Shown in pieces: positions 1-64,000 of a stretch of 64,000 bases of DNA (position 1 is its first letter; each line of letters starts with the position of its first letter). Position numbers and translations under genes: made by a program. This DNA comes from a virus. Taxonomy: Duplodnaviria > Heunggongvirae > Uroviricota > Caudoviricetes. The notes beneath the pieces are model-generated. The model saw only the letters and a program-made list of their open reading frames with translations. It made no database searches and was not told the origin of the DNA. Where the stretch lies: positions 100,007-164,006 of IMG/VR virus record IMGVR_UViG_3300028832_000001; one strand, 5' to 3'.

Positions 1-556
1 TATTCATGATTCCAGCTAATTCTTCACCTTTATCATAAGCTTGATAAACAGATTGTGCTTGTGATGTTATAGTATCAGAAAGTCTAAAATATTGTGGTGT
101 TGTTACAAAAATTAATAAACGAATAATATCATTAAATGCAGAGGTATTATAATAACCATCTATTGGATATGCTCTAAATTTAAAAGATATACTTAATGGT
201 TCGGCAGATTTAGGAAATTGTTGTGTCCAACCGTCAGTTACTAATGGCGGTTTGTAAGTATTTCTTTGCTGAGCAAACATTTTCATCCACTTGTGCTGAG
301 TAAACTTCTTAATCTTTTCATTAAGAACTGCAGCAGGTGAATCACCCCAAGTAGTAGAATATGAAATTTCAGGAATTTCATCAATTATTCCAGTAACAGC
401 GGTTTTACCAGCAAGAAAATTATTCATGCTTTCCACATCTTCTTGACATGTAGTAACAGTAAGAGTAACAGTATGTGCTCTTGTGTAAGGAGAGTCGTTC
501 AAATCTATAATATTTGAGCCAGTCGGCTGATTATAATAACTAATTAATGCCATATA
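1..556 (-). CDS. hypothetical virion-associated protein, C-terminal part (gene continues upstream of window start on minus strand)
   Basis: Open minus-strand frame from ATG at 556-554 running to the window edge without a stop. Co-oriented with and immediately downstream of the TM-rich structural ORF. Not in the ORF track because it has no stop within the window. Confidence 0.4.
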
Positions 557-2338
557 TTAATCTTCTGCTTTACCTGCTGGAACGATTGGTTCTTGGTCCT
601 TAACATACTTGAACCACTTAGATAATGTAGTATTTATAGTATCAAGTGTTGTTTTAATTGCTGCACTCTGTTCATCCTTCTGCATCTGAGAAACATACTG
701 TGCAGAAATATTGGACTGAGTATTATCCGCATTATTAATACTTGCAACAGTATTATTTTCTTTTAAGATAGTCATAACAGACTTTGCAACAGCATTACTG
801 AAGGCATCAGTTGTAGGATTCATTACATCTGACGTGACTTTATCTTTAATTTCACCAACAGCAGTTTTAATATCAGTTAATATATTAGTTATTGGAGAAA
901 GTGCTTGTTCAAATGCATTGACTGTTGGAGATGTTTTTGCTTTAGAAGTTTCAGAAGCTGTTTCTTTCTTTTCTTCTGATGCTCCGCCAAATAACCACTT
1001 AATACCTTTAATAACGGCTTTGATTAAACCGCCAAGAAGACCAACTACGAGTGTTACAACAATATCAGCTAAGAATTTGACAATTCCTATGATAGCATCA
1101 TAAATCATACCACCAATCATAGCAAATACTTCTACAATCTTCTTAACTGCTTCTACAATCTTGTCACCAAAGAGGACGAATACAAGGATAATAAATCCGA
1201 GTAATAACAAGACTGCAGCGATAATTATAAGCCAACCACCGATAGAAACAGCAAGTTTAATACCTTCGAATACAAACTTTAATTTGTTCAATGCCATTTC
1301 AGCGATATGCTCGATGGTAGTACAAATTCTCTTGAATATACCGATAGAAACAGCCATTGAGTGTTCAGAACTGGTAAATGTAATTCTTAAAATATGGAAT
1401 GCAACTTCTAAGCCCCACTTAGCAATTAAGAACATGACCTTCATTACATGGAATACAGTAGTGAGTGTTGATATTAATATTGCAGGACCTTTGAATAGCA
1501 AGAATGCAATTCCAGCATAGAATATTATTGTCTTTGTAACTTCTTCAATTTTTTCTTTTATCGGTTTTGCAAGTTTATTCCAGAATCCTTTAAAGAATGC
1601 AATACCTAAAATTATATAAGGTAGCAAGTGCATAAATACACCTGCAATTAAAGCAACAGGATTTAAAATACCTTTTAAAATCTTTCCTAAACCAGCCATG
1701 AACTGTTTTCCATTAACTGGGAATTTTGGCGCTGGTATTTTAGGGAATTTCTTCATATCAAAGATAAGCTGACTCTGATTTCCCTTTGGATTGAGCAAAC
1801 GTTGTCTTGCATCTGCTTCTTGACGTTTCTTTTCATTTTCAACAAATGCTTTTGTTTGTTCTGTTTGCGCTTTTACTTGATCACCACTTGTTTGTCTAAT
1901 TGTTTCCTGATTATCAATAAATCCTTTTTCAACAGCTGTTTGTAAACCGTTGAATGCAGAAGCTAAAATTGGGTCCATTGCACTAGCGACGCCAGTTGTT
2001 CCTTCACCTACGAAAGATTCTACATTTTCTGATGGCGGAGTTAATGTTTCAGTTAATTGTGCATCTTGTGCAGCAGCTTCAGTTGAAACTGGTTTTTCAA
2101 AAAAATCTCGCATTATTCCAACAAGCTGATTAATACCAGTATTAATATCAACAAGAGTTACTCTTATACTATCAAGGTTAATATTAGTGCTTCCTATTCC
2201 ATGTTGACATGCGGATAAAATATAATCAATGGAGGTTAAGCTTCCATAACCATTACCTTTAAGAGAACGTAATATTGCTATCTTTTCGTCCTCATCTTTA
2301 ATATTTTTTTGCACCAATGCCTTATTTAACTCTGCCAT
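557..2338 (-). CDS. tape-measure-like / membrane-spanning structural protein (N-terminal coiled region, ~8 hydrophobic helices, Ser/Thr/Asn-rich C-terminus)
   Basis: 593-aa ORF with long hydrophobic segments (e.g. IIIAAVLLLLGFIILVFVLFG) flanked by charged coiled regions. Architecture resembles TM-containing tape measure proteins. A TATAAATA motif sits 6 nt upstream of the ATG and a hairpin lies just upstream of that. Confidence 0.35.
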   Translation of the reverse strand: MAELNKALVQKNIKDEDEKIAILRSLKGNGYGSLTSIDYILSACQHGIGSTNINLDSIRVTLVDINTGINQLVGIMRDFFEKPVSTEAAAQDAQLTETLTPPSENVESFVGEGTTGVASAMDPILASAFNGLQTAVEKGFIDNQETIRQTSGDQVKAQTEQTKAFVENEKKRQEADARQRLLNPKGNQSQLIFDMKKFPKIPAPKFPVNGKQFMAGLGKILKGILNPVALIAGVFMHLLPYIILGIAFFKGFWNKLAKPIKEKIEEVTKTIIFYAGIAFLLFKGPAILISTLTTVFHVMKVMFLIAKWGLEVAFHILRITFTSSEHSMAVSIGIFKRICTTIEHIAEMALNKLKFVFEGIKLAVSIGGWLIIIAAVLLLLGFIILVFVLFGDKIVEAVKKIVEVFAMIGGMIYDAIIGIVKFLADIVVTLVVGLLGGLIKAVIKGIKWLFGGASEEKKETASETSKAKTSPTVNAFEQALSPITNILTDIKTAVGEIKDKVTSDVMNPTTDAFSNAVAKSVMTILKENNTVASINNADNTQSNISAQYVSQMQKDEQSAAIKTTLDTINTTLSKWFKYVKDQEPIVPAGKAED

Positions 2339-2360
2339 ATATACTATTTATAGTTTCTGA

Positions 2361-2398
2361 TTTTTATAATAAAAAATCACTCCCAAATAGGAGTGATT
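2361..2398 (-). terminator. rho-independent terminator hairpin (aatcactcc-caaata-ggagtgatt) followed by T-run on minus strand
   Basis: Perfect 9-bp inverted repeat at 2375-2398. A T-tract follows on the minus strand, downstream of the 2419..3894 gene. Confidence 0.5.
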
Positions 2399-2418
2399 TA
2401 TATTAAATTCTGAAATTT

Positions 2419-3894
2419 TTAGAAGTATTTGCCACCATCGAAATCAGTTTTTGGTTTTAGACCTTGTTTAGAGACTCTATAATAGTAGTCATAATCGCCT
2501 TCTTTATATTCTTCAGGATTAGAAGTATAGTTTCCTTCTTCATTGAACTGCGAATAATAGGCAGAATATGGAACATTATACTGGTCACGTAAGGTTTTAT
2601 TACCAAAAGAGATTGTTTGGTCGACATTATGACCGAAACCAGATAATGACATATATTCTTTTTCAACAAGCCATTCATTGGTGTATTCAACACCCCAAAC
2701 TTCTGGATTAAAACCAGATGTTATATCTTCTGGGTCTAAATACATTGGTTTATAACCAATAACATCACCTTTCTTGACATGCTGTTCATTTATGATACAG
2801 TCAGCAGATGCATAAATTGGTCGTGTGTGCAAGATTGGTTTATCTCCACTAACTGTTTCTGTAGCAGGAATCCAAATATTTGTTACCTTTGTAAGAAGCT
2901 TTGCATCTTCTTCATAAGTAGTCAATTCATCAGTTTCCCTATAATCATATGTCGTTATGTATGCAGAAGTTTTTATTCCTTTATATTCATACGGGACAAG
3001 TTCAGTCTTTGGATTACCGTTCAATACATAAGTATGACCAACCTTTGTCTGATAAATCTTGCTGAATTCATAAGGAGTAGTTAAAGAACCGTCTTTATTA
3101 CCAAATGTTGCAGCATGATAAAGATAATCTCCTTTATTTAAAGTAATATAGGTATTAATCTTTTCAATAATCTGTGCATCTTTAATCGGCTTATAAAGGA
3201 ATGCTTCCATAGTAAAGTTAAACGAAACCTTAATCTGTCTCCAGTCTTCTTCACCCATGGATTCACTTTGAATGTCCCATGTCATAGTTTCAAGTTTCAT
3301 CTTGATACTTCTACGTTTATTGAAGAACCAGAATTCCTTAACATCAAAGAATGCAGCAGGCTGGAATCTTACAGCGATTTGTTCGACAATCTGTTCAGCA
3401 TCTGTCATTTTTTCGCAGTTTGCTTCCATTGAAACAGAAATATTATATGGAACCGGTTGAACATCAGACCAGAACTTATCTTGTTGGTCACATACCAATC
3501 CAGCATTTTCCAAATCCTTGTTATAGAATGCACGAGTTTCGTAAATGCCTTTTGCTCTTTCAGTTGCAAATTGCATACTATCCAATCTATAAGTAAGATT
3601 TGGTAAACTTATATAATATTTGTTACCAGATTCTTGTTCAGTTCTGAAGTCATGGGACTTGTTTCTTGGACCGAATTTAATCGGAACATTGATTGTTTTG
3701 ACTGGTTCACCGAACTTATTATAACGAATAACTTTCAATTCGTTAAAGAAATTCTCGAACCCGATAAACAGACTACGCATTGTGTCTGCATAGAAATAAT
3801 TTTGAGGATAACCGAAATTAGGAGCTCCATCAGCAGTTCCTTTCCAATATCCATGTAAACTTGGGTCATACCCTTCTTGTGTGTAATTTGCCAT
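2419..3894 (-). CDS. virion structural protein, unassigned (late gene)
   Basis: 491-aa ORF. TATAAATA at 3916-3923 (minus) lies 21 nt upstream of its ATG with an SD-like AAAGG. Co-transcribed direction with the tape-measure-like ORF. Confidence 0.4.
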   Translation of the reverse strand: MANYTQEGYDPSLHGYWKGTADGAPNFGYPQNYFYADTMRSLFIGFENFFNELKVIRYNKFGEPVKTINVPIKFGPRNKSHDFRTEQESGNKYYISLPNLTYRLDSMQFATERAKGIYETRAFYNKDLENAGLVCDQQDKFWSDVQPVPYNISVSMEANCEKMTDAEQIVEQIAVRFQPAAFFDVKEFWFFNKRRSIKMKLETMTWDIQSESMGEEDWRQIKVSFNFTMEAFLYKPIKDAQIIEKINTYITLNKGDYLYHAATFGNKDGSLTTPYEFSKIYQTKVGHTYVLNGNPKTELVPYEYKGIKTSAYITTYDYRETDELTTYEEDAKLLTKVTNIWIPATETVSGDKPILHTRPIYASADCIINEQHVKKGDVIGYKPMYLDPEDITSGFNPEVWGVEYTNEWLVEKEYMSLSGFGHNVDQTISFGNKTLRDQYNVPYSAYYSQFNEEGNYTSNPEEYKEGDYDYYYRVSKQGLKPKTDFDGGKYF

Positions 3895-3915
3895 AAATAA
3901 CCTTTAATTATATGA

Positions 3916-3923
3916 TATTTATA
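3916..3923 (-). promoter_or_regulatory. T4-late-type TATAAATA motif, canonical spacing (21 nt) to the start of the 491-aa structural gene
   Basis: Exact TATAAATA on the minus strand. The same motif class precedes other structural genes in this window. Confidence 0.4.
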
Positions 3924-3951
3924 GAATTTAAAGTCTTTTTATAAATATATT

Positions 3952-4959
3952 ATGAAATTAAAACTAGTATATAAATGTGAAATTTGTGGATTAAATGACT
4001 TAAATAAGCGTGGTTTAGGTACACATTTACAATTTAAACATTCTGATATTTCTAAAGAAACATATTATAAAAAATATTTAAAATGTATTGATGAAGATAC
4101 TTGTAAAGTTTGCGGGAAACCAACAAAATTTTTATCATTCAAAGTGGGATTTGCTAATTGCTGTTCAAAAGAATGTAGTAGAAAATGGAATAATAAAAGA
4201 ATACAAGATAGTAATTTAGATAAATTTGGGGTTAAAACACCATTTGAGTTAAAAGAAATACAAGAAAAAGTTAAAAATACAATAAAAGAAAAATACAATT
4301 GTGATAATATATTTCAAGTATCAGAAATAAAAGAAAAAATAAAACGGACATTAAAAGAAAAATATAATGTTGAGTACCCGTTAGAGTGTGAATTTTTTAA
4401 GAATAAAGCAAAAGAAACAACGTTTTTAAGATATGGTAATGAAAATTATAGAAATTCATTAAAAGCAGAAGAAACTTGTTTAAAAAACAACGGGGTTAGA
4501 CATCCGGCACAGTCAGGTATAATTGCGAAAAAAACAAGAAGTAAATATATTTATAATAATATAACATTTGATTCTAGTTGGGAACTTGCATATTATATTT
4601 GGTTAAAAGATCATAATATTAATTTTGAATATCATACAATAAAATTAGAATATGAATTTAATAATAATTTATATTATTATTTTCCTGATTTTTTGGTAGA
4701 AAATGATTTGATAGAAATTAAAGGCGATCAGTTTTTATCGGAAACTGGAAATTTAATTTCACCCTATAAAAATACTAATAATGAAAAATTAATTAAAAAA
4801 TTTGAATGCATGAAAAATAATAATGTAAAAATTATTTCTAAAATAGAAATAAAACCTATTATTTTATATATAAAAGAAAAATATGGAAAAAACTTTTTAA
4901 ATAAATTTAGGGAGAAAAATCAGAATGTTTCAGAAAACTGCAGAACTTCGTGGTCATAA
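3952..4959 (+). CDS. putative free-standing homing endonuclease (N-terminal C2H2/zinc-ribbon pair, tandem ~30-aa basic DNA-binding repeats, C-terminal PD-(D/E)xK-like nuclease)
   Basis: The N-terminus has a CxxC...HxxxH finger and a second CxxC...CC..C cluster. Repeats of the form FGVKTPFELKEIQEKVKNTIKEKYN / IFQVSEIKEKIKRTLKEKYNV follow. The C-terminus (WELAYYIWL...FPDFLV...DLIEIKG) is compatible with a D...(D/E)xK nuclease fold. The 3' end overlaps the terminase ORF by 35 nt. Confidence 0.45.
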   Translation: MKLKLVYKCEICGLNDLNKRGLGTHLQFKHSDISKETYYKKYLKCIDEDTCKVCGKPTKFLSFKVGFANCCSKECSRKWNNKRIQDSNLDKFGVKTPFELKEIQEKVKNTIKEKYNCDNIFQVSEIKEKIKRTLKEKYNVEYPLECEFFKNKAKETTFLRYGNENYRNSLKAEETCLKNNGVRHPAQSGIIAKKTRSKYIYNNITFDSSWELAYYIWLKDHNINFEYHTIKLEYEFNNNLYYYFPDFLVENDLIEIKGDQFLSETGNLISPYKNTNNEKLIKKFECMKNNNVKIISKIEIKPIILYIKEKYGKNFLNKFREKNQNVSENCRTSWS

Positions 4960-5845
4960 TGAGGTCGTAGAATTAACTAAAGAACAAATGGATGAATATG
5001 TAAAATGTTCTACAGATATTTTTTATTTTTCCAAATACTTTTATATTTTAAGTGATGAAGGTGAAGCGCCAATACATTTAAGAGAATACCAAGAACGTAT
5101 AGTTCGCTGTCTTGTTGGAAAATATTATGATAAAGAAGGTTCTATTAGAAATAATAGAATAATAATGCAAGGGCGACAGACAGGCAAGACTACTCTGGCC
5201 ACATTATATATTTTATGGTATGCACTTTTTAATGGAGACAAAACTATCGCTGTTCTGGCTAACAAGGAAGACCAAGCAAAAGAAATTATGTTGAGAATTC
5301 GCTCAGCTATTTTGAAACTTCCACTTTGGTTACAACAGGGAATTAATCCTGATAGAGGCGGTTGGTCAAAAGAAAGTATCGGTTTTGATAATGGAACTAA
5401 GATATTCTGTGCTGCTTCTGGTTCTTCTGCTATTAGAGGTAAATCTGTTGACTTGATGCTTGTCGACGAATTTGCATTCTTGCCTGAAGAAGAAGCTAAG
5501 GACTTTATTAAGTCAGTTTTCCCTACACAATCTGGTAGAAAGGATGCTATGATGATTCTTATTTCTACTCCGCATGGTATGAATGAATTTTATAACATCT
5601 GGATGAAAGCTATTTCTGGTGCAAGTTCTTATGTTCCTGCAAAGATTCAATGGTATGAAATTCCTGGAAGAGATGAAGCTTGGAAGAAGAGAATGATTCG
5701 AGACTTCGGTATTCAGATGTTCCAACAGGAATATGCTTGTTTAACTGGAGAACATAAAATAACAGTTCGATCCGAAGAAGGAATCGAACTAACGGAACCG
5801 ATTTCAAAACTATATGAACTTTGGATGGACGGTTTCTTAAGATAA
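4925..5845 (+). CDS. terL: terminase large subunit, ATPase domain only (T4 gp17 N-domain-like); nuclease domain not encoded contiguously
   Basis: Walker A (QGRQTGKTT) and Walker B (DLMLVDEFAF) are present. The order of blocks (YQERIV..., ILISTPHGMNEFYNIW, FQQEYACLTGE) parallels T4 gp17 residues ~130-360. The ORF stops right after the ATPase domain at a bidirectional terminator. Confidence 0.7.
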   Translation: MFQKTAELRGHNEVVELTKEQMDEYVKCSTDIFYFSKYFYILSDEGEAPIHLREYQERIVRCLVGKYYDKEGSIRNNRIIMQGRQTGKTTLATLYILWYALFNGDKTIAVLANKEDQAKEIMLRIRSAILKLPLWLQQGINPDRGGWSKESIGFDNGTKIFCAASGSSAIRGKSVDLMLVDEFAFLPEEEAKDFIKSVFPTQSGRKDAMMILISTPHGMNEFYNIWMKAISGASSYVPAKIQWYEIPGRDEAWKKRMIRDFGIQMFQQEYACLTGEHKITVRSEEGIELTEPISKLYELWMDGFLR

Positions 5846-5848
5846 AAA

Positions 5849-5884
5849 TAAAATCACCTTTTTGAAGGTGATTTTTTATTTTCG
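5849..5884. terminator. bidirectional rho-independent terminator (aaatcacctt-tttg-aaggtgattt) between terL and convergent GT gene
   Basis: 10-bp perfect inverted repeat flanked by A-run and T-run. Sits between convergent genes. Confidence 0.6.
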
Positions 5885-6739
5885 TTTAAACGGATTTAAT
5901 AATTTTGTATATTCATTTTCAGGATAATCTATTGATTTATCAGTAGGTTGATCCTTATATTTTAAATTTTCTACACTATCTATTCTTGTTCTATTTAATT
6001 TTTCTTCCCATTCATCTAATGAACGATGATAATAATGGAACAATCTAATATCACAATTTGATACATTTATTTTTGCTTTTGGTCCTACAACTTTTGGTTC
6101 AAATGTTGTATTATTTGGTAGTGTTACAGGATAATTATTAATAAAATGTGGATATACAAATTTTATATGGTCCATAGTATTTTTTAAAAATCTATGAATA
6201 AATGGTTTTACATCAACAAATGTTTCTTGATTATATTTTTCACTGACATACTTACAATCATCAATCATTGGTTTTTGTCTTGTTTTTGGTGTTTTAGATG
6301 ATTTATAAGAAATATTTGTTCTAGGAACACCAAATTGATAAATATCATTTTCATTTAATTTTTTTAAATAATCATTTATTGTTTTATATTTTGTTTTATC
6401 AAACCATAGATATTCGTCATCATCACAGAAAAATTGATATGTGTATTTATTATTTGTATTAACATATCTAGTATAATAATATTGTTGAACATTTAAAAAT
6501 TTAGATTTATCATATAATAAAACAACATCTACTTTTTCATTATCTTTAAATTTTTCTTTTATATTACAACAATTACTTTCATTATCTACAATAATAATAT
6601 GGTCAAATCCACACCAATTTAAATAGTGGTCAACCCATGAATCTATATCGCATTCTTTATATAATTTTGTTATTAATATAACTTCAGAAGAAATTGGTTT
6701 TGTTTTATATGGATTTTTCAATTCACTAGTTCTAAACAT
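5876..6739 (-). CDS. putative glycosyltransferase, GT92 (DUF23)-like GT-A fold
   Basis: Motif WVDHYLNWCGFDHIIIVDNES resembles the GT92 signature (HYxxxGxDHxxIYDNxS). A later HYYHRS also fits. 287 aa. Confidence 0.4.
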   Translation of the reverse strand: MFRTSELKNPYKTKPISSEVILITKLYKECDIDSWVDHYLNWCGFDHIIIVDNESNCCNIKEKFKDNEKVDVVLLYDKSKFLNVQQYYYTRYVNTNNKYTYQFFCDDDEYLWFDKTKYKTINDYLKKLNENDIYQFGVPRTNISYKSSKTPKTRQKPMIDDCKYVSEKYNQETFVDVKPFIHRFLKNTMDHIKFVYPHFINNYPVTLPNNTTFEPKVVGPKAKINVSNCDIRLFHYYHRSLDEWEEKLNRTRIDSVENLKYKDQPTDKSIDYPENEYTKLLNPFKRK

Positions 6740-6749
6740 TTTTCACCTA

Positions 6750-7526
6750 TTAAATTACACTTTGATATTGTTCAGCAAAAGTTCTGAAAATTTCAATATA
6801 CATCTTAATTATATTAACTGTTTCTTTTGCACTGAACTGATTATTCTTAAATCCATCAGAGTCAATAAAATCTATCTTTAATTTGACTGTAGCATATACA
6901 GAACGCTGATTTACTGAATACCCTAGTATATCTATTCTGGAACCATTATCGACGTTCTGGCGCACATATGGAGCGAAATATTTATTTAACTGCTTAATAT
7001 AACTCTTGACATCTGTATTTATTTCATTACGCATTTCAAAGATTTTAATTTTTAAAACAGCAAAAGCTTCAGTCTTAGTAACTTCGACACCTTTTAAGGC
7101 ACAATTATCAATATTGTGAACTAATAATAAAAGTTGATTTTTTAACAATATATTATCAGCCTTTTTCTTATCGACTTTTATAGTATTCTTTTTAAGCTGT
7201 TCAAGGCAATAATTTGTTGGGACCATCGCATTATAGCCTTCATTGTAAAAATTAACAACAGATTCCATAAGTTCTCTTGGCATCTTAATTATATTATAAC
7301 CAAAAGTTCTGACATTTCTTACTATTTTATCATAATATTTTGAAAATTCATTATTTTGAGAATTCTCATTAAGTGAGATAGAAGAACGAATAAAATCAAT
7401 GGGGTTAACGTCATTAATATAAGCTTCAAACATTTTTTCCATATTAAGCTTAACATCTTTATTGAGATGCTTAGCCTTTCTTTCCATAATTTTTTCGACT
7501 TCTTGTTTATAATCTAAAAATTCCAT
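6750..7526 (-). CDS. hypothetical protein
   Basis: 258-aa ORF with an RBS. Co-directional with the GT92-like gene. No recognisable motif. Confidence 0.4.
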   Translation of the reverse strand: MEFLDYKQEVEKIMERKAKHLNKDVKLNMEKMFEAYINDVNPIDFIRSSISLNENSQNNEFSKYYDKIVRNVRTFGYNIIKMPRELMESVVNFYNEGYNAMVPTNYCLEQLKKNTIKVDKKKADNILLKNQLLLLVHNIDNCALKGVEVTKTEAFAVLKIKIFEMRNEINTDVKSYIKQLNKYFAPYVRQNVDNGSRIDILGYSVNQRSVYATVKLKIDFIDSDGFKNNQFSAKETVNIIKMYIEIFRTFAEQYQSVI

Positions 7527-7636
7527 AAGTTTCGTGTCCCAATACTAGTCTTTTATTATTTATAGTTTAGGGGTTTACAATTATTTTGAAAAATGTTATA
7601 TTTAGGTCAAACACTTAACAAAAAGGAAAAACATCT

Positions 7637-8413
7637 ATGAAAAAAATCTATTCAATCTTTATTATGTTGGCGTTTGCACTCTTTACGGGTTGTACGACAG
7701 TCGACGAAACCGAAAGAGCAGTTGTTCTTGAATTCGGTAAGTACAGCGAAACTTTCGGACCAGGATTGCACTTCTATAATGTGTTCATGAAGAGCATTGT
7801 TACGATTCCCGTCAAAACACAGCTTGAAGCAAGCACATTCGAAGCAGGTTCTAAGGACCTTCAGCAAGTTGTTGTATCGTCAAACGTTAACTATCACGTA
7901 GATCCGCAAGCAGTTGGTAAGGTATATTCGAATTATGGTGTAAATTATGTTCAGACTATTCTTCAGCCTAAAATTAAGGAAACGGTTACGTCTATTACAC
8001 CACAGTATGTCCCTGAAGAAATGTTGCAGAAGCGAGAAGAAATTAATATTAGAATGAAAAATGCATTGAAGGCAAAGCTTGATTCTGCAGATGCACATAT
8101 TGTTATCGATGGTTTTACTGTAACTGGTTTCCAATTTACTCCTGCATTTAATTCTGCTATTGAAGAAAAGCAGGTTGCAGAACAGAAGGCATTGAAGGAA
8201 AAGAACGTTCTTAAGCAGATTGAATATCAGAATGAACAGAAGGTCGCAAAGGCAAGAGCTGATTCTACCGAAATGGCAATTAAGATGGCAACATTGAAGT
8301 CCCAGTCTGGCAAGGAATACTTGATGCTCAAGTGGATTGAAAAGTGGAATGGTCAGTTGCCGAATATGATGCCTGGTGATAACAAGATTATCCCAATGGT
8401 TAATGGACTTTAA
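7637..8413 (+). CDS. SPFH/band-7 (prohibitin/HflC-like) lipoprotein
   Basis: Lipoprotein signal peptide with lipobox (LFTGC). The mature protein begins with an SPFH-type segment (ERAVVLEFGKY...GPGLHF). The C-terminus is a coiled coil (QVAEQKALKEKN...). A promoter-like TATATTTAGGTCAAA lies upstream, and the SD is aaaaggaaaaa. Confidence 0.65.
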   Translation: MKKIYSIFIMLAFALFTGCTTVDETERAVVLEFGKYSETFGPGLHFYNVFMKSIVTIPVKTQLEASTFEAGSKDLQQVVVSSNVNYHVDPQAVGKVYSNYGVNYVQTILQPKIKETVTSITPQYVPEEMLQKREEINIRMKNALKAKLDSADAHIVIDGFTVTGFQFTPAFNSAIEEKQVAEQKALKEKNVLKQIEYQNEQKVAKARADSTEMAIKMATLKSQSGKEYLMLKWIEKWNGQLPNMMPGDNKIIPMVNGL

Positions 8414-8449
8414 AAACACCTAAAAATCTCCATATTTAGGGTCAAATCA

Positions 8450-8490
8450 AAAATACCAGTATTTTATACTGGTATTTTTTTATTTTTTAT
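8450..8490. terminator. rho-independent terminator (aaataccagtattttatactggtattt + T-run)
   Basis: Inverted repeat followed by TTTTTTTATTTTTT. Serves both the plus-strand SPFH gene and the convergent minus-strand genes. Confidence 0.6.
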
Positions 8491-8824
8491 TATTATTTCT
8501 ATTATTTTTTGTCTTACTTAATCGCCACTTTAGAAAGTCTCTTACTTTTTGTAAATCTGGATATTTAACGACTTGGTTTTCTGTAATATCATTCCAAATG
8601 TCCATATAACCGTTATACCAGCAGATAAACCACCAATAGTTTTGTGTCCCATACGCACGATATGAAATAATATCTGGACGACATTCATCCATTTTTCTTA
8701 CAAACAGATAAGATTCTTTACCAAAGTCATATCCGTCTTGGAAGAAAGAACCTAAGTCATATTGGGCAATATTATCAACCAATTCTTTATTTAAAAAGTT
8801 TGTTCTACTAGTTATATTATCCAT
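8480..8824 (-). CDS. hypothetical protein
   Basis: 114-aa ORF immediately downstream of, and co-directional with, the GT2 gene. Trp/Tyr-rich. Confidence 0.35.
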   Translation of the reverse strand: MDNITSRTNFLNKELVDNIAQYDLGSFFQDGYDFGKESYLFVRKMDECRPDIISYRAYGTQNYWWFICWYNGYMDIWNDITENQVVKYPDLQKVRDFLKWRLSKTKNNRNNNKK

Positions 8825-8832
8825 ATTATTAT

Positions 8833-9654
8833 TTATATCTGATAATTATTATATAAATTACGGTATCTTTCCATTATTAAATGTTTTCCTTTAATATGGT
8901 CAAATAATCCGTCAGTTCTTTCATGTGCTTGATGCATAATTTCAATATCTTTTGAAATTCCAACATTTAAACCAGCATACATAGCATCTATACCCATAGC
9001 TACATCTTCATAACCCCAGCCTTTAGCAAATGTTTTACTGTCAAATAAGGCATTATCTATACCATATTCTTTTTTCATAAATTCTATGTGTTTTAGTAAT
9101 CCTGTTTTAGTTATACCGAAATTACATGACCAGCCAATCATTCCAGTAAGCATTAAATCCATTTTTTCATCAAATGTTTTTGCATTATTCCATGCTTTTA
9201 TTGCACCAGAAGTTATCCTAAGATCGTCATAATTTAATGGTCTTTTTTGCCAAAGTTCATCCATATTAGCGGTCAATAAATCAGATGCTGGAACTTTTAT
9301 GTTATCGATTGGTGTATGTCTTCTAGTTCCAAAGACTAAATCATATTTTTCTAATAATTTTTTATAATTTACAATTACTTTTTTATTTGCTAGCCAAGAA
9401 TCACCATCTATAAAAATTAATGCATCTGTTTTATTATTAAGAAAATATGATATTACAGAATTTCTATTAGTGCATCTTCCAGGATTTTTACTATTATCAA
9501 TTATATAAACATTTTTATAAAAATTAACTGGCATTTTACCATCTGATAATACATATATCATTGTAGGTATTTCAGTTTGATTATATATTGAAAAAATGGC
9601 TTTACTTAAAGATTCTTCTTGATTATGATTTGTTATTGCTATTGTTATATCCAT
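8833..9654 (-). CDS. glycosyltransferase family 2 (GT-A fold)
   Basis: N-terminal IAITNHNQEESLSKAIFSIYNQT matches the GT2 opening motif. DGD (DxD) lies at ~aa 83. 273 aa. TATAAATA sits 4 nt upstream of the ATG. Confidence 0.6.
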   Translation of the reverse strand: MDITIAITNHNQEESLSKAIFSIYNQTEIPTMIYVLSDGKMPVNFYKNVYIIDNSKNPGRCTNRNSVISYFLNNKTDALIFIDGDSWLANKKVIVNYKKLLEKYDLVFGTRRHTPIDNIKVPASDLLTANMDELWQKRPLNYDDLRITSGAIKAWNNAKTFDEKMDLMLTGMIGWSCNFGITKTGLLKHIEFMKKEYGIDNALFDSKTFAKGWGYEDVAMGIDAMYAGLNVGISKDIEIMHQAHERTDGLFDHIKGKHLIMERYRNLYNNYQI

Positions 9655-9662
9655 GACATATT

Positions 9663-9698
9663 TATAAAAAGAAAACCGTCTTTATTCAAGACGGTTTA
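9663..9698 (-). terminator. rho-independent terminator for the 1014-aa fiber gene (aaaccgtctt-tattc-aagacggttt)
   Basis: 10-bp perfect inverted repeat. On the minus strand it is followed by TTCTTTTT. Confidence 0.55.
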
Positions 9699-9715
9699 TA
9701 ATATTCTAATTTAAA

Positions 9716-12700
9716 TTATTGAAATGACCATGTACTTGTTGAAGCATCCCAATGTAAATCACCTTGACCCATCGCAGTAGTAAGGAAATCAAATAGCTTA
9801 CCAAGCATGCTATTAGGATCAGCTTTATATGTTTTTGCGGAAACTGTACCATCAGCAGAAACAATCATTGCATTTGATAATTCTACAACATTTGGATTTT
9901 CAATATCTGCATAATTTACCTTATTACAATTTGGGTCAGATACATCATGATTTGCACCACTAAAGAAATAACCGTCATATTCATATGCTTTAAGGCGACC
10001 ATTACCAATAGCAAATATTATACCACTATTTGGTATTGCTACCATCTCATCATTAATCCAAGCAGATGTAGTTCTTACACAACCATCTACTTTTTGGTTA
10101 TACTGACCCATAATAGTTTGATGCTGATTTGCTTTTAAGTATGCGCCAATAGTTGTGGAATGATGTCCTCTATTAACGTTACCTATACCCATACCAATCT
10201 GACAAGAACCGCTTAAACCATTATTATAAGTACCAATTAAAATATTATTACTATAATAAAGGTCACTATCACTAAATAATGTATTTCTATCACCAATTAA
10301 TACATTAGAATTATATTTTTTAGAAACACCATTGAGAACACCAAACATATAGTTTCTATCATTATGATCACTAGTATGTCCTAGTATATTTCCATGATCT
10401 GTAATACCAAATAATGTACCTGATTTAGTTGCACCAAAATAGTTATCAGTACCAATAATAGCATTATCAGTAGTAGTACCAGCAGATGTTTTAATATAGT
10501 TATTAGCACCATATACGAAGTTACGGTCTAATCTGTTATTAGTTGGTGGGACAGTAATTTCTAATCTATTACCTACACCATAAACGAAGTTTCTACTTGC
10601 ATTATTACTGTCTGTAGTTAAGTGCGCAGTTTCTGAGCCTAAATAACCAACACTATTCATTTCACCTATAACATAGGTTCCAATTGAATTTTGAAGAGTA
10701 TTACCAATACCACAGAGTAAGCATTCACAAAGATATTTAGCAATAAAGTCTCCATAGATAAATGAACGGTTTGTATACATAGCAACAGAATCGCTAAGGT
10801 CATTATAAGTATCGGTTTCATGCATATTACCAAAAATATAAGTTTCATTGGTATTATATGCAGCTCCTTTAAATATTATATTATTTTTTAAGCATTGAGT
10901 AGCGCCATTTAAGCTAGAACAAAAATTATTCGGTTTATCTGCTCTATAATATCCTTTGAATAAGAAGTTTTCTGTGGTATATCTGTTATTTGCTGAAAGG
11001 ACAGAACCGAATAATACATTTTGTGTAAATACTGAATTAACTTGTTTTTCAGTATCAAATGTAGCAGTAACTTGTGAATTAATTATAATATTATCAGCTA
11101 GATATTCAACACCAGAGAAACTTAAAGTATCACAGTTTTCAGAACCTTGAGAATTTAAGAAGATATTTTCGGTGAAATATCCCTGTGCAAATGTTGGTGC
11201 ATATGCTTTCAAGTCAGTATTATGAAGAATATTAGCATTAGCTATACAAAAATGATCAATTTCAACTTTTCTGGAATTAAACATTATGTTTTTACTAAAT
11301 GAACCATTAAAATAAGGCCAACCAATATGTTTATGTAATATTATCTCACCATCATTACCAAGACTTTCCAGATTATATAGGAAGTTATACTCAATATTAC
11401 CTTCTTCTGCAGAGAATGTATCAGGAAAATCTACACCATGAGCATAGTTTCCGTGTATTGTGGTTGCATATATAGATGTTGATCTGATATATTGTAAATC
11501 ATAAAGTTTGTTATCATCAAATGAATGTGAAAATATATTTACAGAACCATTTGCATGATTTATAATATTATTTGTTCCATAAGTTGAAATAAGTTTAAAA
11601 TTACCAGGACTACCAACATTTTCAAAGTAATTATTATATAATGAACCACTTAATTCAAACCTACCGCCACCACCGGCAACATGTTTAACGGTATTACGAT
11701 TAAACTCACCACCACCTGAAATAGTTACATTAGAGACATCGTAAAATTCGTTTCCAATAATTCCTGGCGATCCTTCATTGTAGTTTCTTATATATTTTAC
11801 TCCACGAGCATGAGTAAAATCATTATCTTGAAATGGCATTTCAACAAATTGATTACCATAATAAGTGCTACGAATATTGCCGTAATCTATTTTTACTGTA
11901 GCATTAGTAAATTCATTGTGTTCAAAACCATACTTATACCAATCATCTGGTTTATTAACACCAACAATAGTAGAAAAATATATTTTATTAAGACCTACAC
12001 CAGCATCAGAATGACCAAGTGAAAAGTCATAGCCAGAAAAAAGTGATAAAAATGCAATATTATTATGGCCATCAATACGCGAACGAATATTGAAATTTTG
12101 ATAACCGATACTTCTAGTGTCAAATTTTACCGTATTACTATAATCTGGCAAATAATAATTATTTGCATTTAAGTTAGTAACACCTATTACGATATTTTCA
12201 CCACCAGATGCTAATACTCCTTTACCAATTGCAATATCATAGTTACGAATAGCAGAGTTTTCAAGACCAAATGCTAATGTAAAACCATCGTTATTCTGGC
12301 TAGTACTATCTAATTCCAAATCACTTTGTGTGGTTTCGGAATAGTTTTTAGAACCGAAAATGAAAGCGTTTCTTGTAGTGTTGGCAGAGTTATCGTTACC
12401 AACAATAAAATTCTGCGTATTATAAACTTTTGTATTATTGTCTTTAATTAATTTATCAGTGCTTTTAGATTCATTACCATTACCAATAATGATAGAATTA
12501 CCATGTGCGGAGTTACCAGAACCAATATAGTAATTATTATCGCCTTCTATATCAGTATCATGATCTTCAGACCAGTTTTTCCAGCTATTGCTGGCACCTT
12601 CAAGATCTTGCAATAATTCTATAATTTTATCATCACGATTCTTTAACGGTCCAATTGTATTTGCTTGTAACCAGTTACCATCAGCAACGGTATTTCTATC

Positions 12701-12760
12701 CCAGCTTGAAACTGGCAATTCCTCATTAAATTCTTCTACGGTAGGTATATTAGTTGCCAT
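9716..12760 (-). CDS. tail fiber / tailspike with Asn/Gly-rich beta-helix-like repeats
   Basis: The 1014-aa product has degenerate short repeats rich in N, G, S and T (e.g. GNSIIIGNGNESKS, NFIVGNDNSANTTRNAFIFGSKNYSE). This is typical of right-handed beta-helix fibers. A TATAAATA lies 25 nt upstream with an SD-like AAGGAC. Two GT genes lie immediately downstream. Confidence 0.55.
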   Translation of the reverse strand: MATNIPTVEEFNEELPVSSWDRNTVADGNWLQANTIGPLKNRDDKIIELLQDLEGASNSWKNWSEDHDTDIEGDNNYYIGSGNSAHGNSIIIGNGNESKSTDKLIKDNNTKVYNTQNFIVGNDNSANTTRNAFIFGSKNYSETTQSDLELDSTSQNNDGFTLAFGLENSAIRNYDIAIGKGVLASGGENIVIGVTNLNANNYYLPDYSNTVKFDTRSIGYQNFNIRSRIDGHNNIAFLSLFSGYDFSLGHSDAGVGLNKIYFSTIVGVNKPDDWYKYGFEHNEFTNATVKIDYGNIRSTYYGNQFVEMPFQDNDFTHARGVKYIRNYNEGSPGIIGNEFYDVSNVTISGGGEFNRNTVKHVAGGGGRFELSGSLYNNYFENVGSPGNFKLISTYGTNNIINHANGSVNIFSHSFDDNKLYDLQYIRSTSIYATTIHGNYAHGVDFPDTFSAEEGNIEYNFLYNLESLGNDGEIILHKHIGWPYFNGSFSKNIMFNSRKVEIDHFCIANANILHNTDLKAYAPTFAQGYFTENIFLNSQGSENCDTLSFSGVEYLADNIIINSQVTATFDTEKQVNSVFTQNVLFGSVLSANNRYTTENFLFKGYYRADKPNNFCSSLNGATQCLKNNIIFKGAAYNTNETYIFGNMHETDTYNDLSDSVAMYTNRSFIYGDFIAKYLCECLLCGIGNTLQNSIGTYVIGEMNSVGYLGSETAHLTTDSNNASRNFVYGVGNRLEITVPPTNNRLDRNFVYGANNYIKTSAGTTTDNAIIGTDNYFGATKSGTLFGITDHGNILGHTSDHNDRNYMFGVLNGVSKKYNSNVLIGDRNTLFSDSDLYYSNNILIGTYNNGLSGSCQIGMGIGNVNRGHHSTTIGAYLKANQHQTIMGQYNQKVDGCVRTTSAWINDEMVAIPNSGIIFAIGNGRLKAYEYDGYFFSGANHDVSDPNCNKVNYADIENPNVVELSNAMIVSADGTVSAKTYKADPNSMLGKLFDFLTTAMGQGDLHWDASTSTWSFQ

Positions 12761-12892
12761 ATTAAGTCCTTTTTTAATCTTATCTTATTTATAATATTTT
12801 CTGGACATTATAAAATATTATTTTAAAGAAATTTCAGAATTTATTTAAAATAAGTTTACAAAATTCTATAAACCTTTTATATTTGTTTCATA

Positions 12893-13160
12893 TTTTTTAC
12901 ATTAAAGTCCTATTACTGGCTCGGAGTTCAACTCAATGAATTGTCGGATAAGTTTAGGCTAGTTGGAATCATAGGTGTGGTTCCAGGTAAAAACTAATTC
13001 ACCATCGACGTATTACTATAGCATGTAATACTTTAAGCCGCCATTGGTATTGAAAGATGTAGCTGGAGTACAGGATGACCGACCCATAAGCTTTCAAATA
13101 AATCCACTTAGTCGAAGACAGATGATCTTTTGCCTATTTTCCTAAATAGGCTTATTGTCT
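12893..13160 (+). ncRNA. candidate structured non-coding RNA (GC-elevated island with own promoter-like and terminator-like elements)
   Basis: The ~400-nt ORF-free gap is visibly GC-richer than its flanks. A TATATTTG -10-like element lies at ~12879-12886. A perfect 8-bp hairpin (gcctattt-tcct-aaataggc) at ~13131-13152 is followed by TTATTG. No tRNA cloverleaf was found by eye. Confidence 0.25.
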
Positions 13161-13211
13161 CAGAACAGATATTTTGAACGTGTGTGTAGATAAGTTTAAT
13201 ATAAATAATAT

Positions 13212-13682
13212 ATGAATTTTAAAGATTATGTAGATAAACACTTAGATTTATTAAATGAGGTCAAAGGTATTGATTTAATCAATAATTTTAAAAAAGTATT
13301 CCCATTTTCTAAGGAAAGTAATCTTACAGTAAAGCATTTTAATATAAAAGGTGAAGATACTGATACATTAGAAGCTACTGGTACAGTTTCTTCAGAATCT
13401 GAACCAGGTAATTCATATGTTTGTATGGCAAAATTTCATAGAGAAAATAATGAATTGCCATTTTCTTTACAAAATATGTGTAAAGTTTCTTGTAATTGTA
13501 ATGCTTATAGATATAATTTAAGCCATCCAAATTCCAAGAATTCTTCTCAAGCAGAGCCTATTCCAGGATATGCAAGTATAGCTAACACAGTAAGAAACCC
13601 GGATAAAAATGTAGGTGTTTGCAAACATTTATATGCATTTCTGCACTTTTTATATGAAAAAGGAATTATAAGAAATAACTAG
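13212..13682 (+). CDS. SWIM-type zinc-finger protein
   Basis: CxCxnCxH arrangement (SCNCNAY ... GVCKHLYAF) near the C-terminus. 156 aa. Confidence 0.4.
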   Translation: MNFKDYVDKHLDLLNEVKGIDLINNFKKVFPFSKESNLTVKHFNIKGEDTDTLEATGTVSSESEPGNSYVCMAKFHRENNELPFSLQNMCKVSCNCNAYRYNLSHPNSKNSSQAEPIPGYASIANTVRNPDKNVGVCKHLYAFLHFLYEKGIIRNN

Positions 13683-13692
13683 GAGATAAAAA

Positions 13693-14001
13693 ATGTATAA
13701 AAACAAGTATTTTACAAAGAATAACGAAATCGACGTTACAGAGATGCTTAACGCAATTCCTGCACAGATGACTCTTGACGAAAAGACCGATTGGCTTGAA
13801 GCATTCGATTGTCTTGATGAAGAGACACAGGATGAATTGGTAGGTGTTCGTAACATCATGTCTGAACGTCGCCATACCCCAGTTGCAGACGATGAAATCG
13901 AAGATGAAACTGAATTTTCTGACGAACCAGAAGATGAAGCAGAAGCTTATTTCATGCGTAAAGCAAATGAATTCGATAGAAAGAAATCAATGTCTCGATA
14001 A
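13693..14001 (+). CDS. small highly acidic protein (possible DNA mimic / anti-restriction-like)
   Basis: 102 aa with a long Asp/Glu-rich stretch (DDEIEDETEFSDEPEDEAEAYF). SD is aggagataaaaaATG. Confidence 0.35.
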   Translation: MYKNKYFTKNNEIDVTEMLNAIPAQMTLDEKTDWLEAFDCLDEETQDELVGVRNIMSERRHTPVADDEIEDETEFSDEPEDEAEAYFMRKANEFDRKKSMSR

Positions 14002-14066
14002 TTAGAATAATTAGAAAAAAGTAACGTATTGTTTACATAGCAATACGTTTTTCTATATTTGTAAAT

Positions 14067-14942
14067 ATGATAAATTATAATAATCCTAAATTAAGAGTCC
14101 TTAATTGTACACACTATGACATGGACGGTTGCGGTGCTTCTATTGTCTTAAAGAATTTCTATGAAGATGTTATTGTAGTTCCTGTAACTTATAACACGGA
14201 ATGGAAACTTCTTGATGACATTCGTCAATATGAAGGAAAGTATGATGCAATTATTTGCACAGACTTCTATCCAGCACAGACAATCAATGATTTAAGAAAG
14301 TTGTCAACTACATTAGTTCTTGACCATCATGAATCGGTTGTCGATAAGAATAACGATACTGATATTATTATCAATACGTTATATTCTGGAACTAAGCTTG
14401 CCTATAAGTTTGTCAGTAAGTTCAAAGACGTTTCATATCTTGAAAAGCTAGTTGATATTATTGACGATTATGACATGTTTAGACTGAAGATTCCAGCAAG
14501 TGTATATTTCAATAACCTTTTCTGGGAAATGGGTCATAAGTGGTTTACCAGACGTTTCATTACTGGAAATACAGTAATGTACCCTGAAGAAAAGCGATAT
14601 TTTATCGATGCCAAGAAAGAATTTGATAAAATGTATGAAACACTTGAAATTACAGATTTAGCTAGAAACGGTGTATTCTTTGAAACAGACCGATTCCATT
14701 ATGAATGTATCGAAGCACTCAAGAAAGACGGTTATAAGTGGTTTGCAATCAAGAATAAAGGTAATATTTCTGTTCGTTGTGATGATATTGATTTAACTGA
14801 AATTTTCAAGAAACTTGGTCGCGGAGGTGGTCATGCACATGCGGGTGGAGTTCCTCTTACTAAGACAGATAATGTTGCAGAATGGGTAAGAAAAATTGAA
14901 TACTTTATCGATGATTATTACATGAATATGATTGATGATTAA
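14067..14942 (+). CDS. DHH/DHHA1 family phosphoesterase (NrnA/RecJ-like)
   Basis: DHH motif (VLDHHES) with upstream Asp-rich motifs (HYDMDGCGA, ICTDFY). DHHA1 GGGH motif (LGRGGGHAHAGG) at the C-terminus. Confidence 0.7.
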   Translation: MINYNNPKLRVLNCTHYDMDGCGASIVLKNFYEDVIVVPVTYNTEWKLLDDIRQYEGKYDAIICTDFYPAQTINDLRKLSTTLVLDHHESVVDKNNDTDIIINTLYSGTKLAYKFVSKFKDVSYLEKLVDIIDDYDMFRLKIPASVYFNNLFWEMGHKWFTRRFITGNTVMYPEEKRYFIDAKKEFDKMYETLEITDLARNGVFFETDRFHYECIEALKKDGYKWFAIKNKGNISVRCDDIDLTEIFKKLGRGGGHAHAGGVPLTKTDNVAEWVRKIEYFIDDYYMNMIDD

Positions 14943-14945
14943 AAA

Positions 14946-14985
14946 GAAAAGGATATATTTACATATATCCTTTTTTATATTTTAA
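14946..14985. terminator. bidirectional terminator (aaaggatatat-ttac-atatatccttt + T-run)
   Basis: 11-bp inverted repeat between convergent genes. Confidence 0.55.
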
Positions 14986-14994
14986 ATTTTTAAA

Positions 14995-15933
14995 TTAAAG
15001 AATTTTATAACCTTTTTGCTTTAAGAATTCAACCGCTTCTTGTACTTGCCTACTTGATCTTCTTTGCATGATTTCTTGTTGGAATTTTTGAGTAAATTTC
15101 TTAAGAGCATCTGGATCTTTTATCTCTGCAGGTAATCTATCGTAAACACCAAGTTCTTCAGCTTTTTTACAAAGGACGTTTGGTCTAAAACGTTTAGTAA
15201 TAACAAGGTCCATAATTTCATCTTCTGTTCCAGTGCGAAGAATATCTACAACTTCAGGTTGAGTTCTAATTTCCAATCTATTCCAAATCTTTGGTTTCAT
15301 AATTGGTTGGTTGAAATTGAACTTATAACTATCTTTATTTGCTCTTGATTGCAACTGACCGATAGTATAACCTTTTCTAATTAATTTACTATGGTTTCCA
15401 GAATAGAAATCAGCAATATCGCTTTCATCTTTCCAACCTTCAATAGTTGCTTTTAATATATGTTGACGAACAGCCTTTTGAACTTCTGCATCAGGTTTAA
15501 TATCAATGTCTAAGTCATTATTCGGCATTGCAACATAATCTTGAGAAGTATCTTCATCGTCTTCCTTAGGGAAACGGTTGATAGTTCCGGTATATTCAGG
15601 AATGTCGATATATTTGTTCTTATACTGTTCGATTACTTCATCAGTTAAAATTTCAGAAACGAACCAAGGAACACGATAATTTTCACCCATGGTTAAATAA
15701 CCAAACATTAAAGCTCGTTTTGCAAAATTATCTGCTCTTTTTAAGAACTCACTTTTTTCTTCCCTGTTATTACCAACATTGCCACTTTTTAAGAATTTGA
15801 TTAAGTTAGTAATTGTATTATGACATGCTACGAAATAACTTTTTTTGTATTGGCTATTTTTATTTTCTTCTACAAGTTCTTTAGTTTTTGCAAGTGCTTT
15901 TCTCAAGCCAAGCATTAATGAATCATATCCCAT
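14995..15933 (-). CDS. hypothetical late protein carrying a C-terminal copy of the LK-x-x-GY motif
   Basis: 312 aa. TATAAATA at 15957-15964 (minus) lies 23 nt upstream with SD AAGGAAA. The C-terminus ...AVEFLKQKGYKIL matches the motif shared by the 50.7-53.1 kb paralogs. Confidence 0.45.
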   Translation of the reverse strand: MGYDSLMLGLRKALAKTKELVEENKNSQYKKSYFVACHNTITNLIKFLKSGNVGNNREEKSEFLKRADNFAKRALMFGYLTMGENYRVPWFVSEILTDEVIEQYKNKYIDIPEYTGTINRFPKEDDEDTSQDYVAMPNNDLDIDIKPDAEVQKAVRQHILKATIEGWKDESDIADFYSGNHSKLIRKGYTIGQLQSRANKDSYKFNFNQPIMKPKIWNRLEIRTQPEVVDILRTGTEDEIMDLVITKRFRPNVLCKKAEELGVYDRLPAEIKDPDALKKFTQKFQQEIMQRRSSRQVQEAVEFLKQKGYKIL

Positions 15934-16051
15934 AGTATTTTCCTTAATTTTTATTATATTTATAAAAAATACGGATAAATGTAAAATTTTATTTACAATA
16001 ACCAGAAAATTTCTATATTTTATATGATATAATATAAATAGAATAAAAAAT

Positions 16052-17533
16052 ATGGTTGATATTGTAATTGAAAAATCTAACGAATCTTTTGCTCAGCTAC
16101 ATTGTGACGAAGAAATAAATCATGAAATAAATAACCTTTTTTCGGCTTTTGCTCCAGGTTATAGATTCAATCCAAGATATGTAAATCACCTCTGGGATGG
16201 AAAAACCAGAGTCTATTCTCCTATTACACAGTTACTTCCAATAGGGTTAGTTTCTAACCTTATGAAGTGGTGTGATACTAAGAAATATACGTATAAAATG
16301 GATTTTTTCGATGATTTTACTGATGAAATTGATAAGGATGAATTAAGAGAAACTATCAATGGATATGTAAAAAAATTCGATGTAAGAGATTATCAGTTTA
16401 AGGCAGTTTATGAAGCATTAACTAATAAGAAAGGTATTTTGCTTTCTTGTACTGGTTCTGGTAAATCTTTGATGATTTATTGCATTTTCAGATATTTGCT
16501 TGAAAAGAAGAAATTGAAACATTTATTGCTTATTGTTCCTAATACATCGCTCGTAGAACAGATGTATACAGACTTTATTGATTATGGTTGGGATAATATC
16601 GAAGATTCTGTTGAATTATTGTATTCTGGTAAGAAACCAACTTATAGATTACCAGTTTTGATTTCCACTTGGCAAAGTTTACAAACTCAAGATAAGAGTT
16701 TCTTTGATAAGTATAATTGTGTTCTTGTTGACGAGTGCCAACAGAGTAAAGCAAACGTTCTTTCAAAAATTTTGAAAGCTTCATTCAATGCAGAATATAA
16801 GATAGGAACTACTGGTACTTTACCTAAGGAATTATCTGACCAGTTAGTTATTAATTCGGTCATTGGTAACGTTATTTTTGAATTGAAATCCTCTCAACTT
16901 ATCGATGAAGGATATTTGGCTAAAATGTCTGTTGCTGGTATTTTCTTGAAATATCCAGATGAATTTATTGCAGAAAATAAGAATAGAACGTATCAAGAAG
17001 AAGTAAAGATGGTCGAGGAATATGAGAATAGAAATGACGTCCTCAAGTTTATTATTGACCATTCGAAACCTACTGATAATATGCTCGTTTTATTGACTCA
17101 TAAGGCACATTTACAGTCTACTATTGAATATTTAAAGAAGTTATATCCTGATAGAAATGTAAGCGAAATTAGTGGTGATATTAAGACTAAGACTAGAGAA
17201 AATATTAGAACAGGAATTGAAAATGAAGAAGGTTCGATAATTGTTGCTACTTATAAAACAATGGCAGCAGGTGTCAATATTCCTAAATTACACAGTGTCG
17301 TTCTTTATTCTAATAGTAAATCCAGAATCCAAGTTTTACAGTCTATTGGTAGAGGATTGAGACTTCACAAGACTAAAAATAAGGTCATTATTTACGATAT
17401 TATTGACGATTTAAGTTATAAAACAAGAACTGGAAAAACCAAGAAAAATTATTGTATGCAACATTACGATGAAAGATTGGAGTTCTATAAAGAACAGAAT
17501 TTCCCAGTAATTACGATAAATCGCAACATTTAA
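16052..17533 (+). CDS. SF2 DEAD/DEAH-box helicase (UvsW-like / RecG-like)
   Basis: Motif I (CTGSGKS), motif II (LVDECQQ) and motif VI (QSIGRGLR). 493 aa. Confidence 0.7.
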   Translation: MVDIVIEKSNESFAQLHCDEEINHEINNLFSAFAPGYRFNPRYVNHLWDGKTRVYSPITQLLPIGLVSNLMKWCDTKKYTYKMDFFDDFTDEIDKDELRETINGYVKKFDVRDYQFKAVYEALTNKKGILLSCTGSGKSLMIYCIFRYLLEKKKLKHLLLIVPNTSLVEQMYTDFIDYGWDNIEDSVELLYSGKKPTYRLPVLISTWQSLQTQDKSFFDKYNCVLVDECQQSKANVLSKILKASFNAEYKIGTTGTLPKELSDQLVINSVIGNVIFELKSSQLIDEGYLAKMSVAGIFLKYPDEFIAENKNRTYQEEVKMVEEYENRNDVLKFIIDHSKPTDNMLVLLTHKAHLQSTIEYLKKLYPDRNVSEISGDIKTKTRENIRTGIENEEGSIIVATYKTMAAGVNIPKLHSVVLYSNSKSRIQVLQSIGRGLRLHKTKNKVIIYDIIDDLSYKTRTGKTKKNYCMQHYDERLEFYKEQNFPVITINRNI

Positions 17534-17582
17534 ATATAAATATCATACACACAAACGTATAAACAAAAGTGAGGAATAAAAA

Positions 17583-18218
17583 ATGAACTATCTATATATT
17601 GGCATTCTATCAATTGCCGCAATCATAATAATTGGCTTGGGTATCAAGCTTGCAATCACAAAAGCAAACATCAAGAAGAAGAAGGAACTTGCAGCAAAAC
17701 GTAAGGAACTTCTTGCAAAGCGTGACCATGAAATCATGGAAGACACAGCTAAGATTCTTGAAAAGTTCCCGCCTGCAAATGGTCCAGATCCGATTAAGGA
17801 ACCAGACTATGATAACCAGTATACTTCTGAAAATTCAGAACCGTTGGTTATTGCAGAAAAGGATGAACTTACTGAACTTTCTGAAAAGCTTGATGAAGTC
17901 GATACTCATGGTAATGTTATTACAGCTGCAACCGATAAACTTGGAATCATTGCATCTAAGCCAATTCCGGTTGAAGGTGTTATCGATGAAGAATCCTTAA
18001 AGACAATCGGTGAAGCAGTTGCAGCACTTGAACCTAAGAAGACTAGAAAGAAGACAACTAAGAAGGCTACAAAGAAGCCTGCCAAGAAACCAGCTAAGAA
18101 AGCAACTCCTAAGAAGGCAGTTAAACCAGTAAAGGCTAAGGATATTGGTGTTACAGTTGTTGAAGAACCAGTCAAGCCAAAACGTAAATACACTAAGAAA
18201 GCAAAGGTAACTAAATAA
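17583..18218 (+). CDS. membrane-anchored protein with Lys/Pro/Ala-rich (histone H1-like) C-terminal tail
   Basis: N-terminal TM helix (LYIGILSIAAIIIIGLGI). The C-terminus reads KKTRKKTTKKATKKPAKKPAKKATPKKAVKPVKAK. Confidence 0.45.
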   Translation: MNYLYIGILSIAAIIIIGLGIKLAITKANIKKKKELAAKRKELLAKRDHEIMEDTAKILEKFPPANGPDPIKEPDYDNQYTSENSEPLVIAEKDELTELSEKLDEVDTHGNVITAATDKLGIIASKPIPVEGVIDEESLKTIGEAVAALEPKKTRKKTTKKATKKPAKKPAKKATPKKAVKPVKAKDIGVTVVEEPVKPKRKYTKKAKVTK

Positions 18219-18616
18219 TGAGTGATATGGTATGTGATATTTGTGGTGAACCATTTACATCTACCCGTCATAGAGGTTCACATTATTGGAATAAGCACAA
18301 GATTAAATATTCTGAATATGTAAATCAGAATTCTGCAATTAACAATGTTATTGACGAAATGAATAAGCCAGATGTTGCAGTCCAGCAACCACAGGTTATT
18401 CAAGAAGCTAAGACAGTAAAGCCTGCAGAAGCATTGTTCCAGCCGACTCAGATTACCGAAGCTAAGGAATTTGTCAATGAAGCACCAGCAGCAATTATTG
18501 ACAGAGAACTTATGAAGGAAGCTGAACGTAAGGACACAGATTTTGTTCAGACTGTCAGAAATCCATATAAGGATTTATATAATGATGGTGGTCAGGTTCT
18601 TAATGAATGGCTTTAA
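18218..18616 (+). CDS. C2H2-like zinc-finger protein
   Basis: CDICGEPFTSTRHRGSHYWNKH (C-x2-C...H-x4-H) at the N-terminus. Start overlaps the upstream stop (ATGA). Confidence 0.4.
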   Translation: MSDMVCDICGEPFTSTRHRGSHYWNKHKIKYSEYVNQNSAINNVIDEMNKPDVAVQQPQVIQEAKTVKPAEALFQPTQITEAKEFVNEAPAAIIDRELMKEAERKDTDFVQTVRNPYKDLYNDGGQVLNEWL

Positions 18617-18792
18617 AAATTAAATAAAAAATACAAATAAATGTTTCCAAACGCAAAAATTTGGAAACATTTTTCTATATTTACTTATATAAATAAACTA
18701 GTTGATAATAATAAAATGATGAAGATTGGGGCGTGGATTTTCATCAATTATCAATGGAAAGCGCATGACGATGAATAATAAGGAAGATAAAT

Positions 18793-19923
18793 ATGGCAAA
18801 TAAATTACTTGCGAAGATGAAGAAGGATAAGGCTTTTGTAGATTTGTTAACTACAGAAAAGAAGCCGATTGAATGGTTAAGTACCAACTGTATCTCAGTA
18901 AACTTATTGCTTTCTGGTAAAATCAGAGGTGGTATTAAGAAAGGTTCAATCAGTATGATTGCAGCAGGTTCTGGCTGGGGTAAATCTATGATTGGTTATG
19001 CGGTTCTCAAGTCTGCTCAGGATTCTGGTATGAACTGCTTTATTATCGACACAGAAAACAGTGTCAACTATGAATTGCTTACAAAACTTGGTATTGATAT
19101 GAAGGAAGTCGGTGTTTTCGGTCCGACAAACCTTATTCCAGCAATTAAGCAATTTATTATTAAGCTGGCTGATGGTCAGACTTTGGAAGAAAGACGTAAT
19201 ACCTTTATTTTGTTTGACTCTTGGGGCCCACTTGTTACCCAACAGTCTGTTGATAAGGGTGCAGAAGGTAGTTCCGCTGCTGATATGGGTAGCACTCCAA
19301 GATTCAAGAACGAACTTGCTAACCATTTGCTCGGTGCTGGTTTTACTACTCTCGTTATGAACCACGTCTATGCTTCTCTCGAAATGTATGGTGATCCGTA
19401 TAAGATTCCAGGTGGTATGAGACTTATCTTTAATGCTGATTCCATTATGCTTGGTTCTAGTGCTAAGAAGGAAAAGGATAAGGAAAAGAACATTCTCGGT
19501 AAGATTATTACTGCAGGTGTTGCAAAGGGTCGTTCTGCTAAGGAATTCGTTAAGACACAATATCTTATCTTGCATGCTGGTGGTATTTCTCCATATTACG
19601 GTTTGCTTGATGAAGCCATGGAATCTGGTTGTGTCTTCAAGCCGAAGCCGGGATATTATGCTAGAACTGATTATGACGTCGATAAGGAAACTGGCGAAGT
19701 CACTAAGCAGTGGAGAGAAACAGAACTTTATTGCGCACAATTCTGGATTCCATTATACAAGGATGAAAAGTTCAGACATTATGTAGAAAATAAGTTCGCA
19801 TTCGAAGATCAGGTTCTTATTTCTTCTAACCAGGACGTCATGAAAATGCTCAATGGTGAACAGGAAATCGTTGATGATGCTCCAGAAATTATTGATTCTG
19901 AAGAGTATGAAGACGAAGAATAA
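18793..19923 (+). CDS. uvsX: UvsX-like RecA-family recombinase
   Basis: LSGKIRGGIKKGSISMIAAGSGWGKS parallels T4 UvsX ALSGEITGGMQSGLLILAGPSKSFKS. FILFDSWGPL parallels VVFIDSLGNL. The C-terminal block GYYARTDYDVDKETGEV...FWIPLYKD parallels T4 NGWYAREFLDEETGEM...FWGPLFKH. Confidence 0.85.
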   Translation: MANKLLAKMKKDKAFVDLLTTEKKPIEWLSTNCISVNLLLSGKIRGGIKKGSISMIAAGSGWGKSMIGYAVLKSAQDSGMNCFIIDTENSVNYELLTKLGIDMKEVGVFGPTNLIPAIKQFIIKLADGQTLEERRNTFILFDSWGPLVTQQSVDKGAEGSSAADMGSTPRFKNELANHLLGAGFTTLVMNHVYASLEMYGDPYKIPGGMRLIFNADSIMLGSSAKKEKDKEKNILGKIITAGVAKGRSAKEFVKTQYLILHAGGISPYYGLLDEAMESGCVFKPKPGYYARTDYDVDKETGEVTKQWRETELYCAQFWIPLYKDEKFRHYVENKFAFEDQVLISSNQDVMKMLNGEQEIVDDAPEIIDSEEYEDEE

Positions 19924-19945
19924 GAAAAAATCTAAATAAAAATTA

Positions 19946-19972
19946 AAGGTAACTGTCGCCAGTTACCTTTTT
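19946..19972 (+). terminator. terminator hairpin (aaaggtaactg-tcgc-cagttaccttt) fused to TTTTTCTATATTTG promoter-like element
   Basis: 11-bp inverted repeat then T-run. It is directly followed by the TATATT -10-like element that precedes the gp41-like gene. Confidence 0.5.
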
Positions 19973-20032
19973 TCTATATTTGCATAAAAATGATTACGAT
20001 TATCCTGGTATATATAAGGATAAAGGTAAAAA

Positions 20033-21412
20033 ATGACTGATATTGAATTTGAACAAATAATTATTAAGACAATTTATGCAAATCCTGAAGTTTCTGGTAA
20101 GATAATTCCAGAACTTGATACTGGTTGGTTCACAAATGTTGACCACAAATACATCGTTAATGCCATTTTGGAATATAATTCTAAGTTTTCTGCAGTTCCT
20201 AATGCGATTGAAGTTAAAAGACTTTTGTCTGATCAGAGAACAGTAGATGAATTCGAAAAGTGCATGTCTATTAACGATGCAGATGTTAATACACCATATA
20301 TTCTTGATGAAATTCAGAATTTCATTAGAAAACGTTTAGGTAGACAAGTATGTATGGATTATAACGAATATTGTTCTACAGGTAAGTCTAAAGGTAGTTT
20401 TGCTGATGAAATGGCTTATGCTGAAACATTTACGTTTGATACCAAGGTTGGTTTCTCATTCTTCGAAGAACCAGAAGTAATCTTTAATGACATTATTACT
20501 AATGAAAGATTATATCCTACTGGTTGTAGAGCAATCGATGAAATGATTGGTGGTGGTTTACATCCTAAGTCTATTTCTTTGATTATGGCTCCTACCAACG
20601 TTGGTAAAACTTTGTTTATGTGTTCTATCGCATCTGCATTATTACTTGCAGGTTTGAGAGTTCTTTATGTTTCATTCGAAGACTCTGAAGTTAAGATTGG
20701 TCAAAGAATCATGCAGAATTTGTTTGATATTAACCAAACAGAACTTAGAGCTTTGTCTAAGGATGCATATAAGAAGCTTTGGATGAAGAATACACAACAG
20801 ATTGGTCATAATAAGCTTGTTATTAAGGAATATTCAGAAGGTTGTATTAATGCACTTGCATTGAAGGCATTGATTAGAGAACTTAGAGACAAGCGTGGTT
20901 TCGTTCCTGATGTATTGATTGTTGACTATATCGGATGTATGATTCCTAATGGACGACCAAATGCAAATGAAAACGATAACTCCAAGTTAAGAGAAATTTG
21001 TGCTCAGGTTAGAAGTATTGGTATGGAAATGGATATTCCAGTTCTTTCTGCAGCACAGTCTAACAGAGGTGGTTATGGTAAGGGTGAAATTGGACTTGAT
21101 GATGCAGCTGACTCTTTCGGTCAGACAATGAAGGCAGACGTTATCTTTGGTGTTACTCAGTCTCCAGAACTTAAGGAAGGAAGTATGTATCTGGTTAAGC
21201 TTCTGAAGACCAGATATGGTCAACCAAAGTGTCCATTAGCTACGATTGGTGTCGATATTGGTAAACAGCGTATTTTTGACTTGAAGACATTTAATAATGC
21301 TGCAGTTCCAACACAAGGTGCCAATATATTTAATCAACCACAAGAGCAACAATCTGTTTCTGCTTCTAATATTGAAGTAACACAGAATAATTTAAACACT
21401 TTTGAATTTTAA
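20033..21412 (+). CDS. DnaB-family replicative helicase (T4 gp41-like)
   Basis: Walker A (IMAPTNVGKT) with LRVLYVSFEDS. LIVDYIGCM parallels T4 gp41 IIIVDYLGIC. Late motifs LSAAQSNRG and KLLKTRYG are present. 459 aa. Confidence 0.8.
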   Translation: MTDIEFEQIIIKTIYANPEVSGKIIPELDTGWFTNVDHKYIVNAILEYNSKFSAVPNAIEVKRLLSDQRTVDEFEKCMSINDADVNTPYILDEIQNFIRKRLGRQVCMDYNEYCSTGKSKGSFADEMAYAETFTFDTKVGFSFFEEPEVIFNDIITNERLYPTGCRAIDEMIGGGLHPKSISLIMAPTNVGKTLFMCSIASALLLAGLRVLYVSFEDSEVKIGQRIMQNLFDINQTELRALSKDAYKKLWMKNTQQIGHNKLVIKEYSEGCINALALKALIRELRDKRGFVPDVLIVDYIGCMIPNGRPNANENDNSKLREICAQVRSIGMEMDIPVLSAAQSNRGGYGKGEIGLDDAADSFGQTMKADVIFGVTQSPELKEGSMYLVKLLKTRYGQPKCPLATIGVDIGKQRIFDLKTFNNAAVPTQGANIFNQPQEQQSVSASNIEVTQNNLNTFEF

Positions 21413-21424
21413 TGAAGGTAACTT

Positions 21425-21805
21425 ATGATAAACGTATCAGACTTATCAGTAAATGAGGAAGTAACAGAATCTGAGAGCAAAGATTCTTTTTACAAGCGAC
21501 TTAAAGCCGCTGGTATAGACTTTGACGACATCGATTCTGATTCCAGATTACCTAAATATATGATTAAGGTAATCAAGAATGAACCCAAGGAATATAATAA
21601 GTTCAATAATGTTCTTTATAAGCTTAATAAGGATAAGATTGTTACTATTGTCGATTCTATGGCCTATTTGGTCGAGGATTGGTTTGAACCCAATATCTTG
21701 ATTAAGTGTTTAGACGAAATGAACTATTATTCCCTTATGAACGGGTTAAAAAAGAAGTATTTAGTAGATAGAAGTTCATCTGATTTAGAAAATTTCTTTG
21801 TCTAA
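21425..21805 (+). CDS. hypothetical protein (replication-module)
   Basis: 126-aa ORF between the helicase and the gp59-like ORF. Acidic N-terminus. Confidence 0.35.
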   Translation: MINVSDLSVNEEVTESESKDSFYKRLKAAGIDFDDIDSDSRLPKYMIKVIKNEPKEYNKFNNVLYKLNKDKIVTIVDSMAYLVEDWFEPNILIKCLDEMNYYSLMNGLKKKYLVDRSSSDLENFFV

Positions 21806-22439
21806 TATGGTTGATAAATATCAAATTTATATGCTGTATAAAACCGTTAAGAAAATGTGGAATGCAAAACGGTTTAATACAGCAGTTTTTAACGATTTTT
21901 TTGATGATACTTTAGAGAACTATCTAATTTCTCAGTATATACATGAAAGTCCTAGAGTAGAATATATGGCAAATTACGGAATTAAGCTCGTAAATGAGAT
22001 TAATTGCGGTTTAATTGATGTTGAACATTGGTTAATGTATGTCATGATGAAGTGTCTTTGTGACAAAAAATGTCCCGAAATGCCCGAAATAAATTCTATA
22101 AATAAATTAAAGGACAACATGATTTTCAAAAAACGTCCTATTATAGATTCTCAAATCAAGCTTATTCAGAGTTTAATTGCTGAGAAAGGTTCTGGTTTGA
22201 ATGAATTTATGGACACAAGATTCTCTTTGTATGATCTGGACGCGAATCAAGAAAATCAAGCCTACAAAATGTATAGTATAAGCCAGTTGGATCCTGAGTT
22301 TTACATCCAGGGTTTTAAGGCAGGGAAGTTTAAAATAGATATGGACAAGATTAAGAGTATTGATTACAAAAGATTTATAATGTTTACAAAGATGATATTA
22401 AAATTAAATCAAGAAATATCAGATAAAAATGTAAACTGA
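21798..22439 (+). CDS. possible gp59-like helicase loader
   Basis: 213 aa. It sits directly upstream of the gp32-like SSB, as gene 59 does in T4. The N-terminal KYQIYMLYKTVKKMWNAKRFN loosely resembles the T4 gp59 HMG-like N-terminus. Assignment is weak. Confidence 0.3.
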   Translation: MSNMVDKYQIYMLYKTVKKMWNAKRFNTAVFNDFFDDTLENYLISQYIHESPRVEYMANYGIKLVNEINCGLIDVEHWLMYVMMKCLCDKKCPEMPEINSINKLKDNMIFKKRPIIDSQIKLIQSLIAEKGSGLNEFMDTRFSLYDLDANQENQAYKMYSISQLDPEFYIQGFKAGKFKIDMDKIKSIDYKRFIMFTKMILKLNQEISDKNVN

Positions 22440-22521
22440 TAGAAACGTAAAATTATGTTTCTATATTTAGAGCGTCAATTGAATGGTCAATTGGGATAAA
22501 AACAAAAGGATAAAATAAATT

Positions 22522-23589
22522 ATGCCAATAAAGAGAAATAACTTGAACGCACTTTATAGTGCAATGGATAACCTTAACATCGGTAAGAAAGACAACAAGC
22601 AGAAGTCATACGAAATCGAAGGCTTATTTAAGCCAAAGATGGGTGCTGACGGTAAGTTTACTGTTGTTCTTAGATTCCTTCCAGCACACCCAGACGAGGA
22701 AATTCCTTGGGTAGAAAACCGTTCTCACATGTTCCAGCTTTCTAATGGTGCATGGTTCGGTTGTGACTGTGCTAAGAAGTGGAATGAACCATGTCCGATT
22801 TGTGATTATAACGCAAAGATTTGGAATAAGTATGGTAGAACCGATGAAGCTCGTTCCCGTGTAAAGGATAAGTGGAAGCCAAAGTTCTATTCTAACGTTT
22901 ATATCGTTAAGAATCCGAATGCTCCAGAAACAGAAGGTCGTGTTTATCGTCTTGAATATGGTCGTGCAATCATGAAGATGATTCAAGATGCAATGGCTGA
23001 TAAGGATGATGCCGAACTTGGTGTAATTCCAGGTATTAATCCGTTCTCCTGGTGGGGTCCGAACGATAAGGCAGTTCTTGCTGGTGATGATAAGGCTGGT
23101 GCAAACTTTGTTTGGGAAGGCGTTAAGGGTTCTAACGGTCCTAACTACTCTAGCTCTCACTTTAGCAATCCTCGTAGAATGTGCAAGCTTGGTCAGGATG
23201 GTAAGCTCGTCGAAATGACTGATGCAGAACTTGATGTCGTTGAATCTCAGCTCTTCACATTGAAGGATATTGAAAAGCAGAAGGATCAGCTCCGTTCTTA
23301 CGAAGACATTCTTAAGTTCTACAAGACCAAGAGTGGTGAAGATTTGTTTGCAGAATTTGAAGATGGAACTGATTATACTGCAACTGTCAATACAGGTAAG
23401 ACTGTAGAAGCTGATGATGACGATATGTTTGAATCAACTCCGAAGAAGACTGCAGAAGTTCCAATGGAAAAGGAAGTTCCTACTGAACCGCTTTTCGAAC
23501 CAGAATTTGAAGCAACAAAGCCAACAACTTCTAGTGTCGAAGCAGCGGAAGATGAAGAAGACTTCTTTGCAAGACTTGCAAATGGTTAA
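22522..23589 (+). CDS. ssDNA-binding protein (T4 gp32-like) with acidic C-terminal tail
   Basis: Three blocks parallel T4 gp32: GKFTVVLRFLPAH vs GQAVIRFLPSK; a Cys/His zinc site (CDCAKKWNEPCPICDY); and YIVKNPNAPETEGRVYRLEYG vs [22 protein letters not shown]. The C-terminus is acidic (EDEEDFFARL). Confidence 0.85.
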   Translation: MPIKRNNLNALYSAMDNLNIGKKDNKQKSYEIEGLFKPKMGADGKFTVVLRFLPAHPDEEIPWVENRSHMFQLSNGAWFGCDCAKKWNEPCPICDYNAKIWNKYGRTDEARSRVKDKWKPKFYSNVYIVKNPNAPETEGRVYRLEYGRAIMKMIQDAMADKDDAELGVIPGINPFSWWGPNDKAVLAGDDKAGANFVWEGVKGSNGPNYSSSHFSNPRRMCKLGQDGKLVEMTDAELDVVESQLFTLKDIEKQKDQLRSYEDILKFYKTKSGEDLFAEFEDGTDYTATVNTGKTVEADDDDMFESTPKKTAEVPMEKEVPTEPLFEPEFEATKPTTSSVEAAEDEEDFFARLANG

Positions 23590-23662
23590 ATTTTAGTTCT
23601 CCGAAATAAAAAATGTAAAACATAAGATGTAAAAGTCTTATGTTTTATTTTAGGATTTTATT

Positions 23663-23980
23663 ATGACAAAAAAGACAGAAACAAAAACAAAGAAAGTTGA
23701 TTTACAGAGAGCTAAGGATATTGCAGAAGTAATTGGAACACTTTCACAGTTTACACCAAGATTCGATACTGAAAATATTCCGCTCTTTTCAAGAAGATTT
23801 CTTCTCAAGAATTTACTTGGATTTACAGAAGAAGAATTAGAAGAAAATGACATTCTCATTAATGATGAATCTAATGCAATTCTTAAATCATTAGAATATA
23901 TGAGAAGTCCAGCAAATCAGGAAACTCCTGAAGTTGTAACAAAAACAAAAACTAAAAAACCAACAACAAAGGTAAATTAA
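23663..23980 (+). CDS. hypothetical basic protein
   Basis: 105 aa with Lys/Thr-rich termini. Lies downstream of a terminator hairpin. Confidence 0.35.
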   Translation: MTKKTETKTKKVDLQRAKDIAEVIGTLSQFTPRFDTENIPLFSRRFLLKNLLGFTEEELEENDILINDESNAILKSLEYMRSPANQETPEVVTKTKTKKPTTKVN

Positions 23981-23981
23981 A

Positions 23982-24734
23982 ATGATTGATACAAATAGCA
24001 TGTATGGTAATGTTCAAGAAGAACAGGATTCATTCGTTCAACTTCAGAAGCAACTTAAGCAGAAGGTTGAAGGTCAAAAGTTAACAGCAGAAGAAATTCA
24101 ACTTCCAGATTTCCCAAAGGAATATAATCCAGAAACTGCACTTCAGACTATGTTCAATATGCAGGAAGCACTTCAAAATATTCTTGCTGCAAAGCGTGGA
24201 ACTTTGGCTCCGACAAATAAGGAAGATAATTTCAAGAATGCAGTTCGTTCTGGTTATTTTATGATGTCCACTGTTACTGAGATTTGGGAATTCTTTGACC
24301 AACTCAAGAAGGATAATTATGAAATTACTGACCTTGTTAAGTATGAAATTATTGATGCTTGGCACTTCGTTATGAATCAGCTTCTTTATCTCAAGTATAA
24401 GCCAACATTTACACTTCCACAGCTTTACGATTTTGCTGTCGCTGATTTGAAGACTGGTACAATCGGTACTTCTGACCTTCATTATCTCGTCGGTGAATTC
24501 ATTGAAGCAGTTGGTGAACTTTATCAGAATTCGAGTTATAAGGATTGGAAGACTTATAAGGAATGGAAGGAAGATCCTCTTAAGATTAAGGAACTTGGCG
24601 ATACAATGTTGATTAAGTTCTTTAAGATTTTTGTAGCAATTAACCTTACACCTGATCAGATTTATCAGTTCTATTATAACAAGAACATCGAAAATGTCGA
24701 AAGACAGAAGGTCGGTGGAAGATACGAAAAGTAA
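23982..24734 (+). CDS. possible all-alpha NTP pyrophosphohydrolase (MazG / dimeric dUTPase / T4 dCTPase-like)
   Basis: Helical protein with an E...EIIDAWHF-type acidic motif. Weak assignment. 250 aa. Confidence 0.25.
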   Translation: MIDTNSMYGNVQEEQDSFVQLQKQLKQKVEGQKLTAEEIQLPDFPKEYNPETALQTMFNMQEALQNILAAKRGTLAPTNKEDNFKNAVRSGYFMMSTVTEIWEFFDQLKKDNYEITDLVKYEIIDAWHFVMNQLLYLKYKPTFTLPQLYDFAVADLKTGTIGTSDLHYLVGEFIEAVGELYQNSSYKDWKTYKEWKEDPLKIKELGDTMLIKFFKIFVAINLTPDQIYQFYYNKNIENVERQKVGGRYEK

Positions 24735-24756
24735 TTAAATTCTGACATTTTTATAA

Positions 24757-24795
24757 GAAGAGAAGATTTCATATCTTCTCTTTTTATTATAAATA
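24757..24795 (+). promoter_or_regulatory. terminator hairpin (aagagaagat-ttcat-atcttctctt) followed by repeated element TTTTTATTATAAATAATGTA containing TATAAATA
   Basis: The same 20-nt string recurs at 35151-35170 after another terminator hairpin. TATAAATA is at 24788-24795, only 4 nt before the ATG. Confidence 0.4.
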
Positions 24796-24799
24796 ATGT

Positions 24800-25948
24800 A
24801 TGGCAGTTAATGAAGATAAAAAATTATCAGATTATGAACTAAAGACTTTGAGAGAGCTTCAACAGTCTAGCAATACAGCATATGTTCCAGCATTTACTGA
24901 AACAGAAAACTATAAATTTGATTCTAAAGAATTAAATGGACAAGTTTTACAGGCTGGAACTAATGTAACTATTGATAATAATAACGTAATTCGTGCTACA
25001 GATACAAAATTAAAAAGTAGTGATAATATTTCTGTTACATCAGATAATAAATTAGTATATACTGGTCCTCAAGGAGAAGGAACAGATCTTGAAGAAGATA
25101 GTACAAATTTATCAATTGGAAGACAATCAGATGGTAAATATAAAGTAAATCTTAATCTTGGCTATGGTTCAGAAGTAGCACAAGTTCATAGCGGTGCAAC
25201 AACTTATAATTGTACTTCTACATTTTTTACTTCTTCAGATGGCGGTAAATCAATAAAAGGTAATTTTGCAGGATTTGTAAATAATGCCATAACATTTGGT
25301 AGAGACCCAAATGAAGGTAATGTTCCAAATAGTAACCTTAATCTTGTTATTAGTGAAGATATTTCTGTGCAATATTGGAATGGTGGTTCAACAGATAGAT
25401 GGATTTTAGCTACTCCAGATGATGTATTATCATTTAAAAAAGTAAATGGAACATATCCACCTTATGCAAGTCGTGTTCGTGGTGATTATTATTCTCAGCT
25501 TATTTTTAATATGCCAAATATTGCTGCATTAACTTTACATACATGGTGGCTTCAACATGTAACTCATAGAGAGAATATTTTTGTTCAAGTTAATATGGGT
25601 GAAAGAATGCATGCATTATATATTTTTAATGGTATTGGCGATGATAATGAAGGTGCAAATTTTTATTTCTATCATAATGGATTAGTATATAAAAAAGAAA
25701 ATGTAAGTAAAGGAACTTTTGTTAATATTGCTAATATAGTTAACTGGAAATTATATACTGATTTATCTGGGTATGGAATTGAAAATGGTGCAGGCAACTC
25801 AAGACTAGTTAATTCATTACCTTTTACAACAAACACTAGAGGTGATGGTCAGGATGAATGGCTGATTTGCACAGTTCAAAGATTTTATTGTATACATGAA
25901 ACAGTTAATAATAAACATAATTATTATTTTATTGAATCTATGTATTAA
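24800..25948 (+). CDS. tail fiber / receptor-binding protein paralog 1
   Basis: 382 aa. Shares an N-terminal module with the next two ORFs (NVTIDNNNVIRATDTKL...DNISVTSDNKLVYTG). The C-terminal domain is divergent. Confidence 0.5.
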   Translation: MAVNEDKKLSDYELKTLRELQQSSNTAYVPAFTETENYKFDSKELNGQVLQAGTNVTIDNNNVIRATDTKLKSSDNISVTSDNKLVYTGPQGEGTDLEEDSTNLSIGRQSDGKYKVNLNLGYGSEVAQVHSGATTYNCTSTFFTSSDGGKSIKGNFAGFVNNAITFGRDPNEGNVPNSNLNLVISEDISVQYWNGGSTDRWILATPDDVLSFKKVNGTYPPYASRVRGDYYSQLIFNMPNIAALTLHTWWLQHVTHRENIFVQVNMGERMHALYIFNGIGDDNEGANFYFYHNGLVYKKENVSKGTFVNIANIVNWKLYTDLSGYGIENGAGNSRLVNSLPFTTNTRGDGQDEWLICTVQRFYCIHETVNNKHNYYFIESMY

Positions 25949-25957
25949 TGAGGATTT

Positions 25958-27091
25958 ATGGGAAAAATTAAAAGAAAGAAATTGTCATCATTTGAAACTA
26001 AAACACTATCTGAATTAAAAGAAATGGATGATAGAGGTAATAGCGTTTATATCCCATATATTCAACCTATTGACAATAACTATAAGCATGAAATTTCAGA
26101 ATGTGCAGAAAAATTAACTGCTGGTGAAAATATTCAGATAACTAACGAAGGGAGAGTAAACGCTACTGACACCCGTTATGTTGCTGGCGATAATATTGAA
26201 ATTAGTTCTGATGGAAAAGTGTCTTATGTAGGTGATGCTCCACAAACATATGCAACAGGAAGAGGATTAAGATTAACAAATAATACTAATATTTTAGCAT
26301 TAAACCTAGAAACAGATGGTGGGTCAACGTTTACATCGCAATATGGTTCAAAATTATCGCCTGTTACATTTAAAAATAATTACACATTAGAATTAGCTGG
26401 AAATGCAATGGATTCACTTTTTGTTCAAGTTGCAGATAGTGATAGAACCGACGGTTATAAAGTAATATGTTTAGATAATGATGGAATTACATTAAGAACT
26501 TCTTTAACTGCTACTGATACTAAAAAATATTATTGCACAAATGGTACTACTCGTGCTTGGTATAAATCCGCACAACAACCGTCAGGATATACAAAAATAA
26601 GAACATCTGATTATACTCATTTTGCTATTGATGTAGGAAATATTGGTCTATTATCAATGTCTGCTTTATTTTTACAAAGTCATAATAATAGAGAAACAAT
26701 TATTAATATGTTAAATAGAACAAGTGATAAAGAACCTGATTTAATACTTGTAAATGATACGTCATATAAGGCTGATGCATTTATATATGAACAAGGTTTA
26801 TTATCAGGTGCTACTAATATAAGTTTAAATACATCATCTGCAAATTATGCAACTATTGCAAAATTTGAAAACTCACAAAATAAATGGGTATCGTCATTTA
26901 CTCCTAATTATTATATTAAGACTGATGGAACGACACGTGTTGCATTACCGCCATTTTGTGGAAATGTTTTATCAATGGTAAATGGTAGTACATATACTGG
27001 CTTATTTTCTACACTTAGATTTATTCCAGCTGTTTCACTAGATACAACAAATTCAAAAACAACTATATCAATGGTATCAATGGAGTATTAA
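25958..27091 (+). CDS. tail fiber / receptor-binding protein paralog 2
   Basis: 377 aa. The N-terminal ENIQITNEGRVNATDTRYVAGDNIEISSDGKVSYVG aligns with paralog 1. The C-terminus is divergent. Confidence 0.5.
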   Translation: MGKIKRKKLSSFETKTLSELKEMDDRGNSVYIPYIQPIDNNYKHEISECAEKLTAGENIQITNEGRVNATDTRYVAGDNIEISSDGKVSYVGDAPQTYATGRGLRLTNNTNILALNLETDGGSTFTSQYGSKLSPVTFKNNYTLELAGNAMDSLFVQVADSDRTDGYKVICLDNDGITLRTSLTATDTKKYYCTNGTTRAWYKSAQQPSGYTKIRTSDYTHFAIDVGNIGLLSMSALFLQSHNNRETIINMLNRTSDKEPDLILVNDTSYKADAFIYEQGLLSGATNISLNTSSANYATIAKFENSQNKWVSSFTPNYYIKTDGTTRVALPPFCGNVLSMVNGSTYTGLFSTLRFIPAVSLDTTNSKTTISMVSMEY

Positions 27092-27094
27092 ATT

Positions 27095-28633
27095 ATGGCA
27101 GGATGGAAACAAAATAATAAAAATGAATTAGTAAAATTAAATAGTTATAGTAAAACTGATACTACGGATGCCGAGATACCTGTTGTTATTCCAGATGCAG
27201 GTAAAAATGCAAGATTTAAAGTTACTGATTTAGCTCCTGTATATAAAGATGATGAAAATAATTGTCTTAAAATCGAAGATGGTGTTATTTCTAAAACAGA
27301 CACAACATATCAGTCAGGTGATGATGTTATAAAAGTTAATACTGTTGGTAATGAAAATATTATTAGTTGTGATGGTTTTGGTGGTAAAAAATATGTTGCA
27401 GGAACAGCAATCCAAGTAACTGAAACTACTAATACTACCACTAATAAAGCAACATTTTCAACGCTTAAATCCTCAGAAGATAAATTGATGGGTAATATCC
27501 AAACCTATCAAAAACATCAACCTACTTACAGAAAAAATAGTAAAACAGAATTTGCTGGTTTTGCCAATTTATATGGTGTTATTGGAGACCCATGGTGGTC
27601 AGAATCATCACCAAATTCATATACAACAATTGCTAGAATTTCTGGTGGCAGAATTCATTGTTATAATAGTCAAATACAAGAAAAAACATATTATATAAAT
27701 GGTGATACTTCATCAGATGGATTATATAAATTTAATCAATATGCAATACATATGGCACGTGTTGGTGGTATATATGTAGATTATGCTTTTTTAACAAATC
27801 ATTTTAATCGTGAATTATATATTTCAAGAACATATACTCAATTTGATGCTAATCAAGGATCAAATTATGGTTGTAAATTTTATATAACAGAAAATTCTGG
27901 AAGTACTCGTAGACTTAGAGTTATAATTTATTCATGCGGTTATATTTGTGAAGGTTATTCAACTTCAAGCAATCCAGAAATTTGTTTACAAGATATTTGT
28001 TATTGGAATTGGTCTAATGGCCAAAATGGAAATAGTTTTAATTATATATTAAGACCAATAGATTCTTCATATAAGTTAAGAGATTATGGTTATAATGCAG
28101 TTTCTGTTCCAATAGAAAATGATGGCGGTGGACATGCTTTTATTACTGGAGGGATATGGCAGCTTGATAAATATTATGATTCAAATAATATACCATGTAC
28201 AGTAATGAATGATACATGGACAGAATTTGACTATACATGGTCATATAGTCAAACTGTTGGTTGGCGGCCTCAAATAGTACCAGGAACAGGTGTATCATAT
28301 AGCGCGCCAAAAACTATAACACAATATTCTAATTTTTATAAAACAGCAGATCCTCGTTATAATTATTGGCAAACAGCAAATAAAATTAGAACAAAATATT
28401 GTTATAATACAGATGTTGCAACAATAATGACCCTATCTCCTGATAATGCAAATTATGGTAAATATTCAACAATTTTACATGAAGGTGAAGTTCATAGAAA
28501 TTTTAATGAAGTATGTCCAATCTCATATGATGAATATTTTTCTAGTTTTAAATTTATGGTTAATGGATATGGCGTAACAACAGTAAATGGTAAAGATTAT
28601 GATACTGTTTATTTAGTTGATATGAGAAACTAA
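27095..28633 (+). CDS. tail fiber / receptor-binding protein paralog 3
   Basis: 512 aa. CLKIEDGVISKTDTTYQSGDDVIKVNTVGNENIISCDG aligns with paralogs 1 and 2. The large C-terminal domain is Trp/Tyr-rich and divergent. Confidence 0.5.
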   Translation: MAGWKQNNKNELVKLNSYSKTDTTDAEIPVVIPDAGKNARFKVTDLAPVYKDDENNCLKIEDGVISKTDTTYQSGDDVIKVNTVGNENIISCDGFGGKKYVAGTAIQVTETTNTTTNKATFSTLKSSEDKLMGNIQTYQKHQPTYRKNSKTEFAGFANLYGVIGDPWWSESSPNSYTTIARISGGRIHCYNSQIQEKTYYINGDTSSDGLYKFNQYAIHMARVGGIYVDYAFLTNHFNRELYISRTYTQFDANQGSNYGCKFYITENSGSTRRLRVIIYSCGYICEGYSTSSNPEICLQDICYWNWSNGQNGNSFNYILRPIDSSYKLRDYGYNAVSVPIENDGGGHAFITGGIWQLDKYYDSNNIPCTVMNDTWTEFDYTWSYSQTVGWRPQIVPGTGVSYSAPKTITQYSNFYKTADPRYNYWQTANKIRTKYCYNTDVATIMTLSPDNANYGKYSTILHEGEVHRNFNEVCPISYDEYFSSFKFMVNGYGVTTVNGKDYDTVYLVDMRN

Positions 28634-29313
28634 TGAATATAGTAGTAATTAATAAAAATCAAGAAGATAAAATTAATTTAATTGAAGACAAGATACATGA
28701 GTTTAATCATGTATTTTGTTTTGATAGATATAAACCAGATACAACAGTTCCAGCTGTTTATAATACAGAAGGAACTGGATTCTTGGCAGGTAAATGTAGA
28801 GACATCGGTGCAGCATATTTTGACTATAAAGGAGATTTCTTATTTCTTGATGGCGATAAAGTTCCAGAAGGCGATTTGAATATTATTCCTGAAATCGGTG
28901 CTGCCTGTGTTTTACTCGGTGTTGGTAAAAATGATCATCGTCAATTTATGCAGCAAGAAAATATAACGAAAGAATATAATTGGGATGAAGGTTTCGATTG
29001 TAAAAATCCGTTAAATTTTGTATATAGTTGTGGTATTTATCTTTCTCAGAAAGCAGTAGACTTAATGAGGAAAATAAACGGCGGTAGGATATTTCATCCT
29101 TGTTTTGATGGAACTTGGGGTGATGAAGACCGTTGGATTGGTGATGTTTTAGGTTTTTATAAAATTCCGATTTTTTATACTACAAAGGTAACACTGTCTG
29201 GACATATTACTTCTACTAGAGATGACCCGATGTCAGAAAAAGCACAGAATTTACACATAAACATGATAAAACGAATTCATTTGAGACAGGAAAAGTTGGG
29301 ATTACAGTTCTAA
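28633..29313 (+). CDS. hypothetical protein (possible small GT-A-like transferase or fiber accessory protein)
   Basis: 226 aa. FLFLDGD (DxD-like). Start overlaps the upstream stop. Confidence 0.25.
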   Translation: MNIVVINKNQEDKINLIEDKIHEFNHVFCFDRYKPDTTVPAVYNTEGTGFLAGKCRDIGAAYFDYKGDFLFLDGDKVPEGDLNIIPEIGAACVLLGVGKNDHRQFMQQENITKEYNWDEGFDCKNPLNFVYSCGIYLSQKAVDLMRKINGGRIFHPCFDGTWGDEDRWIGDVLGFYKIPIFYTTKVTLSGHITSTRDDPMSEKAQNLHINMIKRIHLRQEKLGLQF

Positions 29314-29318
29314 TTTTT

Positions 29319-29326
29319 TATAAATA
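29319..29326 (+). promoter_or_regulatory. T4-late-type TATAAATA motif, 24 nt upstream of the ATG with SD AAGGAG
   Basis: Exact TATAAATA, with canonical late-promoter-to-start spacing. Confidence 0.4.
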
Positions 29327-29350
29327 ATATAAAATTATTAAGGAGAAAAC

Positions 29351-30637
29351 ATGAATTTAAGTGAAGCAAGAGATATTCTCGGTAAATGTGGATATTCATT
29401 TTTGAAAGAATCTACAGAATTAACCAGAGATATTATGCTTAAATATGCTAAGCAATTAGCACAGCAAAATGATAAAATTGGTATTATCAAGGGAAAAAAC
29501 CCAGAAGATGGTGATTTTGATATAATCATTTATTATAATAATGATAAGATTAAAGTTGCATCATATAAAGGTTATGAAAATGAAGTTTATGTAAGGGAAT
29601 TCAAGAGTTCTTTATCTGGAATGCCAGCAAAGAAAGTTGAAACCTTAGAAGATTTACGTTCATATATTGATTCTACATTGAAATATATGGAAAAATATAA
29701 AGAAGACAACAATAATCAATACAAAACAAGTGTCGAAGATATTGAAAAAGATAAGGAAGAATGGGCTAACAACATGGATCAAAACGAGTCATTAAAACTT
29801 AAAAAAGCATTACAGTTCCTTGCTGAATGCGGTTATACAATTAGTAAAAATACAAGAATTGATGAAATGTCTCGTGCATCTGACCGTGTTCTTGGTCATG
29901 ATTCTGCAGAAAACTTGCTTTATATGCTTGCTGACTGGAAGAAACAGTATGACAGAACTGGTAAGAATGCTACATTAGGTCAATTTGCCAAATTTGTTCA
30001 AGATAATGGCATTAGTTGGGACTTAATTAGTGGTCTCAGCTTACCAGGATTACCAAGAACAGAACCTCCTACACGTTCATCTAGGAGAATTGATTTGGAA
30101 GCTATTATTGCTTCTTTACAAGGTCAGCTTGGACAAGATGTTAGCGATGTTCGTAACCGTGTTGATTTAGGTAAGGATGATTACGATAGATTAATCGACA
30201 CCTTCTGGGATTATTATGAAAAGAACCGTGATGGTGAAGATGTTTCTGCACTTGTTGATTCTGAAAATTTCCAGGCACTCATTAGATTGTTTGCTGAAGA
30301 ACCAGAAACTGCACAGGAAGTCTTTGGTAGAAACTATGACAAGGCTAATAGCAAGTTACAGAGATTTATTAATCCTGATTCCGCAGCTGCTTTGATTGGC
30401 GAATTCTGGGATTGGTATTATGCTAAGAAGGCTGGTCGTGACATTGACTTCGATCCAGAAAAGGCAGAAAAGATTGCAGACTTGCTTGAAACCCCGAATG
30501 CTAAGGATGAAATTTTCGGCGGTAACGGTTCTTACTATACTGTTCTTAGAACAATTAGTAACATTGTTGGTAGACAGCTTGGTCAGAGAGATGCAGACTT
30601 CGATTACGATTCTTTGAATGGTGATTTGAGCCTCTAA
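29351..30637 (+). CDS. late protein with N-terminal SAP/HeH-like motif (MNLSEARDILGKCGYSF) and an internal second copy
   Basis: 428 aa. The N-terminus matches the motif family of the 50.7-53.1 kb paralogs. A second copy lies at ~aa 150 (LKLKKALQFLAECGYTI). The rest is helical and acidic. Confidence 0.5.
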   Translation: MNLSEARDILGKCGYSFLKESTELTRDIMLKYAKQLAQQNDKIGIIKGKNPEDGDFDIIIYYNNDKIKVASYKGYENEVYVREFKSSLSGMPAKKVETLEDLRSYIDSTLKYMEKYKEDNNNQYKTSVEDIEKDKEEWANNMDQNESLKLKKALQFLAECGYTISKNTRIDEMSRASDRVLGHDSAENLLYMLADWKKQYDRTGKNATLGQFAKFVQDNGISWDLISGLSLPGLPRTEPPTRSSRRIDLEAIIASLQGQLGQDVSDVRNRVDLGKDDYDRLIDTFWDYYEKNRDGEDVSALVDSENFQALIRLFAEEPETAQEVFGRNYDKANSKLQRFINPDSAAALIGEFWDWYYAKKAGRDIDFDPEKAEKIADLLETPNAKDEIFGGNGSYYTVLRTISNIVGRQLGQRDADFDYDSLNGDLSL

Positions 30638-30670
30638 TATATCGTTTCAGACAACATTAAATAAAAAGGG

Positions 30671-30699
30671 TTGACGGCAGTCACCCTTTTTGCTATATT
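30671..30699 (+). promoter_or_regulatory. sigma70-like promoter TTGAC-N18-TATATT embedded in conserved element AAAAAGGGTTGAC...CTTTTTGCTATATTTAGG
   Basis: -35 TTGAC at 30671-30675, spacer 18 nt, -10 TATATT at 30694-30699. An almost identical element recurs at 39083-39118. Confidence 0.5.
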
Positions 30700-30726
30700 T
30701 AGGAAAAACTTACAAGGAGATATAAA

Positions 30727-31218
30727 ATGATAGTAATCGCTTGGACGATTGTTGGTTTAACTGCACTTTTCATTATCTGCAGCTGCATAAAGAGTTGCGT
30801 CAGAATGGCAACAATGGAACGCTTTAAAAACGTTCCCATTCAGACACCTACCTTAATTGCAGATAAGAATAAGATTATTCAGTCATTATTTGATGATGAC
30901 GCTGAAAAGTTTTTCAAATATAAAGGTATAACATTCTGGTATTATAAGGATTCAAAGGATTACTTTGAAAAGCAGAGTTTTAGTGTTGCTGATGTAAAGA
31001 ATAAGATTGCACAGAAGTATGATGAACTCAAACAAGAACATCCAGGAATTACAGATTTTTTTGTTTCCATGACAAAACAAAATAATTATTTGACATGGGA
31101 ATTTGATCCGATTGACTTAAACTCTTATGTTCCGCCAAAGTCAACTAAGGATATTTGTATCGATGAGCTTAACAAATTAATAGAAAACAATGAAATAAAG
31201 GAAAAACATGACATCTAA
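30727..31218 (+). CDS. small membrane protein co-transcribed with flotillin (possible NfeD-like partner)
   Basis: 163 aa with an N-terminal TM helix. Stop overlaps the flotillin start. Confidence 0.35.
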   Translation: MIVIAWTIVGLTALFIICSCIKSCVRMATMERFKNVPIQTPTLIADKNKIIQSLFDDDAEKFFKYKGITFWYYKDSKDYFEKQSFSVADVKNKIAQKYDELKQEHPGITDFFVSMTKQNNYLTWEFDPIDLNSYVPPKSTKDICIDELNKLIENNEIKEKHDI

Positions 31219-32806
31219 TATGATCTACCCAATACTTATCGGAATTGCAGTAATTGCTTTAAGTATTCTCTTTTTTGCGTCTTATATCAAAGCCGCACCA
31301 GATGAAGTTAAAATCATCTCTGGTTTCCGACAACTAAGGACAATTATCGGACATTCAGGATTTAGAATTCCGTTCCTTGAGCAAGTCGATACTTTAAGCT
31401 TAAAGCTTATTCCAATCGATGTTAAGACCTCCGGTATTCCAACGTCAGATTATATTAATATCGCAGTTGATGCAGTCGTTCAGGTCAAAATTTCTGATGA
31501 AACTGCTGATATTAAGGTTGCTGCACAGAACTTCTTAAATAAGAATCCAGATGAAATTAAGAAGATGATTAGTGAAGTTCTTGAAGCAAACATGAGAGAG
31601 ATTGTTGGTCAAATGGAACTTGTCAAGCTTGTTAATGACAGACAACAGGTTTCTAAGAAGGTTCTCGAAAATGCTTCTCCAGACTTAAAGAAACTCGGTA
31701 TTGTTATTCAAACATTTAATATTCAGAACTTCTCTGATTCAGCAAAGGTTATTGAAAACCTCGGTGTTGACAAGGCAGTTGCAATTCAGAAAGCAGCAGC
31801 AATTTCTAGGGCCAATGCAGAAAGAGACGTTAAGATTGCTCAGGCAGAAGCAGCTAAGGAAGCAAACGATGCACAGGTTGCATCTAACCTCGAAATCGCA
31901 CAGAAGCAAAACGACTTAGAAGTTAAGAAGGCTGACCTTAAGAGAATTTCCGATAGCAAGAAGGCTGAAGCTGATGCCGCTTACGAAATTCAGAAGCAAG
32001 AACAGCAAAAGACCATTAACATTGCAGCTGCAGCAGCTGAAGTTGCAAAGCAGGAAAAACAGATTGAAATTCGTGAAAGAATGGTAGCTGTTAGACAGAA
32101 GGAACTCGAAGCTGAAATCCAGAAGAAGGCAGAAGCAGAAAAGCAAGCACAAATTCAGAAGTCTGATGCTGACCTTTATAGACAACAGAAGGAAGCTGAA
32201 GCAGCACTCTTCACACAGAAGCAACAGGCTGAAGCTATTAAGGCTAAGGCTGAAGCTGATAAGCAAAAAGCATTCGCTGAAGCTGCAGCAACTAAGGCTA
32301 AGGGTGAAGCAGAAGCTGATGCTGTAAAGGCTAAGGGTCTTGCAGAAGCAGCAGCACTTGACCAGAAGGCTGAAGCTATGAAGAAGTATGGTGATGCAGC
32401 AAGACAGGAAATGCAGCTCAGAACTATTGAAAAGTATTTCGAACAGTTACCAGCTATTGCAAGTGCCGTTGCAAAACCGATGGAAAAGATTGGCAATATC
32501 AATATGTATGGTGAAAGCGGTACAGCTAAGCTCACTGGCGATATTACCAAGACACTTACACAAGTTTCTAGTGGTTTAACTGATTCTCTTGGTATTGATC
32601 TTAAGACTGTTCTCGGTTCTATGTTCGGTGCACATCTTGCTGGACTCGAAAAGAAACCGTCGCAGGTCCCTGTTGAAGTTGCAAAGAACGATCCAGCAGT
32701 TCCAGCTACCCCAGCTCAGGCTACTCCAGTAGAATCTCCGGTTCAAATGTCTGAATCTGATATTGAACAGGCAGCAGCAGCATTTCTTAGAAAGCGTAAG
32801 CACTAA
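31208..32806 (+). CDS. flotillin-family SPFH protein (FloT/YuaG-like)
   Basis: N-terminal TM/hairpin helix, then an SPFH domain. A long Ala/Glu/Lys/Gln coiled-coil region (AEAEKQAQIQK...AEAIKAKAEADKQKAFAEAAATKAKGEAEADAVKAKGLAEAAA) is typical of the flotillin C-terminus. 532 aa. Confidence 0.7.
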   Translation: MTSNMIYPILIGIAVIALSILFFASYIKAAPDEVKIISGFRQLRTIIGHSGFRIPFLEQVDTLSLKLIPIDVKTSGIPTSDYINIAVDAVVQVKISDETADIKVAAQNFLNKNPDEIKKMISEVLEANMREIVGQMELVKLVNDRQQVSKKVLENASPDLKKLGIVIQTFNIQNFSDSAKVIENLGVDKAVAIQKAAAISRANAERDVKIAQAEAAKEANDAQVASNLEIAQKQNDLEVKKADLKRISDSKKAEADAAYEIQKQEQQKTINIAAAAAEVAKQEKQIEIRERMVAVRQKELEAEIQKKAEAEKQAQIQKSDADLYRQQKEAEAALFTQKQQAEAIKAKAEADKQKAFAEAAATKAKGEAEADAVKAKGLAEAAALDQKAEAMKKYGDAARQEMQLRTIEKYFEQLPAIASAVAKPMEKIGNINMYGESGTAKLTGDITKTLTQVSSGLTDSLGIDLKTVLGSMFGAHLAGLEKKPSQVPVEVAKNDPAVPATPAQATPVESPVQMSESDIEQAAAAFLRKRKH

Positions 32807-32919
32807 TAAGAAATAGATTAAATAAAAAGATCAGACTTATGTCTGGTCTTTTTGTTGTATTTTTAAAAAATTAAAATATTTTTACATTTAATAAATAAGA
32901 AAATAGAAAAATACTATAT

Positions 32920-33795
32920 TTGTTATTGATTATGAGAACAATCCAGACAATACAAAATCAATATGATAATATCATGAAGCCATTAGTATGGTCGGATAAA
33001 GTTGCAAAGAATTTTTTGAATTGTATAAAAAATCCAATTGTAGTAGAAAAGAAAGACATGATACCGCAATGGAAGATTTGTACTGTTAGCGACACTAAAA
33101 GACGAACTGAAAGTATTGGTTCTACTGATGTTTTAATTTTAGATTATGATGATCCGAATTATAGCATAAAGGAATTTGAAGATAGTTTTAGAGAATATTT
33201 CTATGTATTACATACTTCACATTCTTATGATGGAACAAACCAGAAGTTCAGAGTATTTTTGTTTCTTGATAAAGAATATGATATAAATAGAATGTTTTAT
33301 AAATGTTTTAATCAAGCATTTAGTCCATATCATTTTCTTGTAAATTATTTTCCACATGCAGATAAGGCATCATTCGTTAGAGCACAGTTCTTTAAGGTTC
33401 CTTGTGTAAAATATAAAGGTGCACCTTATTATTACAGTTGTCATAACGGTAAGTTATTTGACCCTGCTAGTGCAATCGGGTTTGAATTTAGAATGGCTTA
33501 TGAATATTGTGTAGAGAAACAAGAAGAACATCTTAAGCAACTTGAAAAACGAGCAAAATGGTATCGCAAGATGCATGGTTCAATCGATTTAACGAATGCA
33601 AAACAATATATAAATGAAAAGATTGAAACATGTGAAGCTGGTGGTAGACATATGCAGATTTTAGGTCTGGCATGTTGGTTTAAGAAGATTGGCGGAACGT
33701 TTAAAGAATTTGAGGAAATAATGCCATCATGGGCTGATAAAGGTTTCCATAAACAGATGGAACATATTAGACATGAATGGGATAGATTTAGGTAA
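32920..33795 (+). CDS. archaeo-eukaryotic-type primase with PriCT-1 C-terminal domain
   Basis: VLILDYDD (DxD), FYVLHTSHSYDG (SxH-like) and the C-terminal GGRHMQILGLACWFKKIGG (PriCT-1 G.R...L..A......G pattern). A TATATTTG promoter-like element lies upstream. Confidence 0.5.
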   Translation: MLLIMRTIQTIQNQYDNIMKPLVWSDKVAKNFLNCIKNPIVVEKKDMIPQWKICTVSDTKRRTESIGSTDVLILDYDDPNYSIKEFEDSFREYFYVLHTSHSYDGTNQKFRVFLFLDKEYDINRMFYKCFNQAFSPYHFLVNYFPHADKASFVRAQFFKVPCVKYKGAPYYYSCHNGKLFDPASAIGFEFRMAYEYCVEKQEEHLKQLEKRAKWYRKMHGSIDLTNAKQYINEKIETCEAGGRHMQILGLACWFKKIGGTFKEFEEIMPSWADKGFHKQMEHIRHEWDRFR

Positions 33796-33797
33796 GT

Positions 33798-34583
33798 ATG
33801 AAAGACGTATATCAACAATTATGGGAAGCATTCAGTGATATATATTTCGAAGAAGTTCCGCACAAATATACAGATAGTTACGGAACGAAATATACATCAG
33901 TTACTACATTTGTCGGTCAACTTGAAGTAGAAAAAGACTGGGACTTAATTGCAGAAAAAGCAATTAAAAAGAAAGACAGTCAATATAAGGGAATGACTGT
34001 GGAACAAGTCAGAGCAGCCTGGAAAGCTTCAGGCGACTATGCTTGTCAGTTAGGAACTTATGTCCATAGTGTTATGGAACTTGGTTGGCAAAATAAGGAA
34101 TTTTATCCTGATGAGAATGTTCTTGCAAAATATCCTGGAATGAAGGAAGATTTTGAATATAGAAAACAAAGATGTAAGAAAGCTTTGTCTATTTTGAAAG
34201 AACGTTATATTCCCATCAAGAATGAAACAATTGTTTATGACCGTGACTGGCAGTTGTGTGGAACTATTGACTTCTTATGTTATAATAAAGTAAAGAATTG
34301 TATTGCAATCCTTGACTGGAAGACAAACAAGAAATGGGATTTTAACAATAGGTATCAGAAACTTAGAGCTCCGTTCGATATGATGGACGATTGTAATATT
34401 AACCATTATGAGTTACAGTTAAATACCTATAAGGCAATTTTAGAGAAACATACGGATATTAAAGTTGGTGAAATGTTATTGGTTCAAATTCCAAATAAAG
34501 AAAAGGAATTAATCGAAACACATCAATGTAAGGATTGGCAAAAAGTTTTAGTTCCGTATTTAGACAGTTTACACAAAAAATAA
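33798..34583 (+). CDS. PD-(D/E)xK nuclease (YqaJ/Cas4-like phage exonuclease)
   Basis: EEVPHKYT...YTSVTTF, then GTIDFLCYNK...AILDWKTNKK (D...D/ExK) and HYELQLNTYKAIL (QxxxY). 261 aa. Confidence 0.55.
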   Translation: MKDVYQQLWEAFSDIYFEEVPHKYTDSYGTKYTSVTTFVGQLEVEKDWDLIAEKAIKKKDSQYKGMTVEQVRAAWKASGDYACQLGTYVHSVMELGWQNKEFYPDENVLAKYPGMKEDFEYRKQRCKKALSILKERYIPIKNETIVYDRDWQLCGTIDFLCYNKVKNCIAILDWKTNKKWDFNNRYQKLRAPFDMMDDCNINHYELQLNTYKAILEKHTDIKVGEMLLVQIPNKEKELIETHQCKDWQKVLVPYLDSLHKK

Positions 34584-34616
34584 ATTATATATAAAAAACA
34601 ATATAAAGGTGAAAAA

Positions 34617-35108
34617 ATGAAAGTATCAGAAGTACAGATTACAAATTTCCAGCTCCAGCAACTTTTTGAGGAATTTAATTCCCGTTTGACTGTAGATGGT
34701 ATTAATGCTAAGTATTCTTGGTTCATGTATAAGAATAGCGAAGCAATGGCTCCATTGTATAGTCAGTTGATGAATGAACTTTATGATGAACGTAAGGAAC
34801 CAGATTTTCCGGCTATGTTCTCTGAAGGTCAGCTTCTTATCGAAAAGTATCGTGATCGCGATGCTGAAGGTAAGGAAATTAACGATAAGGCTGGTAATGC
34901 TCAGTTTACTCAGCATAGAGAAGAATATGTCAAAGAATATCAGGCTTTGAGAGAAAAGTATAAGGAATTATTCGAAAAGATTGACAAGAAACCCGAAGTA
35001 AACCGTGAAATTTATATGAAAAATGTAAGTTTTATGGCTACTCAGTTGGAATTGTCAGAATTCCCGAATAATACGAAGCCATATATTATTGGTCTTCTCG
35101 GCTATTAA
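34617..35108 (+). CDS. hypothetical protein
   Basis: 163-aa ORF with a good SD (aaaggtgaaaaaATG). Confidence 0.4.
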   Translation: MKVSEVQITNFQLQQLFEEFNSRLTVDGINAKYSWFMYKNSEAMAPLYSQLMNELYDERKEPDFPAMFSEGQLLIEKYRDRDAEGKEINDKAGNAQFTQHREEYVKEYQALREKYKELFEKIDKKPEVNREIYMKNVSFMATQLELSEFPNNTKPYIIGLLGY

Positions 35109-35128
35109 TTTAAAATAACATTTAAAAA

Positions 35129-35165
35129 GAAACCGCTTTTAACAAGCGGTTTTTTATTATAAATA
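35129..35165 (+). promoter_or_regulatory. terminator hairpin (aaaccgctt-ttaaca-agcggttt) followed by second copy of TTTTTATTATAAATAATGTA element
   Basis: TATAAATA at 35158-35165, 7 nt before the ATG at 35173. The string is identical to 24781-24800. Confidence 0.4.
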
Positions 35166-35172
35166 ATGTAAG

Positions 35173-35967
35173 ATGATAACTAATAAAACTGTATTTAATG
35201 TTAATCGTGTAGCAATACCATTCTCTAAGAAAGAATTAGAATCGGTAATCAATCAGAATGTAGTAAATGGGTATATTTCTACTACATATGATAATTTAAT
35301 ACAAACTTTGGAAGATATTTCCCGTTCTAAGGAATATCCAGTTGTATTAAATCCGAATGAAATTTTTACTTCATCTAATAATCCGTTAATTAGAAATGAC
35401 GTTTTGATTAGGGTTGAAGGTTTACAATCCTATGGTGAATTCATTAATAATGTTATAAGAGATAGCGAAGATGGTTATTGGACCGATTTTATGACTTATT
35501 CTGAATTATTCAAGGATGAAATCAAGAAAGTCAAAATACTTGCTTATAAGAAGTTTTTGTGGAATTATCATAATATTGATGAATGGTTTACGTCTAAGAA
35601 TATCGGTTTGATTGACGATGATAAGAATATGTTGGTTACTGATTTCCAGACATTTAAGGAAAGAGTTTTATTAACAGATGACTATGAAACCTTTATTGAT
35701 TCTTGTAAAACAGAAGATGTTGCTAACGCTATAAAATATATCATAAAGAAAGGTTGTGAAGTTTTACAAAAATATAAGGTTGAACTGAATAATCATATTG
35801 CGATTGATAATAAAAGACAGACAAATATAATTTTGAAGAATCCAATTATTACAAAGATATTCTTACAGTCTTCTGCTGCATCTCGTTGCAAGAAAGACTG
35901 GCCAAGAATTAAATTTACTACATTGGATAAGAAATCATTTGACACTATTGGTATTTGGGAAGTTTAA
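35173..35967 (+). CDS. hypothetical structural-module protein
   Basis: 264-aa ORF at the head of a co-directional late cluster. Confidence 0.35.
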   Translation: MITNKTVFNVNRVAIPFSKKELESVINQNVVNGYISTTYDNLIQTLEDISRSKEYPVVLNPNEIFTSSNNPLIRNDVLIRVEGLQSYGEFINNVIRDSEDGYWTDFMTYSELFKDEIKKVKILAYKKFLWNYHNIDEWFTSKNIGLIDDDKNMLVTDFQTFKERVLLTDDYETFIDSCKTEDVANAIKYIIKKGCEVLQKYKVELNNHIAIDNKRQTNIILKNPIITKIFLQSSAASRCKKDWPRIKFTTLDKKSFDTIGIWEV

Positions 35968-37268
35968 TTATGTCATTTAAAAAATCAGAAACTATTACAA
36001 AGGAAGGCGGATATAGAAAGTTTGATTCCGTCGAGGAAATGCAATCAGCTACTAACTGGTTTTTTAAATACATTACTTATAATGATGGAACTACTGAAGA
36101 GTGGACTCCAGGACATTTACCAAATAAAAATAAGAATGATTATCCACCTCCGCTTGGAGAAGTAACTGGAACGATCTTCTTAGATTCTTCTCCTGGTATC
36201 ATTTACATGACCAGTCTTATTGGTGATATTATCATCGATACGAAAGGTCCTGAATTTGTTTCTGAAGATGTTCAGTATGTAGTTATTGATTCTAACAGAA
36301 AGTGTAGCTTTACAATTAATTCTGATACGTTAATTGATGTTTGCCAATTAAGAATAAAATGTGGTGATGACGTTCTTTATGAATGTCTTAGAAAAGAAAC
36401 AGAACATACAATTTCTGAAAGTATTTCTAAACTATCTTATAATAAGACAGGAAATACTTATGTTTTGTCTTTTACATTAGATAAAAGCTATTCAGTTGAT
36501 AAACTTAATGAAGATCAGCTTAAGATTGAAGTCTGGGATATTGCAGCAAATAAAGCTGAATATACAACAGATGGAAAATGGGATTATATAACACTTGATG
36601 ATGATGAGAAAATCCAACATCTTATTATTGATTTTATTGATATTTATCCAAAAAATATGATTGTTTCAAAAAACATTGAAGGAAAAGTATTAGTTAGGGT
36701 TACTAATCCAAATAAGTTTTTATGGGCTTATCAACCGACAGTAAATTTATTTAATGATAGTATTGGTGTTATTGATGAATCAACATTAACATATTATGCA
36801 GATCAGGGAGTATTAACCTTTTATATTACACATATTAATAAGAAAGGAAATATCAATGTTGAAGCATGGATTGATGTTGATAATAATGAAATTAAAGAAT
36901 TTGTAAGAAATGCAACTTATGCTGATGCTACATTAGGACCATTTATATTTGCTGATGAAGGACGTAAGTATAAATTTAATTCTTATACTCCAGAATATCT
37001 TACTGACGAAATATATAAGGCATTTGTAAAATTTACAGAAGATTTCTTGAATACTTCGCAGGAAAGTTTGTCTACTGGAAATGCTGTAAGTACACTTGAA
37101 AAAATTGCTAGAATAAATAATTTTAATGACCCATTCAGAACAGAAACTCCTTTGCTTAGTGAATATGTAAAGCAGTTTAATATTGAAGTAAATCCAAATT
37201 TAAATGAATATGTATATTTCTTGGATGCAGCAAGAACTATAAAGGACAAGGAAACTGATGGAAATTAA
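35955..37268 (+). CDS. hypothetical structural-module protein
   Basis: 437-aa ORF overlapping its neighbours by a few nt. Confidence 0.35.
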   Translation: MGSLIMSFKKSETITKEGGYRKFDSVEEMQSATNWFFKYITYNDGTTEEWTPGHLPNKNKNDYPPPLGEVTGTIFLDSSPGIIYMTSLIGDIIIDTKGPEFVSEDVQYVVIDSNRKCSFTINSDTLIDVCQLRIKCGDDVLYECLRKETEHTISESISKLSYNKTGNTYVLSFTLDKSYSVDKLNEDQLKIEVWDIAANKAEYTTDGKWDYITLDDDEKIQHLIIDFIDIYPKNMIVSKNIEGKVLVRVTNPNKFLWAYQPTVNLFNDSIGVIDESTLTYYADQGVLTFYITHINKKGNINVEAWIDVDNNEIKEFVRNATYADATLGPFIFADEGRKYKFNSYTPEYLTDEIYKAFVKFTEDFLNTSQESLSTGNAVSTLEKIARINNFNDPFRTETPLLSEYVKQFNIEVNPNLNEYVYFLDAARTIKDKETDGN

Positions 37269-38577
37269 CGATTTACCACAACAATATAAAGACGAAGCAT
37301 ACAGACTTCTTCGTTCTATCTATAAGTTTATTCCTTATTATAACCAGATTAAAGGAACGTATCTTGGTATACAATTTATTTTAAATACCATGGGTTTATG
37401 TGCATCGATTGTCGAGCTTTGGGCAGCACCTAATAATATTACGAACTTTTCTGAAAATGCAGAATATTATAGAGAAGATGAAATCCATGCAGTTCGTAGA
37501 TTTACTGAAGATGTCGCAATGCATGCAGGAGTTAAAGATTATTATTTAACTTCTACATTTGATGTTGATTTGACTTCTCAAGCTGGCATTACATTTAAAG
37601 AATTTAACGGTATGGCTAAGACAATAATTACCGTTATTAATGAAGTTCGTCCAGTTACAAGATGTTTAAGAAAATTATATTACTTATTGCTTGTTAATTC
37701 AAATATTCATTTTGATTATTATTTTGAAAATCAAAAATCTCCTAATTTGGAATATGGTAATCCAGGTGTAGTTGGTGAAAATCCATATAATTTAGATTTT
37801 AGAAGATTTGACTATTTGTGGTATTGTTATAGAGATGAACCATTTAATAAATGTGAATATGATTTTAGATTAAAACAATTATCAAAAATATATTTACCTT
37901 ATGATGCATTAGGTGCTAGATTTACTCCAAATGGTGATGATTATACAACTGATAGCACTTATACAATGATTAATACTTATTTTAATCTAAATAAGTTAAA
38001 TGTAAAGTTAAGAAAATCGCAAGTAGAAAAATTTAGATTTAAGATTTTTATAAGACGTAGAGATAGGATTTTTGATATTCGTTCTACACCTGTTATAGAA
38101 GGAAATCTCGGAACTGATATTAGTATCAGTTTAGATCGTAACGGTATTTATATAAATTTATTAAATGCTGGTTTACAAACTGCATTAAATTTAGATGAGT
38201 TATTTTCTGATTTACGTCCATTACCAACACCAGCTGGGAAAAAAGGACAACTTGGTAATTATGATTTATTCATTGCGACTAATTTTATTATTGTCTTAGG
38301 AACTAATTACTTATTCCAAGATAAGGATATTTATGATTGGTCGCAGAATGCAGAAATTAACTTCTTATTAGACGAATACTGTGGATTAATTCCAGAAGCA
38401 TCGAGCTATGCTAGTGGTGTTCATCTTGCTTCTCAGCATAATGATGTATTGGTTGGTGAAGATATGTCTGAAGAAGATGATACTGAATATCCAGATGGAT
38501 TATTAACATATTCAGAAGATGATAATGATGATTCTGCATATATTACCACAGAAGACGGTGAATATATATATAGATAA
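37258..38577 (+). CDS. hypothetical structural-module protein
   Basis: 439-aa ORF with an acidic C-terminus. Confidence 0.35.
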   Translation: MEINDLPQQYKDEAYRLLRSIYKFIPYYNQIKGTYLGIQFILNTMGLCASIVELWAAPNNITNFSENAEYYREDEIHAVRRFTEDVAMHAGVKDYYLTSTFDVDLTSQAGITFKEFNGMAKTIITVINEVRPVTRCLRKLYYLLLVNSNIHFDYYFENQKSPNLEYGNPGVVGENPYNLDFRRFDYLWYCYRDEPFNKCEYDFRLKQLSKIYLPYDALGARFTPNGDDYTTDSTYTMINTYFNLNKLNVKLRKSQVEKFRFKIFIRRRDRIFDIRSTPVIEGNLGTDISISLDRNGIYINLLNAGLQTALNLDELFSDLRPLPTPAGKKGQLGNYDLFIATNFIIVLGTNYLFQDKDIYDWSQNAEINFLLDEYCGLIPEASSYASGVHLASQHNDVLVGEDMSEEDDTEYPDGLLTYSEDDNDDSAYITTEDGEYIYR

Positions 38578-38588
38578 AGAGAGGATTT

Positions 38589-39059
38589 ATGGCAAGAGCA
38601 AAAACACTTAAATTAAAAGCTGGAACTAATATTACATTGACAAAAGATGATACATCTGTAACAGTAGGATGTATTAGTGATGGTCCATCTGTTACTAATG
38701 AAAAAATCAAAATTTATGATATAAAAATTATAGCAGACCGGCAAGAATCAACAGGCTATCGTTTTGATGGTACGCCATCTGCAGAAGAATTAATATCTTT
38801 ATTGGTTGGTGATACTGGAGCTGGTAGTTTAGCAATATTAAGAGCTATAGAAGATGTCGGTGAAGGCATAAAAAATGAAAAATGGTATTATTTACAAGAT
38901 ATTAGTGGTTGGCATATTGAAATGCAGTCAAACATGTATGTTTTTACATTTATCCATACTAATGCAGTAACTAGTATTTCCCATGATGTTATTACATGTA
39001 ATGTTGGAAAAACTGGTGAAGGATATAGTACAGTATGGACACTATCACATATGCAATAA
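38589..39059 (+). CDS. hypothetical structural-module protein
   Basis: 156-aa ORF with SD gagaggatttATG. Confidence 0.35.
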   Translation: MARAKTLKLKAGTNITLTKDDTSVTVGCISDGPSVTNEKIKIYDIKIIADRQESTGYRFDGTPSAEELISLLVGDTGAGSLAILRAIEDVGEGIKNEKWYYLQDISGWHIEMQSNMYVFTFIHTNAVTSISHDVITCNVGKTGEGYSTVWTLSHMQ

Positions 39060-39089
39060 TTTAAAACAATAATATTACAATAAAAAGGG

Positions 39090-39118
39090 TTGACAAAAGT
39101 CAGCTCTTTTTCTATATT
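39090..39118 (+). promoter_or_regulatory. sigma70-like promoter TTGAC-N18-TATATT, second copy of the conserved AAAAAGGGTTGAC...TTTTTCTATATTTA element
   Basis: -35 at 39090-39094, -10 at 39113-39118. Shares the AAAAAGGGTTGAC prefix with the 30664 element. Confidence 0.5.
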
Positions 39119-39177
39119 TATTTAAATTAATTAGAAAACTATAAATATATAGAATTTTTAATAAGAAGGTAATAAAA

Positions 39178-42100
39178 ATGAAAAAGATAATCGGAATATT
39201 ATTAGTTTTAGCTGCATTTGTTTTTTCTGCAGACTATAAGCCGTTTAACTTTGAAACTATCCCACAAGATTCTGCAAGTCAACAGGATCAATTTGATTAT
39301 ATGCTTCAATATAAGTTATATGGTCATGATTTTATCAAAATGGGAAATGATGTTCGTATTCCAGACAAGTCAGGTTGGAATGGTACTGTAGGTAATATTA
39401 CTTCTAATGCAAGATTGACCTTGGGCGGTCCGATTCTTGCAAATGGTAGTATTTCTATGGGTGATGGTCCAAATAATATTACTGGACCAGTTCGCTCAGT
39501 CGATTTTGATCTTGGAAATGTAAATAATTCCAAAATCGCAAGCCCTGTTTGCTTAAGCGGAACCGCAAATGCTAATGCATTGTCTGCGATTGAAGATCAT
39601 AAGACTTATTCTTTCGATGCAAACATTTGTAAGGACAGCGTTCCTGCTGCACCTACAAATCTTTATATGCCGATTGTTGATTGGGATAATCTTGGTGCTG
39701 ATGTTAAGTTGGATGATATTGTTTTAAGTGGCAATGATGCTACAGATACTATTTTTGTTCCTAAAGGTGAAGGCGCATATAAGATTTTAATTGATAAGAT
39801 TCAGTTTGGCCTTGGCGGAACTAATGCAAGCCATTTGTATGTTAAGATGCAAGATGGCGGTAGATTGACCCAGATTTTCGTAAAGAATTTTATTTATGGA
39901 AATCATGCTACAATTCAGGTTGTTTATGATACTGACAGTGGAAGCGTAGTATTGAATCAGGACCAATATCGTGGTAACTTGATGTTCTATTCTAATAATG
40001 TTATCAGTTTTGATAATATGGACTATGCTCCTATTCAAGGTTCATTTATTTCTACTGATTCAATTTTCTTGGGAAGAAACGTTAATATTTCTGGTCAGTT
40101 ATTGACTAATAAGCTTGAAATTGGAAATGATATTGATGGTAAAAACTTCAGATTTGTTAAATTCGACCCTGATACAATCGATGTTAAGCTTGATAAGTAT
40201 GGTGGTTTGAGAGAAAATGATTCTACTGTTATTATTCCTATTGAACTAAGTGATACTGCTACTATCGCTGTATATTTTAGATATTGTTTTGATTTGAAAG
40301 ATGGTGTAACTGTTGAAGATTTTAATATTCCGCCTACATTCCCTATTTGTAACATCGATCAACCGAAAGAAGTATCTATTCCTATCGGTTCAAAGATTCC
40401 AAGTGATCCAATTAAGGTAAATGTTAAAGTCGATACATTGACAGAAAATGAATATCTTGTAATTAAGATTGATAGCATTTCTGGTGCTATTCTTCCTGAT
40501 GGTAAGACTGAAGGAGAATTAAAGATTAAGATTATTGACGCTCCTATTGGACATGTTGAATTTGATACTACAAAGACATATGAGTTTGAGGAAAATAAAC
40601 TTGGTGAAGTAGATGTAATCAAGATTTTAAATGGAACTGAAAATACTCGTTTCCATCTTGATAGTGCATATACTGATAGATATGAATTGGATAGCTTGAC
40701 TGGTAAGTTGACACTTATTGGTGAACCATTAGATTATGAAAAGGCTGCAATCGATGTTATTAAGGTTACATTGACTGATACTGGCAATGTAAGTGTAACT
40801 CGTAATATTCCTATTACAGTAATTGACGTTAATGAAGCACCTACTATCGATGATGTAACTGCTAATCTTCCGGAAAATCTTATTCATCCATTCATGGTTG
40901 AAAAGTTAGTTGCAAAAGATCCAGATACTAAGACAACATTTACTCAAAATGTTTTCAGTATGCTTGAAGGTGATACAAGCTTATTTAGAGTAGATTCTGA
41001 TGGTGAAATTTGGGCAAAGAAGACATTTGACTATGAAACTGATCAGAAAACCTATACTTTGAAGGTTTTGGTTCATGATAAGACTAATCCAGCATTGAAG
41101 GATAGTGCTATTGTTACTGTTAATATCACAAACAGCAATGATGGTCCTAAGTTTGACAGAAATGATACTACATTCCATGTAAATGAAAATGAACCATTTA
41201 AGGATAGTGTAAAGGCAACTGACCAGGATGGTGATAAGATTACTTATTCTATCATTGGAAGTGTTCCATTCAAAATTGATTCTACTGGCGTAATTACTTC
41301 TACTAGAACATTTGACTATGAAAAAGAAAAAGAATTTACATTCAAGGTCATTGCTGATGATGGTAAAGCAAAAGATACAATGACTGTAAATATTATAGTA
41401 GACAATGTAAATGAGCCTGTTCATACCAAAGATACAACTTTTGTTGTAGATGAAGGTAAAACTGGTGAAATCGGTAAAGTCAAAGGAGAAGATGAAGATG
41501 GAAAGCCTGTTAAATTTTCTTGCGATGATAGTGTGCATTACAGCATCGATACTAATACTGGTATTCTTAGACTGGTAGACCCATTTGACTATGAGATTAC
41601 AAAATCTGATACCATAAAGGTATTTGTTACTGATAGTCTATTTACAGATACTGCCATAGTTATTATTAATGTTAATAATGTAAATGAACCTCCTGTATTA
41701 CAGCCAAATGATTCTCTTACAGTTCCAGAAAATTGTAAGAATTGTATTGTTGGTATTATTACAGCAGTTGACCCTGACAGTGATAAGGTAATTTACGAAG
41801 TTAAGGAACCTGGTTTCACAATCGATACAAATGGAGTATTAAAGCTCACTGATCCTCTTGATTATGAGAAAACTCCAGAAGTTAAGATTACAGTTATTGC
41901 AAAGGATTCTAGTGGCGCAGCTGATACTGCCACCTATATAATTAAGATAACTGATATTAATGAACCAGTCCATGTTCAAGATACAACTTGTTCTGTAAAG
42001 GAAAATTATACTGGTAAGGTTTGCAAGATTACAGCAACTGATGAAGATAAAACAACTCCTAAATATATAATTACCGATACTACAAATTATTCTATCGATT

Positions 42101-43986
42101 CTACTGGTGTAATTACTATTAAGAACCCGATTGATTATGAAAAGAAGACTAAGGACACAGTAACTGTTATTGTAACTGATGACGAATTTTCTGATACCGC
42201 ACAGGTAATTATCAGAGTTCTCGATGAACCTGAAAAGGTTGAAATTACCACATGGGATGATGAAAAGCCTAAAGATACAGTAAAGACAAATGACCCAGAT
42301 CATAAGTTCGAATGGGAACTTTGTGAAGGTGATAGCTGTATTAAGCATGAAGAATTTCCGCATATCAAGAAAGATACAACTATCAAGGTATGTAATGATA
42401 AGAAGACTGTTTGTGATTCAGTTGTAGTTTTATTCAATGATGCACCTCCAGTTGTTACTTTGACAAATGCAAAGTCTACTGATGCATTGATTGACTATAT
42501 TACAATCGAAGAACAGAAGGACGATAAGATTTATGTCAACAAGAAAGAAAATCCAATTACTGTAACTGTTAGAGATACTGTTCATAAGACAGAAAAGAAA
42601 TTTGATATTAAAGTTAAGCTTGATACAATTCCTACTAAGGATATTAAGATTAAGGAATATAACTACTTGATTGATGAATCTCTTGCAACTCATACAGCAA
42701 TAGGTAACAATCTTATTGAAGTTTCTGAAGTTATTTCTGTTGACGGTAATAAGATAACAATTTCTAAGATTGTTGATAAGAAGACAATGGAACCAATCGA
42801 TACAGTTCAAACTGTTACTTATCATAAGAAGGTTGGTGGTAAGGACGTAGTTGTTTCTTATAAGACTGATAATCTTACTGGTCAGAGAGTTTCTGATTAT
42901 GAAATTTCTTACATGGCTGATTCTTGCACTAAGGTTACATATACTGTAAATGATAAGAAGGAAATTGTTAAGAATAAGGAAGGAAATATTGCATATAATA
43001 TCACTTATGATTATGTAGATGATTTTGGTAACAAAGCATCTGCATCAGTTGAAATTATCTTCGACGATATTCCGCCTAAGGTTGAAATTCTTGGACCTGG
43101 TCCAATGGAACATTTCAATACAAATGCAATTCCAGTTAAGTGGACAGTTAATGGCGAAACACAAGATACTTTGACATTACAGAGACTTGAAAAAGGTGTT
43201 AACTATATTATCAGAAGATATGTAGATAAGGCTGGTAACGTCGCTGCTGATACAGTCACAGTTCTTATGAATGAAGCCAAGGATATTGATATTGAAATTA
43301 TCAATCCAGTAACCAAGGTTGACCAGGATAAAGTTGATGAATATTATTCTGAAGGTCATAAGTATAATGATAAGAAACCGTTTGACGTCAAGTTTGTTGA
43401 CCCGAAGAACGATACAATTCCAGATGTAATTGGTGTTGGTTTCAAGGTTGATATTGTACTTCCGTCTGTTTCTCCTACTGGTTCTCTTGCAACATTGGAT
43501 GACATTGTAAAGAATGGTCAGATTCCAGTTGATGATAAGGGAAATATCGTTGGTGCTTCTACAAAGGGAATTCCAGTAGATAAGTATGTTGAAGAACATT
43601 GTACTGAAGAATTCCAGAAGGATTACGATAAGTATGGTTTGAATATTCCGCTTTATGACGTTACTTATAAACTTCATCTTTGGGTATATACAACTACTGC
43701 AAACTATGTAAATGATTTTAATATTGAATTTACATTGAATGATGAAGCTAAGACTACTACAGCAGGAACTGTCCAGATGGTTATCGACTGGTTGTCTGAT
43801 AAGGATGGAAACGTCAAGGCTAAGAACCATCATGCTTTAGGAACAGGCGCATATATAACCAAGTTGTTCAGCACTTCTGTTGCAAAACACCGTTGTGATT
43901 ATAAGGATCAAGTTAAGGGTGATAGAACTGTAAAGAAGGATGAAACAATGAAAACATTTGGTTATAAGCGACCAAACAACAAGTAA
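39178..43986 (+). CDS. giant secreted protein with multiple cadherin-like repeats
   Basis: Signal peptide (MKKIIGILLVLAAFVFSA). At least six domain junctions carry cadherin-type linker motifs (VIDVNEAPTI, NSNDGPKF, DNVNEPVHT, NVNEPPVL, DINEPVHV, LDEPEKV). Each is preceded by ...DYE(K/T)... blocks. 1602 aa. Confidence 0.6.
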   Translation: MKKIIGILLVLAAFVFSADYKPFNFETIPQDSASQQDQFDYMLQYKLYGHDFIKMGNDVRIPDKSGWNGTVGNITSNARLTLGGPILANGSISMGDGPNNITGPVRSVDFDLGNVNNSKIASPVCLSGTANANALSAIEDHKTYSFDANICKDSVPAAPTNLYMPIVDWDNLGADVKLDDIVLSGNDATDTIFVPKGEGAYKILIDKIQFGLGGTNASHLYVKMQDGGRLTQIFVKNFIYGNHATIQVVYDTDSGSVVLNQDQYRGNLMFYSNNVISFDNMDYAPIQGSFISTDSIFLGRNVNISGQLLTNKLEIGNDIDGKNFRFVKFDPDTIDVKLDKYGGLRENDSTVIIPIELSDTATIAVYFRYCFDLKDGVTVEDFNIPPTFPICNIDQPKEVSIPIGSKIPSDPIKVNVKVDTLTENEYLVIKIDSISGAILPDGKTEGELKIKIIDAPIGHVEFDTTKTYEFEENKLGEVDVIKILNGTENTRFHLDSAYTDRYELDSLTGKLTLIGEPLDYEKAAIDVIKVTLTDTGNVSVTRNIPITVIDVNEAPTIDDVTANLPENLIHPFMVEKLVAKDPDTKTTFTQNVFSMLEGDTSLFRVDSDGEIWAKKTFDYETDQKTYTLKVLVHDKTNPALKDSAIVTVNITNSNDGPKFDRNDTTFHVNENEPFKDSVKATDQDGDKITYSIIGSVPFKIDSTGVITSTRTFDYEKEKEFTFKVIADDGKAKDTMTVNIIVDNVNEPVHTKDTTFVVDEGKTGEIGKVKGEDEDGKPVKFSCDDSVHYSIDTNTGILRLVDPFDYEITKSDTIKVFVTDSLFTDTAIVIINVNNVNEPPVLQPNDSLTVPENCKNCIVGIITAVDPDSDKVIYEVKEPGFTIDTNGVLKLTDPLDYEKTPEVKITVIAKDSSGAADTATYIIKITDINEPVHVQDTTCSVKENYTGKVCKITATDEDKTTPKYIITDTTNYSIDSTGVITIKNPIDYEKKTKDTVTVIVTDDEFSDTAQVIIRVLDEPEKVEITTWDDEKPKDTVKTNDPDHKFEWELCEGDSCIKHEEFPHIKKDTTIKVCNDKKTVCDSVVVLFNDAPPVVTLTNAKSTDALIDYITIEEQKDDKIYVNKKENPITVTVRDTVHKTEKKFDIKVKLDTIPTKDIKIKEYNYLIDESLATHTAIGNNLIEVSEVISVDGNKITISKIVDKKTMEPIDTVQTVTYHKKVGGKDVVVSYKTDNLTGQRVSDYEISYMADSCTKVTYTVNDKKEIVKNKEGNIAYNITYDYVDDFGNKASASVEIIFDDIPPKVEILGPGPMEHFNTNAIPVKWTVNGETQDTLTLQRLEKGVNYIIRRYVDKAGNVAADTVTVLMNEAKDIDIEIINPVTKVDQDKVDEYYSEGHKYNDKKPFDVKFVDPKNDTIPDVIGVGFKVDIVLPSVSPTGSLATLDDIVKNGQIPVDDKGNIVGASTKGIPVDKYVEEHCTEEFQKDYDKYGLNIPLYDVTYKLHLWVYTTTANYVNDFNIEFTLNDEAKTTTAGTVQMVIDWLSDKDGNVKAKNHHALGTGAYITKLFSTSVAKHRCDYKDQVKGDRTVKKDETMKTFGYKRPNNK

Positions 43987-44044
43987 TAAATAAACCAGGA
44001 GTAAATCCTGGTTTTTTATTTTAGGGTTTACAACTAAAAAATAT

Positions 44045-44245
44045 TTGCTATATTATAATATTATGCAAAAAACAAAAATTGATATCGTAGTATTTGTAGT
44101 TATTTTTATTTTCGTATTTAGTTTAATGATATTTGGATGTAGTTCTGAAAGTTCTACTTCTCCTGAAGATATGTATCAGAAGTGTATTACTGTTAACGAA
44201 GAAAATCCAGATGCATGTGACCAAGAATTTACAATATATAAATGA
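44045..44245 (+). CDS. small membrane/secreted protein
   Basis: 66 aa. Hydrophobic N-terminus ending FGCSS (lipobox-like). Confidence 0.3.
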   Translation: MLYYNIMQKTKIDIVVFVVIFIFVFSLMIFGCSSESSTSPEDMYQKCITVNEENPDACDQEFTIYK

Positions 44246-44724
44246 ATTATTTAAAAACATATTTCGCAATTATTGCCAAAGCGGCAGGGAGAGAGCCATC
44301 GATATTATATGATAAGCATCATATAATTCCTCAGTCATTGGGTGGTCCAGACGTGCCTACGAACTGGATTTATTTAACCCCTAGGGAACATATGATTGCA
44401 CATCATTTGCTTGCCAGAGCTTATCCAGACGTCGAATTATTGCAGTCTGGATTTAACCTGAAGAAAGTCTGTATTAAGTATTATGACTATTATAGATGGT
44501 CTATGAGGTTAAAAGACTTAGCAGGTATGATAGAATATAGTAAGAATAAAAAAGAGATTGTAACGCGTTTAAGAGTGCTTCTGGACGCAATTGGTGATGT
44601 AGACCTAGATAAACATATTCCGGTAAAACAACAGCCTAATATGGTCAAATCTAAAGCACCAGCAGTTACTGAAAAAACTGAAAAAATAGAAACTAAAAAA
44701 GGAAAAAAGAAATGCAAAGAATAA
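44242..44724 (+). CDS. HNH endonuclease
   Basis: HHIIPQSLGGPDVPTNWIYLTPREHMIAHHLL is the HNH core (H-H...N...H..H). 160 aa with a Lys-rich C-terminus. Confidence 0.65.
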   Translation: MNYLKTYFAIIAKAAGREPSILYDKHHIIPQSLGGPDVPTNWIYLTPREHMIAHHLLARAYPDVELLQSGFNLKKVCIKYYDYYRWSMRLKDLAGMIEYSKNKKEIVTRLRVLLDAIGDVDLDKHIPVKQQPNMVKSKAPAVTEKTEKIETKKGKKKCKE

Positions 44725-44915
44725 TTGGAATCTTACTGTTACTATGTGGCATGTCATTTGCATGTTCACCCTTCTTCACTTCTGAATTTTGTAAGGAGAT
44801 AGATTTCTGGAATACTCAGTATTCTAGTTATCATTACAAATATTTTGAAATTTCTCCTAACTGGCTACTCTGGATTAACGGTTATCAAGCGTTTAATTTC
44901 ACGATTCGTTTCTAA
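44712..44915 (+). CDS. small lipoprotein-like ORF
   Basis: 67 aa. The N-terminus IIGILLLLCGMSFACS resembles a lipoprotein signal. Confidence 0.25.
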   Translation: MQRIIGILLLLCGMSFACSPFFTSEFCKEIDFWNTQYSSYHYKYFEISPNWLLWINGYQAFNFTIRF

Positions 44916-44957
44916 ATAAAAATTTACAAATTAATTTAAACTATGCAAAATTTTGCA

Positions 44958-44989
44958 TAGTTTTTTTTATATTTGATATGAAATTTGTA
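44958..44989 (+). terminator. rho-independent terminator (perfect palindrome ctatgcaaaattttgcatag + T8)
   Basis: 20-bp palindrome followed by TTTTTTTT. Confidence 0.6.
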
Positions 44990-45188
44990 ACGTAAAAAAT
45001 AATAAATAATTATATTTGTCGGTTGAAGTTTATGTTAAATCTTAGTGAAAAAATTTCTCAAAAATGTAGCTTTAAAATAGTAAAGGCTACATTTTTCATT
45101 GTGCTATAAATATAAAACCGATAAAGAAAATGAAAGTTATTAGTGTTGTGAATTAAATGTTTATTGAGCGTTTATAAAGAGGAAATAG

Positions 45189-47660
45189 ATGATTAAAAAC
45201 GTAATTAAGCGAGATAATCGCAGACGAAAATTCAACATTGCAAAAGTATATACAGCCATAGAAAATGCATTTAAATCAATAAATGAAAAATATACAGAAG
45301 AAGGTATAGACCAATTAGTTGATGAAGTAGTCGAGAAGATTTCCGCAAATGATGCCAAGTCAGCAAGAGTTGAAGATATTCAGAATGTTATTGAAAAGAC
45401 ATTGATGAATAGCGGATTCGGAACAGTTGCTAAGGCATTTATTTTATATAGAGACGAACGTAACCGTGCACGTGAAACAAAATCAGAAATTGTAAAGACC
45501 ATTAAGGAAATTACAGAGTCTGATATTAAAAGTTCGAATATTTTAAGAGACAATGCAAACGAATCTGGTGCTACTCCTGCTGGAACATACGGTAAGATTG
45601 CATCTGAAACGAATAAGATGTATAACCTGTTGAATAACATCAACAGAAAGTATGCACAGGAACATAAGGACGGACATTTACATATCCATGACCTTAACCA
45701 GTATAATTTGACATTCAACTGCTTGTTTGCTCCAGTTGGAAAGTTATTGAAGAACGGTTTTGACTCTGGAACTGGTTTCTTACGTTCCCCGAAGTCAATC
45801 CAGACTGCAGCAGCATTGACAGCAGTTATTCTTCAGCTCCAGTCCAACCAGCAATATGGTGGTATCGCTGATGATAATCTCGATTTTGATTTAGCACCGT
45901 TTGTCGATATTTCATTTAGAAAGAATCTTAAGGAAGAATTAGAAAGATATATAGAATATAATCCAGATCATGAAGAAATGACCAATCTTGATGAAGTTGC
46001 AACAGCTTCTATGAACTGGCCTTCTGCACTTCTTTATACTAAGTTCCCTAAGATTTGTGTTATTAAGGCAATTCAGAAGACAGATGATGATACACATCAG
46101 GCTATGGAAGGTCTTATTGGTAATTTGAATTCTTTACAGTCTCGTTCTGGAAACCAAGTTCCATTTAGTTCTTTGAACTTCGGTCTTAATACTTCTAATT
46201 GTGGTCGTATGATTAGCAAGAATCTTATTAAGTCTCAGATGGAAGGTCTCGGTGACGGATTGACAGCAATTTTCCCAATCTTGATTTTCAAGTTGATGGA
46301 AGGTTACACAAAGAATCCAGAAGATCCTAACTATGATTTGTATCTCGACTCTATTAAGTGTCTTGCTCGTAGATTCTACCCGAACTTTGTAAAGGTCGAT
46401 AGTTCCTTCAATAAGCCATACATCAAGTATGAAACTAAGGAAGTTGAAATTCTTGAAAATGTTATTGGTGTTAAGGTTCGTGGTAAAGATGAAGCAACAA
46501 TTATCCCAATGCAAGACCAGAAGTTTGATAAGTTTGTCTATCAGTATGATGTAGGTCAAGGTGACTATTGGGAAATTGAAGAAATTTCTGGAAATAAGTT
46601 GAAGTTGAAGAAACTCATTGAAAATACAACTATTTCTACTATGGGTTGTAGAACCAGAGTTATTGGTAATATCAATGGTGCTGAACAGACAACTGGTAGA
46701 GGTAACTTTGCATTCCATACAATTAACCTTCCTAGACTTGCTATTGAAGCTCATATCGCAGCAAAGGATGAAGAAGAACGTAAGACTATTTTCTTCGAAA
46801 AGCTTGCTGAAATGCTTGAAGATGCAAAGGGAAGTTTGCTTGACAGATTCGCATTGATTTCTAACAAGACATATGAGAATTTCCCATTTACTATGCAACA
46901 GGGTCTTTATCTCACATCTGATGACCAACCGCATGAAGTTACTGATAAGATTGGTGAAGTTCTTAAACAGGCTTCGTTGTCAATCGGTTACGTCGGTCTT
47001 GCTGAAACCATGTTACTCTTGACAGGTAAGACTTATGGTGTTGACCATGAAATTGATGATTATGCTTTCTCTATTGTAAAGACTATTCGTGAATTTGTTG
47101 ATAAGACACAGAAGGAAACTCATTTGAACTGGTCTTGTTTCGCTACTCCAGCTGAAGCAGTTGCAGGTCGTTTTGCTAACATCGATAAAAATCTTTTCCA
47201 GAATGAAAAGAAGCTTGCTGATGTAGATTTACAGAGAGTCTTCGGTAAGGGTTATTACACAAATAGCCACATGCTTGATTATTCTTTGGAAACTACTCTT
47301 GAAAACAAGATTAAGATGGAAGCTCCATATCACAAGATTACAAATGCTGGTCATATCTTCTATTACAAGTTGAATGGTGACTTGTCTAAGAATCTTGAAG
47401 CGGTCAAGGCAACTATTGATGCCATGTATGAAGGTGACCTTGGTTATTTCACTTGCACATTTGACAGTGATACTTGTACTAAGTGCCATTTCCATGGAAT
47501 CATCAATAATGAATGTCCATGTTGTGGTAACAAGAATGAAGACGAGATTATTCGTGTTAGAAGAATTACCGGATATTTGACTGGTTCTCCTAAGAAGACT
47601 ATTTTTAAGTCTTGGAATGATGGAAAATTAGCAGAATTGAGAGACCGTCATAATATTTAA
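45189..47660 (+). CDS. nrdD: anaerobic ribonucleoside-triphosphate reductase (class III RNR)
   Basis: 823 aa. ATP-cone-like N-terminus (VIKRDNRRRKFNIAKV). C-terminal Zn-ribbon (CTKCHFHG...CPCCG). Glycyl-radical-type motif RVRRITGYLTG near the C-terminus. Confidence 0.85.
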   Translation: MIKNVIKRDNRRRKFNIAKVYTAIENAFKSINEKYTEEGIDQLVDEVVEKISANDAKSARVEDIQNVIEKTLMNSGFGTVAKAFILYRDERNRARETKSEIVKTIKEITESDIKSSNILRDNANESGATPAGTYGKIASETNKMYNLLNNINRKYAQEHKDGHLHIHDLNQYNLTFNCLFAPVGKLLKNGFDSGTGFLRSPKSIQTAAALTAVILQLQSNQQYGGIADDNLDFDLAPFVDISFRKNLKEELERYIEYNPDHEEMTNLDEVATASMNWPSALLYTKFPKICVIKAIQKTDDDTHQAMEGLIGNLNSLQSRSGNQVPFSSLNFGLNTSNCGRMISKNLIKSQMEGLGDGLTAIFPILIFKLMEGYTKNPEDPNYDLYLDSIKCLARRFYPNFVKVDSSFNKPYIKYETKEVEILENVIGVKVRGKDEATIIPMQDQKFDKFVYQYDVGQGDYWEIEEISGNKLKLKKLIENTTISTMGCRTRVIGNINGAEQTTGRGNFAFHTINLPRLAIEAHIAAKDEEERKTIFFEKLAEMLEDAKGSLLDRFALISNKTYENFPFTMQQGLYLTSDDQPHEVTDKIGEVLKQASLSIGYVGLAETMLLLTGKTYGVDHEIDDYAFSIVKTIREFVDKTQKETHLNWSCFATPAEAVAGRFANIDKNLFQNEKKLADVDLQRVFGKGYYTNSHMLDYSLETTLENKIKMEAPYHKITNAGHIFYYKLNGDLSKNLEAVKATIDAMYEGDLGYFTCTFDSDTCTKCHFHGIINNECPCCGNKNEDEIIRVRRITGYLTGSPKKTIFKSWNDGKLAELRDRHNI

Positions 47661-47682
47661 TAAAAACAACTAGAAAAAAATC

Positions 47683-47712
47683 ATACGGGTTGAAAAACCG
47701 TATGGTTTTTCT
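47683..47712 (+). terminator. terminator-like hairpin (catacgggtt-gaaaa-accgtatg + T-run) after nrdD
   Basis: 8-bp stem then GTTTTTCT. It overlaps the first in-frame ATG of the following ORF, supporting a downstream start. Confidence 0.45.
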
Positions 47713-47734
47713 ATCTTTAAGCAAAAGGAAGCGA

Positions 47735-48028
47735 ATGTTAGATACTTTAATGTTAATCTGTGGTTTTTGTGGAGCTGGTGCTTTTGCAGTTTGTTCATTA
47801 CCACAAGTTATTAAAGCTTATAAAACTAAGTCGACAGGTGATATAAGTATTTTCTTTATTATCTTGTCAATTATCGGTAATTTATGTAGTGCTGCTTATA
47901 TATTCTATACTAATTATATAAGTGGAATGTGGCAATATCCGCAATATGTAAATTATACTTTGGCAACTATACTTATATTTATCCTTCTCGGGTTAAAACT
48001 AAAATATGATAAGGAAAATAAAAAATGA
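47735..48028 (+). CDS. SemiSWEET-like PQ-loop membrane protein (3-TM, ~97 aa)
   Basis: AFAVCSLPQVIKAYKTKSTGDISIFFIILSIIGN parallels the bacterial SemiSWEET core (FLPQV...TK.T.DIS). Three predicted TM helices. The start chosen is the ATG preceded by SD AAGGAAG; the ORF-track start at 47690 lies inside the nrdD terminator. Confidence 0.6.
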   Translation: MLDTLMLICGFCGAGAFAVCSLPQVIKAYKTKSTGDISIFFIILSIIGNLCSAAYIFYTNYISGMWQYPQYVNYTLATILIFILLGLKLKYDKENKK

Positions 48029-48684
48029 GTATAATGGATCTTATCGGTGTTCAAAGAGGAATTGATTTTGAACATAGTTTACCAACTGTAATGCGATATA
48101 AACCTGATATAAGAGAAGGTTATGAATATGGCAGTTTTGAACCTAAATATGGTCATACGCCAAATTGGCAACCTTTATGTAGTAATTCTTCAGACTTATA
48201 TAAAGAAATCGTTTTAGCATGTAAGCAGGTTGCAAAAGTTACAGAAATGAAAAATCCAATAGGTAATGATCCTTTTTGGCATCGTAGTGGACCTGAACGT
48301 GCAGGAACGATTGTTTCTAAGATAATACAGCTTTGTAATGATATTGCTATTGCTACTCGACAAGGTCAAGGCAATGTTATTGTATTAAATACTAAGATGT
48401 ATGATTTATTACGTGAGTTAACATTTGGTTTTATGGATTGCCCATTTATTTCTGAATCTGCTCCAGGCGTATTAAAGATTGTTGGAAGAGATGCTTTTAA
48501 AATGGATTTTGACGATTATTCAAATTATCCAGAAGCTATTATGACATATCATTCTAATAATTCGTGTGTATGTGGTGCTATTGCAGCACTTAGTCCTACC
48601 GAGACTTATTTTTCAATTAATACTGATATGGAAGGAACAGAGAATTATTATAGACTTTTAAGGGTAAAAGATGAATTACAGTAA
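48025..48684 (+). CDS. hypothetical protein, paralog A of a ~220-aa pair flanking nrdG
   Basis: 219 aa. Shares with 49152..49823 an N-terminal DLIGVQRG / DLIKVQKKDG block, a central ...V..I.....P.....E.R.G..L........A..T.R..G.ILIN...Y.LL.EL... block and a C-terminal YYRL block. Confidence 0.45.
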   Translation: MSIMDLIGVQRGIDFEHSLPTVMRYKPDIREGYEYGSFEPKYGHTPNWQPLCSNSSDLYKEIVLACKQVAKVTEMKNPIGNDPFWHRSGPERAGTIVSKIIQLCNDIAIATRQGQGNVIVLNTKMYDLLRELTFGFMDCPFISESAPGVLKIVGRDAFKMDFDDYSNYPEAIMTYHSNNSCVCGAIAALSPTETYFSINTDMEGTENYYRLLRVKDELQ

Positions 48685-49183
48685 AATTGATCCAATGAGT
48701 ATTGTCGATGGTGACGGTTGTCGAGTAACACTTTTTGTTTCAGGTTGTAGAAATCATTGTAAAGGGTGTTTTAATCCAGAAACATGGAATTTTGACTATG
48801 GTCAACCATATACAGAAATTACAGAAAATGAAATTATTGAAGCCTGTAAGAAATCATATATTGCTGGGTTAACTGTTCTTGGTGGAGAACCAATGGAAAA
48901 AGAAAACCAAGCAGAAATTTATAAACTCATTACTAATTTCAAACGTGCATATCCTGGTAAAAATGTTTGGTTATTTACTGGTTATATTTATGAAAAAGAT
49001 TTATTAGAAGGTCAGCGTCAAAATATAAATGGGTTAACTTCTTCTTTATTAGAAATGGTTGATATTCTGGTTGACGGACCATTTATTCTTGAACAGAGAG
49101 ATTTGAATTTAAAGTTTAGGGGAAGCACGAATCAAAGGCTATTAACAAGAGATGAAAGACAAAGGTTACAAAATGACAATTAA
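48671..49183 (+). CDS. nrdG: anaerobic RNR activating enzyme (radical SAM)
   Basis: CRNHCKGC (CxxxCxxC) after DGDGCRVTLFVSGC. LTVLGGEP follows. 170 aa, immediately after the nrdD neighbourhood. Confidence 0.8.
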   Translation: MNYSKIDPMSIVDGDGCRVTLFVSGCRNHCKGCFNPETWNFDYGQPYTEITENEIIEACKKSYIAGLTVLGGEPMEKENQAEIYKLITNFKRAYPGKNVWLFTGYIYEKDLLEGQRQNINGLTSSLLEMVDILVDGPFILEQRDLNLKFRGSTNQRLLTRDERQRLQNDN

Positions 49184-49823
49184 AGACTTAATTAAAGTCC
49201 AGAAGAAAGACGGATTATTTAAAAACTGTGCATCCGTTTTAAGATATATTCCAAGAGAACTATTATTCGATGGTAGAGAAGCTGACCGTCCAGAATTAAC
49301 ATTGGGTCTTGAAAGACAACTTATCCATGAAAAAGATTGGAAAGATGCAAGTGATGAAAGTAAGAAAGAATTAGATGTAATTCATGCATGTATGGATGTT
49401 GCTAATGTTATTGAAATTCACAAAGATCCAGAGTCTACTGCTTCTAAAGAAGAACGTTGTGGTGTATTGTTGACTAATTTAATGAAGGAATGTAATTCTA
49501 TTAGAACAAGTACTCGCCGTTGTGCAGGTAATTATATTCTTATCAATAATGCATTTAAGAAAGAATTAGAAGAACTTGGTGCATTTTCAACTCCATTTAT
49601 TAATGTTTCAACTGATAACACTGAATATCTTGTTAATGGTGTTATTAAAATGAGTGTTGCAACATTTGATGAAGATACACCAATGGCATTAATCGGATAT
49701 TCTGGAACTAGTAGGTTTGATGGTGGAATCGTTTTAGCAGAAGACGAAGAAAATAATAAGTATGCGATTGCTGACCGATTCTACGATAGTGATAAGTATT
49801 ATAGATTAATTAAACTTGTATAG
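49152..49823 (+). CDS. hypothetical protein, paralog B of the ~220-aa pair
   Basis: 223 aa. Paralogous to 48025..48684 (see that entry). Ends ...DKYYRLIKLV. Confidence 0.45.
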   Translation: MKDKGYKMTIKDLIKVQKKDGLFKNCASVLRYIPRELLFDGREADRPELTLGLERQLIHEKDWKDASDESKKELDVIHACMDVANVIEIHKDPESTASKEERCGVLLTNLMKECNSIRTSTRRCAGNYILINNAFKKELEELGAFSTPFINVSTDNTEYLVNGVIKMSVATFDEDTPMALIGYSGTSRFDGGIVLAEDEENNKYAIADRFYDSDKYYRLIKLV

Positions 49824-49826
49824 AAT

Positions 49827-50756
49827 ATGAGATATATTAAAGGGAGAAGTAATTTAAGTTGCACAATTTTTGTGCCATGGGATTGTAATAATCATTGCAA
49901 GTTCTGTACATCTAAGCAGATGTATAAACAAAGAACTTGTGATATTAATGCAATTCTTGCACAAATCAAAAAACTTAATGAAAATCCGTTAATTGAAGAA
50001 TTTGTATTAACAGGTGGAGAACCATTAGCAGATATTGAGAAATGTCAGATTCTTATTGACGCTATGGAGAAACCTGTTTATATCAATACTACATTCCCAA
50101 CATTTACAGATTTGCCTGGAACAGTAGAAATGTCTAAAGTCAAGACGTTAATCGATTTCATTAATAATAATGAAAAGATTGGTGGTTTGAATATTTCCAG
50201 ACATATGCATCAACAGTTTTATGAACCAGTTTTGCCAGTAGATATGTTTGCACATTTAATTAAGAAACATATTAAATTAAATGTAGTTCTTTCTAAGGAG
50301 TTTAATATAAACGAATTTAAAGCGTTTATAGAACCTTATAAAGAATTAGAAAATCTATCTATCTGTATTAGAGCAGATTATCGGAATATTACTAAAGATA
50401 ACTTAAAGAATCGTGACGATGTATTTGAAAAGTTAATTTTAGAATATGAATATGAAAGTTCTGGCGGATGTATGGTTTGTAATGACGATAGATTTTGGAA
50501 TAATAATTTATTAATCAGTTATCATCGTGGAATGGAACATTCTAAAGTAGTTTATGGTAATAAGATATTTGTAAATGATATTTTGATTACTATTGATGGA
50601 CAAGTTTATGATGACTGGGATTTAGTAACAAATACAGAATTTGAAAGATGGGTATTTGGCGAATATTTATTGACAGATGATATATCTGAATATGAAAATG
50701 ATCCAGTATATATTGATTGGTTATTGAAAAAGAATGGTGAAGAAGGTATATTATGA
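49827..50756 (+). CDS. second radical-SAM enzyme (N-terminal CxxxCxxC, no obvious SPASM/RRE); function unknown
   Basis: VPWDCNNHCKFC at aa 17-28, FVLTGGEPLA at aa ~60, and a lone CMVC pair at ~aa 212. 309 aa. The stop overlaps the start of the Cys/Gly peptide ORF (ATGA). Confidence 0.6.
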   Translation: MRYIKGRSNLSCTIFVPWDCNNHCKFCTSKQMYKQRTCDINAILAQIKKLNENPLIEEFVLTGGEPLADIEKCQILIDAMEKPVYINTTFPTFTDLPGTVEMSKVKTLIDFINNNEKIGGLNISRHMHQQFYEPVLPVDMFAHLIKKHIKLNVVLSKEFNINEFKAFIEPYKELENLSICIRADYRNITKDNLKNRDDVFEKLILEYEYESSGGCMVCNDDRFWNNNLLISYHRGMEHSKVVYGNKIFVNDILITIDGQVYDDWDLVTNTEFERWVFGEYLLTDDISEYENDPVYIDWLLKKNGEEGIL

Positions 50757-50953
50757 CATTAACTGAATTACGACAAAAACTTAAAACCGCAGGTATGAAA
50801 CAACTTAAAATTACTGGTTGTGGTGGATATGTAGGATGTGGAACTGGTGGTTATTATGACTATGCCAATGCACATTTTGGAAATCCTCCACAATGGGTAT
50901 CGTATAGTTGCGGATTTTATATGAGATGTGGTGGTCCTACTACATGTGGTTAA
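50753..50953 (+). CDS. Cys/Gly-rich 66-aa peptide with SAP/HeH-like N-terminal helix (candidate rSAM substrate / RiPP-like precursor)
   Basis: MTLTELRQKLKTAGMKQLKITG followed by CGGYVGCGTGGYYDYANAHFGNPPQWVSYSCGFYMRCGGPTTCG (6 Cys, 11 Gly). Translationally coupled to the rSAM ORF. Confidence 0.45.
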   Translation: MTLTELRQKLKTAGMKQLKITGCGGYVGCGTGGYYDYANAHFGNPPQWVSYSCGFYMRCGGPTTCG

Positions 50954-50956
50954 AAA

Positions 50957-50985
50957 GAAAGAGTCAAGAAAACCTTGACTCTTTT
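50957..50985. terminator. bidirectional terminator (aaagagtcaag-aaaacc-ttgactcttt)
   Basis: 10-bp inverted repeat between the convergent peptide gene and the minus-strand paralog operon. Confidence 0.55.
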
Positions 50986-50993
50986 TATATTAT

Positions 50994-51605
50994 TTAAATT
51001 GATGGTTTAACATGTGTTATAGGCAGTCTAAGTAATTTATCTGGAAGTATATTTAATTTTGAAAGTAATGTATATGCGACTTCACGACTAATACCAGATT
51101 CATATAAAGTTTCAATTATTTCAACTGTTCTTATCTCGCTAGTTTTTATTTTACGTGCAAGTTTATAAATTTTAGTGAATTTAGAATAGTCATTACTTTC
51201 ATTTATATTAATTATAATTTTGCCAGTTTTAGGATTTTTATATTCTGCACAACCATAATATGAATTATATCCAGTAAATTCATATCTTTTATTTTTGACA
51301 ATAATAGTTGCTGGTGTTTCATCTTCATCATCGTCATAATAATAACTGCCACAACCGCTACTATGACAACTAGAAACATATCCGCAACCTACTCTGACAC
51401 TTCTGGATATTGTACCACATCCACCACCATAACTACTGCTACTACCACATCCAGAACTATAGCTGGAACCGCAACCACTGCTGCCGCACCCAGAACTATA
51501 ACTGCTGCTTCCGCTACAACCACCACTATAACTACCGCATTCATTAAGCCTACGAACAGTGTAGCCTTTATTTTTAAGTAATTCTCTTGCTTCTAATAAA
51601 TTCAT
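50994..51605 (-). CDS. motif-family paralog 4: N-terminal MNLLEARELLKNKGY helix + (S/G/C)-rich low-complexity core with repeated SSGCG units
   Basis: 203 aa. Residues ~20-95 read NECGSYSGGCSGSSSYSSGCGSSGCGSSYSSGCGSSSSYGGGCGTISRSVRVGCGYVSSCHSSGCGSYYYDDDEDE (13 Cys). A normal-composition C-terminal domain follows. Confidence 0.5.
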   Translation of the reverse strand: MNLLEARELLKNKGYTVRRLNECGSYSGGCSGSSSYSSGCGSSGCGSSYSSGCGSSSSYGGGCGTISRSVRVGCGYVSSCHSSGCGSYYYDDDEDETPATIIVKNKRYEFTGYNSYYGCAEYKNPKTGKIIININESNDYSKFTKIYKLARKIKTSEIRTVEIIETLYESGISREVAYTLLSKLNILPDKLLRLPITHVKPSI

Positions 51606-51619
51606 AAATGCCCCTTACA

Positions 51620-51994
51620 TTAGAACAACCAGTCTAATTCTATCATTACTCCCCATTTACAATATCTAATAGTTACATCAAAGCCTCGTTCTTTTGCAAG
51701 TTTAAAGTATTTTTTAAATATTGTAGGATTATCTTCGTATTCTTTATCATGTACTATAATACCTGTACTACCTTCTTCATATTTAGCATGACCATATTTA
51801 ACATTTGATAATATAGCATCAAGGCCAACAAGTTTTGATTCTTCTGCAGTAAGTTCATTTTTTATTGCAGTAAATTCATCAAACAGTAATTTTTGTTTGT
51901 CAGAATCTAATTTTATTGGGGCTTCTTCAAGTTCTTCTTTAATAATAGCATAGCCATTATCTTTAAGTAATTCTGTTGCTTCTTGTAAGTTCAT
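51620..51994 (-). CDS. motif-family paralog 3 (MNLQEATELLKDNGYAI...)
   Basis: 124 aa. The N-terminal 17 aa match the family motif. The remainder is unique. Confidence 0.45.
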   Translation of the reverse strand: MNLQEATELLKDNGYAIIKEELEEAPIKLDSDKQKLLFDEFTAIKNELTAEESKLVGLDAILSNVKYGHAKYEEGSTGIIVHDKEYEDNPTIFKKYFKLAKERGFDVTIRYCKWGVMIELDWLF

Positions 51995-52007
51995 TTTAAA
52001 TCCTTTA

Positions 52008-52442
52008 TTAAAAATTATTTAAAAATGCATGCATTATTGCACCTTTTTGGTAAATAGCATTACATTCTTCATAAACTGCTTTTTTGCTTTTTAGTTTCTT
52101 AAAGTCTTCTTCAGTTAATGGATTAGGATCTTCAGATTTCCAACCTAATTCCCATGCTTCCTGTAGGTCTTTTTTAGGGGTATCATAGTCTTTGCAATAA
52201 CGTTTTAAAACAATTTCACCAATATCTTTACCGGTATCGTTCAATTCTTTTTCAGAGAGAATGGTATTTTGATAGCCTATTTGGACGGTATTCTGTGCCC
52301 AAGAAGAATTTATAAGTTTAGAACGATATGCTAGATAATCATCGGCACTATTAAAACGTATTTCAGATTCATTCATTACAGGTTTATCTATAACCTTGTA
52401 ATGATTTTCTTTTAATATAGATATAGCTTCTTTTAAGTTCAT
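52008..52442 (-). CDS. motif-family paralog 2 (MNLKEAISILKENHYKV...)
   Basis: 144 aa. N-terminal family motif, unique C-terminal domain. Confidence 0.45.
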   Translation of the reverse strand: MNLKEAISILKENHYKVIDKPVMNESEIRFNSADDYLAYRSKLINSSWAQNTVQIGYQNTILSEKELNDTGKDIGEIVLKRYCKDYDTPKKDLQEAWELGWKSEDPNPLTEEDFKKLKSKKAVYEECNAIYQKGAIMHAFLNNF

Positions 52443-52460
52443 AAGAGTATTCTTTAAATA

Positions 52461-53096
52461 TTAGAGTTCTTCGTTAATTCTATCAGCAGCATCTTGTGGA
52501 GCAATAAGACCTTGATTATAAAGGTCAGCAGCAATTTGCTTTGCCCTTGGTAAATCTTCATCATCGAGCATACCACCATCTTCCTGAGCTAAAGATAGAG
52601 CCTTAGCAATATAGTCTTCTTCAGCATTTGGAACCATAGTTTCGATTTCATCATCGTCAATCGGTGCAAATTCCATTTCATCAAAGAAAAGTTCAATCTT
52701 ACGGCCAGGTTTCTTTTCTTCTCTGACATAACCAAGTTCCTTAAGAACTTCAGACCATTGTGTATTTTTGTATGTTCTTAGGCGAGACTTTACAAAAGCA
52801 ATTTCACGTGGAGTCAAAACTTCACCATTCTGAACTTTTTCTGCTAATGGAGAAAGATAAGCAGCATCAGTTTGGTTAAAACCCCTATAATTACGTAAAA
52901 CGGTACGTCTACCTTGCTTTTCGAAATCTACCTGACGTCCATACATACCAATGAGAAGAACAATAACGAACTTATCATTTTCCAAATATTCCTTAATTCG
53001 CTGATTAAGCTGGAAATTTGATGTATAAACATCTTCCTTTATGATTTTATAACCGTGTTCTTTAATAACTTTAATAGCTTCTGCCATTTTTTTCAT
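52461..53096 (-). CDS. motif-family paralog 1 (MKKMAEAIKVIKEHGYKII...), first gene of the late operon
   Basis: 211 aa. TATAAATA at 53116-53123 (minus) lies 19 nt upstream with SD AAGGAGA. The acidic C-terminus also contains a second loosely similar helix (AKQIAADLYNQGLI). Confidence 0.45.
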   Translation of the reverse strand: MKKMAEAIKVIKEHGYKIIKEDVYTSNFQLNQRIKEYLENDKFVIVLLIGMYGRQVDFEKQGRRTVLRNYRGFNQTDAAYLSPLAEKVQNGEVLTPREIAFVKSRLRTYKNTQWSEVLKELGYVREEKKPGRKIELFFDEMEFAPIDDDEIETMVPNAEEDYIAKALSLAQEDGGMLDDEDLPRAKQIAADLYNQGLIAPQDAADRINEEL

Positions 53097-53115
53097 AATT
53101 TAATCTCCTTACTAT

Positions 53116-53165
53116 TATTTATAAGATAAAAACAGATTATATCCGATTATTTTGAGTTATAAATA
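53116..53165. promoter_or_regulatory. divergent pair of T4-late-type TATAAATA motifs (53116-53123 minus; 53158-53165 plus)
   Basis: Each lies 19-24 nt upstream of its gene start, driving the paralog operon leftward and the 1128-aa fiber operon rightward. Confidence 0.4.
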
Positions 53166-53189
53166 ATAATAGAAAAAGGAAAGCTGCAT

Positions 53190-56100
53190 ATGATTATAAA
53201 AAACGGTAAAGTACTTGCTATAAATTCAGTAAAACATGATGATACTCTTAAGGGTAATGGTCTTAGCGGAACGCCATTAGGACTAAGTGAAACTGTAAAA
53301 CAGGTAATAGAAAGTAAGCAAAATAAATTATCTCCAGCCGATAATACTATTGCTATTTCTAATGACAAAATTAAGGTTAATACATCTGGTATTTCTGCTC
53401 AACAGATTCATCCGTCTGTTTTTGACCCGTATGCTTCTAAAACTTGGGTTAATGAACAAGGATTTTTAAAACAAGTAGCCCTTGAACCATATGCTTTATC
53501 AGCTGATGTAAGACGTGAATTTGATGCCTCTGCAGCATGGGTCAATGACCGTTTTGAACATATCCCTGGTGCTGAAGCTTATTATGGTGGCAATGGAATT
53601 AATGTAGATGGACACAAGATTGACCTTACTGCTGATGTTGTTTCTCATAATGAATTAACAGAAGCATTAAATCCATATGCAACTCAGGAATGGGTTGAAG
53701 GACACGGCTATTTAACAGATGCAGATTTAAGTGATTTTGCAACAAAAGAATATGCACGTCAAGCTTCAGCTGCAGCTGTTTCTACTACTCAAAGTTGGGT
53801 AAATGATCAGGGTTATTTAAAAGCTAACGCATTAGACCCATATGCAAAAACTTCAGATGTTAATGCACAATTTAATGCTACTTCTGCTTGGGCAAATGAT
53901 AAATTCCAAGTTAAAGGTGATTATCTTACAAGTGCAGATTTAAATAATTATTATACAAAAGATAAAGTTTATAATAAAGAAGAAATTGATACATTACTTG
54001 CAAATTTTGGTGGTTTTAAAGTAGTATCTGGTGATGCACAACAAAATTATGCACCATCTTTAGATGAACACGGTGAATTATCTGACCATACAAAGCCAAA
54101 TGAAAAAACTATTTACTTGACAAAAGTAAGTACATTGTTAGAAGATAATTATAAAGAATGGATTTGGAAAGGTGGATCCATCTTTGATTGCATTGGTATT
54201 GCAACTATCGATTTACAAGGCTATGTAACTGATGAAGAATTAGCGGCAGAATTATTAAAGTATTATAAAAAATCAGATGTTGATGAGATGTTCCGAGTAA
54301 CTTCTGCTTGGGCTAATGAAACATTCCAGCCTATTGGTGAATATGTTAGTGCATCAAAGTTAAATGAGTATTATACAAAAACAGAAGTTGATGCAGAATT
54401 TAGAGAAACTTCTAGTTGGGCTAATGAAACATTCCAGCCTATTGGTAAATATGTCAGTGCAACAGACTTAGACAATTATTATACTAAGTCTGAAGTTAAT
54501 AATCAGTTTGAAGATTTATCTGCTACTGTTTCTAGCGAATATGCTAAGAAGACAGATATTCCAGAAGTTCCAGTTTATACTGCAGCTAATGAATATATTA
54601 AGATTACTAATGATTATGGTGTTTCTGGTTATGACTGGACAGATAAAATTAATACAAAGCAAGATGTTTTAACAATCGAACAACTTTCTGCAATTAGTTC
54701 TGTAAGTTCTGTTCAAGTTGTTTCTGGCAATTGGGTTACTTCTGCTTCTGATATTATCAGTGCTGAGGGTTTAGCATATTTCTTAGTCAAGGACGGAGAT
54801 AGTTCTAAGTGGGAAGGTGTTAATCTCTCTACATTGGGTAGTTCTTACGATGTTACTTCTGAAGATGATACTTTATTACATGTTACAACAGCAGTTGATA
54901 ATGGTGATGTAACATATACATTAAGCGCAAAAGATTGGACTACTGAGCTCGATGAAAAACAAGATAAACTCACAGAAGAACAAATCGAAGCAATTAGCTC
55001 TGTAAGTGCAATTCAGAATACTTCTGGAAATTGGGTTACTTCTGGTATTGATACAATCAGTGACCCTGCTCTTGCTTATGTTTTGGTCAGGGACGGTAAT
55101 AGTTCTAAATGGAATGGTGTAGATTTATCTACATTAGGAAAAACATATAATGTTTCTTCTGTAACTGAAAACTTGCTTACTGTTTCTGCTAAGACAGAAG
55201 ATAACCAAACAACATATATTTTAAGTGCTGCTGATTATCCAGAAATTCCAGAAATTCCTGATATTGTTGGTAGTGGTCTTGAAGCAGAATATGATGATGT
55301 AAATAACGAATATCTTGTTACAATGAGTGCAAGAGGTAATAATGGTATTTCTGCTGCTTATGATGATGAAAATAATGTTTGGGATATTGGTTTAAGTGCA
55401 AATAATTTTGCATATATGTATGATTCTTATACAAACGGCTATGTTGGTGATGTTAGTGCAAATACAATTCTTAATTTTAGTGGAACTAATCATAATAATA
55501 TTACAGTTGATCAAGACGGTTATATTATATTACCAGAGACCGGTAATAAGTTTACTTTCTGTATAAATGAATATATTGATAATAATAACCCTGGAACACA
55601 TAGTTACTTATTAAATAAATTAACATTAAGTTCTGATAAAGGTGATAATCTTGCTTCTACAATGACATATTATCCAACCGAAGTTGGTGCAAGTAATGCA
55701 ACATTGGCAATTACTATTGACCATTCTGTAGATCCTACAAGAAAATATGCGGTTGTTTATGAAGGAAGTACAATTCCACTTTCTGCATATTTGAATGCAA
55801 CTATCAGCGTTGTTGAAGAAGTTTCAACACTTGGTATGATTAATCGTGGTGAAAGCGACGTTTATGTAGGTGATAAGCCAATTAATGTCAATAATGATAC
55901 AAGACATATTAGCCTTGGTTTTGATACTGGTATTTTCACATTAAATAGTAATCAAGAATTAACACTTAATGCAAATGGTACTGGTGGTGGTGATACTCCA
56001 GTTGATCCTGTTGCATTTAATAAGTTACTTAATAGCATTAATGGTCGTATTGTTGAAACAATCCCTATCGGTGTTATTAATTATGCAACTGCTCTTAATA

Positions 56101-56576
56101 ATAATTATTCCATTGCATATCTATTCAGACCAATGATTGAATTCGATATGACACCTCAGACAACTGCCAGATTTATTGCAGGTAATGCCAGTGCAGGTAA
56201 TTCTACTGTCATGATTGACGTTTATGAATTAAATGAATCTAATTACACAATAAATCTTATGTGGTGGAGTGAAACTAAGACATTAACTACATCTAAGGGC
56301 GAACAGGTATTAAATGCAAACAATGGTTGTACTCAAACAAAAACAATTTATCCAGATAGATTGTATTATGCTAGAATTATTTGTACTGGACAACAGATAC
56401 AACAGTTATTAGGTATAAATAATACAGTAACTGAAGATATAGGACCTTATGACCTTGTATATGTCAACGACCATCCAGACACTAATCCATTTAACTTGGA
56501 GGGTAGAACAGTTAATAATCTTGGTGTTGTTGGAAATGCTAGCTTTAAACCATATATCGGCTTTAAGAATACGTAG
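53190..56576 (+). CDS. long tail fiber protein with ~40-aa fiber repeats and internal tandem duplications
   Basis: 1128 aa. Many repeats of the type ...NPYATQEWVEGHGYLTDADL... / ...DPYAKTSDVNAQFNATSAWANDKFQ.... Near-identical tandem repeats occur at DNA level at ~54290-54540. A duplicated ~100-aa module lies at ~54640-54960 and 54960-55250. Confidence 0.6.
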   Translation: MIIKNGKVLAINSVKHDDTLKGNGLSGTPLGLSETVKQVIESKQNKLSPADNTIAISNDKIKVNTSGISAQQIHPSVFDPYASKTWVNEQGFLKQVALEPYALSADVRREFDASAAWVNDRFEHIPGAEAYYGGNGINVDGHKIDLTADVVSHNELTEALNPYATQEWVEGHGYLTDADLSDFATKEYARQASAAAVSTTQSWVNDQGYLKANALDPYAKTSDVNAQFNATSAWANDKFQVKGDYLTSADLNNYYTKDKVYNKEEIDTLLANFGGFKVVSGDAQQNYAPSLDEHGELSDHTKPNEKTIYLTKVSTLLEDNYKEWIWKGGSIFDCIGIATIDLQGYVTDEELAAELLKYYKKSDVDEMFRVTSAWANETFQPIGEYVSASKLNEYYTKTEVDAEFRETSSWANETFQPIGKYVSATDLDNYYTKSEVNNQFEDLSATVSSEYAKKTDIPEVPVYTAANEYIKITNDYGVSGYDWTDKINTKQDVLTIEQLSAISSVSSVQVVSGNWVTSASDIISAEGLAYFLVKDGDSSKWEGVNLSTLGSSYDVTSEDDTLLHVTTAVDNGDVTYTLSAKDWTTELDEKQDKLTEEQIEAISSVSAIQNTSGNWVTSGIDTISDPALAYVLVRDGNSSKWNGVDLSTLGKTYNVSSVTENLLTVSAKTEDNQTTYILSAADYPEIPEIPDIVGSGLEAEYDDVNNEYLVTMSARGNNGISAAYDDENNVWDIGLSANNFAYMYDSYTNGYVGDVSANTILNFSGTNHNNITVDQDGYIILPETGNKFTFCINEYIDNNNPGTHSYLLNKLTLSSDKGDNLASTMTYYPTEVGASNATLAITIDHSVDPTRKYAVVYEGSTIPLSAYLNATISVVEEVSTLGMINRGESDVYVGDKPINVNNDTRHISLGFDTGIFTLNSNQELTLNANGTGGGDTPVDPVAFNKLLNSINGRIVETIPIGVINYATALNNNYSIAYLFRPMIEFDMTPQTTARFIAGNASAGNSTVMIDVYELNESNYTINLMWWSETKTLTTSKGEQVLNANNGCTQTKTIYPDRLYYARIICTGQQIQQLLGINNTVTEDIGPYDLVYVNDHPDTNPFNLEGRTVNNLGVVGNASFKPYIGFKNT

Positions 56577-56584
56577 GTAAGTAA

Positions 56585-56935
56585 ATGATTACAAGTTATA
56601 ATAAAAAGACAATTAGTGAAGGAAAAGCCGGTTTTACACTTGGCATTCCTGAATTATGGAATGGCGCTCATAATCTTTCTGGTCTTGACTGGAATTATTG
56701 TGTTGCACCGTTTATTGACAGAGACTTACATGAAAAATTGTTGGCTGTCACACAAAAAGAAATGGCACCAATCATTACTACTGTTACAATGATTCTTTCT
56801 TTAATTAGAAGCGGATATTTTTATACAGCAAGTTTATTGGTTCAACAGCTTGATGTTTCATCAAGCGCAACATTAACAGAAATTAAAGCTTGGTTACTTA
56901 AGACTTTGATTGAAGCAGACGATACAGAGGAATAA
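56585..56935 (+). CDS. hypothetical fiber-module protein
   Basis: 116-aa ORF between two fiber genes. Confidence 0.35.
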   Translation: MITSYNKKTISEGKAGFTLGIPELWNGAHNLSGLDWNYCVAPFIDRDLHEKLLAVTQKEMAPIITTVTMILSLIRSGYFYTASLLVQQLDVSSSATLTEIKAWLLKTLIEADDTEE

Positions 56936-56938
56936 TTT

Positions 56939-58876
56939 ATGGCAGAATTGATAATTCAAAATCCAAGTATAACAACAGACGCCTTTGAATATGATGAAGC
57001 AGGGCGTGTTTCTGCTATTGCTGAACATCCTCTTGCTGGTGGAGGTGGTGGCACAATTGAAAAAAGTGACTTAATGTGGAAACCTAATGTTGGAAGTGAT
57101 GGCTATGTTCGCTGGACACTCGCATCTTCTGCTACGACACCAGACGCAGCCTACATTTCTGGTGCACAAGGTCCCGCTGGTCCACAAGGTGTTTCTGGTA
57201 ATCCTGGTAAAAATCCACTATTCCAGATTAACTCAGAAAATGCTCATTGGGAATGGAAATATTCAGGAGATGAGGGTTGGACAGATCTCGGAGTAGTAGC
57301 TTCTGGTGCTGTTGGTCCACAAGGTCTTTCTGGTGATGATGGTATTTCGCCAAAAGTCAGAATTAATAATTCAACTAATTTTTGGGAAATTTCTGAAGAT
57401 GATGGTAAAACATGGACATCCACTAATGTTTCTGCAACCGGTCCTGCAGGTGAAGATGGTACAAATGGAACTAACGGTGTTTCTCCGACAGTTTCTACTT
57501 CTGCAATTCCTGGTGGTAACAGAGTTATATTTACTTACGACAATGGCGGAACTACTGCAACAGAATCAATCGATGTTATGAGCGGTGTTTCTGGTGCTAA
57601 CGGTTCTGACGGTTTTTCTCCGACAGTTGTTACTGCTGCCATTCCAGTATCAGAACAATTCCCGGCAGGTGGTACCGAGGTTACTATTACAGATAGTGAT
57701 GGTCAGCATATATTTAATATTTCAAACGGCCTGGATGGGCAAGGTGCAACAGTTAATCTTCTTGGTGGAGAAGGTATTGAAGTCACTAAAGTTGCCTCAA
57801 ATTATACTATTTCTGTTTCTGCTGATTATGCAACTAAAGCTTATGTTGAAGCCGCAAGTGCTAATGCTTATAATGAAGCAGAAACTTGGGTTAGAAATCA
57901 AGGTTATTTGACATCAGTTCCTCCTGAATATGCCTTGACATCTGATATTCCTACAGCAGTTGCTCAATTAACAGATAGTGGAAATTATTATAAAAAGGCA
58001 GAAACAAGTGGCGCAACTGAAATTACCAATGCTTTGAGTACAAAACTTGATTCAACTGCTGCTGCTCAAACATATCAAACTAAATCTGATATGGCTAATT
58101 ACTTGACAACAAGCGACGCTTCTACTACATATCAGCCAAAAGGAAATTATGCTTCTGCATCAGATATTGTTGGAATGGCTACTCAGACATGGGTTGGACA
58201 GCAAGGATTTATAACGAAAGATGCTAACGATTTAACATATTACTATAAGAAGACAGAAACAAGTGGTGCAAGTGAGTTATCTACTGAATTTGCAAAGTAT
58301 GTTACCAAACCAGATTCTTCATTAGTAAATAATTATTTAGTATTAAGAACAGATAATGCTGGTAATGTAAGTGGTTGGTGTGACTTCAATGATCAATGTT
58401 ATTCAAAATCAGAAGCATTAGGAACATTTGTTGCTACAGCTAACATAGACACTACAACATTATCAGGTGATGGTAAATCTGTAAGTACAAAACTAGGTGT
58501 AAAGACAGATGTTATTGCTACTACAGATTATGTAAATAGTAGTTTCTTACCAACTTCAGGTGGAACAGTATCTGGTGAAACAATACTAAGTGCCGCAACA
58601 GGAACATTTGATGGTAGTTATCTTAAATGTGTCAATGATGGTAATAATGGTTATGCCAGATTTGGTGTCGGTAGTTATGGTGGGGCTGTAATTAAAGCAG
58701 TAGATGGTAGTAATAATAGAGTTCAAGTAAATGTAAAAACAAATTCAAATAATAATGAATTAATTTCAGTACAAACAAATGATTCTACTATTGGTTATTT
58801 AATTCCTGCCGTAACTTCAACAACAACTGCTGGACTAACAAATGATGGTATTCTACATATTATTGTAGAGAGTTAA
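56939..58876 (+). CDS. tail fiber protein with collagen-like Gly-X-Y segments
   Basis: GAQGPAGPQGVSGNPGKNP, GAVGPQGLSGDDGIS, GPAGEDGTNGTNGVS and GANGSDGFS. The same fiber repeats as the 1128-aa protein follow (YATKAYVEAASANAYNEAETWVRNQGYLTS...). Confidence 0.6.
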   Translation: MAELIIQNPSITTDAFEYDEAGRVSAIAEHPLAGGGGGTIEKSDLMWKPNVGSDGYVRWTLASSATTPDAAYISGAQGPAGPQGVSGNPGKNPLFQINSENAHWEWKYSGDEGWTDLGVVASGAVGPQGLSGDDGISPKVRINNSTNFWEISEDDGKTWTSTNVSATGPAGEDGTNGTNGVSPTVSTSAIPGGNRVIFTYDNGGTTATESIDVMSGVSGANGSDGFSPTVVTAAIPVSEQFPAGGTEVTITDSDGQHIFNISNGLDGQGATVNLLGGEGIEVTKVASNYTISVSADYATKAYVEAASANAYNEAETWVRNQGYLTSVPPEYALTSDIPTAVAQLTDSGNYYKKAETSGATEITNALSTKLDSTAAAQTYQTKSDMANYLTTSDASTTYQPKGNYASASDIVGMATQTWVGQQGFITKDANDLTYYYKKTETSGASELSTEFAKYVTKPDSSLVNNYLVLRTDNAGNVSGWCDFNDQCYSKSEALGTFVATANIDTTTLSGDGKSVSTKLGVKTDVIATTDYVNSSFLPTSGGTVSGETILSAATGTFDGSYLKCVNDGNNGYARFGVGSYGGAVIKAVDGSNNRVQVNVKTNSNNNELISVQTNDSTIGYLIPAVTSTTTAGLTNDGILHIIVES

Positions 58877-58877
58877 T

Positions 58878-60230
58878 ATGGCTAATGATTTTAAATTTGG
58901 AAATAAAGCAATACAAGACTTGTATTTCGGCAACAAAGCCGTTTTACAGGTCTATTTTGGTGATAAATTAATCTGGCAAAAATTACAAAAAATACTTTTA
59001 ACACAAAACGATAATGTGGTAATTGAATATGAACCTTCTGCAAATGAAGAAATAGAACATATATCTTGTTTCTTTAACCCAACGGATGATAATAGCACAC
59101 AAATCTTTTTTAAGATTTTCCACGAATCTGGTCTAGTTGTAGCACAGGTAGGAAGTGATAGTATTGACTCCCAGGTTACAGAATTATATGAATTACAAGG
59201 TCAAAAAAGAATTGTAACATTAAATCCAAAACTAACATTACGTGCTGGAGAAAAATACTATTTCCAATATACTTATAATAATGGTGTTCAAATTAAACCA
59301 ACTTATTTCCAAGGTATGACTGGAAACTATAAAGTATTTAGAAATAATGAAAATAAAAATGTAGCAAATATATCTTCATTAGGTGATTATCTTGGTTATG
59401 TAGATGATTTAGGCGATTTTATGGAAGCATCTAATAATGATTTTATGGTTTGGGATGTTAATGGAGAAAACCTTACACAAGGAAATGTCTATGTTAGAGG
59501 CAGTCAAACTTGCACAAAGTATTATGGTAATTTAGGTAGTGGTTCGTATGGTGGTGCAGAAGCACAACAAATTTATTTTATGCAAGTTGGTGAAATTTTT
59601 AAATGGACTGGTTATAATGGTGCCGGTGATGATAGATTACATTCAAATTATTTTTATAGAAGATTAGACTATCCTATGAAACTGTATACAACAGAAGTTA
59701 ATTTAAACAACTATTCAAATAATATGCAAAAAATAACGGCTGTTATTCTTGGAGCAAGTAAAAAGAATGATGATGAAAATACGGCCGGTGCTAAATTTAC
59801 AGGTAACATTTGGGGATATGCTCCATACTTTGACAACATAATTTACACATTAAATGATGGATATACTGTTGATTTTGACTGGGCAGATGCAGATGCAAAA
59901 ACACTTGTTTTGGAAAATGACCCTGGTACTTATGTAGAAAAAAGATTTTATTATATGAATCATAATAATACTGCAGGGCTATACCTTTATCTAAATGGTA
60001 ATTTAATATTAATGAATGAATATAATGGTGCACATCAAGAAGGTCAATATGATAGAATCATTGACTATATAACTGAAGTAGATGCTCTTAATGCTGTAAC
60101 AGAAGTAGGAACAATAACTTCATTTATTTCAAATACTTTTGATGGAAACTATTATTCAAATAATTTTAGACAAGCGTCATTAGAAACAACAAAGAAATTT
60201 TATCTACAAATTGATGGTAGAGAGGTTTAA
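58878..60230 (+). CDS. hypothetical fiber-module / distal tip protein
   Basis: 450-aa ORF, Asn/Tyr/Gly-rich, co-transcribed with the fibers. Confidence 0.35.
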   Translation: MANDFKFGNKAIQDLYFGNKAVLQVYFGDKLIWQKLQKILLTQNDNVVIEYEPSANEEIEHISCFFNPTDDNSTQIFFKIFHESGLVVAQVGSDSIDSQVTELYELQGQKRIVTLNPKLTLRAGEKYYFQYTYNNGVQIKPTYFQGMTGNYKVFRNNENKNVANISSLGDYLGYVDDLGDFMEASNNDFMVWDVNGENLTQGNVYVRGSQTCTKYYGNLGSGSYGGAEAQQIYFMQVGEIFKWTGYNGAGDDRLHSNYFYRRLDYPMKLYTTEVNLNNYSNNMQKITAVILGASKKNDDENTAGAKFTGNIWGYAPYFDNIIYTLNDGYTVDFDWADADAKTLVLENDPGTYVEKRFYYMNHNNTAGLYLYLNGNLILMNEYNGAHQEGQYDRIIDYITEVDALNAVTEVGTITSFISNTFDGNYYSNNFRQASLETTKKFYLQIDGREV

Positions 60231-61626
60231 AATGCATCAGTTTTATGCTATTGAAAAATTTACAAAAAAATTATTATATCAGTCAGCAAGTTTATATTTG
60301 CTAAAAGATATGATTAAATTTAAAGGACTAACCGAGAGCGATTGTATTATAACAGAGGATGTAGATATGAAGTACATATCACGAATTGTTTATGTGGATG
60401 GTGAATGTGTTTATAACAATAAAGAATTTTGGGTAAATTCAGCTCCTGAAATTTTAGAGAATTTTGAAGAACACGAAGTTCTTGATTTTATGGATAAACC
60501 AGTTGATAAATTTAGATTTGAAACTGAATATAATTCTAATTCATCAAGAATTTCAAACATTGATGGTGTAGCGGGCGAAGTTGACTATAACATCACAGTT
60601 GGTAACGAATTCATTTCGTTGTTCCGTGAAGAATGTATCTTCACTGACTTCCAGACGGTCACACCGCTTGACATCGCTCAGAAACTTCTAACAGTCATCT
60701 CGCTTGTTCAGACAGGTTCATTCCGAGAAGCAAAGATAGTTTTGAAGACAGTAGAGCCTGATGCATTCTTGACAGCTGAACGTTTGAAGAAGTATGAAGA
60801 CATGCTTGATGCCGCTGACGCAATAACTTACGCAACAGCTGAAGATTACTTTTATACAGCCGCTGACATTACAGAAGAACAACTTGAAGAAACATATCAA
60901 AGAATTTATGGAATGTTTACTTCGGAAAAGAAAAGAACTGTAAAATATATTCTTCCACAACTTTCCGAAACTGATAAGATTATTTACTTGATTAGACACT
61001 CTGAAAGAGGAAGCGATACATCTCAGAATGGCGATTTAACAGATAATGGTATTACATTAGCTCAGAATTTTGGTAAGTTGATAACACATGGTTATGAAAC
61101 TTCTAGTGGTGCCGTTAATTGTGAACCAAATAATGCACATTATTTCTCTACTGATTTTGCAAGAACAAAGCATACTGCTCAAATTATTGCAGAAACTAGA
61201 GGCGATACTGATTATGCTAGTTCTGACTATGAAAATATTACATTAATTGATAATTTAATTGCTGGTGATAAATTCTGGGATGCGCATACTTCTGCATTGA
61301 AGACATATGCTTATCATCCTGAAGATTTAACTGAATCTCAACTTGAATCTTTGGGCGTTTCTACAGTAGAAGAAGCAATAACTAAGAGACAGAACGATTT
61401 TGAATCTATTAACCAGAGCTTAATTGCATTAGCTGATAAACGTTTAAATGTAATGATTACACATGATTATTTCTTATATGTTTATCTTGGTGCTGCAGTT
61501 TATACCGATGAATCATGTACAAATCCGGCAAATGTTTGTTCAGAAGTGAATTATCTTGACGGCGCAGTAATTATTATACATGATGATAAAACTTATGAAG
61601 TATATCCAGTAGATTGCACACCATAA
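60211..61626 (+). CDS. protein with C-terminal histidine-phosphatase-superfamily (RHG-type) domain
   Basis: IIYLIRHSERGSD (RHxxR catalytic-type motif) at ~aa 250. 471 aa. Last gene of the fiber operon before a bidirectional terminator. Confidence 0.4.
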   Translation: MMVERFKMHQFYAIEKFTKKLLYQSASLYLLKDMIKFKGLTESDCIITEDVDMKYISRIVYVDGECVYNNKEFWVNSAPEILENFEEHEVLDFMDKPVDKFRFETEYNSNSSRISNIDGVAGEVDYNITVGNEFISLFREECIFTDFQTVTPLDIAQKLLTVISLVQTGSFREAKIVLKTVEPDAFLTAERLKKYEDMLDAADAITYATAEDYFYTAADITEEQLEETYQRIYGMFTSEKKRTVKYILPQLSETDKIIYLIRHSERGSDTSQNGDLTDNGITLAQNFGKLITHGYETSSGAVNCEPNNAHYFSTDFARTKHTAQIIAETRGDTDYASSDYENITLIDNLIAGDKFWDAHTSALKTYAYHPEDLTESQLESLGVSTVEEAITKRQNDFESINQSLIALADKRLNVMITHDYFLYVYLGAAVYTDESCTNPANVCSEVNYLDGAVIIIHDDKTYEVYPVDCTP

Positions 61627-61646
61627 TTAAAAATACATAAAATAAA

Positions 61647-61674
61647 AAAGGTAAGTCAATTAAGACTTACCTTT
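61647..61674. terminator. bidirectional terminator (aaaggtaagtc-aattaa-gacttaccttt)
   Basis: 11-bp perfect inverted repeat between convergent genes. Confidence 0.55.
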
Positions 61675-61698
61675 ATATTTTTGATTTAAAATCGGTTA

Positions 61699-62127
61699 TT
61701 AGCCAACGTTAAATTCAACCGGACGGGCTTCAGGACAGACCGGAATGTTGATGGTCAAGAGACCATTTTCAACCTTAGCGGTGAGTTCCTTCATGCTGAG
61801 GTTAGCCGGAACAAAGATCTTGATAGAGAGCTTACCGCTACCCTTGATCTTACGAACTGTGTAAACACGCTTTGCTTCAGCATCCTTTTCAGCGTCGGTG
61901 ACTTCCTTCTCAACAGTTTCGATAGTAAGATATGCCTTACCGTCTTCAATGGTGCCCTTGAGCTTGATGTCTTCACGGGTCTTACCAACGACTGCAACTT
62001 CAATAGTGCTCGAACCATCTTCTTCGTGAATGATGTTGAGCGGGACATTGACCTTTTCAGCAGTGTCATTAAAAGATGCATCGAATGCATTGAGTTCCTT
62101 GAGAAGATTTTCAAAAATATTATTCAT
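61699..62127 (-). CDS. Hsp20/alpha-crystallin family small heat-shock protein
   Basis: C-terminal GLLTINIPV and central alpha-crystallin-like beta-rich region. 142 aa. Markedly higher GC than neighbouring genes. Confidence 0.65.
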   Translation of the reverse strand: MNNIFENLLKELNAFDASFNDTAEKVNVPLNIIHEEDGSSTIEVAVVGKTREDIKLKGTIEDGKAYLTIETVEKEVTDAEKDAEAKRVYTVRKIKGSGKLSIKIFVPANLSMKELTAKVENGLLTINIPVCPEARPVEFNVG

Positions 62128-62275
62128 AGTATTCTATCCTTTCGAGACCTTACGTGTCTCTTTTCGTTTCATTGTTAAGACATAAATCACATTTGTGTAT
62201 TCATGTTTTAATTGGCGAAACTAACCAATTAAACTCTTGTTAAACTCATTTTCGTTATATTTATAACGAAAATTT

Positions 62276-62731
62276 TTACGATGTCGCCATCATGAGTTTC
62301 TTGTAATCAAGGTAATTCTTGATAGCGAAAGATAAATTCTTTATGTTATTCAGTGTGTTTTCGATGAATTCCAAAAAGTATTTCTGTTGGTTGACCTGTT
62401 TTAGTTTTGCTACATAAGGAGTACAACAATTAATCTGAGAATCAATTTCTTTTGCTGTTTCCCAAAATTCATTGATTGAGATATTGTATTTCTTTTGTAA
62501 TTCCACTGTATTTCTAGGTCTTTTGAAACACTTTGTCAAATCACCGTATAATTCCAACAATTCTACATTTAAGCTTGCACAGACATATTTTTGGTCTTGA
62601 TACAATTTAATCCATTCTTGAATAACAGCTGGCAAAATATTATTCTTTTTAATAATTGCCTCCAAAGTATCAGGCATAGATAAATCTGTTTTTGCTTTTT
62701 CCTCAACTTGTTTAAACGTCTCTAAATTCAT
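62276..62731 (-). CDS. hypothetical protein
   Basis: 151 aa. Start overlaps the NUDIX stop (co-transcribed). Confidence 0.35.
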   Translation of the reverse strand: MNLETFKQVEEKAKTDLSMPDTLEAIIKKNNILPAVIQEWIKLYQDQKYVCASLNVELLELYGDLTKCFKRPRNTVELQKKYNISINEFWETAKEIDSQINCCTPYVAKLKQVNQQKYFLEFIENTLNNIKNLSFAIKNYLDYKKLMMATS

Positions 62732-63174
62732 ACCTTATTTATGTCACGCTCTTTGTAGCGTTTAATGCAATCGGCTACGAGCGGTCCCAAACTTCTGTAA
62801 TATGTTTGGGTAGCGGTGTCATCAATCAGTTTGTAATCATCTACTTCCAAAGGAGTTCTTCCTTCGAAATTGAAAGTAGTAGAACAGCTTAAGTCTTTAA
62901 GATTGATGTCAGTTTCTGCGACATAAAGATGTAAATCTTTATACTTGGTATATAAGAACATACCACAGTCATAAAGATCAGATTCGGTAAGTATAATATT
63001 AGCTTCTTCTTTTAATTCACGTAAAGCTGTTTCTACATGAGTCTCGTTACCTTCTACATGTCCCTTGGGAATATCCCAATTACCGTCTCTATATGAGTGA
63101 CAAGACGGATGACATGCCAAAAGCTTACGAGATGCTTTATCAATAATAATTACACCACAACTAATAGCCTTCAT
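62728..63174 (-). CDS. NUDIX hydrolase
   Basis: Nudix box GHVEGNETHVETALRELKEEANI (G-x5-E-x7-REUxEExGU). 148 aa. Confidence 0.7.
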   Translation of the reverse strand: MKAISCGVIIIDKASRKLLACHPSCHSYRDGNWDIPKGHVEGNETHVETALRELKEEANIILTESDLYDCGMFLYTKYKDLHLYVAETDINLKDLSCSTTFNFEGRTPLEVDDYKLIDDTATQTYYRSLGPLVADCIKRYKERDINKV

Positions 63175-63236
63175 ATAATTCCTTTATCACAAATATAGTA
63201 AAAACGGTTGGTTTTGTAAACGGTTAAAGATTTATT

Positions 63237-63548
63237 TTAAATATATTCCGGATGAGTATCTTTAATATGCTCATATTGGTTCATGAGACTAACATAAAAT
63301 TCAGAAAGCTTGTCAATTTGCATATTAAGCGTTTTAGACTTGTCTTTTACAGTAGGTATAGATTCTTTCGCCTCTGCAAAAGAAACAAGTTTAAACGGCG
63401 TTTTAAAGCAATCTGGATGCGTTTCGCTAATACCCTTTAAAAGATTATACTTCTCAGTATAAAACTCCTCCAGGGTATGCATACGGTTAGTTAAAGTCTC
63501 ATTAGTAGCCTCTTGACGAGCTACACTTTCGTTTAATGTTTCTGCCAT
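63237..63548 (-). CDS. hypothetical protein
   Basis: 103-aa helical ORF co-directional with its neighbours. Confidence 0.3.
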   Translation of the reverse strand: MAETLNESVARQEATNETLTNRMHTLEEFYTEKYNLLKGISETHPDCFKTPFKLVSFAEAKESIPTVKDKSKTLNMQIDKLSEFYVSLMNQYEHIKDTHPEYI

Positions 63549-63557
63549 AGAATTTCC

Positions 63558-64000
63558 TTAAATACTGTAGTTAGGATTCTTGACCTTGAACGAAACGTTA
63601 TAGTCGTCACGAAGTCTAAGAACGAAACCTTCTCTCTTATGACTGAGGTTGTTACCGAAAACGGTATTTGCATCAGATTCTTGAAGCATGATGTCAGCAC
63701 CAGAAACGAATACACCCTTGTCATTTACATGACCTTCTGGTAATTCGTAATTGTCATCAAGAACTGGAACGAACTTCAATCCCCATTGTTCAGCGAAAAG
63801 AACAGAATCTTCGAAATTCAACTTTTCCCACTTGAACAATACCTTTCTATTTATAGTATCTTCAAAATAGACTTTCTTGTAAAAGTCGAAGAAGATAATA
63901 TCAGTTCTTGGAAGGTTATAGATATTCTTTTGAATACCTGGACCGACATGTTCACCACGGCAGAACCATTCACCTGGAATCTTCTTGATTTTTTCATCAA
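63558..64000 (-). CDS. ATP-dependent RNA/DNA ligase-like nucleotidyltransferase, C-terminal part (gene continues beyond window end)
   Basis: The minus-strand frame is open to the window edge (...EWFCRGEHVGPGIQKNIYNL...). Nucleotidyltransferase motif IV (REGFVLRL) and motif V (FKVKNPNY) are present. The protein ends ~6 aa after motif V, so no OB domain follows. The ORF track shows only the internal-Met fragment 63558..63839. Confidence 0.5.
   Translation of the reverse strand, partial: DEKIKKIPGEWFCRGEHVGPGIQKNIYNLPRTDIIFFDFYKKVYFEDTINRKVLFKWEKLNFEDSVLFAEQWGLKFVPVLDDNYELPEGHVNDKGVFVSGADIMLQESDANTVFGNNLSHKREGFVLRLRDDYNVSFKVKNPNYSI

Follow-up and report, generated by a model that had tools for sequence, protein, structure and literature searches.

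Five proteins encoded in the 64,000-nucleotide stretch of phage DNA analyzed here (the window), four of them clearly and one in divergent form, belong to a large, previously undescribed family whose common feature is a tag of about 18 residues (MNLNEAKQILKNNGYILE in consensus form). This peptide comprises an N-capped amphipathic helix that a glycine closes, then a tyrosine and a short hydrophobic strand, and an acidic, indel-prone linker connects it to mutually unrelated bodies without known domain. We read it as a modular docking or targeting tag that would be common to many cargo proteins and comparable to the T4 capsid targeting sequence (CTS) by analogy, without homology, a reading that we consider plausible and only a little short of probable. 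The sequence-only reading of this DNA had described a seven-member family; the motif is real and present at the ORFs it named, but only four copies are clear and one is divergent, and the family proves smaller within the window and far larger outside it.

A six-frame scan confined the motif to the ORFs named earlier. Four of them, encoding p124, p203, p144 and p428, start in register at the N-terminus with MNLxEAxxhLxxxGY, and p211 carries the divergent copy. All copies were scored with an independent tag HMM, built from copies in other phage lineages only, with 100 residue shuffles of the six-frame ORFs of the window as control (maximum 10.3 bits, 95th percentile 8.0). At 20.3 and 17.9 bits, respectively, p124 and p203 are both clearly significant against the shuffles; p144 (9.5 bits) exceeds the 95th percentile of the shuffles and p211 (7.5 bits) is borderline. 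The N-terminal tag of p428 (29351..30637, plus strand; MNLSEARDILGKCGYSFL, nt 29351-29404) receives no score with the independent HMM, and its 20.6 bits come solely from an HMM to which p428 had contributed, but it is in register from Met1 (MNLSEA..IL...GY), is matched by the regular expression and reads MNLNEA in orthologues. Three further copies that had been counted into the family are not significant alone: the motif-like extreme C-terminus of p312 (14995..15933, minus strand; QVQEAVEFLKQKGYKIL followed by the stop codon, nt 14998-15045), which scores 3.9 bits, and the degenerate internal copy of p428 (LKKALQFLAECGYTIS, aa 150-165, nt 29798-29845, plus strand) and p66, neither of which is scored by the independent HMM. 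We regard p428 as probably a fusion of two tagged genes. Copies at the C-terminus, where that of p312 lies, do occur in other tagged proteins.

The remaining tagged genes of the window all lie on the minus strand with 14-18 nt between ORFs and, to judge from this layout, are one operon, transcribed in the order p211 (52461..53096), p144 (52008..52442), p124 (51620..51994) and p203 (50994..51605) behind a single TATAAATA, a T4-late-type promoter-like site at 53116..53123 (minus strand) that lies 19 nt upstream of p211 and is the sole such site for the four genes. The first gene of this array, conserved in all relatives, encodes p211 with the divergent tag MKKMAEAIKVIKEHGYKII (aa 4-21, nt 53034-53087) and a body matching phrog_21015 at aa 31-111. 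The second, likewise conserved, encodes p144, which combines the N-terminal tag MNLKEAISILKENHYKVI (nt 52389-52442) with a body without known domain. The variable member p124 has the N-terminal tag MNLQEATELLKDNGYAII (nt 51941-51994), an acidic, indel-prone linker (aa 21-33) and an alpha/beta body (aa 32-124) that AlphaFold folds confidently; among its orthologues tag and body are conserved and the indels fall in the linker. The tag of p203 (MNLLEARELLKNKGYTVRRLNE, nt 51540-51605), also N-terminal, precedes a Cys/Gly/Ser/Tyr-rich low-complexity region (aa 23-88) and a weakly p124-like C-terminal region, and this protein is found only in relatives that have a radical SAM gene and p66. A bidirectional terminator-like hairpin (50956..50986) separates the convergent genes of p203 and p66. 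The array, at a fixed locus, is hypervariable among close relatives, and L002 carries a hybrid gene. The downstream parts of the proteins had been called unrelated, which holds by BLASTP except for a weak similarity of 33% across 39 aa between p203 and p124 (E 4e-4, against a very small database).

The element TATAAATA stands 19-24 nt upstream of p211, of p428 (29319-29326) and of p312 (15957-15964, minus strand), so that three sites cover six of the seven genes, the operon accounting for four. The seventh, the p66 ORF (50753-50953), for which a late-type promoter had also been claimed, has no TATAAATA of its own. In the same 19-30 nt spacing class, the element precedes a gp3-like gene and a large gene at 53190, which we take to be a putative fibre gene. 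By analogy with T4 and from the genes downstream of the sites, we infer that TATAAATA is a late promoter.

AlphaFold predicts the tag of p124 as one helix (residues 3-12), followed by coil at residues 13-31 and no second helix; the pLDDT is above 89 in the body and 64-71 in the tag helix, and in the predicted structure the tag stands apart from the body. These features bear on the proposal that the motif is a SAP/HeH-type DNA-binding module and that the proteins are DNA-associated. It arose from a superficial likeness of L-x-E-A-x-x-L-L-K-x-x-G to the first helix and turn of SAP, and we now consider it very improbable. Profiles of SAP, HeH, LEM and Rho_N match none of 8 window proteins at E<=1 (a search in which the HMMER filters discard most matches above about 0.1), and none of the 114 tagged proteins searched outside the window, 10 at E<=0.01 and 104 at E<=0.001; 10 multi-tag proteins have no match to these profiles at E<=0.1. 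The tag offers one helix within about 18 residues, against two in the helix-extension-helix module of about 35 residues, where an extended turn with a conserved Gly parts them, and its C-terminal copies end straight after the strand. The tag itself is neutral and linker residues 19-34 have a mean net charge of -2.2, which would argue against DNA binding.

The nearest weak matches of the tag are helix-to-strand units in alpha/beta folds, and PASTA (Pfam PF03793). The latter is the sole recurrent Pfam resemblance and concerns profile positions 9-37 of 64, the helix alpha1-strand beta2 segment; multi-tag proteins pass the whole-protein cutoff when their partial matches are summed (P0066, for example, with 36.2 bits, E 5.8e-9). 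However, no single stretch is significant, under half of the domain positions are covered, and the repeat unit of the multi-tag proteins, about 29 aa, is too short for a PASTA domain, which when complete comprises one helix and three strands in about 64 residues and is not formed by the tag. Matches to PASTA are found in multi-tag proteins only and in no window protein. The identical DNA pattern also found a Bacillaceae Fur-family regulator, presumably Zur, whose sequence from residue 1 (MNLTEALRLMKEKGYKHTGKR) follows the same 15-residue pattern. There the pattern is, we assume, helix alpha1, integral to a DNA-binding domain that continues directly (K-x-T-x-K-R...), whereas the phage tag leads into an acidic linker and unrelated bodies. 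Since an ordinary Fur-family helix has the same pattern, the pattern amounts to a generic capped helix and is not evidence of homology, and its occurrence there and in alpha/beta helix-strand units means that the motif alone implies no docking role.

Conservation within the tag was evaluated on the best 100 N-terminal copies, in which the h-x-E-A element is invariant. Positions 3, 5 and 6 are L/I/F, E and A/S, with E and A in 100 of the 100 top copies. Such an element fits the T4 (L/I)-x-E cleavage logic (PMC9026906), and together with the T4-like gene content of the phage it speaks for a gp21-type prohead protease that would cut after E5, making MNLxE a five-residue propeptide of capsid-packaged proteins. 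Several observations make this quite unlikely. The conserved AKQILKNNGYILE follows the proposed cut. In 82 of the 100 best copies, position 4 is one of the favored N-cap residues N, D and T, so that helix capping explains the L-x-E-A element equally well, and the internal and tandem copies keep h-x-E-A, fitting structural capping over a protease site. Within the window, which is without a head module, no prohead protease or head gene is found. At the invariant residues A6, L10, G14 and Y15, 2-5 synonymous codons are used each, and this variation indicates selection at the protein level.

Outside the window, in a search of 1.84 billion representatives, the tag profile retrieves 243 protein clusters at E<=1e-3, most of them with the tag at residue 1, then an acidic linker and then an unrelated body without known domain. 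A back-translated pattern (39 bits of information) gives 27 matches in 23 IMG/VR stretches, where about one or fewer would be expected by chance, and all 27 begin an ORF, of 87-336 aa. The carriers are a clade of AT-rich T4-like phages known from metagenomes alone, with ruminant-gut samples among the sources; a cultured-phage collection contained no match to the phage of the window. Some contigs of tag-bearing phages are 170-430 kb long. Tandem arrays recur in other phages, with six genes in 6 kb in L012, five in L118 and four each in L016, L018 and L019, and in other lineages roughly every second tagged gene has a TATAAATA of its own at a distance of at most 70 nt. An SLT transglycosylase domain, an activity that virions commonly carry, is present in one tagged protein, and one of 104 has a weak PHROG match to phrog_2667 'internal head protein' (E 2.1e-4).

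The tag is modular: it is mostly N-terminal and also occurs in tandem, internally and C-terminally in fusion proteins. It is N-terminal only in 128 of the 159 top proteins, while in 14 an N-terminal copy is accompanied by another inside the protein or at its C-terminus, and the internal Met is often kept. Two tags fit within 38 aa in P0005, three are present in P0091, and P0066 and P0109 contain four to six with acidic linkers between them. From these multiple copies, and from the consideration that a single helix-strand unit is unable to fold by itself and so needs a partner surface, one may argue that the tag is a self-association module whose helix-strand units pair into homo- or hetero-oligomers, with no targeting involved. 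We give this little credence, since most tagged proteins have a single copy and since it leaves both the link to TATAAATA and the hypervariable arrays unexplained; an AlphaFold model of a three-tag protein showed no packed structure, but at a pLDDT of 45 it is uninformative. It also appears improbable that the tag is an inherited remnant of array duplication, in which the bodies would have diverged and the N-terminus would have been kept for folding, stability or expression, with no common partner. Tandem arrays, the residual body similarity of p203 and p124, the hybrid gene of L002 and the fusion proteins are what such a history would leave behind. Yet the bodies, from 30 to over 400 aa, have no detectable mutual relationship, and the predicted flexible linker sets the tag apart, so that folding of the body should not need it. 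The codon data, moreover, exclude a constraint at the DNA or mRNA level, and near-identical tags persist across lineages of 30-39% GC and across all 243 clusters.

The ORF at 50753 does not belong to the tag family, in which the sequence-only reading had placed it. It encodes p66 (66 aa; 50753..50953, plus strand), whose first 22 residues (MTLTELRQKLKTAGMKQLKITG) resemble a leader and whose core is rich in Cys and Gly. Its start overlaps the stop of the upstream radical SAM gene (ATGA), and p66 is by this overlap apparently translationally coupled to it. Given its leader, which is like those of other radical-SAM-adjacent Cys/Gly peptides, and its lack of a score with the independent HMM, p66 was rejected as a family member and belongs with the radical-SAM-coupled Cys/Gly-rich peptides. 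The radical SAM protein (309 aa; 49827..50756, plus strand; cluster motif CNNHCKFC) matches Radical_SAM and Fer4_12 alone in Pfam; its best NCBIfam matches are at most 33 bits against cutoffs of at least 126. In five of seven contexts (L032, L033/L034, L036 and L038) the gene immediately after the radical SAM homologue encodes a Cys/Gly-rich peptide, which is absent from that position in L035 and L037. The arrangement resembles pairs of RiPP precursor and radical SAM maturase, in that p66 is a small leader-plus-core gene coupled to a radical SAM gene and in that the pairing of enzyme and small precursor is conserved in these distant homologues. It differs in that the enzyme of the window has no SPASM match and reaches no curated NCBIfam or RiPP maturase family, and in that p203 is a 203-aa protein, not a peptide.

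In both p66 and p203 a 22-residue N-terminus leads, in register, into C-G-x-Y and a core rich in Cys and Gly, and among relatives the genes of these two proteins and of the radical SAM protein are co-present or co-absent. A distant radical SAM homologue, furthermore, precedes a Cys/Gly-rich protein with the tag-like LSEALREALERRGIVFRRDN. On these grounds the tag might be a leader peptide for the neighboring radical SAM enzyme, with the family members as its substrates. For the tag at large this is highly unlikely: L003-L005 and L075 retain tagged genes without a radical SAM gene nearby, none is found in the fetched flanks of tag arrays from other lineages, and most tagged proteins lack the Cys-rich core. 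For p66 a leader role is evenly balanced, and it may extend to p203 but not to the family as a whole. The radical SAM protein is a candidate for the enzyme that modifies p66 and possibly p203, and p66, possibly with the Cys-rich part of p203, would represent a second system of radical SAM enzyme plus adjacent Cys/Gly-rich peptide.

In the docking reading that we favor, the tag would be a common signal bringing varied cargo proteins to one phage-encoded partner. The assembling virion would be the likeliest partner, with the T4 CTS as precedent, and the tag would then possibly be a label for loading cargo into the virus particle; a cut after E5 by a gp21-type protease would be compatible with this and is not required by the data. 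A farther-reaching version, that the tag is the universal cargo-loading signal of a large uncultivated T4-like phage clade and that the tagged proteins are hypervariable, virion-packaged, ejected effectors, we consider rather doubtful. If it were true, hundreds of tagged proteins without known domain would form an ejected arsenal, for example of anti-defense proteins, effector arrays could be read straight from sequence, and attaching the tag to foreign proteins could bring these into such capsids.

The T4 internal proteins are diverse and share only the CTS, and the CTS set is described as anti-restriction cargo that is loaded into the prohead core and then ejected (PMC3012670, PMC9026906). 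The architecture found here, in which otherwise unrelated proteins behind TATAAATA have a short peptide in common, is that of the T4 CTS (PMC3012670, PMC9026906), and to this extent the earlier comparison with capsid-targeted T4 proteins is borne out. As in IPI, IPII, IPIII and their polymorphic T-even relatives, a short N-terminal peptide is the only feature common to otherwise unrelated proteins; both sets consist of diverse, fast-evolving small proteins of T4-type phages, and an (L/I)-x-E-A element occurs in both. The sequences, in contrast, are without similarity (MKTYQEFIAE versus MNLNEAKQILKNNGYILE), and when all tagged proteins were compared by phmmer with T4 IPI, IPII and IPIII, E exceeded 1. 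The tag is also about twice as long, may be internal, tandem or C-terminal, and is attached to bodies and linkers that are acidic, not basic. Furthermore, the targeting residues in T4 lie upstream of the cut, whereas here the conserved part follows the putative cut, and cleavage at E5|A6 would leave most of the conserved tag on the mature protein. Encapsulin cargo-loading peptides and bacterial microcompartment encapsulation peptides provide a further parallel, being terminal amphipathic peptides that, by way of a flexible linker, recruit unrelated cargo to a protein shell. They differ from the tag in sequence, host and shell system, and share with it the architecture of a short terminal amphipathic peptide followed by a flexible linker.

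The motif on which the sequence-only reading built a protein family is present in the window, and a six-frame search with its regular expression matches only the ORFs named there. The gene layout given in that reading holds for the ORFs and fails for the strands: p203, p124, p144 and p211 (window ORF products, named by length in amino acids) are all encoded on the minus strand, at 50994-51605, 51620-51994, 52008-52442 and 52461-53096 respectively. These four genes, spaced 14–18 nt from one another, form an operon with a single T4-late-type promoter-like site, TATAAATA, at 53116-53123 and a bidirectional hairpin (50956-50986) at its end. On the plus strand, the p66 gene (50753-50953) and the stop codon of a radical SAM gene overlap. 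The genes for p428 and p312 carry TATAAATA 23–24 nt upstream, a spacing class also seen upstream of a gp3-like gene and of a large gene at 53190, which we take to be a fibre gene. Nine window genes have TATAAATA 4–11 nt before the ATG (window positions 2345, 3940, 8830, 9659, 13200, 16033, 24788, 35158 and 63848), a short spacing that recurs at some tagged genes in two loci outside the window (L011 and L019) and suggests leaderless or near-leaderless transcripts; a second window class has a gap of 19–30 nt and a ribosome-binding site.

The strength of each window copy was assessed with a tag HMM built solely from copies of other phage lineages, against a control in which the residues of the window ORFs were shuffled 100 times (top score 10.3 bits, 95th percentile 8.0). 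With this HMM p124 scores 20.3 bits, p203 17.9, p144 9.5, p211 7.5 and the C-terminal copy in p312 3.9, and p66 and both the internal and the N-terminal copy of p428 receive no score. The N-terminal p428 copy scores (20.6 bits) only when it is itself part of the HMM; its register holds from Met1 onwards, and p428 orthologues show MNLNEARSILGNCGY. From these scores and the p428 register, the family proposed for the window therefore reduces to four in-register N-terminal copies and one divergent copy, with three further copies unproven. That the bodies downstream are unrelated is borne out by BLASTP, save for a weak similarity between p203 and p124, and in p211 a PHROG domain starts downstream of the tag. 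The initial observation is thus partly confirmed, and it is considerably extended by what follows.

A back-translated DNA pattern of the tag (39 bits of information), run against IMG/VR, gave 27 matches in 23 stretches against a chance estimate of about one or fewer; all 27 open an ORF, of 87–336 aa, and the contigs they come from include several of 141–424 kb. Searching 1.84 billion cluster representatives with the tag profile retrieved 243 clusters at E ≤ 1e-3. A homologue search with a 40-aa tag alignment returned only 17 short proteins and is not a census, and among cultured phages the consensus tag had no significant tblastn match. The consensus reads MNLNEAKQILKNNGYILE and is followed by a D/E-rich stretch, residues 19–34 having a mean net charge of −2.2. 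Of the top 159 proteins, 128 have the tag at residue 1 and nowhere else, 14 combine an N-terminal tag with an internal or C-terminal copy in which the internal Met is often kept, which indicates gene fusion, and a few consist of several tags with acidic linkers between them. Tagged genes also occur in tandem arrays (six in 6 kb in L012, five in L118, four each in L016, L018 and L019), and for about half of them an individual TATAAATA lies within 70 nt. Internal or C-terminal copies resembling fusions of neighboring tagged genes were seen in a 312-aa protein (L014:1641) and in the outside tagged proteins P0009, P0036, P0038, P0040, P0047 and P0079; of these, P0009 is a stand-alone gene product equal to the latter half of the L014 protein. 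Adjoining the arrays, proteins of 172–289 aa share a second N-terminus, MNLNEW(T/V)MN(Q/A)AAGLL(N/T)E (L016:10974-11492(-), L016:12647-13516(-), L018:2627-3256(-) and L118:7123-7650(+)), and two proteins of about 900 aa (L019:735-3476 and 3565-6246) share a third, MNL(E/D)YAAYLLNE..ILNEDA. Neither group has a Pfam match, and there may be several coexisting classes of N-terminal tag.

No Pfam or PHROG model covers the tag in 114 tagged proteins from elsewhere or in the window members, and a full-text literature search with six N-terminal heptamer variants found no relevant paper; the tag is therefore a new, widespread N-terminal module of use for annotation. NCBIfam likewise returned nothing for the tag in the window proteins. 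Almost no protein in the combined set has a known domain. A known enzymatic domain was found in only one tagged protein (L019:8159-9004 (+), 281 aa), which consists of the tag MTLEEAIQILEENGYNIL, a Gly/Ala-rich hydrophobic segment and an SLT lytic transglycosylase domain (E 6.5e-20). The SAP/HeH/LEM/Rho_N module proposed from sequence had no match in any Pfam scan of window or outside tagged proteins, and the HeH interpretation is not supported. HicA-like and Tad2/DUF2829-like readings were dropped because no Pfam match supported them. The sole recurrent Pfam likeness is to PASTA; it spans only positions 9–37 of the 64 in that profile and is significant only when summed over the copies of multi-tag proteins. 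Searching PDB sequences with the tag profile gave non-significant matches in MetQ, Ssu72 and phosphoglycerate mutase, in regions that we take to be helix-to-strand connections of alpha/beta folds. Another match to the DNA pattern is a Bacillaceae regulator of the Fur family, presumably Zur (137 aa; L047-L137, about 80 genomes), which starts with MNLTEALRLMKEKGYKHTGKR, a 15-residue pattern identical to that of the phage tag and, we assume, helix alpha1 of the DNA-binding domain; a simple capped helix has probably arisen convergently here. Taken together, the partial PASTA, alpha/beta and Fur-family matches therefore describe a generic amphipathic helix, N-capped and ended by Gly, with a strand after it. 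At position 4, 82 of 100 copies of the tag have N, D or T, the residues to be expected of an N-cap, and this preference weakens the case for L-x-E|A as a protease site. Cleavage of the tag, kept as a separate sub-hypothesis, we consider improbable.

The invariant residues A6, L10, G14 and Y15 are each encoded by 2–5 synonymous codons, and the window copies share modest DNA identity. It is therefore the peptide that is under selection, and the codon evidence rules out a DNA-level cause such as a conserved 5' cassette or translation signal. That the tag is merely inherited, its bearers having no shared partner, is a live rival to a docking or targeting role. In 18 p124 orthologues tag and body are conserved and indels fall in the linker (aa 21–33). 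AlphaFold, run with the p124 orthologue alignment, places body residues 32–124 at pLDDT above 89 and models the tag as a helix (residues 3–12, pLDDT 64–71) followed by coil to residue 31; Foldseek found no PDB match to this model at E ≤ 0.001. A second live rival holds that the tag is a self-association module; the AlphaFold model of the three-tag protein P0091, made without an alignment, was uninformative (pLDDT 45).

The array locus is fixed, between an nrdG module and the putative fibre gene, and its content differs among close relatives. Constant among these are p211 and p144, beyond which L003-L005 have nothing; p124 and p203 are both present in the window and in L029, p124 is missing from L001, L002 has a hybrid gene, and L075 carries two different 118-aa tagged genes. 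The window (GC 32%) encodes T4-type functions: a gp3-like tail sheath stabilizer, UvsW-like and gp41-like helicases, a gp32-like single-strand DNA-binding protein, NrdD, NrdG and a T4-type terminase N-domain. Cultured phages gave no megablast match to the locus and include no close relative of the window, and nothing relevant on rumen T4-like jumbo phages was found in the literature. The related contigs are metagenomic, with sources including cattle rumen assemblies and goat and yak gut MAGs. Three GTDB genome contigs (L075, L111 and L118), 191 kb and 173 kb of the window's phage lineage and 40 kb of a related tag-array phage, are binned into three goat-gut 'Methanobrevibacter sp.' MAGs, a probable composition-driven mis-binning (GC 0.31–0.35). 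A 306-aa ORF (window 4925-5845 (+)) matches only the N-terminal ATPase part of the T4-type large terminase, no nuclease half was seen adjoining it, and the gene may be split or interrupted; in the L031 relative nrdD occupies two ORFs (587 and 229 aa). The gene at window 39178-43986 (+), behind TATAAATA, encodes a 1602-aa protein, possibly an adhesin or a protein of the virion surface; its presumed counterpart, by position and not by alignment, is a 1781-aa gene with cadherin-repeat Pfam matches (L029:18024-20378).

Among relatives, the radical SAM gene, p66 and p203 occur together or not at all. The first two form a translationally coupled plus-strand cassette (window 49827-50953) in which the 66-aa peptide has a Cys/Gly-rich core. 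The radical SAM protein has 342 homologues; in five of the seven gene contexts inspected, the next gene downstream codes for a peptide in which a helical leader precedes a Cys/Gly-rich core. Homologues 40–62% identical on other large phage-like contigs (L032, L033/L034, L036 and L038) are followed by one or two Cys/Gly-rich peptides (77–142 aa), likewise with helical leaders, and those in L038 (MKTTLKELMIRDLKKSG and MANTLRDLLIRGLNKRG) are similar to that of p66. The first 26 residues of p66 and p203 align without gaps, 10 being identical, including C23-G24-x-Y26. Previously counted in the tag family, p66 is best read instead as substrate of the adjoining enzyme and outside that family; p203 joins the tag to a Cys/Gly-rich core of this kind. 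The enzyme has no SPASM match and reaches no curated maturase family, and a literature search on phage RiPP or radical SAM systems found nothing relevant. The pair may constitute an undescribed peptide-modification cassette, a second and separate lead on phage-encoded peptide modification.

As to function, a capsid targeting sequence (CTS) is all that the diverse internal proteins of T4 have in common, and through it they enter the prohead core (PMC3012670, PMC9026906). Given the tag, the flexible linker, hypervariable bodies lacking any known domain, T4-type TATAAATA sites and array turnover, this CTS system is the closest match and the best available analogy. Unlike the T4 CTS, to which it is not homologous, the tag has its conserved part downstream of the putative cut and tolerates internal and tandem positions; CTS-like architecture combined with these differences led us to choose, tentatively and at somewhat less than even confidence, a shared docking or targeting tag, which would label the hypervariable bodies most probably for incorporation into the virion. 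Were the tag a targeting signal, an 18-residue motif would place hundreds of dark-matter phage proteins in a single functional class, as cargo for one place, probably the virion. It would then offer an entry point to the ejected-effector and anti-defense repertoires of uncultivated ruminant-gut phages, and would widen the T4 CTS principle to include a tag that is not homologous to the CTS.
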